64,000 bases of DNA from IMG/VR virus record IMGVR_UViG_3300030041_000010, one strand, 5' to 3'. The notes under the pieces were generated by a model. The model did not search any database. It was not told where the DNA came from and worked only from the letters and a program-made list of their open reading frames with translations. Shown here in pieces: positions 1 through 64,000 of the stretch (positions within the stretch are counted from its first letter, which is position 1; the number at the start of each line of letters is the position of its first letter). Both the position numbers and the translations under genes were made by a program. This DNA comes from a virus.

Positions 1-642
1 TGTAGTCATATCCTCCACGAACTTTGAAGCGTCCAAAAGGTGGAGTAACACTCGCTTCCCATTTGGAGTTATAGCTACTCCTCCCTTTTTCACCTTTACA
101 ATACCAAAGCTAGTACAGACGACTACCATAGTCTCAGCCAACTGGCTAACAAGGTCGCGTACAAACTCCTTCTGCTTTTCCTCCGACACAGCAACTCCAG
201 TCTCATCGGTGACTTTAAAACGAAGGTGCTTTTCTAAGGGCTCGATCAAATACTCGTGTTGTGGATTATCGAGTTCATTCAGAAAAATGACGAACAAAGG
301 CCGCATGACCTTTCCGAAGTGAGGATGAGCGCCATTCAATTGTTCGAAAATCAACTCACCTACAAGTAAGGTAACGCCAAATGTAGCCCCCCATTTATAG
401 CCATCATACGAGCTAGGCATCAATTGAAATTCAGTCAATGTGGGGTACTTGGCATACTTCTCTAATAACTTTTTCTGCTCAACTAAAAACGTGTTGGCCT
501 GTAGCCGGGGGTTTTCTTCGAGAGAGTTATCACTTATAAGAGCCATCAACTCATTCTTGGCCTGAGTTATGATGGTTTTCTGAAGGAAAAGAACCTTCTT
601 AAGATCATCCACGTTTTTAAGCTGTACTATAGAATCATTCAC
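1..642 (-). CDS. hypothetical protein, runs off the window edge
   Basis: Open frame from GTG at 642 (overlapping the TGA of the upstream ORF) to position 1, MNDSIVQLKNVDDLKKVLFLQK...; absent from the ORF track because no stop lies in the window. Confidence 0.7.
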   Translation of the reverse strand, partial: MNDSIVQLKNVDDLKKVLFLQKTIITQAKNELMALISDNSLEENPRLQANTFLVEQKKLLEKYAKYPTLTEFQLMPSSYDGYKWGATFGVTLLVGELIFEQLNGAHPHFGKVMRPLFVIFLNELDNPQHEYLIEPLEKHLRFKVTDETGVAVSEEKQKEFVRDLVSQLAETMVVVCTSFGIVKVKKGGVAITPNGKRVLLHLLDASKFVEDMTT

Positions 643-863
643 CTATTTGCCACCCGTCCGCCCCTTTTACGTCCACCCTTTTTACCCTGAGGTCGAAATA
701 ACCGTGCCCCTAACAGCAATGTGCTATCCACCGTTGACACCATTCTTGAACTGGTTGCTTGCGCTTCGAGATACTCCCGAACATACCCGTTCGCACCGCC
801 GCGATAATACAATGCAATGGATAGTTTTTCGAAAAAGGTCAGGTCTCTCCAAGATTTCATCAT
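639..863 (-). CDS. hypothetical protein
   Basis: ORF track; fits the minus-strand gene packing. Confidence 0.55.
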   Translation of the reverse strand: MMKSWRDLTFFEKLSIALYYRGGANGYVREYLEAQATSSRMVSTVDSTLLLGARLFRPQGKKGGRKRGGRVANR

Positions 864-872
864 ATCTATCTA

Positions 873-1175
873 TTACGGAGTTTTCAGTAGTTTTGAAACT
901 TCATCCAATGGAATGACTGACTTTTTCAGTCGTCGGATACCAAGGCGGAAGCAGTGAATACTCAGCCACAAAGAGGGTCTACGCCACAGCAGGATGGACA
1001 TGCTGTAGGAAGTCTGTTCATTGATGTCAGAGAGCACCTTGCGGTCGCGAAGGCCCGTGGCGGCAAGGTGGTCATAATATCCCCTATAGGCGCGGAGCAC
1101 AAACTGTGTGTGAAAGTCCAGTTCGACCGGGCTTGCCTGATAAGGGAGCAGCAAGGTTAGCAACGTATACAACAT
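873..1175 (-). CDS. hypothetical protein
   Basis: ORF track; AAGGAGG ribosome-binding site upstream. Confidence 0.6.
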   Translation of the reverse strand: MLYTLLTLLLPYQASPVELDFHTQFVLRAYRGYYDHLAATGLRDRKVLSDINEQTSYSMSILLWRRPSLWLSIHCFRLGIRRLKKSVIPLDEVSKLLKTP

Positions 1176-1217
1176 GTGTGCCTCCTTGGCTACACGCTAT
1201 CTCGCTGCTGACCCCGG

Positions 1218-1505
1218 TTATTTAATCCCAAGCCTCAGCCAAAGGTAGCTCACCAAATTTGGAATAGTCCTGCATATTTCTGTAGAGCCACCCACCGTCA
1301 CATGGTAGAAGTGGCCTCTATAAATATCAACGCACCATTCAATTTCATTGGTTTGTGATTTTAGCCGGAAATTGGGTGCCTGTTTGGTAAGAGAGAACCT
1401 CCGCTCACATACCAAAGCAACATCCATGGGGATGTGTGTTTGAACCGCAGTGATAACGGGGGCGACATCACGAGGTTGAGGGAATTTGGGGGTGCCTTTA
1501 CGCAA
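1218..1505 (-). CDS. hypothetical protein
   Basis: ORF track; start uncertain. Confidence 0.5.
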   Translation of the reverse strand: MRKGTPKFPQPRDVAPVITAVQTHIPMDVALVCERRFSLTKQAPNFRLKSQTNEIEWCVDIYRGHFYHVTVGGSTEICRTIPNLVSYLWLRLGIK

Positions 1506-1672
1506 TTAGCCCTCAAACTCATCGAAGTTGGGATTGTCATTGGGTGGCCGGGTTAAAGACATGGAAACCCGTTCGTACTCCCGCGCCGCGTGAGGCCGAC
1601 GCCGAACGTAAGCGATATTGGGACCGGGAGAGTTGCGTCCAGAATTTCATCAAGCGTTTTCATGAGCCTCCT

Positions 1673-3523
1673 TTAGTTAGGCCATACCACGGCGTCCATC
1701 CACCACTTTGGAAACAGTTTACCATTACGACCGAGGAAAGCGATGATAGCCGCATCCAGAATGAAGTGCTTCGCCTTATCCTCCTTGTGACGGTTGGAGC
1801 GGCCTGTAGCCTGTACCAGAGCCAAAGCAACGCGGCTGGCATACCATTCAGGGTCACGCTGCATACGAGCCTTGACATAAGGGTCGAGGCAGGGGAATGG
1901 TACCTTGACGATAACCGAGAACCGCGACAGGTCGTCCTTCAGGTCGAGCCCTTCCGTCATGCTTGGGGAGAAGAGAACGGTAGGGTTCTCAGACTCAATA
2001 TGACGACCAATTGCGATGTCGCGGTCACCGCTCGTGTGGGTAAGCACACGGTTGCGAGAACCCATACTGTCGGCCATGAACTTATTCACCTTATAACTAT
2101 GGGTGTGAACGATGCCCTTATGAGCGGCGAACTTATCCATAATCTTACCAAGGAACTCAGCCACTTTTGGCATAGCAACATCAATCGAAGGTACCTGACC
2201 AGACTGCCAGCACTTGCGGCACCCAGCACCCTTACGGTTCTCACGGCCAGCATCCTCAGGGTTGGAGCACTCCGGGCAAGCAACTTTGGTGCTGGACATG
2301 TTCGCAATCGGCTTGATGAATACAGGACGATTTTCAATCGGAAAGTCACAGTCAATGCGGCAGGTTACGGCATCATTGGCGTCGATGCCAAGGTTACGCA
2401 TAAAGAACTTGAAATCACCAATGGTGGCCGACATAATGATGACCTTTTCGGCCTTGCTAAACAGAATCTCATCAGCGAACAGAGTGGCCGTCAAGGGCTT
2501 GATGATGAGGCAACCAAACTCACTGCTGCCCTTGGTCTCATCAGTATAGGTAATCCAGTCGATGATGTTTTCAGCGGCGGAGTTTAGGAAGAGTACAAGC
2601 TTGCTTGTGAATCGGCGAAGGCTGTTCAACTTCTTACCCAACTTGGTAGCGGCTCCGGTACTCTTGTCTTCCTTGAGGTCTTCCAGTTCCGATGTCCACG
2701 TCATGATGAGAGCCTGTGCAGCAGGAACAAAGGTCTCTGCCACCCACTCCACACCTTTGGTGGTCTGTCCCGGCTTCACAACGGGCATGGACAAAAAGTC
2801 GATACCCACCTCCTCGCAACGAAAACGGTTAATGACAGTGTCGGCTTGCGAGAGAATCTGTCCTTCGGTGTTGTGCCCTTCATCAAGAATGAGCATTTTA
2901 CGAGGTGAAAGCTGACCGGCGTGGGTGGTCTCACCCAAGTAGTAGGCGAAGTTAGTTACGCCGAGGGGGTTTTTCACAAACAACTTCTTGGCCTCTTTAT
3001 ATGGGCAGAAGGAGCACCCCTTCTTCCCCTCTTCATCCTCAGACTTTTCGGTACGGCAGAGCATCCCACCCGTTTCACAATCCACAAACTTTCCGGTCTC
3101 ATCATCTACAAACTCAGTGCAGGTATAATTCGAACGACCCTTGAGTTCCTTGAGACCGATGGACTCAAAATCACCCATGTACTGAGCAGTCAAACTTTTC
3201 TGCGGGGAGAGGATGTAGGCACCGGCTTCAAAACCGGGGCGAACGGGTTGAGTCTTGGCGTGAGAGCCAGCAGCGATGGCGATACCGGACTTACCAGAGC
3301 CTGTCGGGGCTTCGATGATAATGAACTTCTTGTTCTCGCGGTATGCCTGTTCAATGGCCTGAAATGCCTGTTCCTGAGCGGGACGGACCACAGGGAACGG
3401 AAAGTGATCGCGGATGTCGGAGGATGAAGCTAGATTGAGGTTCTTAAGGCTTCTCAGAGTCTCAGCTTGCGCCGAGGGGAAGTCAACCTTATTCGGAAAA
3501 CCAATTTGAACTAGCTCAGTCAT
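1673..3523 (-). CDS. DinG/Rad3/YoaA-like superfamily 2 DNA helicase
   Basis: Q motif (RPAQ), Walker A EAPTGSGKS, LKGRSNYTC followed by a Cys cluster (Fe-S region), DEGH motif II, MSAT motif III, EGLDL, QATGRSNR motif VI. Confidence 0.9.
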   Translation of the reverse strand: MTELVQIGFPNKVDFPSAQAETLRSLKNLNLASSSDIRDHFPFPVVRPAQEQAFQAIEQAYRENKKFIIIEAPTGSGKSGIAIAAGSHAKTQPVRPGFEAGAYILSPQKSLTAQYMGDFESIGLKELKGRSNYTCTEFVDDETGKFVDCETGGMLCRTEKSEDEEGKKGCSFCPYKEAKKLFVKNPLGVTNFAYYLGETTHAGQLSPRKMLILDEGHNTEGQILSQADTVINRFRCEEVGIDFLSMPVVKPGQTTKGVEWVAETFVPAAQALIMTWTSELEDLKEDKSTGAATKLGKKLNSLRRFTSKLVLFLNSAAENIIDWITYTDETKGSSEFGCLIIKPLTATLFADEILFSKAEKVIIMSATIGDFKFFMRNLGIDANDAVTCRIDCDFPIENRPVFIKPIANMSSTKVACPECSNPEDAGRENRKGAGCRKCWQSGQVPSIDVAMPKVAEFLGKIMDKFAAHKGIVHTHSYKVNKFMADSMGSRNRVLTHTSGDRDIAIGRHIESENPTVLFSPSMTEGLDLKDDLSRFSVIVKVPFPCLDPYVKARMQRDPEWYASRVALALVQATGRSNRHKEDKAKHFILDAAIIAFLGRNGKLFPKWWMDAVVWPN

Positions 3524-3540
3524 TTCTTCTCTCCACCATT

Positions 3541-3581
3541 AGTATACCGAAAACTCCACAGTTTTAGCTAGTTTTTAGGAA
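3541..3581 (-). promoter_or_regulatory. putative phage promoter, copy 1
   Basis: TTCCTAAAAACTAGCTAAAACT-N13-TATACT upstream of the helicase; identical 22-mer with the same spacing at 24896-24936. Confidence 0.7.
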
Positions 3582-3586
3582 AAATT

Positions 3587-4255
3587 TTACACAATCACAC
3601 AGAAGCAATCGGATGTGCAAGAGAACCCTTGAAGTTGTTCTTTTTCCAACAGTTGCCTGTGTTCCACTGACATGAATTCAGACACAGTCTCGGCCATCTC
3701 CGCTACCTTAGCACGGAACACATCGTCAGACACCCGTCCGGGGTAGACCGATGACAAACCACGCAATTTGCTGGCATAGACAGTGCAGACATCGGTAGGG
3801 AGCCCACTGGAGGCGTTGTTAGAGCACTGAGCGAACAAGGCAACGGTTTCTTGTATACGCTGGAGGGGGTTGTCTACATGGTTGTAAAGACAAGTTAATC
3901 TCACCCACAACTTCTGACAATCACTTAGACTATCCCATTGAAACGCAGAGCGAGATGTGAGAATAAACATCACGTCATCATACATTCGTTCGATTTTGAG
4001 GAAGTGTTCGGCTTTCCTAAACTCTTCAGGCTCCATACACAAGAACCTTTCACGGCGAGATGCTTTCTCCCGTTGCACAAGGAAAAGAGAACAGGCCGCT
4101 GAACCAGCATTGCCAATGCAGCAAAGATGAAGTTGAGCATAGGGTACAGCCGCAAGAGTCCGCTCTGTGAACCTTTTCCCTTGCTCGATCAATTCGCGGC
4201 GAAGGTCTGTGAAGTCACGCTGGGGCGTGTCCAATGATTCAATTTCAATCCTCAT
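3587..4255 (-). CDS. hypothetical protein
   Basis: 222 aa ORF with AGGA ribosome-binding site. Confidence 0.7.
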   Translation of the reverse strand: MRIEIESLDTPQRDFTDLRRELIEQGKRFTERTLAAVPYAQLHLCCIGNAGSAACSLFLVQREKASRRERFLCMEPEEFRKAEHFLKIERMYDDVMFILTSRSAFQWDSLSDCQKLWVRLTCLYNHVDNPLQRIQETVALFAQCSNNASSGLPTDVCTVYASKLRGLSSVYPGRVSDDVFRAKVAEMAETVSEFMSVEHRQLLEKEQLQGFSCTSDCFCVIV

Positions 4256-4277
4256 AGTCCTATAATACTAGGTTAAT

Positions 4278-5012
4278 TTACTGATAAACCCACGTACTAC
4301 CATTAAACAACACCATCAGGGTTGTAGAACTTGCCGGTGTTCCAGAACCAGCCGCTGTGCCACCCCAAGCAGGGCTACCTGAAGCATCTGAGATAACAGC
4401 CAATTGTCCTGCAACAGGCGAGACCGGGAGTGCCGAGTATAGCACAGGAGTTAAAACGACCTGATTAACTACCCTAGAGAGAGGGTAGGAGATGAAAGAG
4501 AATTGAACATAACTATTCGATGTCCCACCAACTTGATAGATAAAACCAAGCGGTTGAATCAAATTAGGGATAGTGGGTACAGCTAACTGAACTGAGCCGG
4601 GTTGTGTAGTGCTCAAATAAACGGTGGCTCCAACGTTGGCCGGAGCAAACCCAGTTGTAAACGGACAGCTAACGATCCCCTCAGTGGTGATAATGACTGT
4701 AGCATTCATAGCCGCACCTACTGACACAAACCCCATAGCGGGGGCATTATCTGTGGACAAAGCCGAAGCTAGTTTGGCGTATATAGTGGAGCCTGAATAA
4801 TACAGACTTACCAATTGTCCCACTTGTAGAGCGACCGCAGCTTGAGCGATTACAGGAGTTGAACTGGTAAAAAAACTACCATCCAATGCCCCTTCAGCGT
4901 TAAGCAAAACAGGGGCGAAGGCATCCGCTGAACTCCCAGTGTATACGGAGACACCGGGGGTGATGTCAATCAGATTCGTGGTTTGATTAAAGATGCATAG
5001 CTTTGTAGACAT
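4278..5012 (-). CDS. putative virion structural or decoration protein
   Basis: Beta-rich S/T/G/A/V composition; segment GQLVSL...AMGFV...TEGIV...GATVYLS resembles DUF2190/capsid-cement-like folds and the C-terminus of 37019..40006. Confidence 0.5.
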   Translation of the reverse strand: MSTKLCIFNQTTNLIDITPGVSVYTGSSADAFAPVLLNAEGALDGSFFTSSTPVIAQAAVALQVGQLVSLYYSGSTIYAKLASALSTDNAPAMGFVSVGAAMNATVIITTEGIVSCPFTTGFAPANVGATVYLSTTQPGSVQLAVPTIPNLIQPLGFIYQVGGTSNSYVQFSFISYPLSRVVNQVVLTPVLYSALPVSPVAGQLAVISDASGSPAWGGTAAGSGTPASSTTLMVLFNGSTWVYQ

Positions 5013-5696
5013 TTATCGCGTCCTCGGGGGCCAGTGAACTCTTTTATTTTTCCATTCGGCTAACTCAGGAAACTGTTTGTCGGCATCAGTGTCATGCATC
5101 AAATTAGCCGGATTTGGAGGTGTCTCGTGATGGTCTCCGGGTTGAGCCGTGTCATCAATGTTCTTCTGATTCTCACGATTGGCAAGCTCTCCTGAACCCT
5201 CAAAAACCTCTCCGCTGATGTCATACCCATAGGCCGTTTTTCCTGTTAAACTGGAAAACCTGTTCTTAGAAGGACTACTCGCTGCACGTGTCAGGCTTTC
5301 TAAAACCCCATGAACCTTTGCCAAAGAATAGGACTGGAACAAAACGGCGGAGGAGAAATTTTCCGAGTTAGCGTACATTACAGAGATTTCGAAGTCATGA
5401 CGTGCATTTTGCATATACCGCTTAACCATCGGCATCCAAGAAACTTGAGGGATAACATCCAACAGACTCAACACAAGTTCGCGGAGTTTAGGCTCTGTTT
5501 GTTTGAACAGAATAGAATCATGTTCTGGTGCCTTTAAACCCTCCCAAATCATGACGATGTCATTGTAAGTATCCCGAAGCCAATTAACATCCTGCGGCCA
5601 TGTCTGTCCATCCTGAAGCAATTCATTACGAAACCTTGGCTTACTCTCCAGCGGGTGGACAGGCGAGGCGGCTAGTTTGGCAGGTTTCAATCTCAT
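5013..5696 (-). CDS. hypothetical protein
   Basis: ORF track; ATG at 5696 preferred as start. Confidence 0.7.
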   Translation of the reverse strand: MRLKPAKLAASPVHPLESKPRFRNELLQDGQTWPQDVNWLRDTYNDIVMIWEGLKAPEHDSILFKQTEPKLRELVLSLLDVIPQVSWMPMVKRYMQNARHDFEISVMYANSENFSSAVLFQSYSLAKVHGVLESLTRAASSPSKNRFSSLTGKTAYGYDISGEVFEGSGELANRENQKNIDDTAQPGDHHETPPNPANLMHDTDADKQFPELAEWKNKRVHWPPRTR

Positions 5697-5854
5697 CGTA
5701 GGTTCCCTACAAGAGGAAATGAAAAGCCAAAATTTCACAGCTACCGGGTTTATAGTAGAGGCTGCTTGCTGATGAAGGTGTTTATCGAGTAGTTAATGTA
5801 GTAATTTTGTGCCCTTACTCGTGTGAGGGTGACCTTCCACAGGATGGAAGGCAG

Positions 5855-5888
5855 AGAGGCTGGGAAGCTCTGTTCCCAGCCTCTTTTT
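5855..5888 (+). terminator. intrinsic terminator-like hairpin, possibly bidirectional
   Basis: AGAGGCTGGGAA-gctctg-TTCCCAGCCTCT followed by TTTT on the + strand. Confidence 0.7.
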
Positions 5889-6624
5889 ATATTTCAAATT
5901 CCGCGACCGCATACCTCGTCCACTTACGTTCCTTAGGGTACCCATGAGGGTTACACACTACTCGGGTTTCACCCAGCATGTAATCGCAAGTCAAGTGCGT
6001 ATGACCATGCACCCACAGACGAGGCTTCTTATCCAAAATAAGCGGTGTCTCATCGGAAACAAAGAACCGATTGATGGGACTCTCGGCGTACATCCTGTTG
6101 GTACTCAAGTTTGAGGGAAGGTGATGAGACAACACAACTGTATCCGGGCGAATCAGTTTATTGCCGTTCTCACGAAACTCTGTGTTTTTCTGATACACCC
6201 AATCGTGAATATCCTCAATATACTTGAAGTCGTTCAATTGGTGCTCGTATATCTGGTTCAGCGGGTCGAATGGAAACCACATGGCTCCGCCGTAGAAATG
6301 AACACCATCAATCGTAGCTTCACTATTCTCCAACACAATGTAGTTATCCGGCAGAAGGTCGCGGATGAATTTCTCAACATCGGCACCCACCTTTGAACTG
6401 TAATATTCGTGGTTGCCAAAAGTGTAGAGCACCCATTTAGCTTTCTCGCCCAAGAAATCGAACACACGGCGGCACTCATTCCGCGTCTGATGAGCGGGGA
6501 CTACGATGTCTCCGGGGAGGAAGAGGACATCCAAATCTGGAACGAAGGGGATGCGACCCAAGGCATCGAAAGGATTACCATAGTAGAACTCGGTGTGGCA
6601 ATCCGAAATTAACTGGGCTTTCAC
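5887..6624 (-). CDS. calcineurin-like metallophosphoesterase
   Basis: Motifs SDCH, PGD, GNHE, HH and GHTH; GTG start overlaps the upstream stop (GTGA). Confidence 0.9.
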   Translation of the reverse strand: MKAQLISDCHTEFYYGNPFDALGRIPFVPDLDVLFLPGDIVVPAHQTRNECRRVFDFLGEKAKWVLYTFGNHEYYSSKVGADVEKFIRDLLPDNYIVLENSEATIDGVHFYGGAMWFPFDPLNQIYEHQLNDFKYIEDIHDWVYQKNTEFRENGNKLIRPDTVVLSHHLPSNLSTNRMYAESPINRFFVSDETPLILDKKPRLWVHGHTHLTCDYMLGETRVVCNPHGYPKERKWTRYAVAEFEI

Positions 6625-7055
6625 TGTATACACTCCCGTTCCATATACTCGCCGTAGCACTCACCGCCCGGTTGATAGAGTGGAATCTCTGGCAGTAGCT
6701 TTGTGGGAGCCGACTTCACCTTCTTGACCGCTGCTTTCTTAGGGGATTTCGGCGGAGCCGCAGGAATTGGTGCAGCCCACAACTTCTCAAGAAGGGGTGT
6801 TGCCCGACGAATGAACTTCGCCCGGATACGCTTGCGGTGCTCTCTCCACTTCTTGAGACCGGCTTCGTTGTCTTTCCTGAGATAAGGTGCCCCGTACTTC
6901 GCCACATTCTTGTGGTGTTTTTCCAATATTTGTGAGGCTACTTGGTCGCCCAACTTCATGGCGAATCCTTTGGGAGTTGTATACTTCGTGCCATAATAGG
7001 TGACGGTCGTAAGTTTTTCGATTTTGATGTTCGACCACTCGTTGAAGAAGGCCAT
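6621..7055 (-). CDS. hypothetical basic protein
   Basis: ORF track; coupled to both neighbours. Confidence 0.7.
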   Translation of the reverse strand: MAFFNEWSNIKIEKLTTVTYYGTKYTTPKGFAMKLGDQVASQILEKHHKNVAKYGAPYLRKDNEAGLKKWREHRKRIRAKFIRRATPLLEKLWAAPIPAAPPKSPKKAAVKKVKSAPTKLLPEIPLYQPGGECYGEYMERECIQ

Positions 7056-7471
7056 TAGCTCACCACCAGCTTACGGGACGGTATCACCATAGGAAGGGCA
7101 CCTTCAAATAGCCGCAACGCCTCCTTGGTGCCTTCAGGGCTCCGGGGGATGAAGTGCTCGTACGTACCCCAACCGTTGGGAGCATTGAACGCTTCGAACC
7201 GGGGACGGTCACCCTTCATCAAGGCAAGTCCGGTGGTGAGCGGCTCGATTAGTTCCTTAGCCTTGGTGATGCCAAGCCGCTCTGGACGCCATAGGTGCTG
7301 GTAGATGCCAGCTTCCATCGCCATCTTGTTCAAGTTGTGGGTGATGTTCTGGTCGAAGACTACATCGGTTTCGGCGGACTTGCCGGTGCCGTCGCAATCG
7401 GGGCAGTTCTTGCAACGTTCGCAGGGAACCTCACGAGGCTCACCCTGTACTAGCCCCACATCTAGGCTCAT
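7055..7471 (-). CDS. phage hypothetical protein with DnaJ-like CxxC/CxxCxGxG zinc finger
   Basis: MSLDV...CERC..CPDCDGTG...NITHNL...NGWG; ATG at 7471 after AGAAGG. Confidence 0.7.
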   Translation of the reverse strand: MSLDVGLVQGEPREVPCERCKNCPDCDGTGKSAETDVVFDQNITHNLNKMAMEAGIYQHLWRPERLGITKAKELIEPLTTGLALMKGDRPRFEAFNAPNGWGTYEHFIPRSPEGTKEALRLFEGALPMVIPSRKLVVS

Positions 7472-7618
7472 GTCGTACCTTCTTTCTTCAATACTCGTAA
7501 TCCGCCGCCACATAACAACTCTTCTGATTGTTACCCCCGTCCACGCGGTTCACTCTTGAAAGGATAGCTGCCTTTAGGCCAACCTCCCCAATCAGGTACT
7601 CTTCTAATACTCAGAATT

Positions 7619-7694
7619 TGGTGTCGCCGATGGGAATCGAACCCACCATCATCTGATTGAAAGTCAGAGGTCCAGACCGATAGACGGCGGCGAC
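7619..7694 (-). tRNA. tRNA-Glu(TTC)
   Basis: Cloverleaf, loop CT-TTC-AA, GTTCGA T-loop, encoded CCA. Confidence 0.85.
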
Positions 7695-7748
7695 AAACTT
7701 AAATCCGGGTGCCTTACGTTGACTCCTCGATACACGAAACTCATAACT

Positions 7749-7863
7749 TGGTGCCGGGGTAGGTATCGAAGCCTACAAACTCACAAAACCCGTTCGCATA
7801 AACGGGCATACTTTGTGATGCCTATGGATGCCTCCAGCGAATCTACCAATTCTTCCACCCGGC
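7749..7863 (-). ncRNA. tRNA-like RNA with no canonical anticodon loop and a very long extra arm
   Basis: GCCGGG/CCCGGC-ACCA acceptor, Leu-like D-loop (GAATTGGTAGA), T-arm GTAGG-CTTCGATA-CCTAC; anticodon arm reduced to TGGA-GGCA-TCCA. Confidence 0.6.
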
Positions 7864-7869
7864 GTAGCT

Positions 7870-7945
7870 TGGTGCCCTCGGTAGGAATCGAACCTACGAC
7901 TTCTTCCGTGTGAAGGAAGCACTCGTACCGCTGAGTTACGAGGGC
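7870..7945 (-). tRNA. tRNA-Val(CAC)
   Basis: Cloverleaf, CTTCC-TTCACAC-GGAAG, CCA. Confidence 0.9.
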
Positions 7946-7956
7946 GAAACTTATTC

Positions 7957-8027
7957 TCAAGGAGGGGCATCGAACCCCCATCTCCGCCACGAACGGGCGG
8001 TGTCCTTACCGCTTGTCACTCCGACAT
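7957..8027 (-). pseudogene. degenerate tRNA, Glu-like (TTC)
   Basis: Anticodon stem CCGCC/GGCGG and T-arm GGGG-GTTCGATG-CCCC present; acceptor stem broken, no CCA; ends approximate. Confidence 0.45.
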
Positions 8028-8142
8028 CAGAGGCTATTACTAGCTTGGTGCTGACGGAACCCAGTTACATGCTGCTCAGTATATCGACAGCGGAGCAACA
8101 TTTACCCGTCATTGCTCTGCCATGTTAGACGACCTTGAAACT

Positions 8143-8217
8143 TGGTAGCCCTAGAGGGAGTCGAACCCTCATTCTCACCTTGAAAGGGTGCCTTCCTAGC
8201 CGTTAGAAGATAGGGCC
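8143..8217 (-). tRNA. tRNA-Glu(TTC)
   Basis: Cloverleaf, CACC-CTTTCAA-GGTG, CCA. Confidence 0.88.
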
Positions 8218-8222
8218 ATAAA

Positions 8223-8513
8223 CTACCACCGATTACTTGGACGCGGAGACGAGGATTTAACTCGTGTCTCAACCTTTGCAGGGTCGCGCCTGATTCGCCT
8301 CGGCCACTCCGCATTAAAAACTCTTGCTTCTGCTGGCACACAGGCCGCACAAAGGTGCTTTGCCTCGTGCTTGAAACTCTGTCCCGACCCCGTCTCGAAA
8401 ACTACAGTGAAGCCAATATCATCGAAGTGTGGGCACTCTGGTATACCTTCCAACTTGCAGAACTCCGATAGTTCATAAGCCATCACCATCGTGATCCTCA
8501 GGGTGGTAAGCAT
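8223..8513 (-). CDS. hypothetical Cys/His-containing protein; 3' end reads through tRNA-Cys
   Basis: ORF track; the C-terminal ~30 codons overlap the tRNA. Confidence 0.45.
   Translation of the reverse strand: MLTTLRITMVMAYELSEFCKLEGIPECPHFDDIGFTVVFETGSGQSFKHEAKHLCAACVPAEARVFNAEWPRRIRRDPAKVETRVKSSSPRPSNRW
8238..8313 (-). tRNA. tRNA-Cys(GCA), atypical T-loop
   Basis: Loop CT-GCA-AA, U73 discriminator, CCA; T-loop TTAAATC. Confidence 0.65.
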
Positions 8514-8650
8514 CCCACACTTTCAATACCGCAATCAAAACAAAAATACCAATCAAAACGAAAAAAGTTCCAACATCAACGTGCCCGGTGAAACCATACT
8601 CGGGAGTCCATGGTGCTTGCATAGTAGACCTCTACTATGCTTCTCATATT

Positions 8651-8725
8651 TGGTAGCCCTACGGGGTGTCGAACCCCGGTTGTCAGGTTGAGAACCTGCT
8701 TTCCTAACCGCTAGAAGATAGGGCC
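8651..8725 (-). tRNA. tRNA-Glu(CTC)
   Basis: Cloverleaf, CAGG-TTCTCAA-CCTG, CCA. Confidence 0.88.
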
Positions 8726-8736
8726 AAACTACAAAC

Positions 8737-8823
8737 TAGTGACGAGTGAAGGATTCGAACCTTCGTTCCCGCCCTTCGCATAAAGCTACTAAGCGAGTTT
8801 TTAGGCCACTAAAGTAACCCGTC
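8737..8823 (-). ncRNA. tRNA-like RNA with a 20-nt anticodon loop
   Basis: 7-bp acceptor GACGGGT/ACTCGTC, D-arm, stem CTCGC/GCGGG around a 20-nt loop, perfect T-arm GAAGG-TTCGAAT-CCTTC; ends ACTA. Confidence 0.6.
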
Positions 8824-8827
8824 AAAC

Positions 8828-8876
8828 TGGAGCCGAGGGGGCGTGGTTATCCGCCACGGGATTTCCCTTACTCGGC
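8828..8876 (-). ncRNA. 49-nt CCA-ended mini tRNA-like element
   Basis: GCCGAG/CTCGGC-TCCA closing two small hairpins (GGG-AAAT-CCC; GTGG-CGGATAA-CCAC). Confidence 0.4.
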
Positions 8877-9108
8877 ATAAACTCGATTAACTGCGTCCGT
8901 CTTCACTTTACTAGCCACCCGCCAAGGTCATGGTTGGGGAAGCAACTTTCGCTAGAGCTATCTTGGTGACCCCTACTCTTCCTTTCGGTACCATGGGTAT
9001 GGGTCAGAGCCCATAAATCACCGCAGCCTTCACAGCGTGACAAAGCGACTTGCCACTTACGCACTAAGATACACCGTGTTCTGTAATCACACTATGCACT
9101 GTGAAACT

Positions 9109-9131
9109 TGGTGGATGTGACAGGAGTCGAG
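9109..9131 (-). pseudogene. isolated tRNA 3' fragment
   Basis: CTCGACTCCTGTCACATCCACCA (T-loop remnant, acceptor 3' strand, CCA) directly after the stop of 9132..9344. Confidence 0.5.
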
Positions 9132-9344
9132 CTACACACCCAAAACCTCTTCTACCGCTTCATCAACGGTGGCGATGGCAATCACTTTGCCAGTTTCTGT
9201 CGTTCTCGGCCACCGTAGTTTACCTATGCATTCATCACCCTTATACACGCAGATACTGTACTTCCCGCTTCTCTCACCATCGTTCTCACATAGTGATAAA
9301 GTCGGGTCTTTCGAAATTGCAATTACTGCGTCAATAAAAGTCAT
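9132..9344 (-). CDS. hypothetical protein
   Basis: ORF track; ATGA overlap with the upstream ORF. Confidence 0.6.
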   Translation of the reverse strand: MTFIDAVIAISKDPTLSLCENDGERSGKYSICVYKGDECIGKLRWPRTTETGKVIAIATVDEAVEEVLGV

Positions 9345-9523
9345 TCACCCTCATCCACCAACTCAACCAAGAGTTGTATAGCTTCAATCTCGCGGTCTCC
9401 AACCTGTGAGACCTTACCTGTTACTGTGTCCGTGACCTTGAGCGGCCATTGCTTTGCCTTGATGTCGGCGATGCTGACAGTCGGACAGCTTACTAACGTG
9501 AACTCAGGTACACTATACTTCAT
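9341..9523 (-). CDS. hypothetical protein
   Basis: ORF track. Confidence 0.6.
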   Translation of the reverse strand: MKYSVPEFTLVSCPTVSIADIKAKQWPLKVTDTVTGKVSQVGDREIEAIQLLVELVDEGE

Positions 9524-9689
9524 TCAATCCACACTTCTCACAAAGGTCAGGGTCGTCTTCATCGCTGAGTGGTGCCTTACAACTCAAGCACCGCTTGTAT
9601 GTGTCGGGCTCTTCCAACCCCGCGTACCACGGACTGCAAATACATTCACCCACACAAACATCGTTTTCGCAAACCGCGTTGAACTTCAT
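9513..9689 (-). CDS. small Cys-rich putative zinc-binding protein (58 aa)
   Basis: Manual translation MKFNAVCENDVCVGECICSPWYAGLEEPDTYKRCLSCKAPLSDEDDPDLCEKCGLNEV; AGGAAGAG ribosome-binding site. Confidence 0.6.
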   Translation of the reverse strand: MKFNAVCENDVCVGECICSPWYAGLEEPDTYKRCLSCKAPLSDEDDPDLCEKCGLNEV

Positions 9690-9706
9690 CTCTTCCTAAC
9701 TATTCA

Positions 9707-9810
9707 TGCAACAGGTGGGATTCGAACCCACGGCGTCCATAACAATCCGCCAGCGATATAGGCCCTTAACCATGAGACGTGGAATGCTCTACCAACTGAG
9801 CTACCATTGC
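9707..9810 (-). ncRNA. tRNA-like RNA with a ~40-nt anticodon loop
   Basis: Canonical D-arm TAGCTCAGTTGGTAGAGC and T-arm GTGGG-TTCGAAT-CCCAC, acceptor GCAATGG/CTGTTGC; TCCA/TGGA encloses 40 nt; no encoded CCA. Confidence 0.65.
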
Positions 9811-9910
9811 ACAAACTTGGTGGACGCAGGGGACTTGGCACCCCATCGCTCGGCGTTACCACTATGGACGCCCACATTTCAATTCCTTAAGCCGAGTTCC
9901 GGACTTAACT

Positions 9911-9989
9911 TGGTGGAGCTATGGGGACTCGAACCCCACTGGATTCCTCATTGCGAATGAGGTGAACACCCCCGGCATTCCCTAGCCCC
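9911..9989 (-). tRNA. tRNA-Ala(CGC)
   Basis: G3:U70, CCTCA-TTCGCAA-TGAGG, CCA. Confidence 0.85.
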
Positions 9990-10071
9990 AAACTTTCGGG
10001 AGGAGAGGTTCTACGCATCTCACACGTTGAGAGCAAATCCCCTCTATCTCCCTGCATCTGTCAGACTGTCG

Positions 10072-10141
10072 TGTAGACACGGAGAGATTCGAACTCTCAT
10101 TTCCCCTCGATAGGGGCGTCCTACCATTAGACGACGAGCCT
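10072..10141 (-). pseudogene. tRNA-like gene (Asp/Glu-type body) with a shortened anticodon loop
   Basis: GTCGTCTAATGGTAGGAC D-arm, CCCC-TATCGA-GGGG (6-nt loop), T-arm GAGAG-TTCGAAT-CTCTC; abuts the endonuclease stop codon. Confidence 0.55.
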
Positions 10142-10749
10142 CAGCCCGACAAACCCTTAACCCAAACACTTACCGAACTCTTTGCAACCCCGAGTAAAGC
10201 TGCGATTTGGGCTTTACAAATTCCTTGTTCAAACAACTCCTGCGCTTTCATTCGTTCAACCGCTTTTATATTTCTCAACCTTGCGGCGGCGGAGCCTATC
10301 GCTGATAATCCTCTTTGCTTTGCCATCTCCGATGACCCACGAGCGCCACTACGATTGAAATTGTTGCGAATCATATCCCGATAGTTAGCGTCTGTCTTCC
10401 AACGCTCCGCGCTGTTAGTCCTATTGGCCGCTCGAACCCTCCACCCTTGGTTGGGTTGCTGATTTATCCAGTCGAAGCCACCACTCCCACCTTGTCTCAG
10501 GTTGTAGCACAAAGGGTCGGCTCGATACGTTTCAATCAGTTCGTATTCTTTAGCAAATGCCTCCCCTGAGTTGTCGAAGATGAAGCACACGTTCTTTATG
10601 AACGACTGCTCACCGTGCTTACGAATCGCCGCCTTCAGAACCTTACCTGACCCAAGGTACCCGTCGTACGGGTTCTTGGTTTTGTGGACGCCGAAGTAAT
10701 ACTTTCCGTTCACCAAATTCTGTGTTCGATACACTGTGTAAAATATCAT
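10141..10749 (-). CDS. GIY-YIG (Seg-like) homing endonuclease with C-terminal HTH
   Basis: TVYRTQNLVNGKYYFGVH...YLGSG...E...YNLRQGG; C-terminal KAQIAALLGVAKSSVSVW helix-turn-helix. Confidence 0.88.
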   Translation of the reverse strand: MIFYTVYRTQNLVNGKYYFGVHKTKNPYDGYLGSGKVLKAAIRKHGEQSFIKNVCFIFDNSGEAFAKEYELIETYRADPLCYNLRQGGSGGFDWINQQPNQGWRVRAANRTNSAERWKTDANYRDMIRNNFNRSGARGSSEMAKQRGLSAIGSAAARLRNIKAVERMKAQELFEQGICKAQIAALLGVAKSSVSVWVKGLSG

Positions 10750-10815
10750 GAACCTATCAGCCTCTCAGGTTTCTGAGGACTTAACCTCTACTAAAGAGGT
10801 TGATAGTCACGAATG

Positions 10816-10888
10816 TGCGCCTTGTAGGAATCGAACCTACGGTCCCTTCCATGTCAAGGAAGTGCTCTAGCCGCTGAGCCAAAGGCGC
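10816..10888 (-). tRNA. tRNA-Val(GAC)
   Basis: Cloverleaf, CTTCC-TTGACAT-GGAAG; CCA not encoded. Confidence 0.88.
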
Positions 10889-10962
10889 AAAACTAGTTAG
10901 CGGCTGCAAGCGCGTCCGTCCTGCATTTAATCCCTAAACCTGAGGGAACCACACTTTAAAGT

Positions 10963-11039
10963 TGGCGGGGACGACGGGGCTCGAACCCGCGACCTCTACC
11001 GTGACAGGGTAGCGTTCTAACCAACTGAACTACATCCCC
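10963..11039 (-). tRNA. tRNA-Asp(GTC)
   Basis: Canonical cloverleaf, G73, CCA. Confidence 0.95.
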
Positions 11040-11049
11040 AACTTCAAAC

Positions 11050-11124
11050 TGGCGGAGACGGCGAGGGTTGAACTCGTATATTCTTCCGTGACAGGGAAGC
11101 CCATTGCCATTATGGTACGTCTCC
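11050..11124 (-). tRNA. tRNA-Asp(GTC)
   Basis: CTTCC-CTGTCAC-GGAAG, G73, CCA. Confidence 0.82.
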
Positions 11125-11218
11125 TCAAGGGTGTGTTCCGCAGCTTTTAGTTCTCACTGCAAGCCCTAAGCCCGTGCGCCTTTGTGCGGTACGACGTTAG
11201 GTGCTACCCTTTGAAACT

Positions 11219-11294
11219 TGGCGGGGCTGATGGGACTCTAACCCACGATAGACGGCTCGACAAGCCGCTGCATTAGACGCTATGCTACAACCCC
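11219..11294 (-). tRNA. tRNA-Asp(GTC), atypical T-loop
   Basis: CGGC-TTGTCGA-GCCG, G73, CCA; T-loop TTAGAGT. Confidence 0.75.
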
Positions 11295-11295
11295 T

Positions 11296-11386
11296 TGGTG
11301 GACGTGTCGTGCCGCTTACGCTGTCATTTAACGACCGGGTACCTCATCTCTCTAATTACGAGTGTGCTGTTCAACTGCACACACCC
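11296..11386 (-). ncRNA. CCA-ended tRNA-like RNA with an Ala-type acceptor stem
   Basis: GGGTGTG/CACGTCC-ACCA with G3:U70; other arms non-canonical (enlarged T-position loop). Confidence 0.45.
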
Positions 11387-11488
11387 ATACGATTTGAGCT
11401 ACCACAACAGTGTCGTTCAGTAGAGCCATTTGGCTGGATTGTTCATACCCGAAGGGAACTCTCCGGCATCACATCCTCTACTAAAATT

Positions 11489-11563
11489 TGGTGGACCTAG
11501 AGGGGATTGAACCCTCGACTTCTTCCATGCCATGGAAGCACTCTCCCACTGAGTTACAGGCCC
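11489..11563 (-). tRNA. tRNA-Ala(GGC)
   Basis: G3:U70, CTTCC-ATGGCAT-GGAAG, CCA. Confidence 0.9.
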
Positions 11564-11571
11564 CTAAAACA

Positions 11572-11781
11572 TCAAAACCTTTTGCCACTGTTCAGCATAT
11601 TTATCCTTTCTAATACCGAGGGCTCCGTCAACAGCAGACGTAAATTCTCATTCGGCTGTGTTGGCCTTTCCAACATTGCAACAAACTCTTGCCACTGCTC
11701 AGGACTGAGGCGAATGTTGTTCTCTTCACCAGCCAGTCGGGTATGAACGCTTCTCATGTCGGCATCGAAGTTAATCTTCAT
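11572..11781 (-). CDS. orphan DUF1778 (TacA/AtaR-like) antitoxin C-terminal fragment, 69 aa
   Basis: IRLSPEQWQEFVAMLERPTQPNENLRLLL matches the DUF1778 C-terminal pattern I-x-L-S-x(3)-W/F-x(2)-F-x(3)-L-D/E-x-P-x(2)-PN-x(2)-L; AAAGGAGAG ribosome-binding site; no RHH N-terminus. Confidence 0.7.
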   Translation of the reverse strand: MKINFDADMRSVHTRLAGEENNIRLSPEQWQEFVAMLERPTQPNENLRLLLTEPSVLERINMLNSGKRF

Positions 11782-11797
11782 CGCTCTCCTTTCAAAT

Positions 11798-11873
11798 TGG
11801 AGGCGATGATGGGATTCGAACCCATGCATAACGGTTTTGCAGACCGCCGCGTTAACCACTTCGCCACATCGCC
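11798..11873 (-). tRNA. tRNA-Cys(GCA)
   Basis: Cloverleaf, CT-GCA-AA, U73, CCA. Confidence 0.92.
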
Positions 11874-11891
11874 TATAACACCAACAAAACT

Positions 11892-11965
11892 TGGAGCGGA
11901 TAGTCAGATTTGAACTGACGGTGACAGGGTGGAAGCCTGTTGCCTTACCGCTTGGCTATACCCGC
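11892..11965 (-). tRNA. tRNA-Gly(TCC)
   Basis: ACAGG-CTTCCAC-CCTGT, U73, CCA. Confidence 0.88.
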
Positions 11966-12191
11966 TTTGAATCAGAGATATTTTCGTACCTCCAGTGGTC
12001 CGAATCGGTAGCTCTCATATGAGCTACATCCCCACATAAGAGAACTGTTCAATCGGAAGGTCTTTCCAAAAGACCAACTCCGCCACCAGAAATAGTACCT
12101 CCACATATCTCCTCAATTTCTCGACGCCTCTCCGCCGTGCCACACCACTTTAGTCCGCAGGACTCGGTAGGTGTCACCCCGCTTAAAACTC

Positions 12192-12587
12192 TGCACTAGA
12201 CTTATAGCCGGAGTTCTGTCCAGAGGGTTACCCCTCCTGTACAATCATTCGTCTCGGCCAGCCGTTACCGTCTGGCTCTAGCCCCCAACCCGCCGATTCA
12301 TAACGGTACGAGCAGTACCTGTCGGCCTATTTGAGGTTGCACCGCGTAGAGATTGCCCGTTTCACCCGAATTTAATCGGCTCGTCTCTGTTGCTCTAATC
12401 GTCACACTCAACATCGGACGGGTTGTTCCCATAGGGTTGGTGGAAATCAACCAGACGTATAGCTGCGTCCCCTTACGCTACGTCCCCGAACAAGTGTGCT
12501 AGGGTGTTACCCTATACGCTGCTCTGTGGTGCTCCGAACTTCCTCGAAGTGGTATTGCGCCACGTCGCGATTGTCCAGTCTAGTGCA
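12192..12587 (-). ncRNA. rnpB: RNase P RNA, bacterial type A-like
   Basis: P1 TGCACTAGACT/AGTCTAGTGCA; CR-I GAGGAAGTTCGGAG; CR-II GCAACAGAGA; CR-III GGGTGAAACGG; P15 GGTAAC loop; CR-IV AGACGAATG; CR-V ACAGAACTCCGGCTATA. Confidence 0.92.
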
Positions 12588-12614
12588 TACTTAATGAAAC
12601 CGAGGCCGAAGCTG

Positions 12615-12959
12615 TTACTGTACTGCCGACGTGCGCTGTACTGCCACGCTACGAAGGTAAGCACGCATCTCGTCCGAGAACTCATTGAACATCTCACCCT
12701 TATCCAACCAGTGCAAAATGGTCTCCCAGTTCTCTTCCTCAGGCGTCCACTGACCCTCCAAGCCGTAGCAAGAGCAGTGACCGCCACTTACTGAGAACAG
12801 CTTCCCGTCCTTCTCGAACAGAACGAATGCCGAACCCGAATAGTCCTCGTAGCTATACACCGCTGCGTAGACCAACGCATCCTTCAATTCATCCTGACCA
12901 ATATTGAACTGGTCGCATACATCCTCAACGCTGCCGAACCTATCTACAAATACTTCCAT
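12615..12959 (-). CDS. phage hypothetical protein
   Basis: ATG at 12959 after AAGGAG; YSYEDYSGSA...GGHCSCYGLEGQW motif. Confidence 0.75.
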   Translation of the reverse strand: MEVFVDRFGSVEDVCDQFNIGQDELKDALVYAAVYSYEDYSGSAFVLFEKDGKLFSVSGGHCSCYGLEGQWTPEEENWETILHWLDKGEMFNEFSDEMRAYLRSVAVQRTSAVQ

Positions 12960-13028
12960 CGTTTTCTCCTTGTGGTACAAACCATCGAGAGAAACGGTGA
13001 GGTAATTGTTCGACCTCGGTTTCAAATT

Positions 13029-13107
13029 TGGTGGACCGTCAGAGATTTGAACTCTGCTGATATTCTGTGTGCAAGACAGATAAACACTCCTAGCATTTCC
13101 ACGGCCC
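13029..13107 (-). tRNA. tRNA-Ala(TGC)
   Basis: G3:U70, TCTGT-CTTGCAC-ACAGA, CCA. Confidence 0.85.
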
Positions 13108-13156
13108 AATATTGTCAAACATCATGTAATCACCGGCTGGCCGGGATTAAAAATCT

Positions 13157-13243
13157 TGGTGGCTTTGGCTCACGCCGGGGCACCACCCGCGCCCCTCGAA
13201 GTAAACTTACCCAGTCTTGTGGACTGGAGTCTTGCTCCAGAGC
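13157..13243 (-). ncRNA. CCA-ended cloverleaf-like RNA lacking tRNA loop consensus
   Basis: Imperfect terminal stem GCTCTGG/CCAAAGC followed by CACCA; hairpins GGAG/CTCC, CAGTC/GACTG and GGGGCGC/GTGCCCC. Confidence 0.4.
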
Positions 13244-13244
13244 T

Positions 13245-13319
13245 TGGAGCGGCTGGTGGGATTCGAACCCACGACCTCTTCCTTGGCAAGGAAGCGTTCT
13301 ACCACTGAACTACAGCCGC
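13245..13319 (-). tRNA. tRNA-Gly(GCC)
   Basis: Canonical cloverleaf, U73, CCA. Confidence 0.95.
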
Positions 13320-13349
13320 ATATACTTCAATACTGCAAAAACCAAAACT

Positions 13350-13425
13350 TGGTGCTCCAAGTGGGACTCGAACCCACGATAGTCTGCTTGTAGGGCAGAT
13401 GATTTAGCCGCTAATCTACCGGAGC
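13350..13425 (-). tRNA. tRNA-Val(TAC), C at position 33
   Basis: TCTGC-CCTACAA-GCAGA, A73, CCA; first gene after the attenuator. Confidence 0.8.
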
Positions 13426-13437
13426 AATCTTTACTGC

Positions 13438-13470
13438 AAAAACGAAAGGCCAGCCTTTTCGGCTGGCCTC
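13438..13470 (-). terminator. intrinsic terminator of the leader (attenuator)
   Basis: GAGGCCAGCC-GAAAA-GGCTGGCCTT followed by TCGTTTTT, 12 nt before the first tRNA. Confidence 0.88.
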
Positions 13471-13518
13471 GGTTTCGATTTCAGACTGGTTAGTTAGTCT
13501 TAATCTCTCCCGAGGCCA
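13464..13518 (-). promoter_or_regulatory. antiterminator hairpin, mutually exclusive with the terminator
   Basis: TGGCCTCGG (13518-13510, inside the leader ORF) pairs with CCGAGGCCA (13472-13464, the terminator 5' arm); inner helices GATT/AATC and AGACT/AGTCT. Confidence 0.8.
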
Positions 13519-13633
13519 TGGTATCCTCTCCCGCGCAACCGGCTTCAGCGGCTGCGACAGCTACGACTACGCCCACGACGCCAGTGTTCGGTGCGTCCAT
13601 GGTGTTAATCGAAATGTTGGTACGGATAGTCAT
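13490..13633 (-). CDS. attenuator leader peptide (47 aa) of the tRNA operon
   Basis: AGAAGGA ribosome-binding site; MTIRTNISINTMDAPNTGVVGVVVAVAAAEAGCAGEDTMASGEIKTN; codons 18-37 are 19 GNN plus TGC. Confidence 0.8.
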   Translation of the reverse strand: MTIRTNISINTMDAPNTGVVGVVVAVAAAEAGCAGEDTMASGEIKTN

Positions 13634-13653
13634 GGTGTTTGTCCTTCTGTTAC

Positions 13654-13683
13654 ATAATACGCAGAAAGTTGAAATTTGTGCAA
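13654..13683 (-). promoter_or_regulatory. sigma70-like promoter of the leader/tRNA operon
   Basis: TTGCAC-N18-TATTAT with an A-rich UP-like tract upstream. Confidence 0.72.
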
Positions 13684-13724
13684 GCTGTTTTTCATTTATT
13701 TTCACAGCTTATGTTTCAACCCAC

Positions 13725-14030
13725 GCACCTGTACAAGGTGAAATTCCTCGGTGTGCTGCCTGTGTTGCACCACCCAAACTCGGCTTGACGTTAGTCTGGA
13801 ACCGGACCATCGAACCCGGTATCTCCGAGGAACCCATAAACTGAGAGTACCACCACCCCGTTGTGGAAATCAACCCCCATGTGCCTTACGATAACCATCG
13901 GCTATCGAATTCAACAATGAAATGGATTGGCCTTTTGTCTCCACTTTCACTTTCCGGGTTCGAGGTTCCCGCCTGCAAACGATACTTCACCCTCGAATAC
14001 CCCGCCAGTTGCTTCCCAAGAAGTATCACC
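13725..14030 (-). ncRNA. candidate structured non-coding RNA (strand and ends uncertain)
   Basis: Many perfect complementary blocks, including crossing 10-bp and 8-bp helices; no convincing ORF. Confidence 0.45.
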
Positions 14031-14201
14031 TCATTCATAATACACAATTCAGAGGTGCTAACACAACCAAATTTGAAAACTCCCGAGGGAGGGACGGTTC
14101 AGTCAGGTTTATCTGTGCCGTCCAATCCTTCCCGAAACCCTTGCGGGTTTGCGTACCTGACGAATTAAATCCATAGTACACCAACGAGGAAGAAACCGCA
14201 A

Positions 14202-14525
14202 CTACCTGCCATTTTTGATGACGTTTATCCATCCCTGTGTTTGCTCACTTACAGTAGGTGTGGGTTTTACCGTCTTGCGGGTTCGAGGCTTGGAAGTCTC
14301 GAACCGCTCGGTCTCCGCAGCGTACCGCACTAGAGCTTGCCGCAGATTCATAGCAGCCTCGTAACCCTCCAGTGCAGACTCACAGCCTTGGCACCGCCCT
14401 ATAATGGCACCACGGCCATGTGCAGGGTTGTAGCGTGGGTGCTTGGGACACCGCAGTGTCAGTTTGCTCTTGGATACAGTCTTCAGCCGCAGCTTGGTGG
14501 CGTCGTCAAAGCAGAACTTCAACAT
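14202..14525 (-). CDS. hypothetical protein (CPKH...CQGC putative zinc site)
   Basis: ORF track; CAGGAG ribosome-binding site. Confidence 0.65.
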   Translation of the reverse strand: MLKFCFDDATKLRLKTVSKSKLTLRCPKHPRYNPAHGRGAIIGRCQGCESALEGYEAAMNLRQALVRYAAETERFETSKPRTRKTVKPTPTVSEQTQGWINVIKNGR

Positions 14526-14526
14526 G

Positions 14527-15156
14527 TCATCTCTCCTGTTGTTTGCAGTCGCAGTCTTCTTCGCAGGGTTCCATACTCAGTTGATACGCATCAATGGACT
14601 CCCGCACATCTTGTGTTCCCCAACAAATGTAGCTATGGGCTCCATTACCCAAGTGATGCCCCTCTTTGGCGAATAGCTCATACTCACCAGCACCAAGGTC
14701 CACCAGCGTGAACCCATACTTCATCGCCAGTTCAATAATCGTCAACTCGACCGGCGGACGCTTTGTGGTCGTCTTGGGTGTTGTCGGCTCCAGTGGAAAG
14801 TCAGCACCCCAAGCGAAAATCTGCTTGTACTTGCCGGGGTAGCGGCGATAGCGGGGGTGGTTCCGCATCTTGTCGTGGTCTACCCCACGAGTGTGGGCTA
14901 ATTCGTGAGCAATGACAAAAGCAAAGTCCACCTTATCCGGGTTGTGTTTGCTTACCCGAACACACATGGAGTTTGACCGAAGCGTGGCGTACCCTGAGCT
15001 ACTACCAGTACTATTGCGGGTGTATACTACCCGCACATGAAGAGCCGGGGCTCCCCGTTTACACAAGTCAGGCCGCTCATCCTTTGCCACATGTGCGATG
15101 AAGGCTTTGATATGGTCTGACCGCCAATGCGTTTTGTTGTTCAGTTCGATTCGCAT
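14527..15156 (-). CDS. putative zincin/SprT-like metallopeptidase
   Basis: VIAHELAH...H (HExxH) motif. Confidence 0.65.
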   Translation of the reverse strand: MRIELNNKTHWRSDHIKAFIAHVAKDERPDLCKRGAPALHVRVVYTRNSTGSSSGYATLRSNSMCVRVSKHNPDKVDFAFVIAHELAHTRGVDHDKMRNHPRYRRYPGKYKQIFAWGADFPLEPTTPKTTTKRPPVELTIIELAMKYGFTLVDLGAGEYELFAKEGHHLGNGAHSYICWGTQDVRESIDAYQLSMEPCEEDCDCKQQER

Positions 15157-15316
15157 GTCTTTATTATACACCCACAGGTGCCTTAAACCTCTGATTATAC
15201 ACGTTTTAAGGTAATGTTTATCGAACTCACCAACGTAAACCCTTTATTTTCAACAAAAAATTTTATCAAATTTTCCTCTTGACACGCTATTTTCCATTTT
15301 CGGTTATTATGACTGT

Positions 15317-15706
15317 ATGAACACTAAATCGTCCCGCGAAGAGCGGTTTGCAGCTTGGACAGAGGAAATGATGAAGGCCGAGGCAACTGTCACGGCTGTG
15401 GTCAAAACGGTTGTAGACAAATACGACCCAGAACAGCTTTTGAAGATCGGTTGTCCTTCGGACGAGTATGATTCGGTATGTTCCATCATCGCGGGTGCGA
15501 TTGTGCGGGAGGGGATGCATCAAATAACAAAGCAGGAGTTGGGAAACCTTATTGCCTTTGCATGGCAATATGAGTTCGGTCCATGGACAACACCTGTTCG
15601 TTATTACTCCGTGTTTTACACGATAGCCGAGGAGATTCACCCGTTGATTCCAGAGTATGACCTAAGAATCAACTCTCAGGTTCAGACTCTTCCATCTCCA
15701 GAATAA
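15317..15706 (+). CDS. hypothetical protein
   Basis: ORF track; divergent from an AT-rich promoter region containing TTGACA at 15279. Confidence 0.7.
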   Translation: MNTKSSREERFAAWTEEMMKAEATVTAVVKTVVDKYDPEQLLKIGCPSDEYDSVCSIIAGAIVREGMHQITKQELGNLIAFAWQYEFGPWTTPVRYYSVFYTIAEEIHPLIPEYDLRINSQVQTLPSPE

Positions 15707-15911
15707 TCTCAGTTTCATCCAAGCGGAGTCTTAGATAATCCTCATTGCATTGTTTTGCAAGGACACCAACACCCTCCACCATACCAAATTCGTGTGCTGA
15801 GATAAGAACTTCTCCACCAAATCGGTGAACAAAAACTGCGAGAAGTTGAAGTAATACCTCTTCTCGCAGTTCCTGTGGATTGACAATCTCAAAGCCGGGG
15901 TCACTCATCAC
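15669..15911 (-). CDS. hypothetical protein
   Basis: ORF track; GAGG ribosome-binding site. Confidence 0.65.
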   Translation of the reverse strand: MMSDPGFEIVNPQELREEVLLQLLAVFVHRFGGEVLISAHEFGMVEGVGVLAKQCNEDYLRLRLDETEIILEMEESEPES

Positions 15912-15943
15912 GTAAACCTCTTGATGCTAAAGGGTCAGAAAGT

Positions 15944-16225
15944 TCAAGCGATGATTTTCTTAAGGCTACCTGCCGCCTGAGCTACACGGGCTGTCTCGCT
16001 TGGTGAAGCAACGATAAGGGGAGATATTTCAACCTCAACAAGAGCAATCTGATTACGTGGAAGAAGGGTGAATTTACCCCCCTCCTTCTTCAACATACCC
16101 ACTTGAGAATATTGACCCATCATCTGATTGATGGCTGCTTCAGCCGCGTCAGCAGGACATTTAATGTCCTGCTCAACCACGGAGCCATCAAGTTTGGTTA
16201 TAACGAAGTGTAGATTAGTTTCCAT
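15944..16225 (-). CDS. hypothetical protein
   Basis: ORF track; GAGGA ribosome-binding site. Confidence 0.7.
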   Translation of the reverse strand: METNLHFVITKLDGSVVEQDIKCPADAAEAAINQMMGQYSQVGMLKKEGGKFTLLPRNQIALVEVEISPLIVASPSETARVAQAAGSLKKIIA

Positions 16226-16256
16226 TCAATCCTCACTGGTTAATACTGGTTTTTAG

Positions 16257-18506
16257 TTAAACCAGTTCGCAAAACCCACCGGCACAGGCCAACGTCTCCT
16301 GAAGCTTGGTGTTGTCTTCCTCTTCGATGAGTTCCTTGTAGTCCACATCGACATACTCACGTTGAAGGTCACACCAATACTTCCAGTTGTGAACCTCCTT
16401 CAGGCAGTAGGTCATCTGCTTCCTGTCTCCCTCGAAATAGCGGTCAGCAAACTGACGAGCCCGACGAACCCAATCAGCTTTAGCCAAGCATTCCAGATAA
16501 GCCCTGCGGTCTTCGATAGTTTCGAAGTCAACATTCTCATCTGAAGTGGTAGCGATAGAATCACAATCCAAGGTGTTGACACCAGTAACGTAGTCACAAG
16601 CCAACCACAAGTTATCGTCAAACCGGGCAAGACCATCCACGATTAACCCTGATGCCATCAAAGAGCCGTCACCATACATCTTCACAATCTCAGCCGGGGT
16701 GTGAATAGCCACAAACGGAGCTTGTGGATAGTCAAGGTCTCCTGTGTTAGATAACAATGAAATACCAGCGAAATCCTCGCGGTGTCCATAGATGTATGCT
16801 TCCACCTCATCCCACTCGTTCGGCTTCACGTTGATCGTATTCGAAACGTTATGCCTCAAAAATGATTGAGCGCAGAGTTCATGATTACGCCCTGCGGCGA
16901 CCCAGTTGTTTTGCGTCAAACTGACAAGCTCCAGTAACTTAAGCGCGGTTACATCCTTCTTCGTTCTTGCCCCCTCAGGGACTTCAATACAAAAGGAAAT
17001 AATCTCGTCGGTACCATTTTTACTCCAGACACTTTTCTCAACCGCACGTGGGTTCCTCTGTTGAAAGAACTGAAGTGGGGCTTCAAGCATGTTGGCCTGT
17101 ACACGACGGATATAACGCTTCGAGTGGTGAGCGTGAATACCTGAAGAAGTCCCAAGGATGCAGGACGTGGTCCCGGCTGGCTTAACACATGTGCAACGGG
17201 CGGCTTGACGAATACCAATTTTGGCGGCTATCTCCTTGTTGACTGCGACCACAAGTGCTGCCATCTCCCGTTGAATCTCTGGATCAAACAAAACCTCAGG
17301 ACTGTCCATCATCCCTGTGATGGAAACACCTAGAAGAGCCTCACGACGCACAATATTCTCGGTGGTCACCCCAAGATATGAGAAGTCTGTGTAACCGGCC
17401 TGTGCAGTACCTATAATGGCAGCAGCACGAGCAGCAATAGCAAAGTCTTCCTTCGTCTTGCACTTCTTACCGTTAATCTCGCAAAGGTTGCAAAATGCCC
17501 ACCCCGACAGGCCAGTGGTAAGGTCAACTGGAAACATCCCAATCTCACCACACGGGTTGTACATTATCTCGGTGGAGTCCGACCAGACAAATCCCGGTTC
17601 ACCAAACTGACGTACCGACTCCATCAAATCATGAAAACTCTCCGGATTAGTAACACCTCGAACGAGCACGACTGAGTTGTTCGACCGACCACGCTGGGGG
17701 TTGGTGTAGTACCAATCTCCTGTTTTGGCCTTAATCATCAAATCATCGTTGGGTGAAAACAAACAGATGGTGGCAGAGCGACGAACCCCGCCGCTGAGCA
17801 CAGCATCACTGGCGTGCATCATGATGTCATAAGCATCAATCGAACGAAGACGAGTCTGACCACTTGCTACACAGCGGTCAAGCAGTTCCCGAATAGCTTC
17901 AAGAGATTTCATCAACGGTTCGGAGCCGGGAGCCTTACCTACACCTGAGGATAGTTTCGAACCCTTTGAACGAATAAGGTCGAAGTTGAATTTCACTTCA
18001 AACCCCGCCCAGTCAGGAGAATCAGGATGAGGATGGTATGTGGCTAAGAGCACACCCAGAGCATCAGCCCAACCCTCAATGGAGTCAGGAATAACAAACT
18101 CACGAATAGGACGATTTACAAGGTTGGAATGGAAGTCAGGAAGTTTAGCGATATGGTGTTGCTGAACAGAGAAACCCACACCGGCTCCACAGAGAAGCAA
18201 CCAAAAACCTTCTTGAAAAAACCGAAGCCGGTCACAATAAGAAACGGTGCAGTTATACACACGGGCGTGTTTACTGAGGGCTGGTGCTCCGGCGTATTGA
18301 AGTGCTCGTTGACTCCCAAGTACACGCTTTGCCTTGGATTGTTCAAAAGCCCAAGTTAGTTCATCAGTGATTTGGGGGTAGCGGGATAGGTGCATTTCTA
18401 GCACCCGGTCGATGGCTTCATTCCATGTATCTCTACGCTTCAAGTCAGAGTTGTAACGAGCGTATTTGGAATGAAAAGTGTAAGACTGAAGAGCCTTGAT
18501 AGACAT
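16257..18506 (-). CDS. nrdJ: class II (adenosylcobalamin-dependent) ribonucleotide reductase
   Basis: YNC, GGVRRSA, NPCGEI thiyl-radical motif, CNLCEIN, VKPAGT, C-terminal CAGGFC redox pair; no beta-subunit gene nearby. Confidence 0.9.
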   Translation of the reverse strand: MSIKALQSYTFHSKYARYNSDLKRRDTWNEAIDRVLEMHLSRYPQITDELTWAFEQSKAKRVLGSQRALQYAGAPALSKHARVYNCTVSYCDRLRFFQEGFWLLLCGAGVGFSVQQHHIAKLPDFHSNLVNRPIREFVIPDSIEGWADALGVLLATYHPHPDSPDWAGFEVKFNFDLIRSKGSKLSSGVGKAPGSEPLMKSLEAIRELLDRCVASGQTRLRSIDAYDIMMHASDAVLSGGVRRSATICLFSPNDDLMIKAKTGDWYYTNPQRGRSNNSVVLVRGVTNPESFHDLMESVRQFGEPGFVWSDSTEIMYNPCGEIGMFPVDLTTGLSGWAFCNLCEINGKKCKTKEDFAIAARAAAIIGTAQAGYTDFSYLGVTTENIVRREALLGVSITGMMDSPEVLFDPEIQREMAALVVAVNKEIAAKIGIRQAARCTCVKPAGTTSCILGTSSGIHAHHSKRYIRRVQANMLEAPLQFFQQRNPRAVEKSVWSKNGTDEIISFCIEVPEGARTKKDVTALKLLELVSLTQNNWVAAGRNHELCAQSFLRHNVSNTINVKPNEWDEVEAYIYGHREDFAGISLLSNTGDLDYPQAPFVAIHTPAEIVKMYGDGSLMASGLIVDGLARFDDNLWLACDYVTGVNTLDCDSIATTSDENVDFETIEDRRAYLECLAKADWVRRARQFADRYFEGDRKQMTYCLKEVHNWKYWCDLQREYVDVDYKELIEEEDNTKLQETLACAGGFCELV

Positions 18507-18726
18507 AGGTATGCGATGATTTCCTTAAAGGTTGAATGTCGGATTGTTTACCGCGACGTGGTGCGTAATTAGGGTTTGGAATTGAAGGACTCCACTTACT
18601 GGCGATTTCCTCTCATTATCCGATTTCGCAGTAAGACTGGAGTTTTGTACTCTATGCTTCACGGCTTAAATGGCTACTTTTCTCAATACCACTGATGTTT
18701 CTATTTTGTATAGAAAATCGAGGGTC

Positions 18727-19734
18727 TTACTCGATAGCTTTACAGTTGATACCCACACAGTTGTCCACAATTCGACGCCACACTGGCTCCCCCGTATTGT
18801 TGATAGCTTGGTTGTCGGTTTTGCACAGCCACGCTTGAAAACTTTCCTTGCTGCGGTGGTTGGTAGTTATTACAATTTGACCCTCAGTTTCATCAATTGC
18901 ACAAATCAACTCAAACAGCTTGTTGGCTTTGAACTCTGTCAACCGGGATTTATCAATTTCCTCAATGACAACGCAAGAAGTTCGACCGAGTTGCTTGTTT
19001 TTCCGAATACGGTTGGGTGAAAGAGTGGGGGCATCTGCATCATCAGGGTGGTTCTGATAATCCAGCAGTGATTGAATGTATGTATCCCAGTTGATGTAAT
19101 GAATCCAGAATGAATCAACATAAGTGTTGAACCCATACCTATCTTCGAGATGGTCATTCCAAGTGCGCTCCAATGCACTTCTAACCAAGGCGGTAGCGTA
19201 GGTAGTCTTTCCCGTGCCGGGAGCACCATAGAAAAAGTAACCCTTGTTCTGGTTGTCCCTCAAAAAGCGAATGATCCTCACTTGACGTTCTCTACTCATT
19301 TTGGAGTTGGAAGATGGCAGCAGTGATAACACGTTGGATTGCTGATACCGGCTAGGCAGAAGCCGTTTCAGGTAGTCTCTCTTCTCCTTCATCTTGACTT
19401 CGATAGGGCAGGGTTTATTTACAGTTTGGCGTCTTCCCGTGTCTTCTCCACCTTCAATCCATGTCTGAACCACAGGTATTTTACCCGTCCCTTTACAAAG
19501 GAAACACGGTTCTATGCCGAACATGATAGCATCGTAAGTTTTAGCAGAGATAGGATTATCAGGGTGATAAGGGCTCTCTACAGTGCGCCAGTAGGGGGCA
19601 GGAGGGTTGGGCTTGAAAGTACCCTGCTCCATCTCTTCGCGGATGCGTTCCAGTTCATCCTCGGCGTCTATCTTATCCTCTCGAAAAACATCTTCAAAAT
19701 CGAGACCCTCATGGGGCTTAACTTCTTCAGTCAT
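18727..19734 (-). CDS. DnaC/IstB-like AAA+ ATPase (helicase loader)
   Basis: N-terminal CxxCxGxG zinc region, Walker A GAPGTGKT, Walker B VVIEEID, ITTN sensor, WRRI. Confidence 0.82.
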   Translation of the reverse strand: MTEEVKPHEGLDFEDVFREDKIDAEDELERIREEMEQGTFKPNPPAPYWRTVESPYHPDNPISAKTYDAIMFGIEPCFLCKGTGKIPVVQTWIEGGEDTGRRQTVNKPCPIEVKMKEKRDYLKRLLPSRYQQSNVLSLLPSSNSKMSRERQVRIIRFLRDNQNKGYFFYGAPGTGKTTYATALVRSALERTWNDHLEDRYGFNTYVDSFWIHYINWDTYIQSLLDYQNHPDDADAPTLSPNRIRKNKQLGRTSCVVIEEIDKSRLTEFKANKLFELICAIDETEGQIVITTNHRSKESFQAWLCKTDNQAINNTGEPVWRRIVDNCVGINCKAIE

Positions 19735-19736
19735 GA

Positions 19737-20297
19737 CTAACCTTCCACCCTTTTTAATACCGCAGCGGCCTCAACATCTGAGGTAAATATGAAAAACTCG
19801 CAATCCCAAACAACTCCGGTGGATGCATGAAAGTAAGCCCCAAAATCAGCATAAGCACACAACCCTTTTTCGAAAAGAGAAGACACTCGGGCCTGACACG
19901 CCTTGTAATCAGCAGAGCCCACCATAAAACCATCGGCCTTTGTGTTACACCAGACATTAGCCGGGATGGACGAAACCCTTGTGTGTTTTTTGCCTTTCTG
20001 GTTAACCCTCCAAACTTTAATGAGACCAGAGGCGTGCTTAACTAAGGTCACCATCGGGTCATTGGCTTTCGCCAGATAATCCACGGAGGAGAATTTAGGA
20101 TTATCGGAGGTGTTCTCCGTTACAGCCCACGTCATGAACTCTTTGAGTTCAGTAGGAGTGAGGCTGTGCTCTTTAAGTAAAGGGCGGATATATTTCACCC
20201 AAGGCATTAGGTTTGTTACTCCCATTAGTTGCTTGAAGTGAACAACACAGTCGGTAGCTTCCGGGTCTTTAGGCAAGTTCGTCATCTTCTTCCTCAA
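19737..20297 (-). CDS. hypothetical protein in the replication module
   Basis: ORF track; probable start at MTNLPK. Confidence 0.65.
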   Translation of the reverse strand: MRKKMTNLPKDPEATDCVVHFKQLMGVTNLMPWVKYIRPLLKEHSLTPTELKEFMTWAVTENTSDNPKFSSVDYLAKANDPMVTLVKHASGLIKVWRVNQKGKKHTRVSSIPANVWCNTKADGFMVGSADYKACQARVSSLFEKGLCAYADFGAYFHASTGVVWDCEFFIFTSDVEAAAVLKRVEG

Positions 20298-20826
20298 TAC
20301 TCAAATTACCTACCCTTTCCTGCTCAGTTTCGGTGAAGTTAGAATGTGATTCTAACTGTATATGTGACTGTGTATGTGTATGTATATGTGAAGGCATGGC
20401 TGGAGCATATGCTTGGACGATGCTCGTAGCAATGCTTGGAGCATCACCTGTAGCATCCTTACCCCATCTTGCTTTAGCGGCGTTTGATGCCTTCTCCGAC
20501 GCCTTCTTAGAGCGTACCTTCTCCTTATCCACTCGCTTCTGATGCCACATACCCTCCCCATCTTGTTGAAAATACTCATCAAGAATTGCACCAACCACTT
20601 TTTCGGCTCTATCATTCCACAGTTTAGCAATCCTAATCAGGGTTGAAATGTTGTTGGGTAAGCATCCTCTTTTCCAGCAGTGGAGCATAAGCAGTAGGTA
20701 TGCTCCACTGCTCTCCGCATCAAGGTGCATTGTGTCGGCCAGAAAATCGCCAATGTAAAACGGCATCCAGAAGTCTGCTGACTTATGCTCAGTAGCATCC
20801 GATTCGTTGGTAGTTTTCTTGCTCAT
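20269..20826 (-). CDS. DUF1376/YdaU-family replication initiator-like protein
   Basis: WMPFYIGDFLADTMHL...GAYLLLMLHCW...WHQKRVDKE...AKARW signature. Confidence 0.85.
   Translation of the reverse strand: MSKKTTNESDATEHKSADFWMPFYIGDFLADTMHLDAESSGAYLLLMLHCWKRGCLPNNISTLIRIAKLWNDRAEKVVGAILDEYFQQDGEGMWHQKRVDKEKVRSKKASEKASNAAKARWGKDATGDAPSIATSIVQAYAPAMPSHIHTHTQSHIQLESHSNFTETEQERVGNLSIEEEDDELA
20355..20458. repeat. iteron-like AGCAT/ATGCT repeats plus a TGTATA tract (candidate origin)
   Basis: TGGAGCAT x2, TGCTTGGA x2, GTAGCA x2, next to an alternating TGTATATGTG...TGTATATGTG tract inside the initiator gene. Confidence 0.5.
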
Positions 20827-22367
20827 ATTCCAAGCTCTTCCTCAGTGAAATTCCCGAGTGTCTCGGGGGATTTATTGTCGCCAACCTGTTTAGTAACTCC
20901 GTCCTTCATATATTCAAACGCCCCGCTATTTGGGTTGAGCATCATTTTGATTGTGGGGGCGCGACGACCCTTACGTTGCTTAATCTGTTGAATTTCAATC
21001 TGGTCCCCCATTTTCATGTCGTCATCCGACCAGACAGAAAGACACAGGTCAAGATCATGTTGGAACTCAGAGACGGTAGAGATGGCATTCAAATCGTAAC
21101 GAGCCTCCCCTTCCTCAGCCTTCTGAGCCTTCTTGTTGCCTTCACGGTTGACTTGAATAGGGGTAAGTACAACGAGCCCTTTGTTGCTATCAAACGAACG
21201 GGTAAGTCCTTGTACATCATGCACAAGCTTCTTTTGTGCTTGTTCACGGAATCGAGCATCACCCGGAGTATCCAAACGACCTATATAGTCAATGATGAGG
21301 ATGTCATACTGGTTAGCTTTGTGGTTTTGATTGAGATGGTCAACAATACTATCCCAGTCGCGGAACTGCTGACAATCGAGGAGTCCCGGTAAATTCTTCC
21401 GAGTCTCAATGTCTTTCAATATCCGACTCAGGTTGGCTAAGTCTTGCGGTGTAATTTTGCTTTTTTCTCCATCCCAGTCATTTAGGGGTGGTAACTCAAA
21501 GTCATAATCAGGATGCGATTGGTGAAGGAACGCCATGAACTCCCAAATTTCTTGGGGGTTATGCTCTGTCGAGCAGTAAAGAATGTGCGCTCCCTGCTTG
21601 AGCCAGTTGTAGCAGATGAAGTTTGTCAGTGTGGTTTTACCATCACCTGACATACCCAATGCGGCAAGGAACCTCAAATTCTGCTTGCCTACCTTAACGC
21701 ACTCATCTATATGTGGGAGGCCAATAGGGAATCGGTCACCTTTATTTTCCTTCAGCCGGTCAACCACTCCCTCGCGAATAGTTTGTGTCTTCTCATGGAG
21801 AATACCTGCGGGTGCGGGTATCTCAGGGGTGAAGTCTTGGGCAAGCTGTCCACGCAGCCATGAGATGGCAGCATCTGGTCCTGACTCTTTTAACTTGTCA
21901 GGGGTCTCATTACCATTGGCAATCCCACCAGCCACTTTACATTGATTTGCAATCCATCTTTTTCGGGCGGTTGCAAGTAAGGTATCAAACAATAGGTTAT
22001 TATCCAGAGTAAGGTCTTCACTCTCTGACGTATATTCGGCCAACTGGGTTATGTTATCGTTGAGCCCCTCAATTTGTTTGAACTCTTTTATCTGGTCTGT
22101 GTTGTGGGTTACGTAATAGAGTAGAGCGCCTACACTTCCCGGAGAACGTTGCCGCTTCTGATAGTGTAGTATAACTGCTCGAAATGTAGGAAGGTTTACA
22201 GTCTCATCCCTATCACCATCTACCCAACGTCGGGCTATCCATAGAAAGGCCGACTTATTTTGCAGGTAAAAGGAGTATAGGTCTTTGGTGCAGAGACGAT
22301 ACACCATCTCAGTGAGGTAGGCTGGCATTGTTAATCCCCATTCATAGTCTCTCTTCCCCATCTTCAT
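20823..22367 (-). CDS. DnaB-like replicative helicase
   Basis: FPIG, Walker A GMSGDGKT, STE, IIDYI, PIQVNREG, KQRKG motifs. Confidence 0.85.
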   Translation of the reverse strand: MKMGKRDYEWGLTMPAYLTEMVYRLCTKDLYSFYLQNKSAFLWIARRWVDGDRDETVNLPTFRAVILHYQKRQRSPGSVGALLYYVTHNTDQIKEFKQIEGLNDNITQLAEYTSESEDLTLDNNLLFDTLLATARKRWIANQCKVAGGIANGNETPDKLKESGPDAAISWLRGQLAQDFTPEIPAPAGILHEKTQTIREGVVDRLKENKGDRFPIGLPHIDECVKVGKQNLRFLAALGMSGDGKTTLTNFICYNWLKQGAHILYCSTEHNPQEIWEFMAFLHQSHPDYDFELPPLNDWDGEKSKITPQDLANLSRILKDIETRKNLPGLLDCQQFRDWDSIVDHLNQNHKANQYDILIIDYIGRLDTPGDARFREQAQKKLVHDVQGLTRSFDSNKGLVVLTPIQVNREGNKKAQKAEEGEARYDLNAISTVSEFQHDLDLCLSVWSDDDMKMGDQIEIQQIKQRKGRRAPTIKMMLNPNSGAFEYMKDGVTKQVGDNKSPETLGNFTEEELGI

Positions 22368-22506
22368 TGAAAAGAGAGGTAGGCAGTGATGGGGTAGCTG
22401 CCTACCATAGTGTTACGTCGGGGTGTACGTGCCCGAATAACCCTTAATACTCGGTTCGTGCGGTGACAGCGATTTTAGAGAAAGCGGCTTTTCGTTCATT
22501 CGATGT

Positions 22507-23010
22507 ATGGAACAGTTAGAACAGGTTGAAGTTAAGCTTCTAAACTATACCTTTCAGTTCAAAAAAATGAGATGGCGTGAGCACGCCGCCATTAAGTTTG
22601 AGAAGGGTAAAGACCCCCAGCGAATTCTGTTGGCTCACGCTTTGTTGACGGTCTCCGGGATTAAGCCTAGTTTTGAAGAAGCTATGCGTGTGATGGCAGC
22701 AATCCCGGCTCCTTACGTGGACCGAGTGTTCAAGGTTTGGCGGAGCTCTTTCCCTCCGGCCCGGAAGTTTACTACATCCATGTTGTATTGTGCCCCGGAG
22801 CCTGTTCAATATAGTAAACAGGTTGAATTGGATGAGGGTGAAGAGGATGTGGTTCATGATAGGTCGATGCAAGAGATGGAGTCTAAGTTTGGGTCTCAGG
22901 AGTTAGCTGAGACCCGTGAGTTAGAACAGAGAATCCTACTCGCCGCCCAACGTAAAGAGGGTGGTTACCGTGGGGCAGTTAGAGCCACCGAGGATAAGAA
23001 TGGTAAGTAA
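22507..23010 (+). CDS. putative tail assembly chaperone
   Basis: Position at the start of the tail module upstream of the tape measure; function inferred from context. Confidence 0.4.
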   Translation: MEQLEQVEVKLLNYTFQFKKMRWREHAAIKFEKGKDPQRILLAHALLTVSGIKPSFEEAMRVMAAIPAPYVDRVFKVWRSSFPPARKFTTSMLYCAPEPVQYSKQVELDEGEEDVVHDRSMQEMESKFGSQELAETRELEQRILLAAQRKEGGYRGAVRATEDKNGK

Positions 23011-24100
23011 AAACCAACTCAGGAATGCAGCTAAGCAAAACCCCAACATCCCATCGGGTGTAGACCTGATGCGGAAAATCAATGAGGGGGTGTCTCAGAA
23101 GACTCCTAGTGAATACATCCAGACCGTCCGCACCTCTATTGTTGATAACTGTGATGAGCTTCTTGAGGTAGGAGCCCGTATCCGGCCTATGTTGGTTGAA
23201 GGTAAGCAGATTGGGTGGGTAAGAGGTATTCATCATACAGAACGTCGTAGGTTGTCCCGATGGTTGTTCGATTCAAACGAGTATCTCGTGACAGTTCTTA
23301 CTCTGGCTACAACTCTTACTCGACCAGAGATAGAGGATTTAAGCCCATTGGAGTTCCGCAATCTGATTATGTTAGTTCAGAAAATGTCTGATTACGACAT
23401 TTCTCTTTTCCCCTATATATCAGCGTTCACCAGTACATTTGTCTCCGAGAACCTGTGGCATGGTCAAGGAACACGTCTTACATCGTTTGAGAATCGAGTT
23501 ATTGACCTCCCTGATGGGAACACTATGAAGATTCTAGTGCCTTCGGATCACGCTCGACTGTGGGCTTCTTTGTGTGTCTACCGGGAGCAAGCAAAGGTGC
23601 GATTGGATGCAAGCTGGAACGCCGTCTTGCAGGTTCGTCCTATGGCAGGAAAGAGTGTAGACCCCTTGGCGGCAGAGTTGAAAAAGACATCCCGGCAGCT
23701 TGCCGCGAATAGTATGGAACCATGGGAGAGCCTTGTCAAATCCCACGAGGCTACTGACCTCGATGATGGCTGGGCTCACGCGGAAAACTTGGAGACCCGT
23801 GAAGGTATGCTCAAGGAACTCCATGGTATGTTGGCGAACGACCGTCATGAGCAGCTTATGGCGAAGTTCGAGAAGCAGCAAATTGACGCAGCCGAGGAGC
23901 GTAGGAAGGCGATTGAAGCCATGTCTCGTCGTCGCGGTGGTCCGGGTATCAATGAAGAGACCATCCGGGTGGAGACAGATGCTGATGTACGTCAAAGGGA
24001 GAAAGACCTTAAAAAAGGTAGAATGGCTCCGGCTCCAATTGACCGCAGTAAGACGGAGACCACACCCAATCCGGTGGAGAGAATAAAGCGGTATCAGTGA
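23000..24100 (+). CDS. hypothetical protein (tail module)
   Basis: ATG at 23000 after GAGGA; overlaps the upstream gene. Confidence 0.7.
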   Translation: MVSKNQLRNAAKQNPNIPSGVDLMRKINEGVSQKTPSEYIQTVRTSIVDNCDELLEVGARIRPMLVEGKQIGWVRGIHHTERRRLSRWLFDSNEYLVTVLTLATTLTRPEIEDLSPLEFRNLIMLVQKMSDYDISLFPYISAFTSTFVSENLWHGQGTRLTSFENRVIDLPDGNTMKILVPSDHARLWASLCVYREQAKVRLDASWNAVLQVRPMAGKSVDPLAAELKKTSRQLAANSMEPWESLVKSHEATDLDDGWAHAENLETREGMLKELHGMLANDRHEQLMAKFEKQQIDAAEERRKAIEAMSRRRGGPGINEETIRVETDADVRQREKDLKKGRMAPAPIDRSKTETTPNPVERIKRYQ

Positions 24101-24146
24101 TTTTTATTTTAAGGACTTGAGGAACCTCAAGGTAGAGGAGTGATTT

Positions 24147-24347
24147 ATGAAAATCAACACCACACGTTCGGTATCAAATGGCTTCGAGTTAGACCGGGAC
24201 GACTCGATTCCCGGCCTACTCAAAGAACTTGATGCCTTCATTCATAATCCCGACGAGCATGAGCGGGTTATGGCCGCATTTGACCAACAACACTGCAAAA
24301 AGTACAGCGAGACTACAACCGCGACGGCCAAGGTCGAGGCCATTTGA
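24147..24347 (+). CDS. hypothetical protein
   Basis: GAGGAG ribosome-binding site; LDAFIHNPDEHERVMAAFDQQ resembles the NDRHEQLMAKFEKQQ segment of the upstream protein. Confidence 0.6.
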   Translation: MKINTTRSVSNGFELDRDDSIPGLLKELDAFIHNPDEHERVMAAFDQQHCKKYSETTTATAKVEAI

Positions 24348-24891
24348 GGTAATCATGACCATAACGTTCAATCATATAACCCCTCACGTCTCTATCCATC
24401 GTGTCATATTGATGGGTACAAACTTCAAGATTTGCTTGGTTGAATTGCTCTTGAATGCTTAATCGTTTTGGCTTGGGTTCCTTCGGTGGGTCAAATAAAC
24501 GATGGCGGATATACCGTTGCAGGATGCCGACGATGAGGAAGGCGAAGAGCAGGGAGACATCCCCTTCCTTAGACATGTTCTTTATGATGAAATCGCCTTC
24601 GGCTGCGGCAATCACAATGGATATAATCCCACCGAAAACGGTGTACAAGGGAGCATAAAAGAAGGTGAAAATCGCGAGGACCGTAAAAGTCGGAACGAGG
24701 ATTGAGGCCAGTGACAAGGGCTCCCCATTGCACAACTGGATTATTGGGTAGATAAGACCGAGGGTGACAACGAGGACAAGAAAAAGGACACCCTTAACAC
24801 CATCAATAACAAATTGAACAGGGGTCAACACCGTGTTCATGGTTTCGTAGTACGCATTTTGTGGGTTTTGGTTTTCCATGGACTCCTCCAC
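24313..24891 (-). CDS. membrane protein (about 4 transmembrane segments), inserted antisense with its own promoter
   Basis: Hydrophobic stretches; GGAGGAG before MENQN; promoter at 24896-24936. Confidence 0.7.
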   Translation of the reverse strand: MEESMENQNPQNAYYETMNTVLTPVQFVIDGVKGVLFLVLVVTLGLIYPIIQLCNGEPLSLASILVPTFTVLAIFTFFYAPLYTVFGGIISIVIAAAEGDFIIKNMSKEGDVSLLFAFLIVGILQRYIRHRLFDPPKEPKPKRLSIQEQFNQANLEVCTHQYDTMDRDVRGYMIERYGHDYLKWPRPWPSRL

Positions 24892-24895
24892 TCAC

Positions 24896-24936
24896 AGTAT
24901 ACCAACAACACATAAGTTTTAGCTAGTTTTTAGGAA
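24896..24936 (-). promoter_or_regulatory. putative phage promoter, copy 2
   Basis: Identical 22-mer plus N13 plus TATACT as at 3541-3581. Confidence 0.7.
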
Positions 24937-24960
24937 CTATTTCATCTAATAGGAGCTTTT

Positions 24961-25593
24961 ATGGAAGACAACGTTTATGTATTACCCTCTGAGAAGATTG
25001 AGACCGCTGTTCCAACAGCCACTCCAACAGCCACTATACCAGTTAACAAACCCACTTCTATCGAAGATATTATCGCCGGTCTAAGGGGGTTTGGGGTTGA
25101 GGAAAATGAAGAGATTTTGACTTTTACCAGTCGGACAGGTAGAAACGTTAGGCTTCGCATCACTAATATGCCTACCGATGAAGAACTTAACGCTCTCGTA
25201 TCCGCTGAAGAATTTAAGGGATACGCATGGGTTCAACGCATTCGAGTGGAAATACTCTCTCGTTCCATATCTTGGATTGATGGGGTAGATATTCGAAGCC
25301 TTCGGGAGCAAAAGGCGGCTATTACCGACGTAGATGGTGTTAAGCGTGATGTTCAAATAGTTCTCCGCAATGTCATCTTAGGTTGGGGGCAAGAACTGGT
25401 GCAGACTCTTTGGAAGATTGCCATGGTTCACTCTGACAAGATCGAAAAACGGTATCAGGCGGAATTCCCGGACTCTACCATTATGACTGAAGTTGAACGT
25501 CGATTTATGGAGACAGTGATGCGGGAGATTGAAGATACCAGCAAGGAAATAATTGAAGATTCAGTAAAACAAATGTTTGAAAAGGAAGAGTAA
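24961..25593 (+). CDS. putative tail assembly chaperone
   Basis: Acidic 210 aa protein immediately before the tape measure. Confidence 0.5.
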   Translation: MEDNVYVLPSEKIETAVPTATPTATIPVNKPTSIEDIIAGLRGFGVEENEEILTFTSRTGRNVRLRITNMPTDEELNALVSAEEFKGYAWVQRIRVEILSRSISWIDGVDIRSLREQKAAITDVDGVKRDVQIVLRNVILGWGQELVQTLWKIAMVHSDKIEKRYQAEFPDSTIMTEVERRFMETVMREIEDTSKEIIEDSVKQMFEKEE

Positions 25594-25596
25594 CTA

Positions 25597-28500
25597 ATGC
25601 CCGAAGACCTACCTGCTGACGATACAACAAGCACAGGAAGTGCTGCCCCCGGCGAAGCTGCGAATATTGGACAAGCCACAGCTTCTGTGGATGTTTCTGT
25701 TGCTGCCCTTCGGATGGCACAATCAGTGGATAAACTGGTTAATAGACTGGAGGAATTCTTTGAGTTTCAAAAAAAGGCATTTGAAGCAACAGCAACTAGT
25801 GCCGAAGATTTGGTGAACCATACAGGGAGTGTGAGGGATAACCTCAAGTCTATCATTGCAGCTTCGAAGAAGCTAAGTCAGAATATAAGCTTTGGACAGG
25901 CTACAAAAGAGGTTCAAAAGATGCGAAGCGAAGTTGAGCATCTTTTGAAGACCACTAAAGAAAATACGACAGAACACCGTAATCTTAGGCGTGTTCAAAC
26001 TGATTTGATAGAAGGGGAAAGGCTACTTGAGAAGCATAAAGGGGAGTCAAATAAGTCATTAAAATCCGATGTGGAACTCGCTAAGCAACTTAAAACCATT
26101 ATGCACTCGGTAGAAGATAGCACCGTTAAAATAACCAGCGCCTATAACACTGTAAAAACAGGAAAACTCAACCAAGCATTCATGAATATACATGATGTCA
26201 TGGGTCGCGGTGGCGCTCGTGTTCATAATTTAAGGCGGACGGCACAACGAGCGCATGATGTGAAATTAGATCGAGAGGATAAGACTGCGGAGAAGAAAGC
26301 GCAGTGGGAGGATAACAAGAAAAACCTCATTAAAAAAATAAAGGAGAGACCTGACGCAGATGTCTTCTTCGATTGGGAGGGTAATTTTGATATGAAGAGG
26401 GCATTTAACCATCCAGAGACTAAAAAACTGATGATGGACACTATGCTTAGCGGCGGCAGTGAGGGGAAAGGACCAAGTAATTGGATTGATCGTAAAATTG
26501 CAGCACATGCAATGGGAGGTTTTGGGTTTACAAACCAAATGGCCGGTAAGTTAATGGAAGAGACCGGAGGTTCGGGTGCAGTGGGGGGTGTACTTGGGGG
26601 TGTACTTGGGGGTGCTGAAAGTTTGGGCGCTGGAGCTTTGACCAAACTAGCTGGTCCTATTGGTCTTGGCATTGCTGGTACGCTTGCTGTTAAGGACACC
26701 TTTGATGCGGTAGCTAAGCAGAGCCAAGAGATGGAGAAAAGTCTCGGTAAAGGGGGTATATTCACAGGTGAGCATGGTGGTCTTGAGGGGATGATGAATG
26801 CCAAAGACAACCTCAGGGCTTTTGGGTTAAACAGGTTTGGTGTCACTACAGAACGCAATATAGCCGTTGCTCAAGCTATGCAAGAGTCAGGAGTTAACAT
26901 TTCCGGGCTTGCTAACAAAGGCACAGGTATGAGAGATAGCGGGGTGGGGGACATCGCAGAAATTGCTATGAAACAGGCTCGTGAACTGGGTTTGAGTGAT
27001 GTTGAAGGAACGAAGCAGACTCTTAAAATGATGCAGAACTATAAGCTTACTTTGGATGGTACACAAACTTTTTTCAGGACTGTTGGAAAGGACATCACTG
27101 CTGCGGGGCTTTCAACAGGGAAATATCTGGAGTTACTTGATGATGTTACCGGGCAGTTCGATAGTATGGGTAAGTCTATTGAAACTGTAACAACTCTTTT
27201 ACGTGCTATGGGCAACAGCGGGACTGAGGACGCCGATCAGTTGAAAGAGAACCTCACTTCGCTTATGGGTAAACCTCAGACTGATGAGCAGAGTCTATTT
27301 GGAATGTTCTCAATGTCGAACCCGGCTTTTCAGAGGTATGCTAAGAGTCAGCAAGACAACGCTGCCACACAAATTAAAAAGTATAAAGACACCATCGACC
27401 AAGCGTTGACTCACATGAATGCCCCACAAGGTGCTTCTGAAGAGATTTGGAAGGGGTTGGATTTAACAAAGACCAAAGATTTAGACACCGCTAAGTCTAG
27501 GTTTGATGAAATTAAAGAGAAAGTAGGGGGGGTATCTAATCCATTCACAACTGCTGTAGGCCCCAATCTTCTAAATGCAAAAAATGCAATGGCGACTGCT
27601 GAGGCGTCGAAGATGGGAAGGTTAAACGCCGCCACTATAGGGGGGGTCACAGATGATAATGCTCTTTCAAGAATGAACTCAACAATGAATGATTTGAACA
27701 ATGTACTTGACACCGCAGGGACATCCACTGAAGAGCTTGTTACAAATTCTACAAAAGCATTAAACACAAATCCACTTCTACAAAAACAAGTGTCAGAGCC
27801 TTTAGGTTTAGACCCGCATAAGATGTTGCGGATAAGTGCGGCTGTGGGAGACATATCTGACTCTATCGTTAATGAGTTTTATAATGGGCTTTCGGCTTCC
27901 TCCACAGCGGGAATGGGTAAGGAGGCTATTGATGCCGAGTATGGAAAACAACTTACAGCCCTTGGTATACAATACAAGCCCGGTGAAGCCCAAAAGACGT
28001 ATCAATCTATGGACAAAAATGTTTTGAAAGAGAAAAACCATGTGGCCTTGATGCAACGAGGGGCACTTACTGGAGCCGTCAGTGATTCAGTAATCACTAA
28101 AAGTCTTGACGATCATCATAAAGATTCAATAGAGACTGTGTTGAAGAACAACGCAGATTTGGCTATGGGGACAAGGACAACCAACGGGTACCTAGAGGGT
28201 ATAGAAGATGCTTTAATCAATAAAGCAGGATGGCTACAAAAAATGTTCGACATCATGGATAGTCACTGGGGGTTAAAAGCGGATGTTAAAGGGACCGCTG
28301 CTGCAAAAGAGGCTGCGACCAGCAACCAAGCGATGTCGGATTCTGAGTTGTTAAATCAAATTGTCAATTCAATTAAGCCGGATGGATCAGGCACTAATTG
28401 GGATTGGGTTGATCCCGCAGCTAAGGGGGCGGCTAAAGGTAAATCGGCTTCATTTATTCAGCAACGTCTACAAGAACTTGAGCCTCTTGCAGCAGCCGGA

Positions 28501-28953
28501 AATTTAGGGGATCGAAAAAAAGAATACGACGAGTTCTTCGCCGCAAGAGCGGAAATGATGAACGACTTCAAATTACAGATGACTGGTCGGGGGGCTTTTG
28601 CCGGACTTTCGGCGGAACAAAGGGCTCAAGGAAACGCAGGGATCGGTTATGACAAAACCACAGGTAAGGTTATCTCTTTGGTAGGCCCTCCTGATGTGAA
28701 GCAAGCAGGAGACACTCCAGCAGCGACTAAAGTGAAATCACAAACCCCAACAGTTGGTAATGTCAACAGTGGCAACTCTACTACGACGACAAACAATACG
28801 CTTGTTGGTGGACAACAAGTTCAAGCGGCAACTCCCGGTGCAGGAAAAGCCAAAGAACAGAAAACTCAAACACCAGCACCGGCAGGGGCTCCTGTTCAGA
28901 CTCCGCCACCTCATCTTTCTGGTAATTCAGGGGTCTCCGTTGGAGGTTGGTAA
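25597..28953 (+). CDS. tape measure protein
   Basis: 1118 aa, helical A/G/K/M-rich, Gly-rich hydrophobic stretch, position before baseplate genes. Confidence 0.7.
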   Translation: MPEDLPADDTTSTGSAAPGEAANIGQATASVDVSVAALRMAQSVDKLVNRLEEFFEFQKKAFEATATSAEDLVNHTGSVRDNLKSIIAASKKLSQNISFGQATKEVQKMRSEVEHLLKTTKENTTEHRNLRRVQTDLIEGERLLEKHKGESNKSLKSDVELAKQLKTIMHSVEDSTVKITSAYNTVKTGKLNQAFMNIHDVMGRGGARVHNLRRTAQRAHDVKLDREDKTAEKKAQWEDNKKNLIKKIKERPDADVFFDWEGNFDMKRAFNHPETKKLMMDTMLSGGSEGKGPSNWIDRKIAAHAMGGFGFTNQMAGKLMEETGGSGAVGGVLGGVLGGAESLGAGALTKLAGPIGLGIAGTLAVKDTFDAVAKQSQEMEKSLGKGGIFTGEHGGLEGMMNAKDNLRAFGLNRFGVTTERNIAVAQAMQESGVNISGLANKGTGMRDSGVGDIAEIAMKQARELGLSDVEGTKQTLKMMQNYKLTLDGTQTFFRTVGKDITAAGLSTGKYLELLDDVTGQFDSMGKSIETVTTLLRAMGNSGTEDADQLKENLTSLMGKPQTDEQSLFGMFSMSNPAFQRYAKSQQDNAATQIKKYKDTIDQALTHMNAPQGASEEIWKGLDLTKTKDLDTAKSRFDEIKEKVGGVSNPFTTAVGPNLLNAKNAMATAEASKMGRLNAATIGGVTDDNALSRMNSTMNDLNNVLDTAGTSTEELVTNSTKALNTNPLLQKQVSEPLGLDPHKMLRISAAVGDISDSIVNEFYNGLSASSTAGMGKEAIDAEYGKQLTALGIQYKPGEAQKTYQSMDKNVLKEKNHVALMQRGALTGAVSDSVITKSLDDHHKDSIETVLKNNADLAMGTRTTNGYLEGIEDALINKAGWLQKMFDIMDSHWGLKADVKGTAAAKEAATSNQAMSDSELLNQIVNSIKPDGSGTNWDWVDPAAKGAAKGKSASFIQQRLQELEPLAAAGNLGDRKKEYDEFFAARAEMMNDFKLQMTGRGAFAGLSAEQRAQGNAGIGYDKTTGKVISLVGPPDVKQAGDTPAATKVKSQTPTVGNVNSGNSTTTTNNTLVGGQQVQAATPGAGKAKEQKTQTPAPAGAPVQTPPPHLSGNSGVSVGGW

Positions 28954-28956
28954 TCT

Positions 28957-30315
28957 ATGCCTAACTCATCAACAGTAACCAACTCGCAACAAACCGTGGT
29001 CTCCGCTGCGAATAACTGGAACGCGGCGAACCCCACCCGACCTCAAATCGACCCTAACATTTTGTTGGGGATCATGATGCAAGAGTCTGGAGGGAATCCA
29101 AATGCCATCAACTACAACTCTAATGGGAGTGTTGATTATGGTTTGATGCAGTTGAATACTGGCTCATTTCCTAACGCGGCGTCTTTAAGCCCCGGTGATA
29201 ATGTCACCACAGGGACAGCTTATTTTGGGCAGTTGATGAATACCTTCAATGGAAATACCTATCAAGCCATCGCTGCATATAACTCAGGGGCGGGTAGCGT
29301 CATGAAGAACGGCATCACCAACCCTAAATATGTAGATGGAGTTCTTCAAAAGGCTGGAGGGGATTACAGCGGAGGCACTATTTATGATGGAACAAACTCC
29401 GGTGGCAACCCTTCGTGGGCCACACAACCAGTTACTGGTATGGCCGCTCAACCATTGAACAACAATACGCAGAATGTTGACCTAAATGCCTTGGTGCCAC
29501 AGATCGTAATCCAAGAAGGGCTGGACAACACACCGTGGTACGACGACTATGGTCTGATAACGGGAAATCCAAGGCTTCGCGCTGAAGTACAACCCGTAAG
29601 TTTTCAAGTCATACTGCATGACAACAAAAGCTTTCTACTCTCATCCAAAGGGGAAACAGGAAACCCAATTCAGATTCAGTTGAACGCTTCCATGAAGAGT
29701 GTTAACTGGTCAATGAAACATATTTACCATCACCAACGCACTCGTACGGCTCACCATATTACGATGTGGGGTATGCAAGCTGACCTCATTGAGGGGCAAT
29801 GCACGACTGGAGTCTTTATGAACCAGTTTGGTTTAACCGACTACTACAGCACCCGCACTATCAATGATGGTTTGAAGAAGTTGATTACCAGTGGTCAAGC
29901 GTTCGATGATGTCATGAATAATGCAGCCAAAGGAAACCCCTTCTTCACTCAGACGGATGCTTTTCGTGTAGCGGCACAGGATGCCTTCATGGAGTTTTTA
30001 GCTCTTTTCAAAATGAATGGGTCGGTTTGGTTTTGGAATAATGTGTACACAGATGACTTAGGCAACTCACGCGATTGGACAGGAATACAGGCTTGGTCGC
30101 CCACGCTTGGTATGAGTTCCGCCCAAAAAAATGGAAGGAACAATGACGTACTCACTCGCGGCGGTGTGCTCATGTCCTATCGCAACTTTGTGTATCAAGG
30201 TTACTTTAAGACCCTTCAGTGGACGATAGACGCACGCAATCCTTTCAAATGGGACTTCTCATTTACATTTCAGGTGGAGAAAACGGTAGGTCAGCAATTC
30301 ATTCCTGACAGGTAA
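28957..30315 (+). CDS. virion lytic transglycosylase (SLT domain) fused to a baseplate/tube-initiator-like domain
   Basis: IMMQESGGNPNA...GLMQL...AIAAYNSG SLT motifs; C-terminal YQGYFKTLQWT...FSFTF. Confidence 0.82.
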   Translation: MPNSSTVTNSQQTVVSAANNWNAANPTRPQIDPNILLGIMMQESGGNPNAINYNSNGSVDYGLMQLNTGSFPNAASLSPGDNVTTGTAYFGQLMNTFNGNTYQAIAAYNSGAGSVMKNGITNPKYVDGVLQKAGGDYSGGTIYDGTNSGGNPSWATQPVTGMAAQPLNNNTQNVDLNALVPQIVIQEGLDNTPWYDDYGLITGNPRLRAEVQPVSFQVILHDNKSFLLSSKGETGNPIQIQLNASMKSVNWSMKHIYHHQRTRTAHHITMWGMQADLIEGQCTTGVFMNQFGLTDYYSTRTINDGLKKLITSGQAFDDVMNNAAKGNPFFTQTDAFRVAAQDAFMEFLALFKMNGSVWFWNNVYTDDLGNSRDWTGIQAWSPTLGMSSAQKNGRNNDVLTRGGVLMSYRNFVYQGYFKTLQWTIDARNPFKWDFSFTFQVEKTVGQQFIPDR

Positions 30316-30318
30316 ATT

Positions 30319-31605
30319 ATGACAACATCTAACACAACCACGCCTATCGGACCTTTTTCGGAGAATAGCCCCTCTCCGACGATTACCCCCACTACGCCTG
30401 CCTCTCAAACGCCGGTAAATGCTACATCCACCAATCCGAATAGTCGTGGGGTCAATGACCTTAGTGACATCCGTCCAACGCCAAATCTTTCACCGCTACC
30501 AACTCGTGCGGAAAAGCGGTTAATCCCTACAATGGTGGATGCAACACAGATTCAACAGAATTTTTTCACCTCATCGGGAGGGCAACTTGCACAAGCTCTC
30601 GGATTGCACCCACAGAATACAGTTCATGACACCGACTTTTACACCTACGCAAAGTCGGAAGCTCGACGGTTACAAAATGGTGTGGATTACATTAAGATTC
30701 GTATCCCTCATCGTGGTGTTCTTTCTAGTTCTCAGCTACCAGACACTAGTCAAGCAGCGGAGTTTAGGTTCTTAACTAACCCCTCCACGCTGACGGTCAA
30801 TCGTCAAACTGTGGACTCTCAGTCCATGACTCGTGGCGGCTGGCAGTTTGGTGTGTGGGGTGAGGATACTTTCTTGGTTTCGATGCAAGGCACATCGGCG
30901 GGTTCATATTTCTCTCTCGGTACGACTGACGAGTTCTCTTATTATGCTGTGTCATATCGTAATCTTATGCAGCTTCAAGAGGTTTTTGAGAATAATGGGT
31001 ATTGGTTTGAGGGGGAGGAATACAACGAGGGGCCTTTGGCAGCGGACTATCTCCGTCGTCGCATTCGTATGCACCAAGATGTTGAGTTGTGGTGTGGGAA
31101 TTTTATATGGTCGGGGATGTTTGATAGCTTTACCATCTCACAAGACGCTACTCAACCTTTCATGTTGACTTTTTCATTGAGTTTTTTCGTTTGGAAAGAA
31201 AGGTACCGCACTACATCCCCTTATCAAAACAGCATTGCGAACAACATAGAGCGTGGGCATAGCTATAGTGCAATAGAGGGTCAAACCGATACAACCCAAA
31301 CCAACAATGCCTTGGCTCAATTCTCTTCTCCATCAACAGCGACTCAGGCACAGCTTTCGAGCGGCCAGTCTGCTGGTGTTGGTCTTACGCTTGGAAGCGA
31401 TGGACGCTACTATCCTCCTTCAAGCATCGTAAACGGGAACATGGTCGGGCCACCAGCCACCAATCAACCCTATGGGGGTTCTCCAGCCATCGCTGCTTCT
31501 ATCTCTGAAGACTTATCCCCAAACGTCCCAACTACTGTGACAGACATCATGGGTGTCGGACCAATGAATGATTTGATGTTTCCTCAGAAGAGCCCACTGT
31601 TTTAA
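30319..31605 (+). CDS. putative baseplate/tail-tube initiator protein
   Basis: NPSTL...TRGGW...WG...GMFDSFTISQDA...FSLSF; similar to the C-terminal domain of the upstream gene. Confidence 0.55.
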   Translation: MTTSNTTTPIGPFSENSPSPTITPTTPASQTPVNATSTNPNSRGVNDLSDIRPTPNLSPLPTRAEKRLIPTMVDATQIQQNFFTSSGGQLAQALGLHPQNTVHDTDFYTYAKSEARRLQNGVDYIKIRIPHRGVLSSSQLPDTSQAAEFRFLTNPSTLTVNRQTVDSQSMTRGGWQFGVWGEDTFLVSMQGTSAGSYFSLGTTDEFSYYAVSYRNLMQLQEVFENNGYWFEGEEYNEGPLAADYLRRRIRMHQDVELWCGNFIWSGMFDSFTISQDATQPFMLTFSLSFFVWKERYRTTSPYQNSIANNIERGHSYSAIEGQTDTTQTNNALAQFSSPSTATQAQLSSGQSAGVGLTLGSDGRYYPPSSIVNGNMVGPPATNQPYGGSPAIAASISEDLSPNVPTTVTDIMGVGPMNDLMFPQKSPLF

Positions 31606-31617
31606 TAGGAAGAATCT

Positions 31618-34524
31618 ATGGCTAATCAACAGACGACAACTTCAAACTCTCCTTCCACTCAAGGGATGATTCGCAACATCAATCAGACCGTTCAAGAGCG
31701 GGAAATAATTAAGACCTGCCCCGACCTTATTGTGTATTTGGATGGGAAGACATATCTGCTTAATCCATATATTACGAACACCACCGCGAACCAGCCATAC
31801 ACGTTCGTCAGCTTCAATGATTATGTACAGAATTTTTCTTCTTCTTACGACGTGGATAATCTAGTCCCTTCAGCGAATTTTACCTTGCAGGTACCAAACT
31901 TTTCGAAATACCTTTTTCAATCACCGGGGGGTAACAACCTCATCGACACCATGATGGAGGTTCAGGTGTTTGCTAAGGGCTACTTCCTGTCAGGTGATGG
32001 TGGGAATACCATTTACTACAGGGTATTCAAGGGAGTCACTTCCCATGTGTCACACACTGACAATGGTATGTTCTTGGAAATTTCAATTCAATGCTTGGGG
32101 GTTCTGCACCTACTGGAACACATGTATGTTGACCTCAATCCTTCTTTGATGTCTAACTCGGAACGTCCAGTCACACCGATGACAAGCAACCAATCTCACA
32201 TGAACCCATATGAGATGCTTGCCGCAGAATTCCAGCAAGATATTTCATTCGAAGGGTTTGAATTGAACTCTATCCAGCAGGGTATTACGACCGGGGGGAG
32301 TGATTGGAAGGACGCAGTTCAAGCAGGATTCTGCAACAAGTGGCAACCTATTTTGGTTAACATTCGAAAGGAAGTTCACATCACTGGGTACAGCATGGGG
32401 TCTGTTTTGCCAGCGGCTACAACTACAATCACTAACACACCATCCGACGCGCAGGGATCAAACGATCCTCGGATGCAAGCTGCAAGGATACTCCAAAATT
32501 CAATTCTGGCTCAAAATGCGCCTAACCCGGATTACTATGTGGACGTGATTAGAAGGTACCACCCCGACATGTCCATTGGCTCCATTCAACTAGTCAATGG
32601 TCGTATTGTGTCCAGATTGGAAAGGATACGAACCATTGTGCAGTTGATTGGGTTTGAGGGATTTCAAGACCTCGATGGCACCATTATTTTCAAACCACCG
32701 CTATACAACTTGGACGTGACAAATATTGGTACATCCACCACACCCACCACTAGTGGTAGCAGCACCACACCAACATCAGCTAACCTGACGGATGCGAACA
32801 ACCCATTCATCATTCATTTGAGTGAGATTGAGTCGGAATCAGAGGCTGAGGATCAGCAAGCCATCAAGGCCACTCGTATGACAGTTCAACCATCGGTTCA
32901 ATCCAGTCAGAAATTCATATCTGATTCGACAACGGCTGTTTGGCGTCCTACATCCACTCATATCGACATCCCTAAGATGGCTAAGTTTGGCCTTCGCGAG
33001 GAGCCAGCACGTACCGTTGGTTGGTTGAGTCTAAATGATAAAGTTGCTGCGTACGCTTACGCTGTAAGTGAATTGAATCGTGCTAATCGTGGATGGAGAA
33101 CTTACAATTTAACAATCCCTCTCCGCCCGGAATTGAAACTTGGTTTTCCAGTGTACCTGCCTCATAAAGATATGTATGGATACATCAAGACCATCAGCAT
33201 TTCTTACTCCTATGGGGGCGCGGCCACGATGACCCTAATGCTGGACACCCTACGTAAGCGCCCAGTGTTTCCTTCAGTGAAGACGAATGTTACCAATCAA
33301 CAGAACACAATATACACCAACCCACCTGTGGTTTATACCACCCAGCCAAACCTTGTTATGGAATGGACAGAAGCACCGAACAGCACCAGCACATCAACAG
33401 CGTCCACTGATCCTTTCACACCTTCCATGCCCACACTTCCATCGTCTAGTCCTGCGGTGACTGCCGATGGGCTTCCTTCAGCTAATTATGCTGTCAATCT
33501 TTTGAATGTTCCAGTCACTCAGCTACAACCTCAAGCTAAACCCATCTATGCGGAGGATATGGAGGTTGTCTCGGCACGTAGGTCACAGTATGGCACCTCA
33601 TGGGCGACTCGGGCGGACACTAGAACCAAGAGCTTTCGTGTACAGAATGATGTCTCTACCGCAGCGGATACTACCCTTGGAAAAAATGGAAATGGTCAGG
33701 CAGTCCAAACAGGGAACCCCTTCTTCTCTTCGGCCAACTGGCATGATCCACCCCCCTCTAACTCCGCCCCTTCAACAACCGGGTCATCCCCAAACACTAC
33801 GAGCGGCAGCACGTCGGGCACTACACCGTCATCGACCAACACCAATACCAGCAATGGTGGGGTGAACATGACATATTTACAGAAAATAATTTCTTGTCAG
33901 CCTTATACGGATGAGGGTGGATACGAACTTATCACCCCCTTTCCATGGGGGCGTTGGAAGAGCCTTAAAGAGGCTTTGTATGAGACGCATTACGGGTTAC
34001 TGACAACCAATGCAACCTCACAGGAAACTCAGCAGATAACTGGAACCAACGTGTTTCTATTTGCTGGTGTCAGCACCCCAAGCACTGACAGTTCATCGAG
34101 TTTGCAGAACCAATTAACTGCTCTCAACAACATATCGAATCAGGTGTCATCGTCGGTTTCTTTTGAAATCATCACCCCTAAACCGGGTCAGCAGCAACCC
34201 AATATTCTGTCGAATCAACAACCCGATAGTTTCCTTTTCTCAACGGTGGCTCAGAACACTGAGAATGCTACCAACACGTTTCTTATTGGGAACATCCCAC
34301 CTCAGCCGGGGAGTTCTCTTGCATTGGCTACAAATATTGCGGATAGTGATTCCACTAACACAGCAGATGGTAGTTCGACACCATCAGGGGTTGGTTCCAC
34401 ACCACAATCGACAAGAACCATACAGAACAACCCTAATGTAGTCGGCACAACAGCAACCAAGCCTACAACTCAAAATCAGGCGTTTATCAGTAAACTAATC
34501 AATTCGAACACAGCAACACAGTAA
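31618..34524 (+). CDS. putative baseplate hub protein (gp27/gpD-like)
   Basis: VFKG, DLDGTIIFKPP, KFGLR, RPELKLGFP...YIKTISISY pattern; module position. Confidence 0.65.
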   Translation: MANQQTTTSNSPSTQGMIRNINQTVQEREIIKTCPDLIVYLDGKTYLLNPYITNTTANQPYTFVSFNDYVQNFSSSYDVDNLVPSANFTLQVPNFSKYLFQSPGGNNLIDTMMEVQVFAKGYFLSGDGGNTIYYRVFKGVTSHVSHTDNGMFLEISIQCLGVLHLLEHMYVDLNPSLMSNSERPVTPMTSNQSHMNPYEMLAAEFQQDISFEGFELNSIQQGITTGGSDWKDAVQAGFCNKWQPILVNIRKEVHITGYSMGSVLPAATTTITNTPSDAQGSNDPRMQAARILQNSILAQNAPNPDYYVDVIRRYHPDMSIGSIQLVNGRIVSRLERIRTIVQLIGFEGFQDLDGTIIFKPPLYNLDVTNIGTSTTPTTSGSSTTPTSANLTDANNPFIIHLSEIESESEAEDQQAIKATRMTVQPSVQSSQKFISDSTTAVWRPTSTHIDIPKMAKFGLREEPARTVGWLSLNDKVAAYAYAVSELNRANRGWRTYNLTIPLRPELKLGFPVYLPHKDMYGYIKTISISYSYGGAATMTLMLDTLRKRPVFPSVKTNVTNQQNTIYTNPPVVYTTQPNLVMEWTEAPNSTSTSTASTDPFTPSMPTLPSSSPAVTADGLPSANYAVNLLNVPVTQLQPQAKPIYAEDMEVVSARRSQYGTSWATRADTRTKSFRVQNDVSTAADTTLGKNGNGQAVQTGNPFFSSANWHDPPPSNSAPSTTGSSPNTTSGSTSGTTPSSTNTNTSNGGVNMTYLQKIISCQPYTDEGGYELITPFPWGRWKSLKEALYETHYGLLTTNATSQETQQITGTNVFLFAGVSTPSTDSSSSLQNQLTALNNISNQVSSSVSFEIITPKPGQQQPNILSNQQPDSFLFSTVAQNTENATNTFLIGNIPPQPGSSLALATNIADSDSTNTADGSSTPSGVGSTPQSTRTIQNNPNVVGTTATKPTTQNQAFISKLINSNTATQ

Positions 34525-34533
34525 TAGGTATAT

Positions 34534-36840
34534 ATGGCGCAACTGGTTAACAACAACTCCGAGTATTACCGCGACCCGTTACACTCTCCGAGTGCTCCGA
34601 ACAACGCAGAAGAGGCATATCAAGCCTTTGCTGCCACTGTTCTGAGCGTGGACTGGGAGCGCGAAGTTGTTAGTCTAGTGGATTTAAGAACCAACTCGGT
34701 TCTAGTGGACGTAAACATCCTTCCTTGTGTTGCAAACTCGGGAGAGTCCACGGATGTAACCATGCCAGAAGAGGGCTCAACATACCTTTGCCTCCCAGTT
34801 CAGTACACCAAGGGATACATGCGGGTTGCACTCGTCACTCCAATCCTTACAGACACTGTACGCGCTAAGGATGCCATTGGTTATCGACTGCTGGATAAAA
34901 CCCCGGTGTACAACGTCCGTAAGAGGGGAAACTATCGGAAGGCATACCCCGGTCAGCAATCCGTATCTATGTCCTCAGGTTACACCGAAAAGAAGGACGG
35001 TGGTTGGGACAAGTCTTCACAGGATTTGAGCCGAGACTGGCTCAACATTCATCGTCGTCAATGGACGCAGATGACAGGACGACGAGTGACATACACAGAC
35101 TCAGGGTTGACCTTTCAAGGCTCTGTGAGCCGCCCTGACGCGGCGACAGTAACCCCGGTCACCCTCCCGGATGGTTCCAAGGAATCTGTCGTGTATCTCC
35201 AGCCCGGAGCCCAACCCAGCGACCGTGCGCTGAGTGGGAAGCAGGATGTAATACCCTTCACGGAAAACATGACCCGTGTGCAGGAATACGCTTTGGATTA
35301 CCCTCTACCTTCAGAGATACTCCAAACTGATTTACTGGATTTTGTTTTAGGCACGACGGCTGATCCATGGGCACGCACCTCCATTAAAACCACGGGTGGG
35401 ATTTCTTTTGATAGTGAATCCTACCTCGTCAGCCAAAGTTACGATCATCCGGTTTCCGGCACCCCCCTTGGGCCAACCCTTAATGAAGGAATCACCCCTC
35501 AACGTCGTGGGTTCATTGTTGAAAGCGCAACAGGCACCTTGGTGGGTTACAACCGCTTCGACAAAAGCACGTATGGTAATGTGCTCAAGCCGGTTCTCAC
35601 CCCCTACACCCAACTTGGACGTTTCGGTGCCGACGTTGAGTCAGGATATCTAACAGTTAATGCATCGACTGACCACGTGGAAGCTCGTCTCGCGGCTGCG
35701 GCTTTCGCTTTGAGATTCCCTTACGAACAGAATACCACCCGGTTCGATGTTACCAAGGAGGGCTTCACCTCCTTTGAAATCGGGGCTACGCTGCCCAAGG
35801 AGAACATCCCACTGGCTGGAGGATATGAGCACCCACATGGGGCTGGCCGGTCGCTGGAAGGGCATCTTGTGGGCTCCCTGAAGCTGATTGTAGGTAAGAA
35901 TCGAGATGAAGAAGACGCCATCGACCTTCAAGCTCTCGGTCAGACCATACTTCGCCTTGGAGCCGACGACACCTCGCTACCTAACCGGGGTCGAACTGTG
36001 ATGACTCAGACCCGCAGCAAAGGGGATGCGGTACAGAATAGGACACTTAATTATTGGTCGGCCCCTAAGTGTGGAATTGGAGATGCCGGAGTTTTGACCA
36101 ACAAGACAGGCATGGAGAACATTTCATTGCGTATGGGGTTGGACGGGGGACTCGTTGCTCGTGTGGGAGCCCGTGATCCTTCTGTGCTTCGTAAGCATTT
36201 GATAAATGGCTATCAGGACGGTCCGGGCAAGACCGCCTATCCGGCAACTAGTTCAAGCCGCATCGACTCACATTCACCCGGTCGTCCGGTATACGCCTCA
36301 GGAGATGCCACGTATCGGTTTAATGACCTTACACAGGTAGGCACTCCACAGATGCCAGAGATTGCAGGGTACTATGCGTGGAGTGGTAAACCTGTAACGA
36401 AGGCCGATGCAACTGGGCTTTCTGTGGACTTGCACGCGGTGCGAGATATTCTTTTGCGTGTCGGAGCCAACGCCGATGGTCAATCTCTATTGCTTGACTT
36501 TCTCGGAGGTATAGTAGCGGCTCTTGGAGCAGACACCTACGGTCGTTCCATTACAGCGGCTCTGGCCGGTGGTGCCGAGATAACCATTCAGCCCAACAAG
36601 CAGGGTAAGGCACTCCGTTTGGAAATTAACGGCGACATCGACATCACACATAAGGGGAACTTGCAGTATTTATGCACAGGGGATTTTATCACTGAATGCA
36701 CCACGTTGCGTCATATCACAAAGACTGATGAGGTCAGGTCGGCTCAAAAGATTATTCACTCAGCCTTGACGCGGTGTACGATTGAGGCCCCAGACATCGT
36801 TCACAATCAAGGACTCTATCAGTCAGACGAGGATAGCTAA
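34534..36840 (+). CDS. putative baseplate central spike (gp5/gpV-like)
   Basis: N-terminal OB-like region with MPEEGS, C-terminal beta-helix-like repeats; follows the hub. Confidence 0.6.
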   Translation: MAQLVNNNSEYYRDPLHSPSAPNNAEEAYQAFAATVLSVDWEREVVSLVDLRTNSVLVDVNILPCVANSGESTDVTMPEEGSTYLCLPVQYTKGYMRVALVTPILTDTVRAKDAIGYRLLDKTPVYNVRKRGNYRKAYPGQQSVSMSSGYTEKKDGGWDKSSQDLSRDWLNIHRRQWTQMTGRRVTYTDSGLTFQGSVSRPDAATVTPVTLPDGSKESVVYLQPGAQPSDRALSGKQDVIPFTENMTRVQEYALDYPLPSEILQTDLLDFVLGTTADPWARTSIKTTGGISFDSESYLVSQSYDHPVSGTPLGPTLNEGITPQRRGFIVESATGTLVGYNRFDKSTYGNVLKPVLTPYTQLGRFGADVESGYLTVNASTDHVEARLAAAAFALRFPYEQNTTRFDVTKEGFTSFEIGATLPKENIPLAGGYEHPHGAGRSLEGHLVGSLKLIVGKNRDEEDAIDLQALGQTILRLGADDTSLPNRGRTVMTQTRSKGDAVQNRTLNYWSAPKCGIGDAGVLTNKTGMENISLRMGLDGGLVARVGARDPSVLRKHLINGYQDGPGKTAYPATSSSRIDSHSPGRPVYASGDATYRFNDLTQVGTPQMPEIAGYYAWSGKPVTKADATGLSVDLHAVRDILLRVGANADGQSLLLDFLGGIVAALGADTYGRSITAALAGGAEITIQPNKQGKALRLEINGDIDITHKGNLQYLCTGDFITECTTLRHITKTDEVRSAQKIIHSALTRCTIEAPDIVHNQGLYQSDEDS

Positions 36841-36998
36841 TGAATGTCTATTACGCAGTTGAATTCGATAGGGATATGGTATGCTTCATCGCGATGAGTC
36901 TTGATTACTCCGTGGTTATGGTTAAAACAGAGGAGTATATGAGTGGGAGTTGTTACGAATGGAGTTTGAATGAAAATACGAATCCATGTAGGGATTGA
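36840..36998 (+). CDS. small hypothetical protein (52 aa)
   Basis: TAATG coupling to the upstream gene; manual translation MNVYYAVEFDRDM... Confidence 0.4.
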   Translation: MNVYYAVEFDRDMVCFIAMSLDYSVVMVKTEEYMSGSCYEWSLNENTNPCRD

Positions 36999-37018
36999 TT
37001 CTGTGCGGGAGCTAATGA

Positions 37019-40006
37019 ATGTCTAGTACAGGATTGCCACCGGGTTTGCAAGCTGCTGAACTCTGGCCGATTAAGGCCAAGGGCGCGGTGCAGCGTCTAA
37101 ACCCTCTTGGTGATCCGGCTGTCGAGCAGTTCTACCACCAAGCGATGGAGCAGGGACGTTTTGCTGAGAGAAGCATTGCTGACGCTCAGCACTGGCTTGC
37201 TCAAAAACAAAAAGACTTGATGCAAAAGATTCTCATTCACACCCGTGTGAACTCTCTCGCGGTGAATGGGCAATTGTCGAACCCGGCTAGGGCTATTAAA
37301 TACGTCGCCGACTCGGGCACAATCATCCGGGACATCAATCAGTTTCAGAATGAAATCACTGGTCTTATAATGGCGGTCACTCAGAACATCGCCATCCTTA
37401 AGGGTATTGAGTCCAGCATGTTGTCTTTGGTAACCCAAAACCTAAACTCACTCGCTAATATTCTTCAGCAGATATGCAATTGGCATCTACCCACATTGGC
37501 CTCTCTACCTAATTTGCTCAAGGACACTATCTGGCATTGGAACGGGGTGATCTTCGCGCCTCTATCTTCTTTTGAAACCCTTCTTAATACGATAGAGAGT
37601 TTGGGTAAGCTCAGCAACCTGACTTCCATTCCCTCACTGCTGTCCAATTTTAATTTCAGCCATTGCATCTTGTTAAGCCCAACACTCCCAAGTACAGGCA
37701 CGGGCGCGACCACCGGACTCACGAATCAACCCCCTCCTGCGAGTGTCACAACTTACAGTGGATTGAACCTTGGCACCACACTGATTGTGCCTCCACTAAG
37801 CGGCACAATTTCCACGGGGAATGAAACAGTGGCTCAGATGCAAGCACTGACTTCTGTCCCAGTGTATTTATCCCCAGTTGCATCGGCACCCGTGCCACCG
37901 GCTACATTTCCGAACCCATTCAATGTGAACAGTTCCATGCTTGGTTCGGTGCCTGACCCGACAACGATCATCTCTAATTATCAGATGCCGCCGACAACGT
38001 ATCAGGACAATATTGTTTGTGTAGTTCCACAAACTCGATCCGTTTCAACTCCCAACGATTTGCAAAAGGCGTTGGCTGAGTATATCAATTTGGGTACGAT
38101 TGTTAAATCCAACTTCGACCCTAACATGACAGCAGAGTGGTTGTTTTATTTGAATCTCAATCGTGTAGGGCGTGCTGGAACATGGTTGTCAAGCTTCCAG
38201 TCGGCTTACACAACGTTTGTGATCCCCTCTCTCAACTATTTGGCTAACAATCCTGTGCCTTGGAATTGTGTTCTACCAAGTACAGCGGTTAATGACACAC
38301 CAACTGCGATTCCTTTACTGGCAAACCTCACGACTAATCCGACATTTGTGCAAGGGAATATTCTCTGGATGTTGTCATATATTGAAGCCAGTCTACTGGG
38401 TTACACTCGCAACACAACGTGGGATGCCTACGCCAGTGGGGACTTTGTTTCGGGATTCACGGGTACTGATTTGGATTATCGGTCAACAGCGATTAACACA
38501 GCAACGACAACGACTGTAATTCTTGGAGAAACAACGGCCACCTACCCGGTACCTTGTACATTTCCTTCCGCCATGGGGGCTGTGTTGCAAGAAGTCATCG
38601 CGATTGCAGCTATCAACATTCAGAACACTCCCAGCTATACCACAAATCGACCTCAGTTCAAGTATGTTTACAACCAGTTTGCCGTTGCTGCTGAGGTTGA
38701 CCGCTTCTCACAGTTTTGGAGAACGTTCAATGCGAACCTACAAGCTCTGTTGCTTCAAGACTCTTATCTGATTCAGTTTGTTGCCACGTATTCAGCTTCT
38801 CTGGATTCAGCGATAGACCCACTGGGTGATCCAACAATCTACAATCAACTCCAGACTGATGCTGCCACACGTAATCGTAGTTGGACGCCGGGAGATGAGT
38901 TGCTTACACTCCCTGTGGTACCTAACGTGAGTTACACCACTACGAATAATCCAACAAACACTGGGTGGACGGGTGTTTCATTTGACCCAGTCACATATCT
39001 CAGCCGTCCGGATATTCAACAACTCCCAATTCCAGTGCAGGTTGCCATGCTCCGCACTAATTTGAGCTATGCGGCGACATTAGAAATGGCCTCGGCGGTA
39101 AGTACAGCGATTCAAAATTCGATTCAACAAAGCCAAGCCATTGTCCAGAGTTTTCAAAATGTCGGGTTCTCGGTGGAGGTTGATGCAGCCTCTGATGTGG
39201 TGCCGGTGGGTTCCTCAGGACTTCAGGTGTCCTTCGATCATATCAACTATGATATGAGTGGAAATGTTACGAGCCCTGATACTTTCACAATTCAGACAAC
39301 AGGTAATTACGCTGTTAACGTAACATTGAATTGGGGATCAGGGGTAGCTGGCGTTCGCACCGGCACTGTGTTTTTGAATGGGGCCACTGTGCTTGCTGCT
39401 TCCTCCACAGAGGGTACTCAAGCAGGTCCAACCTCTCTTCAAATATCCCTCACGTCGTATTTCAATCAAGGGGATGTCATGACAGTGGTGGCTACGCATA
39501 ACCTTGTTACATCTCAGACCATCGTTGCCGGAAGCGCCGTTACTGCTACGCTCACAGATACGACAGTTCCAAGCACAAGCACGGGTGTTCCGTCTAACAC
39601 GGGCACAAGCTCCACACGAACCTTTATAGCAGATGCCACGCTCGTCCCACTCACTGCCCTTGCAGTAGGCTCAGATGGTAAAGTAACAGCTATTGATCCC
39701 ACTACGGTTCAGACGAACGGTGGCGACCCTATCTATCCAATTGTCACTGGCGTCTCGTTGTCGTCAGCGACTACGGGGGAGAGTGTTACTGTGGCGACTT
39801 ATTACGGCGGTGTGTATGAGTACGACAGTGCCAGCTTCACAGTCGGCGGGTTGCTTTATGCGGGGGTGGGTGGTGTTCTCACGCAGGACTATGCTACCAT
39901 CATTTCAACTTGTCAATGGGTTGTGGTCGTAGGCCGTGCTATCGCATCGAACCAGTTCATCTACGAACCACACATTCCAAATTTGACTAACCTTGGGACT
40001 TTTTAA
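37019..40006 (+). CDS. virion structural protein with C1q-like and cement-like C-terminal domains
   Basis: VSFD...FTIQTTGNYAV...YFNQGD C1q-like pattern; S/T-rich. Confidence 0.55.
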   Translation: MSSTGLPPGLQAAELWPIKAKGAVQRLNPLGDPAVEQFYHQAMEQGRFAERSIADAQHWLAQKQKDLMQKILIHTRVNSLAVNGQLSNPARAIKYVADSGTIIRDINQFQNEITGLIMAVTQNIAILKGIESSMLSLVTQNLNSLANILQQICNWHLPTLASLPNLLKDTIWHWNGVIFAPLSSFETLLNTIESLGKLSNLTSIPSLLSNFNFSHCILLSPTLPSTGTGATTGLTNQPPPASVTTYSGLNLGTTLIVPPLSGTISTGNETVAQMQALTSVPVYLSPVASAPVPPATFPNPFNVNSSMLGSVPDPTTIISNYQMPPTTYQDNIVCVVPQTRSVSTPNDLQKALAEYINLGTIVKSNFDPNMTAEWLFYLNLNRVGRAGTWLSSFQSAYTTFVIPSLNYLANNPVPWNCVLPSTAVNDTPTAIPLLANLTTNPTFVQGNILWMLSYIEASLLGYTRNTTWDAYASGDFVSGFTGTDLDYRSTAINTATTTTVILGETTATYPVPCTFPSAMGAVLQEVIAIAAINIQNTPSYTTNRPQFKYVYNQFAVAAEVDRFSQFWRTFNANLQALLLQDSYLIQFVATYSASLDSAIDPLGDPTIYNQLQTDAATRNRSWTPGDELLTLPVVPNVSYTTTNNPTNTGWTGVSFDPVTYLSRPDIQQLPIPVQVAMLRTNLSYAATLEMASAVSTAIQNSIQQSQAIVQSFQNVGFSVEVDAASDVVPVGSSGLQVSFDHINYDMSGNVTSPDTFTIQTTGNYAVNVTLNWGSGVAGVRTGTVFLNGATVLAASSTEGTQAGPTSLQISLTSYFNQGDVMTVVATHNLVTSQTIVAGSAVTATLTDTTVPSTSTGVPSNTGTSSTRTFIADATLVPLTALAVGSDGKVTAIDPTTVQTNGGDPIYPIVTGVSLSSATTGESVTVATYYGGVYEYDSASFTVGGLLYAGVGGVLTQDYATIISTCQWVVVVGRAIASNQFIYEPHIPNLTNLGTF

Positions 40007-40032
40007 AGGTATTAAAGAGATAGTGAGGCACA

Positions 40033-40206
40033 ATGGCTGATGCTATTTTGGTCGGTGAAGTATTGGTTATTCCAACTACCAAGGTGTGTGAGTGTGGACG
40101 TAAGTGTATAGATTATGCTTCAAACTACTTAGACCCTTATGTAGTTTGTAGCGGGTGCTTAGAGGATATTTGCACTTGTTCTAAACTTCGACGGAGGAAA
40201 TCATGA
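40033..40206 (+). CDS. small Cys-rich protein (57 aa)
   Basis: Manual translation MADAILVGEVLVIPTTKVCECGRKC...CSGC...CTC; GAGG ribosome-binding site. Confidence 0.5.
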   Translation: MADAILVGEVLVIPTTKVCECGRKCIDYASNYLDPYVVCSGCLEDICTCSKLRRRKS

Positions 40207-40409
40207 AAGTGTTAGTTTTGCAGGATGATTTGTTTACCTATCTTCAGCACGTTATACGTGCTTACGCCGGTAGCGGCATCGACCCAGATGAAGGTTTAGC
40301 CGTTTACCAACTTAGTCAGGCACTCAAAGTCGTTAAGACGGTGGACGACGCTCTCATTGCGAAGCCAGAGGCCCCGGAAAACGTAGATGGGGAAAAATCG
40401 AAGGGCTAG
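40203..40409 (+). CDS. hypothetical protein
   Basis: GGAGG ribosome-binding site. Confidence 0.65.
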   Translation: MKVLVLQDDLFTYLQHVIRAYAGSGIDPDEGLAVYQLSQALKVVKTVDDALIAKPEAPENVDGEKSKG

Positions 40410-40414
40410 AGCTT

Positions 40415-40747
40415 ATGCTATATAACGAGCAGTGGGATCAGGAAACTATTGACCGGATGATACCGGACTTGTCTGAACGGCTGCACTTAGTGACGATGGT
40501 TGTCCATGCGAGAGACTACCTACGCTCAAGCAGTGGAGTATATGCCGACCGCATGAACGCTATTGGAATCCTCGGCGACGGATTGAAAAACATGTTAGAG
40601 CGTGGGGCCACGGGACTCGAATGGTGGACACTCAGACATCGCCTGACCGGCAAAGAACTTCAATCAAACGATTGGTTGGACAAATATAAAACCAGTTGGA
40701 TCACCGCTCGTGAGGCCGAGGACAAGCGGAACAACAAGCAGCGTTAA
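40415..40747 (+). CDS. hypothetical protein
   Basis: ORF track. Confidence 0.6.
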   Translation: MLYNEQWDQETIDRMIPDLSERLHLVTMVVHARDYLRSSSGVYADRMNAIGILGDGLKNMLERGATGLEWWTLRHRLTGKELQSNDWLDKYKTSWITAREAEDKRNNKQR

Positions 40748-41517
40748 TCCAATAGCTGACTAAAGTTCACGGTCGCGCCGTGAACAATTCCAGTTCGACA
40801 CGCAATAGAACCACGCCGGGAGAAAGTATCCCATACGTATTGAGGGTTGGAGAGTAGACTGCGGCTGTATGCATAGTATAGTAGTTGTGTCGCCAGCGGA
40901 TCATTCTGCACAGCAAGCTCCCACATTCCTGCACACTTCAAGTCATGTTGTTGAGCATAATCCAAGGCATTGACGATGCTTGGCACCACGCCGGGGGCAA
41001 GAGGAGCCACTTTACTCATCCCTCCGCTCTGAGTTACAAGGTCAAAGAAGAACGATATGACACGGGTGTTACTCGCATTGTTGGGGAAAAATCGAAGGGC
41101 TAGAGCCTGAGCTTGATGTAGTATAGTGTTCGTCGCGTAGGCCACCTGAGCATCGATGGACGCTTGTTGCTTTAACATAGCTTGCCAACAAACTTTCGCT
41201 GCCGGGTCAACGTTGGTGGTACCGTCTTGAATATAATGTTGGATACACCACTGAATAGCTTCTGCTGGCTGCAAAGAGGCAAATTGTTTGATGTTGGATT
41301 TGAAGTAGGTTTGCATCTTCGGCCATGTCATGGTCGCGGCAATATCGGTGAGTAGGACTTGAAGTGTACCTGACCCAGCATTCCATTGCAGAATTCCGGC
41401 TGACATTCCCATGCCATCAGAGTTCCCAGCTAGTGTATCGTATGCGGGAATCCCATCCTCAAACGTTCCTGTGATTTTGACGCACAGTTCGACCAGACTT
41501 TTGTTATCCATAAACAA
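40744..41517 (-). CDS. putative lysozyme-like peptidoglycan hydrolase (endolysin candidate)
   Basis: ITGTFE...GNSDGMGMSAGILQWN...GTL...FD...Q.G lysozyme-superfamily-like pattern. Confidence 0.6.
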   Translation of the reverse strand: MFMDNKSLVELCVKITGTFEDGIPAYDTLAGNSDGMGMSAGILQWNAGSGTLQVLLTDIAATMTWPKMQTYFKSNIKQFASLQPAEAIQWCIQHYIQDGTTNVDPAAKVCWQAMLKQQASIDAQVAYATNTILHQAQALALRFFPNNASNTRVISFFFDLVTQSGGMSKVAPLAPGVVPSIVNALDYAQQHDLKCAGMWELAVQNDPLATQLLYYAYSRSLLSNPQYVWDTFSRRGSIACRTGIVHGATVNFSQLLD

Positions 41518-41525
41518 TCCTCTAC

Positions 41526-41729
41526 TTAGCAGTTAGTAGAGGTCTTTTTGCGGGTCTTTATCCAGACTTGAATTCTTTCACGATGGGGTGGAACATGGGT
41601 GCTTCCCCAGCGGTTTCGGAGGTCTAAACACTCGTCTGTTTTCTCAACATGACACCGGGGACAGTTGGTGGTTTTTACCACCTCATCGTCTGTTGTCATG
41701 CTAATTCGCACTTCACTGTCAGTTTTCAC
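41526..41729 (-). CDS. small zinc-finger-like protein
   Basis: CPRC...C...HRER. Confidence 0.55.
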   Translation of the reverse strand: MKTDSEVRISMTTDDEVVKTTNCPRCHVEKTDECLDLRNRWGSTHVPPHRERIQVWIKTRKKTSTNC

Positions 41730-41910
41730 GTTTACGCACCAGCTTGACCGGCTCCTTCAGGAATACCTTGTACCAAGACATGTGGTCCCAGCCACCATTA
41801 TCATTGCGTTGCTTTACACTGACGGTAGTGTCACAGTCCCGGACAACCTCGGCTTCATCCTCGCAGAAATAAACAATGTCGCCCGGTTCAAATGTGGGGA
41901 GTTGTTCCAT
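41719..41910 (-). CDS. hypothetical protein
   Basis: ATG at 41910 lies in the T-loop of the truncated tRNA-Lys. Confidence 0.55.
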   Translation of the reverse strand: MEQLPTFEPGDIVYFCEDEAEVVRDCDTTVSVKQRNDNGGWDHMSWYKVFLKEPVKLVRKREN

Positions 41911-41969
41911 TCGAACCTGCATCTCAACGCTTAAAAGGCGAGTCCTCTATCCGATTGAGTTACAGTCCC
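41909..41969 (-). pseudogene. 3'-truncated tRNA-Lys(TTT)
   Basis: GGGACTG-TAACTCAATCGGATAGAG...CGC-CTTTTAA-GCG...GCAGG-TTCGAAT, then the sequence switches to coding. Confidence 0.65.
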
Positions 41970-41970
41970 G

Positions 41971-42047
41971 TGGTCCCCATCGTGGGATTCGAACCCACAC
42001 TGAGCGGATTTTAAGTCCGGTTCCTCTGCCAGTTGGGATACATGGGG
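41971..42047 (-). tRNA. tRNA-Leu(TAA) with a short variable loop
   Basis: CGGA-CTTAAAA-TCCG, T-arm GTGGG-TTCGAAT-CCCAC, A73, CCA. Confidence 0.82.
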
Positions 42048-42270
42048 ATAGCTTGTAATACCTTAATCCCACTCGGGGTCTAGTTCTTGAGACAAGCGAT
42101 GCAACACATAGTATGCTTGTATCTGCCCCTCTGCATACGCATCCGACCATCTATCTGATTGCCATGCTTCTAGTACATGCTTGGCAGCGTTCCAGACCAT
42201 ACGGCTAGCTAGTTGGTCCATAGTCTATGCCTCCATACCTACAATCTTCTCTCTAAGTTTATCAACAACT

Positions 42271-42573
42271 TCATCCGTCATTCTCCTTAATCGAAGTTCT
42301 GGTTATATGCTTGTGATTCATAAAGCCCCAGTTTCCACTGGGTTTGGCGTGGTCATTGAAGTAGGTACAGCCGTCGCAGAGCGGAGAACCACAAACAAAC
42401 TGTCCAGCGTAGTCGCACTCTTTGGTTGCCTGAGCCCCACACACCACGCAGACCTCTGCCTTATGCTTGGCACAGAACCGACCGTCAGTAGCCTCAGCGG
42501 CACATCTCCCACACCACGCAACGTTAAAAATACAGTTCTCCATCACTAGCCTTTCTTGAGTCTGGACTTCCAC
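42271..42573 (-). CDS. Cys-rich hypothetical protein
   Basis: Multiple CxxC/CxxH motifs; probable start at MENCIF. Confidence 0.65.
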   Translation of the reverse strand: MEVQTQERLVMENCIFNVAWCGRCAAEATDGRFCAKHKAEVCVVCGAQATKECDYAGQFVCGSPLCDGCTYFNDHAKPSGNWGFMNHKHITRTSIKENDG

Positions 42574-43478
42574 CGCTCCTGTGTTTCGGCACCACCGTAC
42601 ATCAGGGGTTGAGCTTTCCAGTTCGTAATTCTTTCGGTGACTTCTTCGATGTCGGTGGTGAGGTGGTGAATCGCACTTTCAGTAGTATAAATCAAAGTCT
42701 CCCGCCGCCGTTCATACTCTCGTGAACCCTTCAGATAGACACGTTCTTCACTCTCATACCGTCCAAAGGTTTTGTGGATTTGAACTGTCTCGCGTAGCTC
42801 AGACATCTCACTACCTTGTAGCTGGGTAAGGTATTGCTTCCGATTTTTAAGGAGTGTCTCCATCACTGATTTGAATGCAATCGCCCCATCAGGGGATAAT
42901 TCCCACGCTTTGTAATCGTGCCCCATGCACATTCCAATATGGCCACAGTCGCGAGGTCTAGTATACCCATGAGCAACCAAAGTGCTATCAAAGGTGAGCT
43001 TCTGCCGCTTCATGCAGACGGGGCAGATGCCTGTGTTGGTGACATCTTTTTCGACAGGATTCTCGGATGGCTTGCGTCCTTTTACAATGAATGGTTTGAC
43101 TGTTTTGAGTAGTTCGGCCAACACGGCGGCTTCTTCAAGGGCTTGAAGGTAGGGTTTCAACTCAGGGGCTTTCTTAACAGCCTTCAGTTTTTTAACATAG
43201 CCGGGGGCATAGCTGAGTTGATTAACGGGGAGGTTATGACGGGGGTCGTTGTCACTCCATGTCCTGTAAATCTCACTCCCACCGCAGGGGTAGTATTGGT
43301 TATAAAGGGAATTACTTACTTCCTCCCACACCCGACCAAGCCAATGTTTTGCATCTTCGTAATCTACATTCCAGACATGCTTCCTCTGGATACCCTCATT
43401 GAGGGCTACGACCGATGTTTCAAACTTGACTTTAAACCTCTCGTCAAGAAGCAGGGCGGAAATAATCGGAAAGTCCAT
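42546..43478 (-). CDS. phage hypothetical protein with CxxC...H...C motif
   Basis: 310 aa; GICPVC...AHGY...C. Confidence 0.75.
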   Translation of the reverse strand: MDFPIISALLLDERFKVKFETSVVALNEGIQRKHVWNVDYEDAKHWLGRVWEEVSNSLYNQYYPCGGSEIYRTWSDNDPRHNLPVNQLSYAPGYVKKLKAVKKAPELKPYLQALEEAAVLAELLKTVKPFIVKGRKPSENPVEKDVTNTGICPVCMKRQKLTFDSTLVAHGYTRPRDCGHIGMCMGHDYKAWELSPDGAIAFKSVMETLLKNRKQYLTQLQGSEMSELRETVQIHKTFGRYESEERVYLKGSREYERRRETLIYTTESAIHHLTTDIEEVTERITNWKAQPLMYGGAETQERWKSRLKKG

Positions 43479-43561
43479 ACTTCAATACTACCAAGGATAA
43501 ACTGGATTTGTCAAAAAATTATTGATAAACCCAGTTTGTCCCGTTGAATATACGGGCAATG

Positions 43562-43954
43562 TCACCACCACTCAAGCGAACGATAAGACAAGTAGTGTTG
43601 TCGAGTTCGCGACAATGCTTCCACTCTCGGATTTATACTGATGCAGATCGGCAGTCTGGCCGAGTTACTGGCATTCATGTTCTCTGCATCAACCGTTGAC
43701 GAGGCAGCAAGGTTTGAAATCTCAAAAGCAGTTTGTTGGTTTGCACAACTACTGGTTCCCCATCCGCCGCCGGTAACGTTAGTAGCAAGATACACCCCGT
43801 TGTGGAAGAAGCCAGAAGTGGCACTGGCAACAAGAGTGTATGTGTTGCTCAAACTATCGGTTAATCCAGTCTGAACGTTGCACAATACAAGAATCGCATT
43901 ACCCGCCGTTACGTTTGACGGGAAGTTACCGCTGGTGTTCGTTTGCTGAACGTG
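43562..43954 (-). pseudogene. start-less fragment of a fibre/structural domain, in frame after a TGA
   Basis: HVQQTNTSGNFPSNVTAGNAILV resembles LVQT...NFPSVTKAGNLLV at the N-terminus of 48156..49514. Confidence 0.5.
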
Positions 43955-44203
43955 TCACCGTAGGACGTTTGCCCAGTTGATGTGCGTCACGATGTCGGTG
44001 ATTAGGCCCCCCATGATCAGGCCTATCCCCGTTAAAATGAGGTTTATTTTGTTTTCAAGCGTGGACACACGAACTGTAAGAGGTTGCACCCCATTGCCCT
44101 CGATCACAATTCGATTTAAGGTTCTGATTTGGTTTTCTAATTCGGTGGTGTGGGATTCTTCCATTTTGTTCCCTTTCATGTCTAATTTTTTATTGCACTC
44201 CAT
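43955..44203 (-). CDS. small coiled-coil plus single transmembrane protein (holin/hemolysin-like candidate)
   Basis: RVSTLENK followed by hydrophobic LILTGIGLIMGGLI. Confidence 0.5.
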   Translation of the reverse strand: MECNKKLDMKGNKMEESHTTELENQIRTLNRIVIEGNGVQPLTVRVSTLENKINLILTGIGLIMGGLITDIVTHINWANVLR

Positions 44204-47063
44204 ACAAAGTTAGAGTTGTCCCTGCGGTGAAGTTTGATGAGAACAATGCAGCCGTCAGGCTCGTGACTGCACTTGTATTAAGCCATTCACCACCACCCGT
44301 TGTCGTGGTATTGAAAGACCCATATCCTTGCCCAGTGCAAGTTGCGGTCTTATAAAAAGAAGTGGAAGTGTAATTGCCAAGATAGCAAACAACAGTTGAA
44401 CTGTGCGGTGATTGAGGAAATGATTGTTGTACGAGCATTTGAGCGTAAGAACCGTTTGCGTAAGTAGTCACGCTACTGCTCGTGTTGTTGTAGATGCCCG
44501 ACGTTCCGTAACTGGATGTACCTGAATCCCCGTTTATCTGAAGTAATAAAGCATCCGTTGCCGATGCTCCGCCAGAGACCACCAACATCAACTGAGAATA
44601 GGTCCCGGGGATGGATGTAAAAGTGTGCGAACCAGTCGAACTGCCACTGACAGTATATTGAGCAATTTGGGTTAGCGCCCCTGAACCACCTCCACCTGTA
44701 TACACAGGGATGTTAAGCGTTGAGCCTACAAGCGTGGCCGCGCCACTCGAACCTGTTGTAGTAAGAGTAAGTCCCGTTGAACTGCCGTTAGCTGCCGCTG
44801 TGATACATCCCGAAGAGTTCACCGTTAAGTTGGTATTGGTATAGCTTCCCGCCGTGACACCAGAGCAACCACCGCCGCTGAAAGGTTGAGACCAAGTAGA
44901 CCCATCGCAGTAAGACATAGTTTTGTCGCGTGCGGGATAATATCCGACAGCAAACCCGGTACAAGACGAACTAACTGTTGGGGCAGTCGCTAAATTTGGA
45001 TATATCCACTTCAAGCCCATTCCGTAGCTTGTATCACCAATCGTTGAGCCAACATCAAATTGATGTGCTGTCGATTGATCCTCAGTCAGACAAACAGCGG
45101 GAACGGGCTCAAGTGTGGCATTTATACCACCGCAAACTCCACCTGTTAGATAGGGGAAAGTATATGAAGCCCCATTCCACCACGCCAGTGGGTACACTGT
45201 AGTCGTTCCGCCCGAACTATCCGCAACGTTGCTCGAAAGAACTGGAGTCCCGTATTGATTCATTGACCAAGTTAGTTGTTGAGCGGGATAAGTCAAATTT
45301 TGAACCATCAAGTTGTTTTGGATGCTCTGGTTGTAGAAATTTACCGAGTATCCCAAACATGCCTGATTTGAATTCGGATCGCATAGCTCGGGTCCGGGTA
45401 TATCTCCGCCAAACAAAAGCGCGTCCAAAATGCCGTAATAATAGTGGAAATTACCTTGGTCAGTTAGATGCGTCTGTCCACTTGGGTTGATGAAGTATTG
45501 AGCGTTAGTCGCATTAGGGAAAACCTGAGCCACGTCAAACCAGTAGTTCCAACCGGGGATAACATCGCCCGATCCATTTTGGACAACACCGGCGGGCGTC
45601 TGAGCTTTCAGCCATAAATTAACCGTTCGCACGATTGACGCGACTTGCGCGGTAGAGCAATAGATCGATCCGTTATCGGTAATGATACTTGTTTGCATGA
45701 CATGAATATTATTGGCAGCAAACAATCCCCAAAGAGTTGTGTACTCTGATTCAATCGTCGATGCTGCTGTGCACCCGAGGGCTTCAGCAACACCTGCCTG
45801 TAATATAACAGTGGCGGATTTACCAGTAGTTGCTGGGTAGTATGGAGAGAACTCAGTTGTAAAGTTAGATATTAAGTTTGCGATAGATTGGTCGGGGACT
45901 GACAGATTAACGACCGAACTGGATACAGGCAAGTACGGACTATCTGTCAGTAATCCAGCCATGTTATAGGCACAATTCTGATTCCCACTTCCTGTTGAAC
46001 CATCAGGAACTCCCGTCACTGGGCCAACCAGCGTTGTTCCATTGGCCGATGTGAACTGGAATAACTGACCATTCAACGCGGTGTAGGAACCTGTGAATCC
46101 AGACAGCCTTAAGATGCTTCCGACATATCCTGACGGTCCACTGGCGAAGCCGTATCCGTTGATAGTCTGAAATGTTGCGATTCCACTTGTGACCGATCCT
46201 GAAGTAATAGAGCCTCGGTCTACAGTCGAAGTGATGCAGGATGACGAGATTAGGTTTCTCGAATCGCCTGCACTAAGAAAATTTGTGTTGGCTGGAAGAG
46301 ACAACCCGACCGCACTGGCGGGGACATATCCACTAGCATTACCCGAGCCATCGGTTTGAAAAATTACAGGCACATCACCACCCGGTGCGGATGGCGTGGT
46401 GTTGTTGAAGTTGGAAGCTGAACCTCCAACATTAGTACCATTAACCTTGACAGGAGTACCTGCCGTAATGGACACGGGAGTGCAAGCAGTTGCAAGTCCT
46501 TTTGCATTGAGAGTGACCTGACCAACATGAGTCGCGTCACCACACGTTCCAACGTTACTGTTAACTGTTGGTAACGTTGCAGCTTGTGATCCTGAGCCCG
46601 GTCCAGCAGTTACATCACCAGTTAGTTGTGTGATGCCGCTACCGCCGCCACTTGCTCCGGCTTGCACGTAATTTGTCCCGTCGCAAACAACCACGACAGT
46701 CTGCCCGTTGGGAATAGTCACCCCTGACCCCGATGATCCGGTGACTAGAATTGACTGACCTCCGGTTGTGTTGTTCTCAATAGTGAAAGTAAACCCACGG
46801 GTTAGGGGAGCAACTAGATTGCGGGTGGCGGTCAAGGTGACTGAGCTAGTCAATTTGATGAAACTTGCGCTTGTCTCAGGGTAAGTCATGGTGTGGCTGG
46901 CATCAGTGAATGAGATAGTGCCAGAATTGAACAGCGGAAACACGCCGCCAGAGCCTAGATTTCCTGAAACAGGGATTTGGGGAGCAGATACCTGTGCCCC
47001 TACTACAACAACTCCGAGGAGCGAAAGAACAAGGGCAACAAAGATAGAGGCAAGTTTTTTCAT
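44190..47063 (-). CDS. fibre/spike-like protein with SGNH (GDSL) esterase domain and an N-terminal signal peptide
   Basis: AGDS block I and QTHLTDQG block V; fibre-type repeats QVTLNAKGLAT and LTVNSSGCIT; MKK plus hydrophobic core plus VGA-Q. Confidence 0.65.
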   Translation of the reverse strand: MKKLASIFVALVLSLLGVVVVGAQVSAPQIPVSGNLGSGGVFPLFNSGTISFTDASHTMTYPETSASFIKLTSSVTLTATRNLVAPLTRGFTFTIENNTTGGQSILVTGSSGSGVTIPNGQTVVVVCDGTNYVQAGASGGGSGITQLTGDVTAGPGSGSQAATLPTVNSNVGTCGDATHVGQVTLNAKGLATACTPVSITAGTPVKVNGTNVGGSASNFNNTTPSAPGGDVPVIFQTDGSGNASGYVPASAVGLSLPANTNFLSAGDSRNLISSSCITSTVDRGSITSGSVTSGIATFQTINGYGFASGPSGYVGSILRLSGFTGSYTALNGQLFQFTSANGTTLVGPVTGVPDGSTGSGNQNCAYNMAGLLTDSPYLPVSSSVVNLSVPDQSIANLISNFTTEFSPYYPATTGKSATVILQAGVAEALGCTAASTIESEYTTLWGLFAANNIHVMQTSIITDNGSIYCSTAQVASIVRTVNLWLKAQTPAGVVQNGSGDVIPGWNYWFDVAQVFPNATNAQYFINPSGQTHLTDQGNFHYYYGILDALLFGGDIPGPELCDPNSNQACLGYSVNFYNQSIQNNLMVQNLTYPAQQLTWSMNQYGTPVLSSNVADSSGGTTTVYPLAWWNGASYTFPYLTGGVCGGINATLEPVPAVCLTEDQSTAHQFDVGSTIGDTSYGMGLKWIYPNLATAPTVSSSCTGFAVGYYPARDKTMSYCDGSTWSQPFSGGGCSGVTAGSYTNTNLTVNSSGCITAAANGSSTGLTLTTTGSSGAATLVGSTLNIPVYTGGGGSGALTQIAQYTVSGSSTGSHTFTSIPGTYSQLMLVVSGGASATDALLLQINGDSGTSSYGTSGIYNNTSSSVTTYANGSYAQMLVQQSFPQSPHSSTVVCYLGNYTSTSFYKTATCTGQGYGSFNTTTTGGGEWLNTSAVTSLTAALFSSNFTAGTTLTLYGVQ

Positions 47064-48145
47064 TAGCTGGTCACCTTAGGGGTATAAGTTCCATAGAGCA
47101 GATTAGTGCTCTGGTAAAGGTACATGGTTACAGTGGAACCGTTTTGATTAACGAAAGTTACAGTGGTCGGAGCGTTAAACACTAAAGGAAACCCTGTTCC
47201 AACGTCAACAAAAGTATGGGTGTTTCCTGTAAGAAGTAAATATATAGACTGTCCACTTGGCTGAAGGGCTGAAAACGTCTCACCTACAACTTCTGTGCCT
47301 AAACCTGCGCTTGATAAAACATCAGATGTACTAAGAACCGCAGTTGTTCCTGATGCTGTAACTGAAGAACTCGCCCCCGCAGAACCGATGCCAGCAAAAA
47401 TGCGAGGGTTCCAAGTGTAAGTTAGGGTAGCGGTTTTTGTTGTTACTCCACTGATTGCGGTGAGGGTGATTGTAGTCGTCGCCGCTGCTGTGTGGTGGAA
47501 ACTTCCAACAATGGTGCCACTGGTAAATGGGGTGGTCAACACTAGAGGAGAATCGACACTGTCGGTGTTCGTAATGCTTGCACTTGTTGGTGTGGAAGAG
47601 TAGGTAGCAGAGCACGTTGGGTTAGTTGCTGTTGCACCAATTTCGAGGGTGCCACTACACCCTGTAAAGGAGTTGATTACGAATGAGGTCGAGGGTTGAA
47701 TGTAAGTAAATATGGTTCGGTCATCAGTAATACAAGGTTGGCTTCCAGAGCCACAGGTGGCAGTAACCTGACTACCATTTGTTACCACAACAGCAAGGGG
47801 AATATCACTGGTAGTGAACACTGTCGTTTTGTTGGCCGGGACACAGCTACTTGCTGTGTTTAAATAAATGTAGTTGGTTGTACTTGCGTTTAATGCAAGA
47901 GTTCCCCCAGCATAACTGACCATCACACCGTTGCAGTTCACTGTTCCCGGACCGAGGTATAAGTTTAGGCCGGTTGTGCTAGAGCATGATATGGAGGCAT
48001 CAGCACAGGGAGCATAACCGGGAGCCACCCCATTGGCGGTCTCTGCGTTAACTTTGTAAATAGGGGTTGTCGGAGATTGCGGCTGTTGAGCCGCAGCACA
48101 AAATGAGCTAAGCAGCAGTCCAATCCAAACGGTGAGTGTTTTCAT
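47063..48145 (-). CDS. signal-peptide-bearing S/T-rich structural-like protein
   Basis: MKTLTVWIGLLLSSFCAAA-QQ; beta-rich body. Confidence 0.65.
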   Translation of the reverse strand: MKTLTVWIGLLLSSFCAAAQQPQSPTTPIYKVNAETANGVAPGYAPCADASISCSSTTGLNLYLGPGTVNCNGVMVSYAGGTLALNASTTNYIYLNTASSCVPANKTTVFTTSDIPLAVVVTNGSQVTATCGSGSQPCITDDRTIFTYIQPSTSFVINSFTGCSGTLEIGATATNPTCSATYSSTPTSASITNTDSVDSPLVLTTPFTSGTIVGSFHHTAAATTTITLTAISGVTTKTATLTYTWNPRIFAGIGSAGASSSVTASGTTAVLSTSDVLSSAGLGTEVVGETFSALQPSGQSIYLLLTGNTHTFVDVGTGFPLVFNAPTTVTFVNQNGSTVTMYLYQSTNLLYGTYTPKVTS

Positions 48146-48155
48146 TCAATTCTCC

Positions 48156-49514
48156 CTAAGCGTAAACAGAAATTTGTGCAGTCACAGCTTCATCCGAAGC
48201 CACAAGGTATATATAGGTTCCATCGAAAGCTGGTGTCTGAGCCCACATCGCCCCGTTTGAAGTGGAGAGGATTTCGATTCTTGAGGGAACATTGCCAAGC
48301 CCATGTGTCACAGTGAAATTACCCCCTGCCGGTGAGTCCACAAATAATGTCGTAGCTGGAATCGCAATATTCAAAGGTGAAGCTGGCGGGAAGACAGAAA
48401 CCTCTGCGGTCACCCCTATATCAGAGGCTGAAAGATAAATAAGTGTGTCGTCATAAACCTGTGTTTGTGCCCAAATAGCCCCACTTGACGTGGGAAGAAT
48501 TTCAATTAAGGATGGAGTAACTCCAAGATTGTGTGCCACTGTGAAGTTACCCGGATCAGGGGAGGTGACAGAGAGAGAAGTGATGGGGACAGTTACATCA
48601 GAGCTAAATGAAGACACATACACGGCAACAAGGGCGGTCAATCCCTCGTCCGATGCTACGAGGTTGATATTAGTTCCATCATACGCTGGGTTTTGAGCCC
48701 AAAACGCTCCGGATGATGTGGGGATGACTTCGATTAGGGCAGGGGTGGTGTTAAGTCCATGCGCGGTGCTGAAGTTACCGGGGTTGGGGGAAGTCACCGT
48801 CAATATCTCAGCCAGAGTTAGAACCTCCACACCCTCATTTTGTTGAATGAATGCAACTACAATTGATTGGATAGAGGCTGGGTTTGTCCCTGATACACCT
48901 GAAAAGTAGAGAAGGTTATCGCCGCTGGTGCCCGACTGATAGTACCCATCCCCAACATAATTATGGTAATTAGTTCCTTTTAGTGTGTAGGAACCCGCCA
49001 CACCTACGTGCATACCTGTAGCTGGTGATTGTGCTCCTGAGATGATTCCACTATAAGTAGCAAGCGCACCACCCAAAATTAACCGACCAACGTCAGTGGT
49101 GTGAATTTTAGCGCCTAAGGAGTTGGCACCAATGGTGGAAATGTCAATAGGAAGAGGGGTGGGTTGAATGCCGCTAAACTCATAGATAAAAACAGATTGG
49201 AGTAATGAGGTTGGTATAGTGTTTACGACGATGCTTGAGACTGGGTTTGCGTTTCCAACAGCCCACAAACAGATACTTCCGGTGCCACTTGGAGAGTGGG
49301 TGTCTTTAGCAAATTGCTGTTGGACGGCATTCCAGTTGTTATATCCTGAGTCAGACACCCCAGTAACATATTGTGACATGCCACCGGGCATCGAATACGT
49401 AGTCGCAATCATAACTAACAAATTCCCGGCCTTGGTTACGGACGGGAAATTGAGCACCACACTCGTGGATGTGTTTTTAGTGATTGATGCGGTTTGTACT
49501 AAGTTAACTGACAT
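48156..49514 (-). CDS. structural protein with three tandem C-terminal repeats (gp53/H-type-lectin-like)
   Basis: Three copies of SPxxGNFxxxHxLxxxPxxIExxxTSxGAxWAQ...DxTxIxLxASD. Confidence 0.65.
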   Translation of the reverse strand: MSVNLVQTASITKNTSTSVVLNFPSVTKAGNLLVMIATTYSMPGGMSQYVTGVSDSGYNNWNAVQQQFAKDTHSPSGTGSICLWAVGNANPVSSIVVNTIPTSLLQSVFIYEFSGIQPTPLPIDISTIGANSLGAKIHTTDVGRLILGGALATYSGIISGAQSPATGMHVGVAGSYTLKGTNYHNYVGDGYYQSGTSGDNLLYFSGVSGTNPASIQSIVVAFIQQNEGVEVLTLAEILTVTSPNPGNFSTAHGLNTTPALIEVIPTSSGAFWAQNPAYDGTNINLVASDEGLTALVAVYVSSFSSDVTVPITSLSVTSPDPGNFTVAHNLGVTPSLIEILPTSSGAIWAQTQVYDDTLIYLSASDIGVTAEVSVFPPASPLNIAIPATTLFVDSPAGGNFTVTHGLGNVPSRIEILSTSNGAMWAQTPAFDGTYIYLVASDEAVTAQISVYA

Positions 49515-49523
49515 TGGACGCCT

Positions 49524-50123
49524 TTACAAAGTTGGCAACCCGCCACTTGTGTCCACCGCGACATCGAGATACACTCTGTCTTGAGAGAAGTCGATGTTGA
49601 TGACCATAATGGAGTTGACGTTAAAGCTGGTGCTATCAGAGGAAACCAAACTTTTATTACCGTAATCCGGGGTGAAGATGGCTGATAGAACACCATCGGC
49701 GTAGGCTAACCCGGAAGGGGACCACCCATTGAGTTCGCTATTGAAGTTATCCACGAGGGCAAACCCTGTGGGGCTTGCGGAAGTTGGGTCTACCAACGTA
49801 TTTTGAAGCAGGAAAAGCATCCACAGATTTATAGGCAAACTACTTCCATCGAGAATAGTTAGAGCTACCTTAGAGAGAAGCACCAACCCGGATTGTGGAA
49901 AAGTTTTGAGAACACCACGATATGTCCCTTGTCCCTCTGAGTACCACGAAGCATACACTGGCCCAGCCTGTTGTACTCCAGCGGAGTATAAGGTGCCATC
50001 CCATGCATACCCTGTGTGGGATTGACTAGTTGGGAAATAAAAAGAGTCGATGTCTTTGGGTTGGATTAAACACGAAGCCACCATGGACTGATTGATGTAA
50101 TTGTAAGGTATGGTCGCCATCAA
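49524..50123 (-). CDS. hypothetical structural protein
   Basis: ORF track; GAGAGG ribosome-binding site. Confidence 0.65.
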   Translation of the reverse strand: MMATIPYNYINQSMVASCLIQPKDIDSFYFPTSQSHTGYAWDGTLYSAGVQQAGPVYASWYSEGQGTYRGVLKTFPQSGLVLLSKVALTILDGSSLPINLWMLFLLQNTLVDPTSASPTGFALVDNFNSELNGWSPSGLAYADGVLSAIFTPDYGNKSLVSSDSTSFNVNSIMVINIDFSQDRVYLDVAVDTSGGLPTL

Positions 50124-50215
50124 ATCCTCTCACTTAATGAGATTGAAAGTCATAGTATTTGTTCACGACCACCGATTTACCAACTGCTCAATATATAAGT
50201 AAGGAGAGTAAGACG

Positions 50216-50953
50216 ATGGGTAAGTTTATAGATATAAGTGGACAGCGTTTCGGTAAGTTAGTAGTTTTGAAAAGGGTGGGTACCCTCAGCGGCATTCCTA
50301 CATGGTTGGTTCATTGTGATTGCGGGGTTGAGAAAGTGATAAGAAGGACGGAATTGTACGCTACCAAAAGTTGCGGGTGTTTACATCGTCGCGTAGACTT
50401 AGTAGGTCAGCGCTTTGGTAAGCTGATAGTTATAAGATGGCACTCTACTAATACGACGGGAAACTCTAAATGGGAATGTCTTTGCGATTGTGGAAACACC
50501 CCTATTGTTATTGGGCACCAACTTAGTAGTGGGGGTACTCAAAGCTGTGGGTGTTTACGGGCTGTCAGTCAAAGAAAAGCTGCGGCTGCGGTTCGACTTT
50601 CCTATGGTGTGTCATCGAGGAATTCGGTTGTAGGTTGCTACAAACAAAAAGCTAAAAAACGAGGGTTAGAATGGGGGCTGACAGAGGCCGAAGTAGACAG
50701 GCTGTTCCTTGGCTCCTGTTTTTATTGTGGTGAAGCTCCTTCTAATTGTCACTCTAAGCCTCTTAACTATGGTGATTTTACATATAGTGGTATCGACCGA
50801 CTAGATAATGAGCGGGGGTATATCTCAAGTAACGTGGTTTCTTGTTGTTGGGAATGTAATTGGATGAAACGAAACGTTAGTAAAGAAAAGTTCTTAGCCC
50901 ACGTTGGAAAAATTCACCAACACCAAAACAGTTTGCCGACTATTGTCTTCTAG
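50216..50953 (+). CDS. HNH-type homing endonuclease
   Basis: Two G.RFGKL...C.CG...SCGC repeats plus CFYCG...GIDRLDN..GY...NVVSCC..CN.MK nuclease domain. Confidence 0.82.
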   Translation: MGKFIDISGQRFGKLVVLKRVGTLSGIPTWLVHCDCGVEKVIRRTELYATKSCGCLHRRVDLVGQRFGKLIVIRWHSTNTTGNSKWECLCDCGNTPIVIGHQLSSGGTQSCGCLRAVSQRKAAAAVRLSYGVSSRNSVVGCYKQKAKKRGLEWGLTEAEVDRLFLGSCFYCGEAPSNCHSKPLNYGDFTYSGIDRLDNERGYISSNVVSCCWECNWMKRNVSKEKFLAHVGKIHQHQNSLPTIVF

Positions 50954-50959
50954 GTAGAG

Positions 50960-51352
50960 ATGCGAGAAGCTAAGGATTTAACAAGCAAACAGTTTGGGGT
51001 CTTGGTCGCACTTTATCGTGAAATGGATAGAGGGCGCTCTAAATGGGTATGCCAATGCCGCTGTGGAAAGCGTAAGCTGATTCGACAAGAAGATTTACTA
51101 ACAGGGAAAACTAAAAGCTGTGGTTGCGCTCGACTACAACTAAAAAAAGCTAAGGCTGAAAGAAAATACAGTTTAGTGAATCGGAGGTTTGGTTGTCTTC
51201 TGGTACTTTGGAAAAGTAGAACAAAGAAGGGACGGGCGATGATGTGGGACTGCCGCTGCGTCTGTGGGAACATGGTTAGTGTCGCTGGAACTAACCTTCG
51301 ACTTGAAAAGATAAAAGATTGTGGGAATCATATTTTTGAAGAGGATAAATAA
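50960..51352 (+). CDS. homing-endonuclease-associated zinc-repeat protein lacking a nuclease domain
   Basis: Two FG.L...W.C.C.CG...CG repeats only. Confidence 0.7.
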   Translation: MREAKDLTSKQFGVLVALYREMDRGRSKWVCQCRCGKRKLIRQEDLLTGKTKSCGCARLQLKKAKAERKYSLVNRRFGCLLVLWKSRTKKGRAMMWDCRCVCGNMVSVAGTNLRLEKIKDCGNHIFEEDK

Positions 51353-54300
51353 GTGACAAACATAGACAACCCTTCGTTTCAATTCCCCTCTGTTGTGTCA
51401 AGAACCCTTGATGCTGCGGGAAAGAGCCTTCTCTGTGTGGTGGGGTTACATGACCACCAAATCAGCGATGCTGATGTCAATCTTATACAAACACTTCAGG
51501 ACTACAAACGGCACCTCCTTCTCGCGGATAAATCAGCAACATCTGGGTGCTTGACTTACACCTCGATGAACTTTACTCCTTTCATCCCCAATACGTTTGT
51601 AATCCCAGCTTTTGATGTTTTGTTCAATGGGGAAGTGATTTCAATTTGTGGGTTCAACTCCGCCGACCTCACACAAAATCGCATTACGCTTGCGCCTTCT
51701 CAGCAGCCAGTGTATTGGGCAAATGGTTATGCTAATGAGGACGCCCGTATCTATGTTATTTTCCTTGAGATTTGGTATCAAGCCCTCGACCCAATACAGC
51801 CTACTGGATACTACCTTGACCCGGTAGGTAAGCTTCGATACTTCTACCCGTATGGTTGCACATCTCCAGACCCGTCAAATGCAGAGATTATGCCAGATGA
51901 CTCTGTTGATATTTTTGCGACGACAACCGCAGGAACTGGCCTCTTGACCACTGAACGTGCTCAAATCCAATGGCGTTTCAATATCCAACGTGTGGCTCTT
52001 ACTTATGATTTTACGAAGTATCAGTTTGGTCTCGATCCCGGTGCTATCCCCTCTGAGATTGTGTATGGGCAAGGAACCGCTTCTAACACAGCCCCATTTG
52101 TTGACACAATATACCAATTCACCAACATGGGAAGCATCAACGGTGATACGGGGGTTTGGCAAGCGGGGGATGGTAATGTTACCAACGCATTAGGTACCAT
52201 GGATGGGTACACCTACGCTATGCCTATAGCTGTGATGTTCCAGCGCAACTCAGGGCCATTTAGCCTTTCGGGTAACATCTTCGGTTGTGGCGATGCTTCA
52301 GTATCAGGAGTGACAGGGCTTCTTTCTTCTGGTATTTCAGGTCGTTTTGATTCCAAACTCGCCGATCAAATCTTCCCTGATGATGTGGTGGACACTCGTC
52401 AAACTGTGACTCTTGATGCATGGGATTTGGACAAGATTATGCGGGAGGGGTTCGTAGACCTAATCACAGGTAACTCTAGGATTGCGATTGGACGTGGGGA
52501 TGGTTACGGTCTTAAGGCTGAGGCTTTAGGGTCAGCGTTGGACTACTACATCTCGGTCAGCCCCACAGCAATACCGAACACTAATACCCTATCAAAAAAC
52601 TGGGATGGGTTTGCGAATGGGTTCAGTTCAGACTTACGCACCTTTTATGTGTCCAAACAAATTACAACCAGCATGAAATCTTACTGGTCTCCATCGAGTT
52701 CTCAGAGTGGCCCATGGATGCAGGGGGACATCTTCACCGTCTCACTTCCTTCATCCTCATCCCCAGCCATAATTCAGTCGCTTATAGTGCAAGGGTTTAA
52801 CGTGTCTAACAATGTGAAGACCACCATTAACCTCTTGTCAGGGCAACTACAAATTACAGGACTTGGCACCTCGGCTGTTTCTGTGACCTTTACCAAGAAT
52901 TTGCAAGGTACACCATTTGACCCCGGCGCTCAGAATATCTATTGCACGCTCGGAGTTCAGTACCCAGCTAACTCTGGTTCTGATTTGCGGGAAATCCCAA
53001 TTGCAGTGGATGGGGGGACACTCTCAGATTTGAGTAAGAATCTTCCCATATATGGGGTCTCCGAATATGAGATATTTTCTACCCCATTGACGACTAAGGC
53101 GTATGGTGTTCTGACGTATAACCCTGAGTATTCCAATCTTGTGTTTGGCACAAGAATTGGAATCGTTGTTCCAGCATCTTCTGGAACAGTAGTGAACAGC
53201 ACGACGACTTTTCTTCTTAGTCGTTTAGGCTTGAACTCTGGTGTAAATGGGCTATATCCCATCAGTATCGTTGATAAGACAACAGGAACCCCCTATACAG
53301 TCTCTTCTCTTTCAATGAAGGGGACAAACTGTGTAGCTATTCTCAATCAGGCAGTACCAAGCGATTCCAATCTCATCATGACTTTCCTTGCACAAGACAC
53401 AGCCCAGCTTGTGTACAACGCCCCGGTTAAGGGGGTTACTGAGATTGAAGAAACAGTGCTGTTTGGCAATTATGTGGGAGATTCAAACTTCCCCATGGAT
53501 AGTCGTGTGATCGTAGAGTCAAATCAATTTAACGGTACGTTGACAACGATTGTGCTGGCCGCGAACAACTGCATCATCAAAGGAATCTCCGGTGATGATT
53601 CCAATCGACTCATGTGGGTTCTCGATCAGTACGGTAATTTGAATTCAACGATATGTTCCACTGTGAATTTCAATGGGGCATACGCCACAGTCATCCTCAT
53701 TGGAGATTATTCTGCTTCTACCTTCCTTTTCTGCGGGTCGATTCTCCCCGCCTTCAACCCATCATCTAGCATGACGATAGTCGAGCGTTACATCCCTTAT
53801 CAAGGTGAAGGTGTGTTGAATCGTAATTATGAAGTGATCCATAACGACGACAATGCGTTGGTTACCACTAACGGAACGGGAGCCGCACCACTTATTGGTC
53901 TCGAAGATGTGTATCCATACAATCGAGAAATCCCTATCTCTACCACGCTTCCAGCTTTGGTGAACTGGCCGGATGCTACGCTAGTAAACACTCCGTTGGC
54001 CTCATTATTTGACTCTAACTATGTGGCAATGCGTCAGGATAATGTGGAGCACACCTTCGAAGTCCCTCTTCACACCAACGATTTCATCCTGCCTATGAAT
54101 AAGGATTTTCGTAAGGACATTCAATTCATTTCTGGTGGGGGCGGTCGTGGGTTTTTCCAAGCACTACCTCATGTGGGGTTTGCTATCACCCCTCCAGTAG
54201 CCCGTACTGTGTTAGGGCAGAATCTTCAAGCAACCACAGCCCCGATTGTTTTATACGTCAACAATGCTACAGGTAACGACAACAACGATGGTTTAAGTTT

Positions 54301-55138
54301 GGCGACCCCGAAGTTGACTATCACAGCAGCGTTGGATGTGCTGCCTCCGGTCCTCCGTGACCCGTGCTCTATCCAGCTTGTGGATACAAATTCACCTTTC
54401 TCGATTTCAGATATTCAGGGAAGCCTCCAAGAAATTGCTTTGGGGGATGGCGACATCCGTTCCGCAGTTTATTATGCGTTGGGTAACCTTGCTTTTACAA
54501 TTCAAGAAGTAGGGCGCTTGGTAATTACAGCAGTAGCTGGGGCGACCAATCCAGTTGTGATAGATGCCACAGGATTCACTGGCTTCGGTAATGGTCCTAC
54601 TTCGGCTTTCTTTGTGGATAACACCCGTGTTATTTTCAATGGGCTTACATTCAAAGGGTTCACCAACCCGGCCATTTATGCCATCGACTCAGATGTTGAT
54701 CTTGTAGATTGTGTGTTCGAAGACAACATTCAAGCCGGGGCATTCTCTCAAGGCTGCAACGTCATTCTTGATGGAGGCAGTATTACACTTCCAGATGGTG
54801 GAACGGGTATGGTAGCAAGCTCATCGGAGATTACAGTTTCTAATGTGAGTTTAGCAGTAGATGTTTCGACATCTCCCGGTTCTTTCTTTGTTGGGGAACG
54901 TAATTCAACCCTCAATCTTCAAACACACGCGGTTGGGGCAGAGACAAATGTTGTTAGCGCGACGGTGGTTGCTCAGGTTGAATTCAACTCCAGCATAGTT
55001 GTTACTTCAGATTTTCAAACTAGTGGGAGCGCTTTGCTTTCAGCAAATTCGGTTTTATCAAGAACAGTAACCATCAACCCCTTTAATGGAGGGGTAGTAG
55101 TCGATACCTCTTCTAATGTTGTAACTCAATTAGGGTAA
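51353..55138 (+). CDS. large virion/baseplate structural protein with a C-terminal beta-helix (pectin-lyase-like) region
   Basis: YVNNATGNDNNDGLS...P.LTI..AL motif preceding beta-helix-like repeats. Confidence 0.6.
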   Translation: MTNIDNPSFQFPSVVSRTLDAAGKSLLCVVGLHDHQISDADVNLIQTLQDYKRHLLLADKSATSGCLTYTSMNFTPFIPNTFVIPAFDVLFNGEVISICGFNSADLTQNRITLAPSQQPVYWANGYANEDARIYVIFLEIWYQALDPIQPTGYYLDPVGKLRYFYPYGCTSPDPSNAEIMPDDSVDIFATTTAGTGLLTTERAQIQWRFNIQRVALTYDFTKYQFGLDPGAIPSEIVYGQGTASNTAPFVDTIYQFTNMGSINGDTGVWQAGDGNVTNALGTMDGYTYAMPIAVMFQRNSGPFSLSGNIFGCGDASVSGVTGLLSSGISGRFDSKLADQIFPDDVVDTRQTVTLDAWDLDKIMREGFVDLITGNSRIAIGRGDGYGLKAEALGSALDYYISVSPTAIPNTNTLSKNWDGFANGFSSDLRTFYVSKQITTSMKSYWSPSSSQSGPWMQGDIFTVSLPSSSSPAIIQSLIVQGFNVSNNVKTTINLLSGQLQITGLGTSAVSVTFTKNLQGTPFDPGAQNIYCTLGVQYPANSGSDLREIPIAVDGGTLSDLSKNLPIYGVSEYEIFSTPLTTKAYGVLTYNPEYSNLVFGTRIGIVVPASSGTVVNSTTTFLLSRLGLNSGVNGLYPISIVDKTTGTPYTVSSLSMKGTNCVAILNQAVPSDSNLIMTFLAQDTAQLVYNAPVKGVTEIEETVLFGNYVGDSNFPMDSRVIVESNQFNGTLTTIVLAANNCIIKGISGDDSNRLMWVLDQYGNLNSTICSTVNFNGAYATVILIGDYSASTFLFCGSILPAFNPSSSMTIVERYIPYQGEGVLNRNYEVIHNDDNALVTTNGTGAAPLIGLEDVYPYNREIPISTTLPALVNWPDATLVNTPLASLFDSNYVAMRQDNVEHTFEVPLHTNDFILPMNKDFRKDIQFISGGGGRGFFQALPHVGFAITPPVARTVLGQNLQATTAPIVLYVNNATGNDNNDGLSLATPKLTITAALDVLPPVLRDPCSIQLVDTNSPFSISDIQGSLQEIALGDGDIRSAVYYALGNLAFTIQEVGRLVITAVAGATNPVVIDATGFTGFGNGPTSAFFVDNTRVIFNGLTFKGFTNPAIYAIDSDVDLVDCVFEDNIQAGAFSQGCNVILDGGSITLPDGGTGMVASSSEITVSNVSLAVDVSTSPGSFFVGERNSTLNLQTHAVGAETNVVSATVVAQVEFNSSIVVTSDFQTSGSALLSANSVLSRTVTINPFNGGVVVDTSSNVVTQLG

Positions 55139-55168
55139 TAGACGACATAAAGCAAAGATAGGTAAAAA

Positions 55169-58100
55169 ATGAGCCTTACATTAACAGCAAATTTTGCGGC
55201 ACAAGCCAATTTGGTTCTTCCACTAGCCTCGAACAACAGTGGGCTGGCGGTTCGTGTCGTGTCCTTGGGCTCAGGAACCCTTGGCACGCTTACCGTGACG
55301 GGCCTTCAAGGCACGGCCACATGGACATTGAGTGAGGCTACCCCCTCTTGGTTTACTCTTGCGGTTAACACCGCAGGTACAGTCTGCACGTTATCTTTTA
55401 CGGGAGCCCAGTATCAATCTAATCCTTACGAGTTCTTTGTTTCCTGTACTGATGGGGTCAACCCAGCGGTCTCTTTCCCAATCTTCCTAGAGATTAAGAA
55501 CCCATTCTCGATTGCTCCGGTTGCCAGTTCTATAGTTAGTGGAACAACACTGACGATCCCATCGTACGATAGCACAGTGGGCGACATTGAAATTTTGGGT
55601 TATGGCCCATCTCAGTCAGTGCAATCTGAATGTAGTTTTATTCTTCCCACCCTCCCCACGGGGTTGAATTTTGTCACCTCGAACGAGGATCAACTGGTAC
55701 TTCGCGTTTCTGAACCCCACTTCGGTAATTCCCCCTTTGCGGCCACTGACCTGATTGGGGGGTTGCAACTTGATACATCCTCTCCGGTCACAGTTCCTCT
55801 AATTCTTTATGCGTATCAACCCGGTTCATTTTATGATGAACCTGATCGTGCATATCAGCTTAACCTCTCGGTTCAGTCTCAAACGCAAAAAGCAGGTACG
55901 CTGGATTTTGGCCTTGGAGCATACTTCAACACAACTTCAGGGCTCCTTGAGGTGGATGCTGATGTTGCTGTGCTTCTCGGCAATCTGCAAGCGTCAGGGA
56001 CACCAGTTGCTACCCCTTTGCAGTATCAGTGGACAACAGGCGACGGGACTATTGTACTTAGCGGAGGGGGTACTCTATCCAGCACATCAGCCACCTATAG
56101 CATCGCATCGACCACCTCTACCGGGGCAGTTCATCTTCAAATTCTGGATGCCCACGGAGCACCTGTCACGAGTGGGCTTAAGACTGTAAACTTCAATGAA
56201 CTTGGACCGAGTGGGATGAGTTCCAGTTGGCTCACCACGGCTGCTATAAAAGTGGGAGTCACACCTCCGTTTGGGTCAACGCCAAGTAAGGTGGTTGGAT
56301 ACGCGGGTCAGACTTTAACCATCACTTTGGCCTCTCCTGATGGCTTCAATTCTTCAGAGACTTTGTACTTTACAGTTAGTGCAGGAGGGCAGTCCTCGAT
56401 AGAAACGGCGCTTGCCAGCCCAACCATTACAAACACGGGCCTGTCCATTGATTCAGGTGTACCTACCACTACAGTATCTTTCCAGTTCCCCTCTGGCACC
56501 GCTATTGGCAACAAATGGGCGTTGCAGATTTCTGCCTCGAATGTGCCATCAGGATCACCCACTCGTCAAGGGTATACTCAGGTCTTGTTTGAATGCTTGG
56601 GTAACACCCCCTTGGTGGTCGGCGGGGTATCTTCTACGCTCAACACATCCACTGGCACTAACATTTCTCCAATTCAATTGTCGGCAACAAACGCTTTAAC
56701 TAGTGCCACAGTTGCAGCCACGTACGAGTTAATTGGTGGCTCGGAGTTTGGTACTGGTGTTCTCGGGGCACCTGATGGTTTGTACATCAACACTTCGAAT
56801 CAGATTGCGGGTAACGCCCTCACCCCCGGTGTTTACAAGTTTGTTGTAGCGGCGACAGCAGCAGGTTATCAGCGTAGTTATAGTAATGTCGTTACCATGA
56901 CAGTCACTCAAGTGGCTTCTCAACTCCAGATTACGAACCCCACATCATCGGTCGGTTCGGTTCAGGACAATACCACATTTACGATTTCTTGGGGGACAAC
57001 AGGGACTCCATCGGCCCTATATCTCGCAAAGGGGTTTCCCACATCCACCTCGATAGTCACGGTGACTAGCGACACTTCCGCTGTTGTTCAACAGGTGGGA
57101 TCATCTGTGTACAGTGTCTATGGAACGAGCTATTACGGTACCTCTTACTCGGTGCCTTTGGCTGTTATTTCCAGTTCCATCGCTCAGGCAACAAACCTTC
57201 TACCAGCCCCGACCATCGCTGTTATTGACGAGAACTATGAGCTTACGGCAAACTGGCAACCCTACACGGTAAATGGAGCGTACACCGCATATTCAGGGTG
57301 GAACATAACGCTACAAACTCCACCGTCTGTTGGTACTTTGATTACGGTATTCAACACCGGCCTTGAAAATGGTGGCACAGCATCCGCTCGTGTGTTTGAA
57401 GAGGGGTTAGGGGTTGGTGACTATGCCATGAATATGACGGCTCTGACCGCCAACTCTTCCATCGCGCTCAACTCAAACCCATGGGACTCAAGTCATGTAT
57501 TCCCTGCTTCTATACAAGCCGCAAACCTCACGCTTAGCAGTACAAATCTGCTGCTTGGACAGACTCTGACCATCACGCTAAACCCAAACTACGATGTCGC
57601 GGGTTCGTGGCAAGTTTTGTTCCCTGATAACACTTCGACCGGGTGGTTGCCACTTAGCACACGTTCTGTTGCGAAGTCATTCAATATCTCCGGCGCTTTG
57701 GACGTTGTGGTTCAAACTCAAAATGATTTTAGTACAGCAAACCCTCCGGTAAAGCTACGTCGGCAGTTTACACAGCAGATTTATGTGGTTGACCAACAGT
57801 ACAACCCCGGTGCCACTACGCAGAACAATTTAACCGGCACGCTTGGTATCGGCGGTAGCAATGGTTTTGAAATTGTAAATGCCTCAGGCGGCTTAGCTAC
57901 GCCCCAGCCGTATGAGGTGATCGTTCGTTCTATCGCTCGCGATACAGTCACTAATGAACTCAAACTGATGGTTGCCACGTCACGATTCTCTAATGCCAGT
58001 TCGTTGCTCAACACCATGGCGATTGATGTGTTCCCGATGATGGGTCGTCCACATGCCAAGGAATTGATCGACCCTATTTACGTTCTTGAGGTTAACTCAG

Positions 58101-61100
58101 CCACTTCATCCTCTCCTGTGGCTATCACTACAATCACCTTGCCATCAACCTCTTATGTTGGTAAGCCGATGCAAGAGTTTAAAATGCAAGCATCTGGTGG
58201 CACCTTAGGTTACAGTTGGTTTGCTACTGGTTTGCCTCCGGGGCTCAAGATGAATGTGGATGGTACGATTAGTGGAACCCCGACAGCACTCGGTGCGTTC
58301 CCTGTCACCTTCGCTTGCATGGATAGTAGCAGCCCTGCGTATATTGCAGAAACCACTCTGACATTTACAATTCCAACCGATTTGCTTATTGTTGCTAACC
58401 TTCCTCTCCCCACTGCGGTTGTGGGGACAAGGTATCCCGGCACTCTCACTCAAATTTCAAATACTGGTGGGTTGGCCCCTTACACTTGGGAGATTGTGGC
58501 GGGGGCTCTTCCGGTTGGCATGACCATCGACCCTAATTTGGGGGTGTTAGGGGGCGTCCCCTGCACTTATACCTCAGAGTTTCCTGAATCAGGATACACC
58601 GAGACTTATAATTTCGTTGTGCAGGTTACGGATGCCATTAGCGCGAAGGCATCGAGTAACTTCAGCATGAGTCTAGCTCCTGCCGCTCTTGCTTTCGGTC
58701 CGGTTGACCAGCCAGTCATCTCTGCGAGTGAGCAGTACAAGTTGGCTGTTCCGGTGTATGGAGGTCACTATCCATACACACTAAGCTCCCCCACAGACTC
58801 CGGGGTCACTCTTGTTAATGGTCAGGTCGAATTCATCGTTAGCCCCACAACCTCGGCTGTTGGTACACTGGCCTCGTTCAATGCCACAGTGCTTGATAGC
58901 AGCGGGACTATTCCCGCTCCTGTTGCCCACGGGCCTGTTCAGTACCGAGTGAAAACCCCGGTTAGTGCGGTGTATATTCCTCAAGCGTTTTTTGATAATT
59001 TTTGGGGTTCAGGAGACACCACATCTATAACTCATGATGTCATCGGCAGTCTGTCCGGATTCTCAATTCAACCAAGCACTACGACTTTAAGTGATGGCTT
59101 AACACTAACTATCACTGGCTCGGGCTCACCGGCTGCAACAGTCTCCGGTCCGCCTACGTCGTCTCTAAACATTCAGGTACCTGTTCAGCTTCCAATCCTT
59201 CAGGGTAGCAGTCAGGTGGCAACCGTCACTCGTGAATACACTCTGCTGTCGCATAGTGGAACAAGCAGCATTGGGACGGTACAATGCAACACCCGTCCGT
59301 ATATTGTTGGGGGTTTTGTGGGATTGAATCCACTCAAGCCTTGGTTCAACTCTCCAACAGTTAATCTCGCGGGTCTCACAGCCCGTGTTCAACTTGGCTC
59401 ATCACTGCCCACGGGTCTTTCGTTTGATTCCAACACCATGTTGATCTATGGTGTCCTCGGCGCGATAGCCACCGGCCAGAGCATCATTGAGTACATTGAC
59501 ATTAACAGTGTTATTCAAGGCACAGTGACCATTGTATGGGACACTCAAAACAATGCTTTTCAACTCACCGACAACATTGTGGATGGACAAACGCAGACAG
59601 CTATCACGGCGGGGGCAAGCACCATCTCTACCTCTACCCCTGTTACTGTATGCACTGTCTATCGTGGCCGTCTACCTATTGGACTCTCTTTATTGGTTGA
59701 TCCTTCAGGTAACTTTGTTTCAATTGTGGGAACGCCCACTGAGGCGGGGTACTTCGATATTTGGTTCCGCCTCACCACATCTAGTGGTAAGTCGGCCACC
59801 TTATATCATCGCCTCTTTGTCGATTACATTAACCCACTGGTCATTCTGACTTCATCATTGCCAACGGCAGTTACAGGTCAGCCGTACGATGGGGGATCGT
59901 TCCAGCTTCAAGGCTTTGGGGGTATTCCCTTCTCTCCCCCGGCTCAGCCGTACACATGGTCGATTACATCCACACCCGCAGGTATGTCATTCAGTACCAG
60001 CACAGGTACGCTGTCTGGAACCCCCACGGGCGGGGCTTCCACTACAACCCTTGGTTTCACTGTCACTGATTCAAGAGGTGTAACGGCATCACGCTCTATA
60101 CCCTTCACCATCGTCAACGCTGTTACCATTCAAACAACAGTGTTGCCTACAATTCAGATAGGTGTTCCTTATTCTTTTCAGGTTGTCGCAGTCGGCGGCA
60201 CAACGCCATATAACTGGACATGCGCTCAGCTTCCCCTTTCCGGTATTTCTATCAATGCGTCCACCGGGGTCATTTCGGGTACAACCTCAAGCATTATTAC
60301 TGTTACGTCCATCACCGTCGTAGTTCAGGACAGTAGTCTAGGCACCGCTTCAAAGCCTTTCGCACTTCAGACAGGGGCTCAGGGTGGTATGTCCATTGAT
60401 GCATCAGGTGTTGGTGTAATCGACCGTGGCGCTCCTTATCAAGGGAATTTGAGGGCAGTGGGCACCGCACCTGTCCCCTATCTTCCTGTGTCGTGGCGTG
60501 TTGATTTGAGCAGCCCAAACCCCCTCCCGACTGGCCTCACGTTACAGGCCAATTCGGCTGACCAAGGGGTGACAGCTATTATCTCAGGTTCGACCACCTC
60601 TGTATTAACCTCTTACCCTGTGATTATCTCTGCGACTGACGCTATTGGAAATCCAGCCTCGATAACGCTTTCTCTTAACACAGCGTCTACCCTTCACATA
60701 ACCACAACCTCTTTACCACAAGGTGTTGTGTCATTGAGCTATAACGGGGGAACACCGTACCAGTTGACTGCCGCAGGATATAACACACCATTTACTTGGA
60801 GCGTCATATCGAGCACGCCAACTTCATTCCCTTATACGTTATCCTCCTCAGGGGCAATCTCTGGCACCAGCGGTTCAGCGTTTAATGGCAGCGTCGTTTT
60901 CCAAGTGGCAGATAGTTTAAGCCCCACTGATATAGACCAAGTTACCCTTGGCCTCATTGTCTCGGCGTCTACTCTACAAATCACAACTAACTCTCCGTTA
61001 GCTCAGGGGACAGCAGGAGTCTCATACACTGCACCTTTGGCGGCAACAGGTGGGGTTCCATCCTACACGTGGGCGGTCTCCCCAGTATCAGCCAACTCGC

Positions 61101-61645
61101 TTCCATCAGGGTTGAGTCTGGCAACAAGCACCGGGATAATTTCTGGGGCTACAAGTCAAGTTGGCACAAAGGTTATCACTTTCCGCGTAACTGACAGTAT
61201 TGGGTCTTATGTAGATAAAGCTTTGTCGTTGACTTTCATCAGTGGTCTTACACTGTATACGGGAATTGATTACACAGATAGTCTATCAACTAACTATCTT
61301 GGGTTTATTGATACCGGCAACACCGCATCTGTCAACCCTCGTCCTAACTACTCGTTTTATGTGGTGGCAACAGGGGTAATCACAACGAGTATGTCAGCTT
61401 TGCAAGGGGGTATCTCGATCAGCAACTCCGGGTTTACAGCCACGGTGGTGTCGCTGACGGGTGGTGTTGCTTATATCAGCATCTCTGGCCCTTTCTCTTC
61501 GGGAGCTACTGGAGATAACTCATTTGGAATTACGGTAGTGGATTCTGGTGTAACAGTTACTGGAACCTTTAAGTGGATGGTATATAGCGATGGGACTCTG
61601 CGTGCCGCCGCGACCAACACATTCCCGACGCAACTTACTAGTTAA
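55169..61645 (+). CDS. 2158 aa Ig-repeat (He_PIG-like) virion surface protein
   Basis: Many I.T..LP....G..Y...L.A.GG..PY.W.....LP.GL......G.ISGTP repeats. Confidence 0.8.
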   Translation: MSLTLTANFAAQANLVLPLASNNSGLAVRVVSLGSGTLGTLTVTGLQGTATWTLSEATPSWFTLAVNTAGTVCTLSFTGAQYQSNPYEFFVSCTDGVNPAVSFPIFLEIKNPFSIAPVASSIVSGTTLTIPSYDSTVGDIEILGYGPSQSVQSECSFILPTLPTGLNFVTSNEDQLVLRVSEPHFGNSPFAATDLIGGLQLDTSSPVTVPLILYAYQPGSFYDEPDRAYQLNLSVQSQTQKAGTLDFGLGAYFNTTSGLLEVDADVAVLLGNLQASGTPVATPLQYQWTTGDGTIVLSGGGTLSSTSATYSIASTTSTGAVHLQILDAHGAPVTSGLKTVNFNELGPSGMSSSWLTTAAIKVGVTPPFGSTPSKVVGYAGQTLTITLASPDGFNSSETLYFTVSAGGQSSIETALASPTITNTGLSIDSGVPTTTVSFQFPSGTAIGNKWALQISASNVPSGSPTRQGYTQVLFECLGNTPLVVGGVSSTLNTSTGTNISPIQLSATNALTSATVAATYELIGGSEFGTGVLGAPDGLYINTSNQIAGNALTPGVYKFVVAATAAGYQRSYSNVVTMTVTQVASQLQITNPTSSVGSVQDNTTFTISWGTTGTPSALYLAKGFPTSTSIVTVTSDTSAVVQQVGSSVYSVYGTSYYGTSYSVPLAVISSSIAQATNLLPAPTIAVIDENYELTANWQPYTVNGAYTAYSGWNITLQTPPSVGTLITVFNTGLENGGTASARVFEEGLGVGDYAMNMTALTANSSIALNSNPWDSSHVFPASIQAANLTLSSTNLLLGQTLTITLNPNYDVAGSWQVLFPDNTSTGWLPLSTRSVAKSFNISGALDVVVQTQNDFSTANPPVKLRRQFTQQIYVVDQQYNPGATTQNNLTGTLGIGGSNGFEIVNASGGLATPQPYEVIVRSIARDTVTNELKLMVATSRFSNASSLLNTMAIDVFPMMGRPHAKELIDPIYVLEVNSATSSSPVAITTITLPSTSYVGKPMQEFKMQASGGTLGYSWFATGLPPGLKMNVDGTISGTPTALGAFPVTFACMDSSSPAYIAETTLTFTIPTDLLIVANLPLPTAVVGTRYPGTLTQISNTGGLAPYTWEIVAGALPVGMTIDPNLGVLGGVPCTYTSEFPESGYTETYNFVVQVTDAISAKASSNFSMSLAPAALAFGPVDQPVISASEQYKLAVPVYGGHYPYTLSSPTDSGVTLVNGQVEFIVSPTTSAVGTLASFNATVLDSSGTIPAPVAHGPVQYRVKTPVSAVYIPQAFFDNFWGSGDTTSITHDVIGSLSGFSIQPSTTTLSDGLTLTITGSGSPAATVSGPPTSSLNIQVPVQLPILQGSSQVATVTREYTLLSHSGTSSIGTVQCNTRPYIVGGFVGLNPLKPWFNSPTVNLAGLTARVQLGSSLPTGLSFDSNTMLIYGVLGAIATGQSIIEYIDINSVIQGTVTIVWDTQNNAFQLTDNIVDGQTQTAITAGASTISTSTPVTVCTVYRGRLPIGLSLLVDPSGNFVSIVGTPTEAGYFDIWFRLTTSSGKSATLYHRLFVDYINPLVILTSSLPTAVTGQPYDGGSFQLQGFGGIPFSPPAQPYTWSITSTPAGMSFSTSTGTLSGTPTGGASTTTLGFTVTDSRGVTASRSIPFTIVNAVTIQTTVLPTIQIGVPYSFQVVAVGGTTPYNWTCAQLPLSGISINASTGVISGTTSSIITVTSITVVVQDSSLGTASKPFALQTGAQGGMSIDASGVGVIDRGAPYQGNLRAVGTAPVPYLPVSWRVDLSSPNPLPTGLTLQANSADQGVTAIISGSTTSVLTSYPVIISATDAIGNPASITLSLNTASTLHITTTSLPQGVVSLSYNGGTPYQLTAAGYNTPFTWSVISSTPTSFPYTLSSSGAISGTSGSAFNGSVVFQVADSLSPTDIDQVTLGLIVSASTLQITTNSPLAQGTAGVSYTAPLAATGGVPSYTWAVSPVSANSLPSGLSLATSTGIISGATSQVGTKVITFRVTDSIGSYVDKALSLTFISGLTLYTGIDYTDSLSTNYLGFIDTGNTASVNPRPNYSFYVVATGVITTSMSALQGGISISNSGFTATVVSLTGGVAYISISGPFSSGATGDNSFGITVVDSGVTVTGTFKWMVYSDGTLRAAATNTFPTQLTS

Positions 61646-61659
61646 GAGGTATATTAAAA

Positions 61660-63879
61660 ATGGGTACTCAATACGAAACAGTCACAGTCACGGTAGGAGG
61701 GGTTAACCCACAAACTATCACTGTATCGGTGCCGGTAAATACTTCCACAGGCACTGGATCAGCCACGTTCTCCTACACTGGGGCTCACGGGGGTACTGAC
61801 ACTCTTAGTGGAAGTGGGACCATCGCAGGAACTGCCTATACCTCGAACTCGGCTGAGGTGAGTTGGCAGGGCACAAATGGACAGATTCAAATTGGCCCGG
61901 TCACGGCCTATATGTGGAATGACTCAAATACGGTCACCGCTATTCAGAACTACCCTAAGTTCAACCCGGCTGACCCGGCAGTCACATCTTTGGGCATCCA
62001 ATCAGGCTTAGCCTCCAGTAATGGCAACGGGTTGGCGGTTCTTTCTACCAGCTATGGGTATGTTGGCTCAGCGGTAGGTAACTCCTTGGTCCTTGACGCG
62101 GGAGGGATTGGTAATAGTAACCCCCTCACTTGGGAGACTCTGACTGCCACTGGTGGTATTGTAGGATCGACCAGCCCTTTCCCTTCTGTAAGCACTAACT
62201 TTAATGCGGTGTTTTTGTGCAACATAATTGTTCCGACCGCTGGAACACACACTATTAACGTGCAAAACAAGCACCAAGTGTTAGTGGGTATTGGTGGACT
62301 ATTCGGCGGCACGCCCTTTGCTTCGGCTCCGTTTTATTCCACAGGGAGTAACATCCCACCCGCAGGTCAGACAATGACCGCATATAGCGGCTTCCCGCTT
62401 TTGCCATGGTTTCCATACAACAACATCTCCTATCCGGAACCTGTTACTTCAATTAGCGTCAACTTCCCTTCAGCGGGTATCTATCCGATGGAAGTTGATT
62501 ATGACTACTGGTACCACAGCGGACGTACTATGTGCCTCAGTTTTGACAACGCGACCACATCATTCGGGGGTAATAGTGTACCCACCAACTACCCGGTAAC
62601 CACCAGTGTTGTCACTCCTCCTCCTGCCAGCACCCCTTCTGGTGTTCTTACAATCACCCCGGCTGGTGGAGTTACCAACTTCCAGTTTACGGGAAGCCCA
62701 ATCACTCTGACGGTTAACATATCAGGGGTTACGTATACCTCGAAATCATACTGCCCTGTGCTTGAAGGAACCAGTGGTAATTTGCTTTTGTACAACAGCG
62801 CATCCAGCAGCACTTACACATTTCAGACCTATAATGGAAACTCGGTTAATAAAACAGCGTATGCCCCGGTCGGATTCCAGCTATCCTCGGCGGATAACAA
62901 TGCCTATCAGGGATTATTTGGTGTGTCGTATAACGGCTCTGACTTCTCGTTGAATTACAATGGGACTACGGCCAACTCAACTAGTGCATCCCGCGTGCTT
63001 TCCACTAGCTTGATCGTCACGGCGGATGATGTTGCTTGGTTCAACAACTCGAACAACTCTTTCGACCTCTTTGTTCCAGCGGGTTCAACGGGGGGGAACA
63101 CCTTTAATTTCGAGGTGGATTATATGAACAATCCTTCAGTGGCATCCATCTCACCTACTACAATTACAGCCAATGGGAATAGCTATACGTTAGTTATCTC
63201 ACTGAGTAAGGCGTTTTCACCTCAGCAGCAGGGAGCGTTTGGTACAGGAAACACAGTCAATTGTAGTTGCTCGATTACCGGCGCTACCTCAACCGGAAGC
63301 CCTTCTCCTAACTTAGATTCCGGTGGGTGGCTTACAGGGTGGAACGTACCCTTTACTGCCCCCTTAGCCACATCAAATCAGACCTTGACTGTTAGCCTCA
63401 CTGTGTCGGGGACTCTCACTTACCTTAGTGGCGACACGTTTGTGACTAACACTATCACTTATATTAGTGGGAATGTTGGGACTATAACAGCAAATGGTTC
63501 CACGTATTTGCCTCCTAGTGCTCAGAGTTTTTCTGTCTCGCCATCTGGCCCTACCTATCCATATACCACTACGTCAGTTACTGCAACCGCAACTGTGTTT
63601 ACAGTAGCCACAAATGATTCAGTGACTTGTATTTTCAAATACCAACCAGTTGGAGCCTCGGGTTCAGGGACTATCGGAACGGGAAGTCAAACATCCTCCA
63701 TTCCAGCCACTATAGGTTCTACTGCTGGTTATCTGCAAACATTCACCTTTACATTCAACCCTAATTCGTTTCTTGGCGACCCAGCAGGTAACTATCTTGG
63801 GTTTACCGCGACTGACAACGTAAGTGGTCTAACTTGTAGCTACACTTCGACTACGGTATACACCGTAACACATCCTTAA
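61660..63879 (+). CDS. structural/adhesin protein with PA14-like and Ig-like domains
   Basis: FNAVF...IIVPTAGTHTI...AGIYPMEVDY pattern; S/T/G-rich. Confidence 0.55.
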   Translation: MGTQYETVTVTVGGVNPQTITVSVPVNTSTGTGSATFSYTGAHGGTDTLSGSGTIAGTAYTSNSAEVSWQGTNGQIQIGPVTAYMWNDSNTVTAIQNYPKFNPADPAVTSLGIQSGLASSNGNGLAVLSTSYGYVGSAVGNSLVLDAGGIGNSNPLTWETLTATGGIVGSTSPFPSVSTNFNAVFLCNIIVPTAGTHTINVQNKHQVLVGIGGLFGGTPFASAPFYSTGSNIPPAGQTMTAYSGFPLLPWFPYNNISYPEPVTSISVNFPSAGIYPMEVDYDYWYHSGRTMCLSFDNATTSFGGNSVPTNYPVTTSVVTPPPASTPSGVLTITPAGGVTNFQFTGSPITLTVNISGVTYTSKSYCPVLEGTSGNLLLYNSASSSTYTFQTYNGNSVNKTAYAPVGFQLSSADNNAYQGLFGVSYNGSDFSLNYNGTTANSTSASRVLSTSLIVTADDVAWFNNSNNSFDLFVPAGSTGGNTFNFEVDYMNNPSVASISPTTITANGNSYTLVISLSKAFSPQQQGAFGTGNTVNCSCSITGATSTGSPSPNLDSGGWLTGWNVPFTAPLATSNQTLTVSLTVSGTLTYLSGDTFVTNTITYISGNVGTITANGSTYLPPSAQSFSVSPSGPTYPYTTTSVTATATVFTVATNDSVTCIFKYQPVGASGSGTIGTGSQTSSIPATIGSTAGYLQTFTFTFNPNSFLGDPAGNYLGFTATDNVSGLTCSYTSTTVYTVTHP

Positions 63880-63898
63880 TTAGGAGAAATACGACAGT

Positions 63899-64000
63899 AT
63901 GTCCGATAGTTTCGTGTATGCGTACGCACACCCACCGTTCAATTTTTTAGGGCACTTCTCAGCTAGTCAGTGGAGTGCCTTTCAGTCTTGGGTGTCTGAT
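63899..64000 (+). CDS. start of next gene, runs off the window edge
   Basis: AGGAG ribosome-binding site; MSDSFVYAYAHPPFNFLGHFSASQW... Confidence 0.6.
   Translation, partial: MSDSFVYAYAHPPFNFLGHFSASQWSAFQSWVSD

Follow-up and report, generated by a model that had tools for sequence, protein, structure and literature searches.

Leader-peptide attenuators include the multivalent thr and ilvGMEDA leaders and the pheST leader. As reported for P. aeruginosa trpL, not only starvation but also tRNA defects elicit a response of leader attenuators (PMC13434334), and the Salmonella his leader attenuator responds to stalling at any codon of its control region and, when untranslated, defaults to termination via an upstream protector hairpin (PMC4046918). 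T-box riboswitches bind tRNA directly, require no translation and control amino-acid genes (PMC11404447). The trn operon (L-array) of Anabaena PCC 7120 is controlled by the TrcR repressor (PMC8421152, PMC10272220). Why phages carry tRNAs has been an open question for decades (PMC10264068), and the role of tRNAs in large phages has been called unknown (PMC13359090); one described role is counter-defense against tRNA-cleaving systems (PMC10264068; the PARIS, retron, OLD and Schlafen papers).

The locus considered here lies on the minus strand of a 64,000-nucleotide stretch of viral DNA (IMG/VR record IMGVR_UViG_3300030041_000010), hereafter the window. A first-pass annotation had described a trp/his-type ribosome-coupled layout in front of a tRNA array. 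Its promoter, ribosome-binding site, ORF, codons 18–37, antiterminator, terminator and first tRNA were all found where it had placed them, and the coordinates of leader, switch and array were reproduced base for base in the window sequence. The features are given below, with their counterparts in two related phages, G002 and G006:

13654..13683, minus strand: sigma-70-type promoter-like site, TTGCAC-N18-TATTAT, read from the sequence; spacing and position are the same in G002 and G006
13642..13647, minus strand: Shine-Dalgarno-like GAAGGA, 8 nt 5' of the leader ATG, read from the sequence; the homologs have a purine-rich site there
13490..13633, minus strand: leader ORF of 47 codons; in-frame homologs have 38 codons in G002 and 42 in G006
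13523..13582, minus strand: control run, leader codons 18–37, 19 GNN codons and one TGC, read from the sequence
13510..13518, minus strand: antiterminator 5' strand (codons 39–42), predicted by folding to pair with 13472–13464 (9 bp)
13505–13496 with 13487–13477, minus strand: antiterminator inner helices, predicted by folding
13438..13470, minus strand: intrinsic terminator-like hairpin with U-rich tail (10 pairs, GAAAA loop), from a scan
7619..13425, minus strand: tRNA array, 17 ARAGORN genes plus degenerate tRNA-like stretches (ARAGORN, Rfam)
12615..12959, minus strand: 114-codon ORF within the array, phrog_8792; in the same place in G002, with 72% identity in L001
12189..12586, minus strand: bacterial RNase P class A RNA within the array (Rfam RF00010, 162.5 bits)
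10141..10749, minus strand: homing-endonuclease ORF directly 3' of tRNA-Val(GAC) (phrog_314, E 3e-30)

The terminator stem spans 13470–13446 and its tail reaches 13438; the 5' arm overlaps the antiterminator 3' strand, and the first tRNA begins at 13425, 12 nt past the tail. A short ORF with a ribosome-binding site between a promoter-like site and the controlled genes, here the array, is the arrangement of trp/his/thr/ilv-type attenuators. The promoter-like site is a 9/12 match, and such matches occur as often as in shuffles (7 observed versus 7.4 expected); neither promoter-like nor terminator-like matches are individually commoner in the region than in shuffled sequence.

ARAGORN assigned the array tRNAs to Val (TAC/GAC/CAC), Gly (GCC/TCC), Ala (TGC/GGC/CGC/AGC), Asp (GTC, three copies), Glu (CTC, and TTC in two copies) and Cys (GCA, two copies). 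The CCA end is encoded in 15 of the 17, and an Rfam search added two further tRNA-like matches, both weak. The twelve distinct anticodons counted in the first-pass annotation are all there, and ARAGORN adds a thirteenth, a degenerate tRNA-Ala(AGC) at 8823–8739 that lacks a CCA end and reads a GNN codon. The RNase P RNA is present in G002 as well and, by blastn, in G006.

All 20 codons of the control run specify amino acids of the array (Gly, Val, Ala, Asp, Glu, Cys), for a binomial chance of ~8e-9; the best of 17,847 other windows in the 61 ORFs of the window reached 16/20. With 19 G-first codons out of 20, the run also has the top score among all stop-free 20-codon windows in the six frames of the window, and G occupies codon positions 1/2/3 in 19/5/3 cases. 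The leader had been read as an exact mirror of the array anticodons. This held for amino acids and failed for isoacceptors. GGG is indeed absent from the run and tRNA-Gly(CCC) from the array in the window, but the arrays of G002 and G006 carry tRNA-Gly(CCC) and their leaders have no GGG; conversely, these leaders contain GTG, though tRNA-Val(CAC) was not called in their arrays. The absence of GGG from the run (P = 0.29) and the sampling of all 12 anticodon classes given the peptide (P ~0.09) carry little weight, and the leaders' synonymous-codon diversity fell short of significance (Fisher P = 0.078 across 8 types). The sequences suggest a leader–array match that operates on amino-acid families, with single-isoacceptor tuning at most weak.

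G002 and G006 keep the array, the RNase P RNA and a diverged leader for the same six amino acids. Although reordered, with a mean column identity of 69%, the leaders have lost none of the six amino acids or of the 12 anticodon classes, and each still has its one TGC. In the terminator stem, the two phages have a common two-sided change relative to the window. A further genome, G001, had 0 mismatches to the window in 10,001 bases; it is the same phage, and so lengthens the genome but adds no independent homolog.

Other arrays of these phages, for Leu/Tyr, Ser and Ile/Thr/Gln, are likewise preceded by separate leaders with codons for the amino acids of the array in question, so that codon sets covary with array amino acids across the arrays that the first-pass annotation had proposed to inspect. 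In the cultured jumbo phage Tunturi_5, all three arrays have such a leader, and two leader predictions that had been fixed before its sequence was examined both proved correct. When one leader was taken per array type, the true leader–array assignment was the best of 40,320 permutations. At least seven codon sets can be told apart among the leaders, each suited to the array behind it, and 10 of 13 leaders scored best against the amino-acid set of their own array. Three Leu/Tyr leaders scored best against a Leu/Cys/Tyr/Ser superset; they have 2–4 Ser codons in the control part, and no tRNA-Ser was called in their arrays. A Cys codon in the control run and tRNA-Cys in the array go together in three phages (GNN units) and in Tunturi_5 (Leu/Ser/Tyr unit); the arrays of the three Leu/Tyr leaders have no tRNA-Cys, and these leaders have no Cys codon. 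The correspondence is not absolute, because the leader of Tunturi_5 array 2 contains one TGC and its array has no tRNA-Cys. Behind two Pro-array leaders, the U-tailed terminator is missing. The phage tRNA set appears, from these sequences, to be divided into several units, each with its own sensor.

An automated leader-plus-terminator detector fired at 10 of 51 tRNA positions in the phage group, all of them array heads. It detected no leader at 26 tRNA positions in G003, G004, CcrBL9, DSS3_MAL1, DLP_6 and Forza; the scan covered only 13–18 kb per genome, so that array heads may have been missed. Immediately 5' of the 32-gene array of G003 lies a promoter-like site. Searches of viral contigs by helicase (0 of 11 candidates) and by RNase P patterns (no matches in one search, G002 only in another) gave no new homolog. 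An antiterminator pattern matched twice, once in G002 and once at a locus without tRNAs, which was dismissed as chance, and a metagenome scan gave a single match, L009, identical in sequence to G002. The Leu/Tyr leader pattern had no match in genome contigs and 28 in viral contigs: one in G002, five copies of a further phage, counted once (as G006/G007), and 22 loci without tRNAs, likewise set aside as chance.

In silico folding predicts the antiterminator and terminator pairings to be mutually exclusive. A stall in the run is predicted to free the antiterminator strand, and a ribosome at the stop codon to cover it. The pairing by the ORF tail of the window was matched by 0/150 and 0/100 shuffles of that tail. 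Folding with ribosome-footprint constraints, as the first-pass annotation had suggested, predicted loss of the antiterminator near the end of the run in every unit: in co-transcriptional folding, protection of the terminator 5' arm collapsed within two codons of the run end in 11/11 terminator-bearing units, with a weak shuffle control for three of them (23, 45 and 40 of 100). (The run ends were set by eye, that of Tunturi_5 array 2 after an initial folding result was known.) In equilibrium folding, runs that end at codons 37, 30 and 34 switch at codons 38, 31 and 35, respectively, and 0/150 shuffles did as well in each case. In the window, the switch is predicted at codon 37–39 for ribosome footprint edges from +4 to +10. 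The concern that a ribosome stalled on the last codons could cover the antiterminator was justified, but its effect is small, being predicted only for GAT (codon 37), or, if the footprint is longer, for GAG and GAT. In 5/11 units the terminator core prevails at equilibrium whatever the ribosome position, and in G002 and G006 it does so at several codons in the middle of the run; a switch in those units would thus depend on folding kinetics. The predicted terminator probability without a ribosome is inconsistent across homologs (0.07 in the window, 0.91 in G002, 0.43 in G006).

The array-matched 20-codon run and the predicted switchable stop indicate that the phage likely makes more of these tRNAs when those codons are read slowly. 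We propose, with a probability of roughly 0.8, that the element is a ribosome-coupled attenuator through which the Gly/Val/Ala/Asp/Glu/Cys tRNA block and RNase P RNA would be transcribed upon slow cognate decoding. The trp/his-type layout is supported by the comparative and folding evidence; the exact isoacceptor mirror proposed with it is not. A ribosome held anywhere up to codon 36 would leave codons 39–42 free to capture the terminator 5' arm, while one that has passed codon 38 to reach the stop would cover the antiterminator strand and let the terminator form. The trigger would be a shortage of working tRNA of the array families, caused perhaps by host tRNase cleavage, loss during host take-over or poor charging. 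The slowed leader ribosome would then permit read-through and refill the pool, a negative feedback in which the tRNAs govern their own synthesis. Starvation for an amino acid is not remedied by additional tRNA, which counts against this reading, since some of the expected response would then serve no purpose.

The phage element would work like the trp/his/thr/ilv attenuators but falls in none of their families. It shares with the amino-acid-operon attenuators the short leader (its translation here is predicted), the run of control codons, the competition of antiterminator and terminator and, by prediction, read-through on stalling and the response to tRNA defects reported for them. It differs from them in that it would control tRNA genes and an RNase P RNA instead of genes for enzymes or a synthetase, in that one leader would sense six amino acids at once, and in its location in a phage, with several units in parallel. 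Unlike known leaders, it has no sequence similarity to the Rfam leader families (zero matches in the window), and unlike in the reported his leader, a default to termination without translation is not consistently predicted. Like T-boxes, as described, it would switch between terminator and antiterminator according to the state of particular tRNAs; no T-box family, with its stem I, specifier loop and T-box bulge, reached the Rfam gathering threshold in the window. The Anabaena L-array, too, is a long series of accessory tRNA genes close to a homing endonuclease, and is reported to be silent or low until translation is impaired, for which comparable control is predicted here. There, a protein repressor acts at the promoter, whereas the phage array would be controlled in cis after initiation and specifically for the amino acids of each array; the words "attenuat" and "leader" do not occur in PMC8421152. 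The tRNA-based counter-defense papers explain why a phage would carry replacement tRNAs; in the portions bearing on this they treat tRNA content and nuclease resistance rather than a sensor that turns the tRNA genes on. Literature searches found no description of leader-peptide attenuation controlling tRNA genes. The likely novelty is the target, tRNA, of a known mechanism.

The best-surviving alternative, though an unlikely one, is a general translation-speed sensor that opens whenever ribosomes slow (antibiotics, cold, starvation, host shut-off), with the codon match as inherited history of little regulatory use. The switch is predicted to open on any stall 5' of codon 37, and so also on stalls at the 16 codons before the run, 14 of them for non-array amino acids. 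The lack of covariation at the isoacceptor level fits such a sensor, as does the reported induction of the cyanobacterial tRNA array by general translational stress (PMC8421152, PMC10272220). Such a sensor would not need array-specific codons, yet every array type has its own, and, Tunturi_5 array 2 excepted, the Cys codon goes with tRNA-Cys and is missing from the Leu/Tyr leaders.

An amino-acid starvation sensor, possibly derived from a host ilv-type operon and timing tRNA synthesis by nutrients rather than by tRNA loss, is less probable still. The Val/Ala-rich run resembles ilv-type leaders, the match is at the amino-acid level, and by mechanism starvation must open the switch too. Against this origin, no Rfam leader family matched, the scanned ORFs around the array include no amino-acid biosynthetic gene, and one captured leader cannot explain the array-fitting codon sets. 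Nor would a larger supply of tRNA relieve starvation.

That the ORF is a gene for a small hydrophobic protein with an ordinary terminator behind it, the array being fed by leak-through or internal promoters, is very improbable. The run is rich in Val/Ala/Gly, and parts of the array are covered by contigs from four RNA runs of peat, as constitutive transcription would also give; none covers 13408–14208 (leader and promoter), where gaps are uninformative, and the contigs are assembled, so that starts, ends and levels are not readable and depths were not used as expression. The peptide, however, has no Leu or Phe, its residue order differs among homologs, its counterparts in front of other arrays abound in Ser, Thr or Asp/Arg/Lys, no shuffle of the ORF tail pairs as well with the terminator arm, and a scan from 13654 to 10398 turned up no further promoter-like site on the minus strand. 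A chance juxtaposition of short ORF, hairpin and array, for which the shuffle frequencies of the single elements and the firing of the detector at 3/4 positions of cyanophage S-PM2 (one of the three examined further) might speak, is already refuted by the comparative evidence, with the binomial value, the leader conserved in two further phages, the covariation (P = 1/40,320) and the two advance predictions all against it.

The nearest cultured phage infects an Acidobacteriota host, at an identity of only 25–32%. A 19-base RNase P motif pointed mostly to Burkholderiales among the 80 loci listed of 120, most of which align over only ~80–90 bases. The layout is present in the cultured pair Tunturi_5/Tunturiibacter, so that a test is possible now; the Tunturi_5 paper, in which "attenuat" and "leader" are absent, leaves it unremarked.

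A sensor spelled out in codons for the very tRNAs under its control would state what the phage monitors. Codon supply and replacement after host tRNA destruction become testable as roles, each predicting different conditions of read-through. The leaders could serve as compact reporters of tRNA depletion, and attenuation would be extended from amino-acid supply to tRNA supply. More tentatively, large phages, Tunturi_5 and possibly S-PM2 among them, may have a modular, self-regulating tRNA supply, in which block-specific sensors read by the ribosome detect loss of a tRNA family, for instance to anticodon nucleases, and induce both the replacements and the RNase P RNA for their maturation, an inducible counter-defense with direct feedback.

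Every element that the first-pass annotation had placed ahead of the tRNA array was found at its claimed position on the minus strand.

Features of the leader and array
13683-13654, minus: promoter-like TTGCAC-N18-TATTAT (sequence)
8 nt ahead of the leader ATG, minus: GAAGGA (sequence)
13633-13490, minus: leader ORF, 47 codons (sequence)
Leader codons 18-37, minus: control run, identical to that first quoted (sequence)
13518-13510 with 13472-13464, minus: antiterminator pairing, 9 bp (sequence and folding)
13470-13446, minus: terminator-like hairpin of 10 pairs, then a U-rich tail
12 nt past the terminator tail, minus: first tRNA, tRNA-Val(TAC)
12586-12189, minus: class A RNase P RNA, within the array (Rfam)

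All of the 17 array tRNAs called by ARAGORN are specific for Gly, Val, Ala, Asp, Glu or Cys. The anticodons originally listed are all present, and the list lacked one, a degenerate Ala(AGC). This tRNA-like gene (8823-8739, minus) and an Asp-like stretch with a loop readable as ATC (10141-10074, minus) both lack CCA and would carry A34, reading GNN codons. Homing-endonuclease-like ORFs with similar flanks lie directly 3' of different tRNAs at 10749-10141 (minus), at ~10320 of L013, a locus in the extended genome of the same phage (G001), and in the L045-L047 region of G006, a related phage. The motif GTTGATTTCC occurs upstream of the leader promoter (13874, minus), within the RNase P RNA (12451, minus) and in the leader region of a Pro unit (L013:3602, minus). 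Shortly inside several arrays, past the leader, is TTTGACAA or TTTGAAAA (13119, minus; L001:9814, L045:3287, L047:2483, and L006:19609 and 31814), which resembles boxA, an antitermination element known from rRNA operons. Elsewhere in the window, at 42047-41920 (minus), a lone tRNA-Leu(TAA) stands ahead of a truncated tRNA-like stretch whose loop reads TTT; upstream of this tRNA, neither a leader nor a terminator was found. The window is a portion of a large phage genome. Among cultured phages, the closest to it is Tunturi_5, a 309-kb phage of Tunturiibacter, with a protein identity of just 25-32%.

The restriction of the control run to array amino acids goes far beyond chance. Such residues account for 20/20 codons, against a background frequency of 0.33 and a best background score of 16/20 (17,847 windows, 61 ORFs), with a binomial chance of 8e-9 over 28 start positions. 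Its count of G-first codons (19/20) is also the highest for any 20-codon window free of stops, in all six frames. The promoter and terminator matches, taken singly, were no rarer than in shuffled sequences; the evidence lies in the combination of elements and in its conservation.

The same six-amino-acid array, with its RNase P RNA, is found in two related phages, G002 (L001) and G006 (L045), preceded at the same position by leaders of 38 and 42 codons. Mean column identity across the three leader regions is 69% and the codon order differs, yet each leader retains the full set of six amino acids, a single TGC and the 12 anticodon classes without exception. The match to the array is conserved at the amino-acid level. 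Compared with the window, the terminator stems of G002 and G006 carry a common two-sided change. A single mismatch (G002) and a single G-U pair (G006) occur in the antiterminator core, which shows no two-sided change because its 3' strand doubles as the terminator arm. G002 has CRISPR-like repeats with spacer-sized gaps just upstream of its leader promoter, and one further copy within the array (L001 ~8930-9120 and 9760). G006 also has a tmRNA gene (L046:13375-13775) and a lone CTA-anticodon tRNA (L046:9324-9397, minus), possibly an amber suppressor.

Other arrays in this and related genomes were likewise found to have leaders of their own, matched to the amino acids of their own array. The Tyr/Leu arrays of G001, G002 and G006 are preceded by leaders with a common Leu/Tyr-rich core, that of G002 using every Leu codon (six) and every Tyr codon (two). 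All six Ser codons occur in the leader of the Ser unit of G007 (counted with G006 as one phage), and the leader of the G006 Ile/Thr/Gln unit has a Thr run. Tunturi_5 has three tRNA arrays. Once the leader of array 2 was known, the leader compositions for arrays 1 and 3 were predicted in advance, and both predictions were borne out; one of the Tunturi_5 leaders is the annotated hypothetical ORF308. The control parts represent all array amino acids in 10/11 units, the exception being Met in Tunturi_5 array 3. The array's own amino acids gave the best score for 10/13 leaders; the other three, Leu/Tyr leaders, had their top score with the Leu/Cys/Tyr/Ser set owing to their Ser codons, and no tRNA-Ser was called in their arrays. 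When each type was represented by a single leader, the true leader-array pairing outscored every other among 40,320 permutations (26.0 vs. 25.1 for the runner-up), but since the leaders were picked with the arrays known and the related phages are not independent, the covariation figures overstate precision, not direction. The anatomy listed and its covariation with the arrays are seen in the sequences themselves.

The mirror of individual anticodons put forward at first does not hold generally. The arrays of G002 and G006 include tRNA-Gly(CCC), yet GGG is missing from their leaders, and their leaders contain GTG with no tRNA-Val(CAC) called in the arrays. The lack of GGG in the window leader has a chance of 0.29, and the per-leader chance of sampling all 12 anticodon classes is 0.06-0.10. 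Distinct codons exceeded expectation in 11/13 leaders, though not significantly (combined P = 0.078 over 8 types). Two Pro-array ORFs are Pro-rich (3/21 and 6/20 codons), and no U-tailed terminator was found behind either; these units may be under a different kind of control. The Pro-array leaders at L013:3714 (minus) and L047:6832 (plus) start ~6 nt past a -10 box, appear leaderless and precede a conserved hairpin that lacks a U-tract. In the Pro/Met tRNA unit of G001 (L013 ~2710-2052, minus), a release-factor-like ORF, identified by eye, is broken by a CTT-TAG site that follows a Shine-Dalgarno-like run and resembles the prfB +1 frameshift site.

Folding with a ribosome covering 7 nt past the A-site codon predicts a footprint-dependent switch at the end of the run: the terminator probability stays at 0.19-0.52 over codons 18-36, rises to 0.71 at codon 37 and is 1.00 at codon 38 and beyond. 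None of 150 ORF-tail shuffles antiterminated as well. With footprint edges of +4 and +10 the switch point shifts by one codon; the earlier caveat that a ribosome stalled on the last run codons could cover the antiterminator was correct, confined to the final one or two. In G002 and G006, the predicted switch falls at codons 31 and 35, just past runs ending at 30 and 34, with the terminator favored at equilibrium on several mid-run codons. Without a ribosome, the terminator probability was inconsistent (0.07 in the window, 0.91 in G002 and 0.43 in G006), and in 5/11 units the terminator core prevails throughout at equilibrium. In a co-transcriptional model, in which the RNA is cut ahead of the terminator's 3' arm, the 5' arm stays sequestered up to the end of the control run and comes free within two codons of it in 11/11 units; the shuffle control was strong in eight units (at most 5 of 100) and weak in three.

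A simple leader-plus-terminator detector fired at 10/51 tRNA positions of this phage group, at array heads only. It did not pick up the Pro units or the Ile/Thr/Gln leader, which lies 650 nt upstream and so out of its range. In six other phages there were hits at 0/26 positions, indicating that the design is not universal among phage arrays, and in cyanophage S-PM2 at 3/4. There, an unannotated 34-codon ORF (L052:2374-2478; record LN828717.1 ~108824-108928) is preceded by TATAAATA, which we take to be a T4-type late promoter, and followed by a terminator and a Lys-to-Val tRNA block. Array amino acids fill 19/22 of its early codons (P 0.001-0.035). Its tail can pair with the terminator arm, and co-transcriptional folding places the release at the same point; equilibrium folding shows no switch. 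This ORF is a candidate leader of the same design.

Array-matching contigs occur in four peat RNA runs from four studies; three of the runs have pieces that match the RNase P region exactly, and the fourth has a piece of 201 bases. The 8-kb array stretch collected 29, 28, 26 and 7 contigs vs. 18, 1, 1 and 0 on a 20-kb control stretch, although the runs were found using this array stretch and some of the contigs counted are tRNA pieces of other organisms. The contigs carry no strand, end or regulation information; they fit transcription of the array in peat.

No T-box or known leader family was matched by Rfam in the window. The element would work like a multivalent leader-peptide attenuator and lies outside the described leader families: the genes under its predicted control are tRNAs, and none of the Rfam leaders matched. 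In established systems, a stall at any codon of the his control region gives read-through (PMC4046918), and trp attenuators are opened by a tRNA-modification defect (PMC13434334). Ribosomes slowed at Gly, Val, Ala, Asp, Glu or Cys codons would open the array and refill those tRNAs, with RNase P RNA co-supplied for their 5' maturation. Loss of tRNA molecules would be the more useful trigger, since extra tRNA cannot cure starvation, and host tRNA-cleaving defenses (PMC10264068) are a candidate. The Anabaena trn operon, which comes closest among regulated tRNA arrays, differs in being controlled by a repressor. The available text of the Tunturi_5 paper reports 43 tRNAs, and "attenuat" and "leader" never occur in it. 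In a mostly open-access literature, titles and abstract openings yielded no description of leader-peptide attenuation of tRNA genes. The element before the tRNA array is a real feature and likely a ribosome-coupled attenuator, of a known type of mechanism with a new output, tRNA.

Follow-up and report, generated by a model that had tools for sequence, protein, structure and literature searches.

RNase P RNA is usually treated as a cellular housekeeping ribozyme. Class A RNAs usually carry P13/P14, which are dispensable in some lineages, while class B RNAs have P5.1, P10.1 and P15.1 and no P6, P16 or P17. Control by leader-peptide attenuators is known from the ilvGMEDA, thr and trp operons. The only viral RNase P-like RNA that we found in print, that of camelpox and other orthopoxviruses, shows a partial structural likeness and is inactive according to the accessible part of the report (PMC3001073). 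No report of a phage RNase P RNA was found in the literature searched, which comprised open papers, with subscription journals and the automatic annotations of Rfam and IMG outside its scope. The accessible text of PMC11143913, PMC8172020, PMC3001073, PMC4919922, PMC1874661, PMC13282480, PMC7824862, PMC10690425, PMC8093824, PMC12636597 and PMC7162821 holds no mention of one, nor do the supplements of PMC7162821 or the available part of those of PMC10690425.

The DNA analysed here (the window) is a stretch of 64,000 nucleotides from IMG/VR virus record IMGVR_UViG_3300030041_000010. A first-pass annotation had named an RNase P RNA in its tRNA operon, with five conserved regions and an 11-bp P1, and had proposed a comparison with the Rfam model RNaseP_bact_a. 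When the whole window was scanned with cmscan, this model (RF00010) matched at 12586-12189 on the minus strand with 162.5 bits (gathering score 100) and an E-value of 1.5e-50, and the alignment covered the full model (positions 1-367). P1 consists of 11 uninterrupted Watson-Crick pairs (12587-12577 with 12192-12202), as proposed and with the same ends, and the five conserved regions were all located, in order, by the Rfam scan and a helix map (Table 1). The stretch 12587-12192 (minus) is a full-length class A RNase P RNA in a jumbo-phage tRNA operon. The hand-made map contains P2-P12, P15-P19, the P6 pseudoknot, in which L17 is paired with 12524-12521, and the L15 GGU; P18 (12275-12258) ends in a GUAA loop of the GNRA type. 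In this model the catalytic domain is complete, with P4 and its bulged U, P5, P6, the L15 GGU and P16-P19. Minimum-energy folding (z -3.2) recovered P1 and missed the pseudoknots; the map was built otherwise.

Table 1. Features of the RNase P RNA gene and its operon; positions are those of the window.
Feature	Position	Strand	Basis or remark
RNase P RNA gene, class A, 396 nt from P1 end to P1 end	12192..12587	minus	RF00010 match and helix map
CR-I and P4 5' strand	12532..12545	minus	Rfam scan, helix map
CR-II	12391-12380	minus	Rfam scan, helix map
CR-III	12365-12357	minus	Rfam scan, helix map
CR-IV	12254-12246	minus	Rfam scan, helix map
CR-V and P4 3' strand (12213-12206)	12205..12219	minus	complementary to the changed 5' strand
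P15, L15 GGU (12290-12288), P16, P17	12283..12336	minus	helix map, covariation
P18 with GUAA tetraloop, CR-IV, P2 3' strand, P19	12223..12275	minus	Rfam scan, helix map
Reduced specificity domain: P10, P11, CR-II, 4-pair P12, CR-III	12349..12400	minus	Rfam scan, helix map
88-nt insert replacing the P9 loop	12407..12494	minus	predicted extended stem and three-hairpin junction
tRNA array, 17 ARAGORN genes	7619..13425	minus	three upstream, fourteen downstream of the RNase P gene
Leader ORF, 47 codons	13490..13633	minus	20 consecutive codons all GNN or TGC
Predicted attenuator	13446..13517	minus	terminator 13470-13446 with U tail; competing stem 13517-13510 with 13472-13465
Sigma-70-like promoter	13654..13682	minus	motif recurs before two other tRNA operons of virus record G001
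114-aa acidic ORF, pI 4.2, phrog_8792-like	12615..12959	minus	between tRNA-Ala and the RNase P gene
15-pair inverted repeat (13023-13009 with 12610-12596)	12596..13023	minus	predicted to loop out the 114-aa ORF

The window RNA shares with E. coli M1 RNA and T. maritima P RNA the full RF00010 model with CR-I to CR-V, helices P1-P12 and P15-P19, the P6 pseudoknot, the L15 GGU, the P18 GNRA loop and an eight-pair P4 with a bulged U. Unlike these RNAs, it is encoded by a phage within a tRNA operon, has four of its eight P4 pairs changed on both sides, lacks P13/P14 (43 RF00010 model positions are deleted), carries an 88-nt insert in P9 and comes with no detected rnpA. It is a class A RNA by the features tested, with a non-consensus P4 and no P13/P14. 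Loss of P13/P14 and of the L9 tetraloop may weaken the RNA when acting alone. Two other builds were rejected: the map leaves no room for the class B helices and contains P6, P16 and P17, and the presence of P7-P12 does not fit a minimal Pyrobaculum-type RNA, which consists of the catalytic domain only. Compared with the camelpox RNA, the window RNA has a full bacterial-type match, covariation and adjacent substrates.

P13/P14 are also missing from the RNAs of CPR bacteria, as described in the accessible part of PMC8172020, and from reduced RNAs that we call Burkholderiales-like (G082, G094 and G311) after the nearest named homologue of a neighbouring protein. P10-P12 of the window RNA match those of G082 at 89% over 82 nt, and this specificity-domain match was found in 13 of 301 genomes of one phylum, in Burkholderiales-like RNAs. 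A near-identical specificity-domain layout also occurs in an unrelated bacterium (L278). Like the window RNA, the Burkholderiales-like RNAs vary at P4 pair 67/359 (E. coli numbering), but they keep G68 and C71. Moreover, the reduced cellular RNAs are single chromosomal genes, and in the tree the window RNA branches apart from them. Eight cellular RNAs (L225, L227, L229-L232, L234 and L235) have G-C, C-G or a mismatch at 67/359 and no P13/P14.

The P9 insert is different or missing in the closest relatives. Its 13-nt hairpin motif (12452-12440) is repeated exactly at 13875-13863 (minus), upstream of the operon promoter, though a chance test at two mismatches gave no significance. A small structured element is common to the RNase P RNAs of relatives and resembles a mobile RNA module in that it sits in different helices: P9 in L212, L239 and L242, P3 in L213 and L151, and P12 in L214.

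Seven related RNAs were aligned by MAFFT with no structure model. Pairing was found in 97.1% of 524 cells, and 50 of 75 pairs were changed on both sides, counts that come from related sequences and hence are not probabilities. None of 500 shuffles reached the observed pairing, and slid alignments were 33-44% paired. P5, P6, P7, P15, P16 and P18 all covary; P6 was 100% paired in the seven RNAs, with covariation at three of its four pairs. This covariation, together with the paired free positions of P4 in the 58 cores described below, supports the earlier suggestion that the structure is under selection.

As the first-pass annotation had stated, P4 is altered on both strands and reads AGTTCGGAG / CTCCGGCT. 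It keeps the normal length of eight pairs in the register of the Rfam consensus, with a bulged U at 12537 (the equivalent of E. coli U69), so the change is not an insertion. Four of the eight pairs differ from the consensus, with both sides changed: A-U to G-C at 67/359, G-C to U-G at 68/358, C-G to G-C at 71/356 and G-C to A-U at 73/354 (E. coli numbering). The consensus pairs A67-U359, G68-C358 and C71-G356 are thus missing, and RF00010 still accepts the RNA. Among 42 cellular RNAs examined, 67/359 varies in eight, and U68-G358 and G71-C356 occur in none.

The change is real, but it is not peculiar to this gene. Patterns for the variant P4 returned 4, 68 and 53 stretches from IMG/VR (overlapping sets; many of the 68 are chance matches), and at least 50 of the 53 are RNase P-like, with a complementary CR-I upstream. 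The altered P4 is the signature of a family. The pooled variant set comprises 58 distinct cores, that of the window included, in which most P4 positions are fixed by the search patterns and only the free positions are informative. At 74/353 we found G-C in 24, A-U in 29 and no pair in 5 cores; at 73/354, G-C in 51, A-U in 4 and G-U in 3; and at 68/358, U-G in 50 and C-G in 8. The eight C-G forms indicate that the second U is the bulge, in its normal place. A shifted bulge was rejected, because the C68 forms pair in the normal register only. Two RNAs found without a P4 pattern (L237 and L275) have A-U at 71/356, and two others (L239 and L242) have the 71/356 flip alone, an intermediate state.

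In the accessible part of PMC12710915, the metal ligands are the phosphates at 67 and 68 and O4 of U69. As the contacts at 67/68 are made via phosphates, base changes there need not abolish catalysis. We read the P4 change as inherited and probably tolerated, with base pairs rewritten around a bulged U that is retained, and not as a loss of function. The UU of the phage P4 resembles the UU step beside the scissile phosphate in yeast nuclear RNase P (A91, U92 and U93), where U92 is equated with U69 in the same partly accessible source (PMC12710915). This likeness was drawn without an alignment, and the rest of the window RNA is bacterial. U93 is presumably the yeast bulge, at odds with U92 being the counterpart of U69.

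Since two P4 pairs next to the catalytic centre have no counterpart in any of the 42 cellular RNAs, the window RNA could also be a decoy, namely a ribozyme of little or no activity that would sequester host RnpA or host pre-tRNAs, for which the camelpox RNA, inactive in the accessible part of PMC3001073, is a viral precedent. We consider this very unlikely: the bulged U, the L15 GGU, P6, CR-II and CR-III are kept and covarying, and the tRNAs of the phage need RNase P themselves, so blocking the enzyme would be self-defeating. We favour an active RNase P subunit, and a family of phage RNAs in which P4 has been rewritten naturally and with covariation offers a direct test of which P4 bases catalysis needs.

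To see how far the variant P4 extends into cellular DNA, we looked at 185,579 species genomes, in which the CR-IV/CR-V pattern also used on IMG/VR gave 30 matches. Six of these are RNase P-like (L080, L086, L087, L096, L097 and L099); the remaining 24 have no complementary CR-I, and the ten of them that were inspected resemble coding DNA. tRNAs lie within 3 kb of five of the six variant RNAs. Each of the five bacterial assemblies with a variant RNA holds a separate RNase P RNA of higher score (210-301 bits), and the sixth match comes from an archaeal bin, where the copy groups with a viral one. All six are apparently phage contigs. The context of the pattern fits 37 of the 42 cellular RNAs tested, so that a common cellular variant form would probably have shown. 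The variant P4 thus seems to be nearly confined to phage-like DNA, and an additional rnpB of the variant type can mark a contig in a genome bin as phage.

RNase P RNA had been called uncommon in viruses. This stands for deposited phages: four blastn queries revealed no array-borne RNase P RNA in 50,697 records. The window RNA matched a single 27-nt stretch in a protein gene, two variant RNase P queries matched nothing, and a cellular RNase P query matched 13 records, of which one was opened, without a convincing case. It needs qualifying for IMG/VR contigs, which hold dozens. In the opened record (L284; MW495066.1, 111-119 kb), the neighbours of the RNase P-like stretch are fabI, engB, mtgA and glyS. 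The record was submitted as a Microcystis jumbo phage, and its DNA here resembles that of a bacterial chromosome. A plasmid search gave no match.

Of the 53 variant RNAs, 44 have a tRNA within 3 kb and 35 have four or more, while nine have none. They occur with full, reduced and absent specificity domains. In 18 of the 53 the core from CR-I to CR-V measures at most 215 nt, and family function may therefore have drifted. Very small members (L132, L137, L115, L144, L153, L097 and others, about 155-215 nt from CR-I to CR-V) score below the Rfam threshold and are missing most of their specificity domain. On the same contig as L155, an RNase P-like RNA with a 186-nt core (L004:3780-4015, minus) is seemingly circularly permuted: it begins right after a tRNA at the P3 3' strand, its P2 partner lies downstream of CR-V, and its flanks form a 15-pair helix, the sole such case among 53 rows checked. 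At L114, L138 and L126/L033 the 3' halves either lack a CR-I in the nearest 400 nt or have a span of 570 nt, which suggests genes interrupted by inserts.

Canonical P4 helices occur in phage tRNA arrays as well, and 13 such RNAs entered the tree; the variant is thus not required for phage life. Eight viral loci found by the specificity-domain motif include three variant, two intermediate and three canonical P4 helices. On a tree built without the P4 columns the variant label needs nine changes, yet a single variant clade was not rejected (p-AU 0.47; 25 against 52 rows, with nine long rows left out). Phylogeny had been proposed as a guide to the host lineage, which it did not provide: the window RNA falls among phage RNAs, without strong support, and stays apart from the sampled cellular RNAs, a sample that did not include the RNase P RNAs of Acidobacteriota.

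These distributions also bear on the possibility that the phage RNA replaces a host RNase P RNA destroyed during infection, either by a defence nuclease or by the phage, with the P4 change as an escape signature. The near confinement of the variant to phage-like DNA (RNase P-like RNAs make up at least 50 of the 53 viral matches but six of the 30 in species genomes), the separate higher-scoring copy in all five bacterial assemblies and the presence of the variant with every state of the specificity domain are in line with this, and P4, as the most conserved sequence of the RNA, would be a natural target. However, other phage arrays keep the canonical helix, the eight specificity-domain loci are mixed, and a founder effect suffices as long as a single origin is not rejected. 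We know of no nuclease aimed at P4, and consider replacement unlikely. An extended version, in which jumbo phages have their own RNase P lineage with an active-site helix rewritten to survive or replace an attack on host RNase P, here wired into a ribosome-stall loop that co-induces tRNAs and their maturase, is similarly speculative and doubtful. The existence of a phage RNase P family hints that the maturation of tRNAs may become limiting or contested in the course of an infection.

We also considered that the gene is host chromosome DNA or part of an assembly chimera. Host rnpB does occur in virus databases, where many canonical matches have no tRNA array and MW495066 provides an example, and the window has no capsid or terminase gene. 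Its genes are nevertheless of phage type: besides tRNAs they encode homing endonucleases, helicases, a ribonucleotide reductase and a lytic tail-like protein, and the 42 window ORFs scanned include none with a housekeeping role in cells. G001, an IMG/VR virus record of 75 kb, is 100% identical to the window over 15 kb (5000-20000), and several distinct virus records carry the same operon. Homologues of a window protein occur in four of five relatives; two of these are complete records (332 and 456 kb) that contain terminase-like ORFs (phrog_2). Terminase_6N gave no match in five records, and phrog_2 hit only the PhoH gene in G001. As the RNA does not group with sampled cellular RNAs either, a host origin is extremely improbable. 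In one relative (L215; G004:C27, near 69.4 kb) an efflux-pump gene runs into a tRNA half followed by a phage-type array, which is either an assembly chimera or an integration junction.

The first-pass annotation saw no rnpA in the window and proposed that the RNA borrows host RnpA. PF00825 was indeed not found among the 42 larger ORFs scanned, nor in any of 49 virus records, 13 of which are at least 90% complete; these include G001, which is 24% complete, and 10 of 14 control genomes scored in the same search. As no rnpA was detected in the virus records, host RnpA is the likely partner. RnpA proteins are interchangeable between species according to the accessible part of PMC4919922, and CR-IV and CR-V are kept in the window RNA. 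A divergent phage protein subunit could evade PF00825. Two candidates for such a subunit were rejected. The 114-aa ORF is acidic and lies beside the RNA elsewhere in L242 only, where it is enclosed by a stem of other sequence; the basic 107-aa ORF at 14525-14202 belongs to no named family, was found in one of five relatives searched and has look-alikes that are mostly from Acidobacteriota.

The RNase P gene lies within a tRNA array behind a leader similar to those of amino-acid operons, with a short leader ORF and a competing antiterminator and terminator. In contrast to those operons, the predicted attenuator of the window would control tRNAs together with the RNA that matures them. The 17 tRNAs of the array serve Val, Gly, Ala, Cys, Asp or Glu without exception, five related arrays are restricted in the same way, and the leader run encodes the same residues (Gly, Val, Ala, Glu, Cys and Asp). 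In the predicted folds the stems are mutually exclusive, as the terminator 5' arm can pair instead with the end of the leader. With a ribosome placed early, the antiterminator displaces the terminator in the predictions for the window, G002 and G005, whereas in G003 the two coexist; the antiterminator arms covary among four folded loci. Eight distinct loci (the window and seven others) have such a leader at 0.9-1.8 kb upstream of the RNase P gene, in a survey that was given 18 loci and returned no output row for six. Three other loci show no leader: L215 and L275, with little or foreign upstream DNA, and L147, with a different array. The nine variant RNAs without a tRNA within 3 kb and the absence of a GNN leader operon at L147 indicate that coupling to an attenuator is not general.

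In the window, the phage promoter motif is present in a single copy, before the leader, and the RNase P gene follows on the same strand about 860 nt downstream of the terminator. Just two terminator-like sites lie between the attenuator and the 3' end of the gene: a weak site where tRNA-Val ends and another within the P9 insert. Co-induction of the RNase P RNA with the tRNAs by the attenuator, as proposed earlier, is likely from this arrangement. CCA is encoded in 15 of the 19 tRNA-like elements of the array, which fits the L15 GGU.

From the sequence data together, we think it fairly probable that the RNA is an active RNase P subunit which binds host RnpA, matures phage pre-tRNAs and derives from the attenuated transcript that also yields its substrates. 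Ribosomes would stall on the Val, Gly, Ala, Cys, Asp or Glu codons of the leader and allow the antiterminator to form, and read-through would yield one long precursor with the tRNAs and the RNase P RNA. The latter would be cut out, fold, bind host RnpA and remove the 5' leaders of the phage pre-tRNAs. tRNA-maturing capacity would then rise just when those tRNAs run short, a feedback loop, and the position behind a codon-sensing leader would close the control loop for tRNA supply. A stable RNase P RNA would also serve the other tRNA operons of the phage.

P4 binds metals and does not choose substrates. This argues against an active but retuned enzyme, in which P4 and the reduced specificity domain would suit atypical phage tRNAs, tRNA-like RNAs or further transcripts on which the host enzyme performs poorly. 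The array does contain odd tRNA-like elements without an encoded CCA (10141-10071, 9810-9704 and 8823-8739, minus), and RNase P cuts several non-tRNA and phage RNAs according to the accessible parts of PMC11143913 and PMC4919922. Nevertheless, the reduced specificity domain also occurs in ordinary cellular enzymes and most array tRNAs look standard, which makes retuning quite unlikely compared with ordinary maturation of the phage tRNAs. One of the odd elements has a short anticodon loop and lies directly behind the homing endonuclease ORF 10749-10141.

Further tRNA operons with the same promoter motif were found in G001, for Leu/Tyr and Pro (L216:8711-10930 and 2982-3740, minus). They have short leaders rich in the matching residues, with a clear terminator in Leu/Tyr, and no RNase P gene was seen in either. 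In the window, the inverted-repeat arm beside the RNase P 5' end (12610-12596) is complementary to both 13023-13009 and the 5' arm of the attenuator terminator (13476-13465). Directly after the RNase P gene lies a structured non-coding stretch (12182-11966, minus), the first 60 nt of which are conserved in G002.

Among metatranscriptomes, 13 RNA runs have sequence words in common with the region. All four peat RNA runs examined, which had been chosen by this very region, contain a contig over the RNase P gene that matches exactly or with one mismatch. The covering contigs measure 626, 338, 298 and 201 nt, with depths of 322, 86, 29 and 5.6, respectively, while the other listed exact contigs of the same phage have depths of 2-10; these contigs are strandless and without transcript ends, DNA is possibly included, and depth cannot rank genes. 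They give a suggestive hint of a stable RNA, short of proof. In three RNA runs (X1, X2 and X4) a 75-nt match to the specificity domain (12325-12400) continues into different flanks, and probably stems from a similarly built cellular RNase P RNA of another organism in peat.
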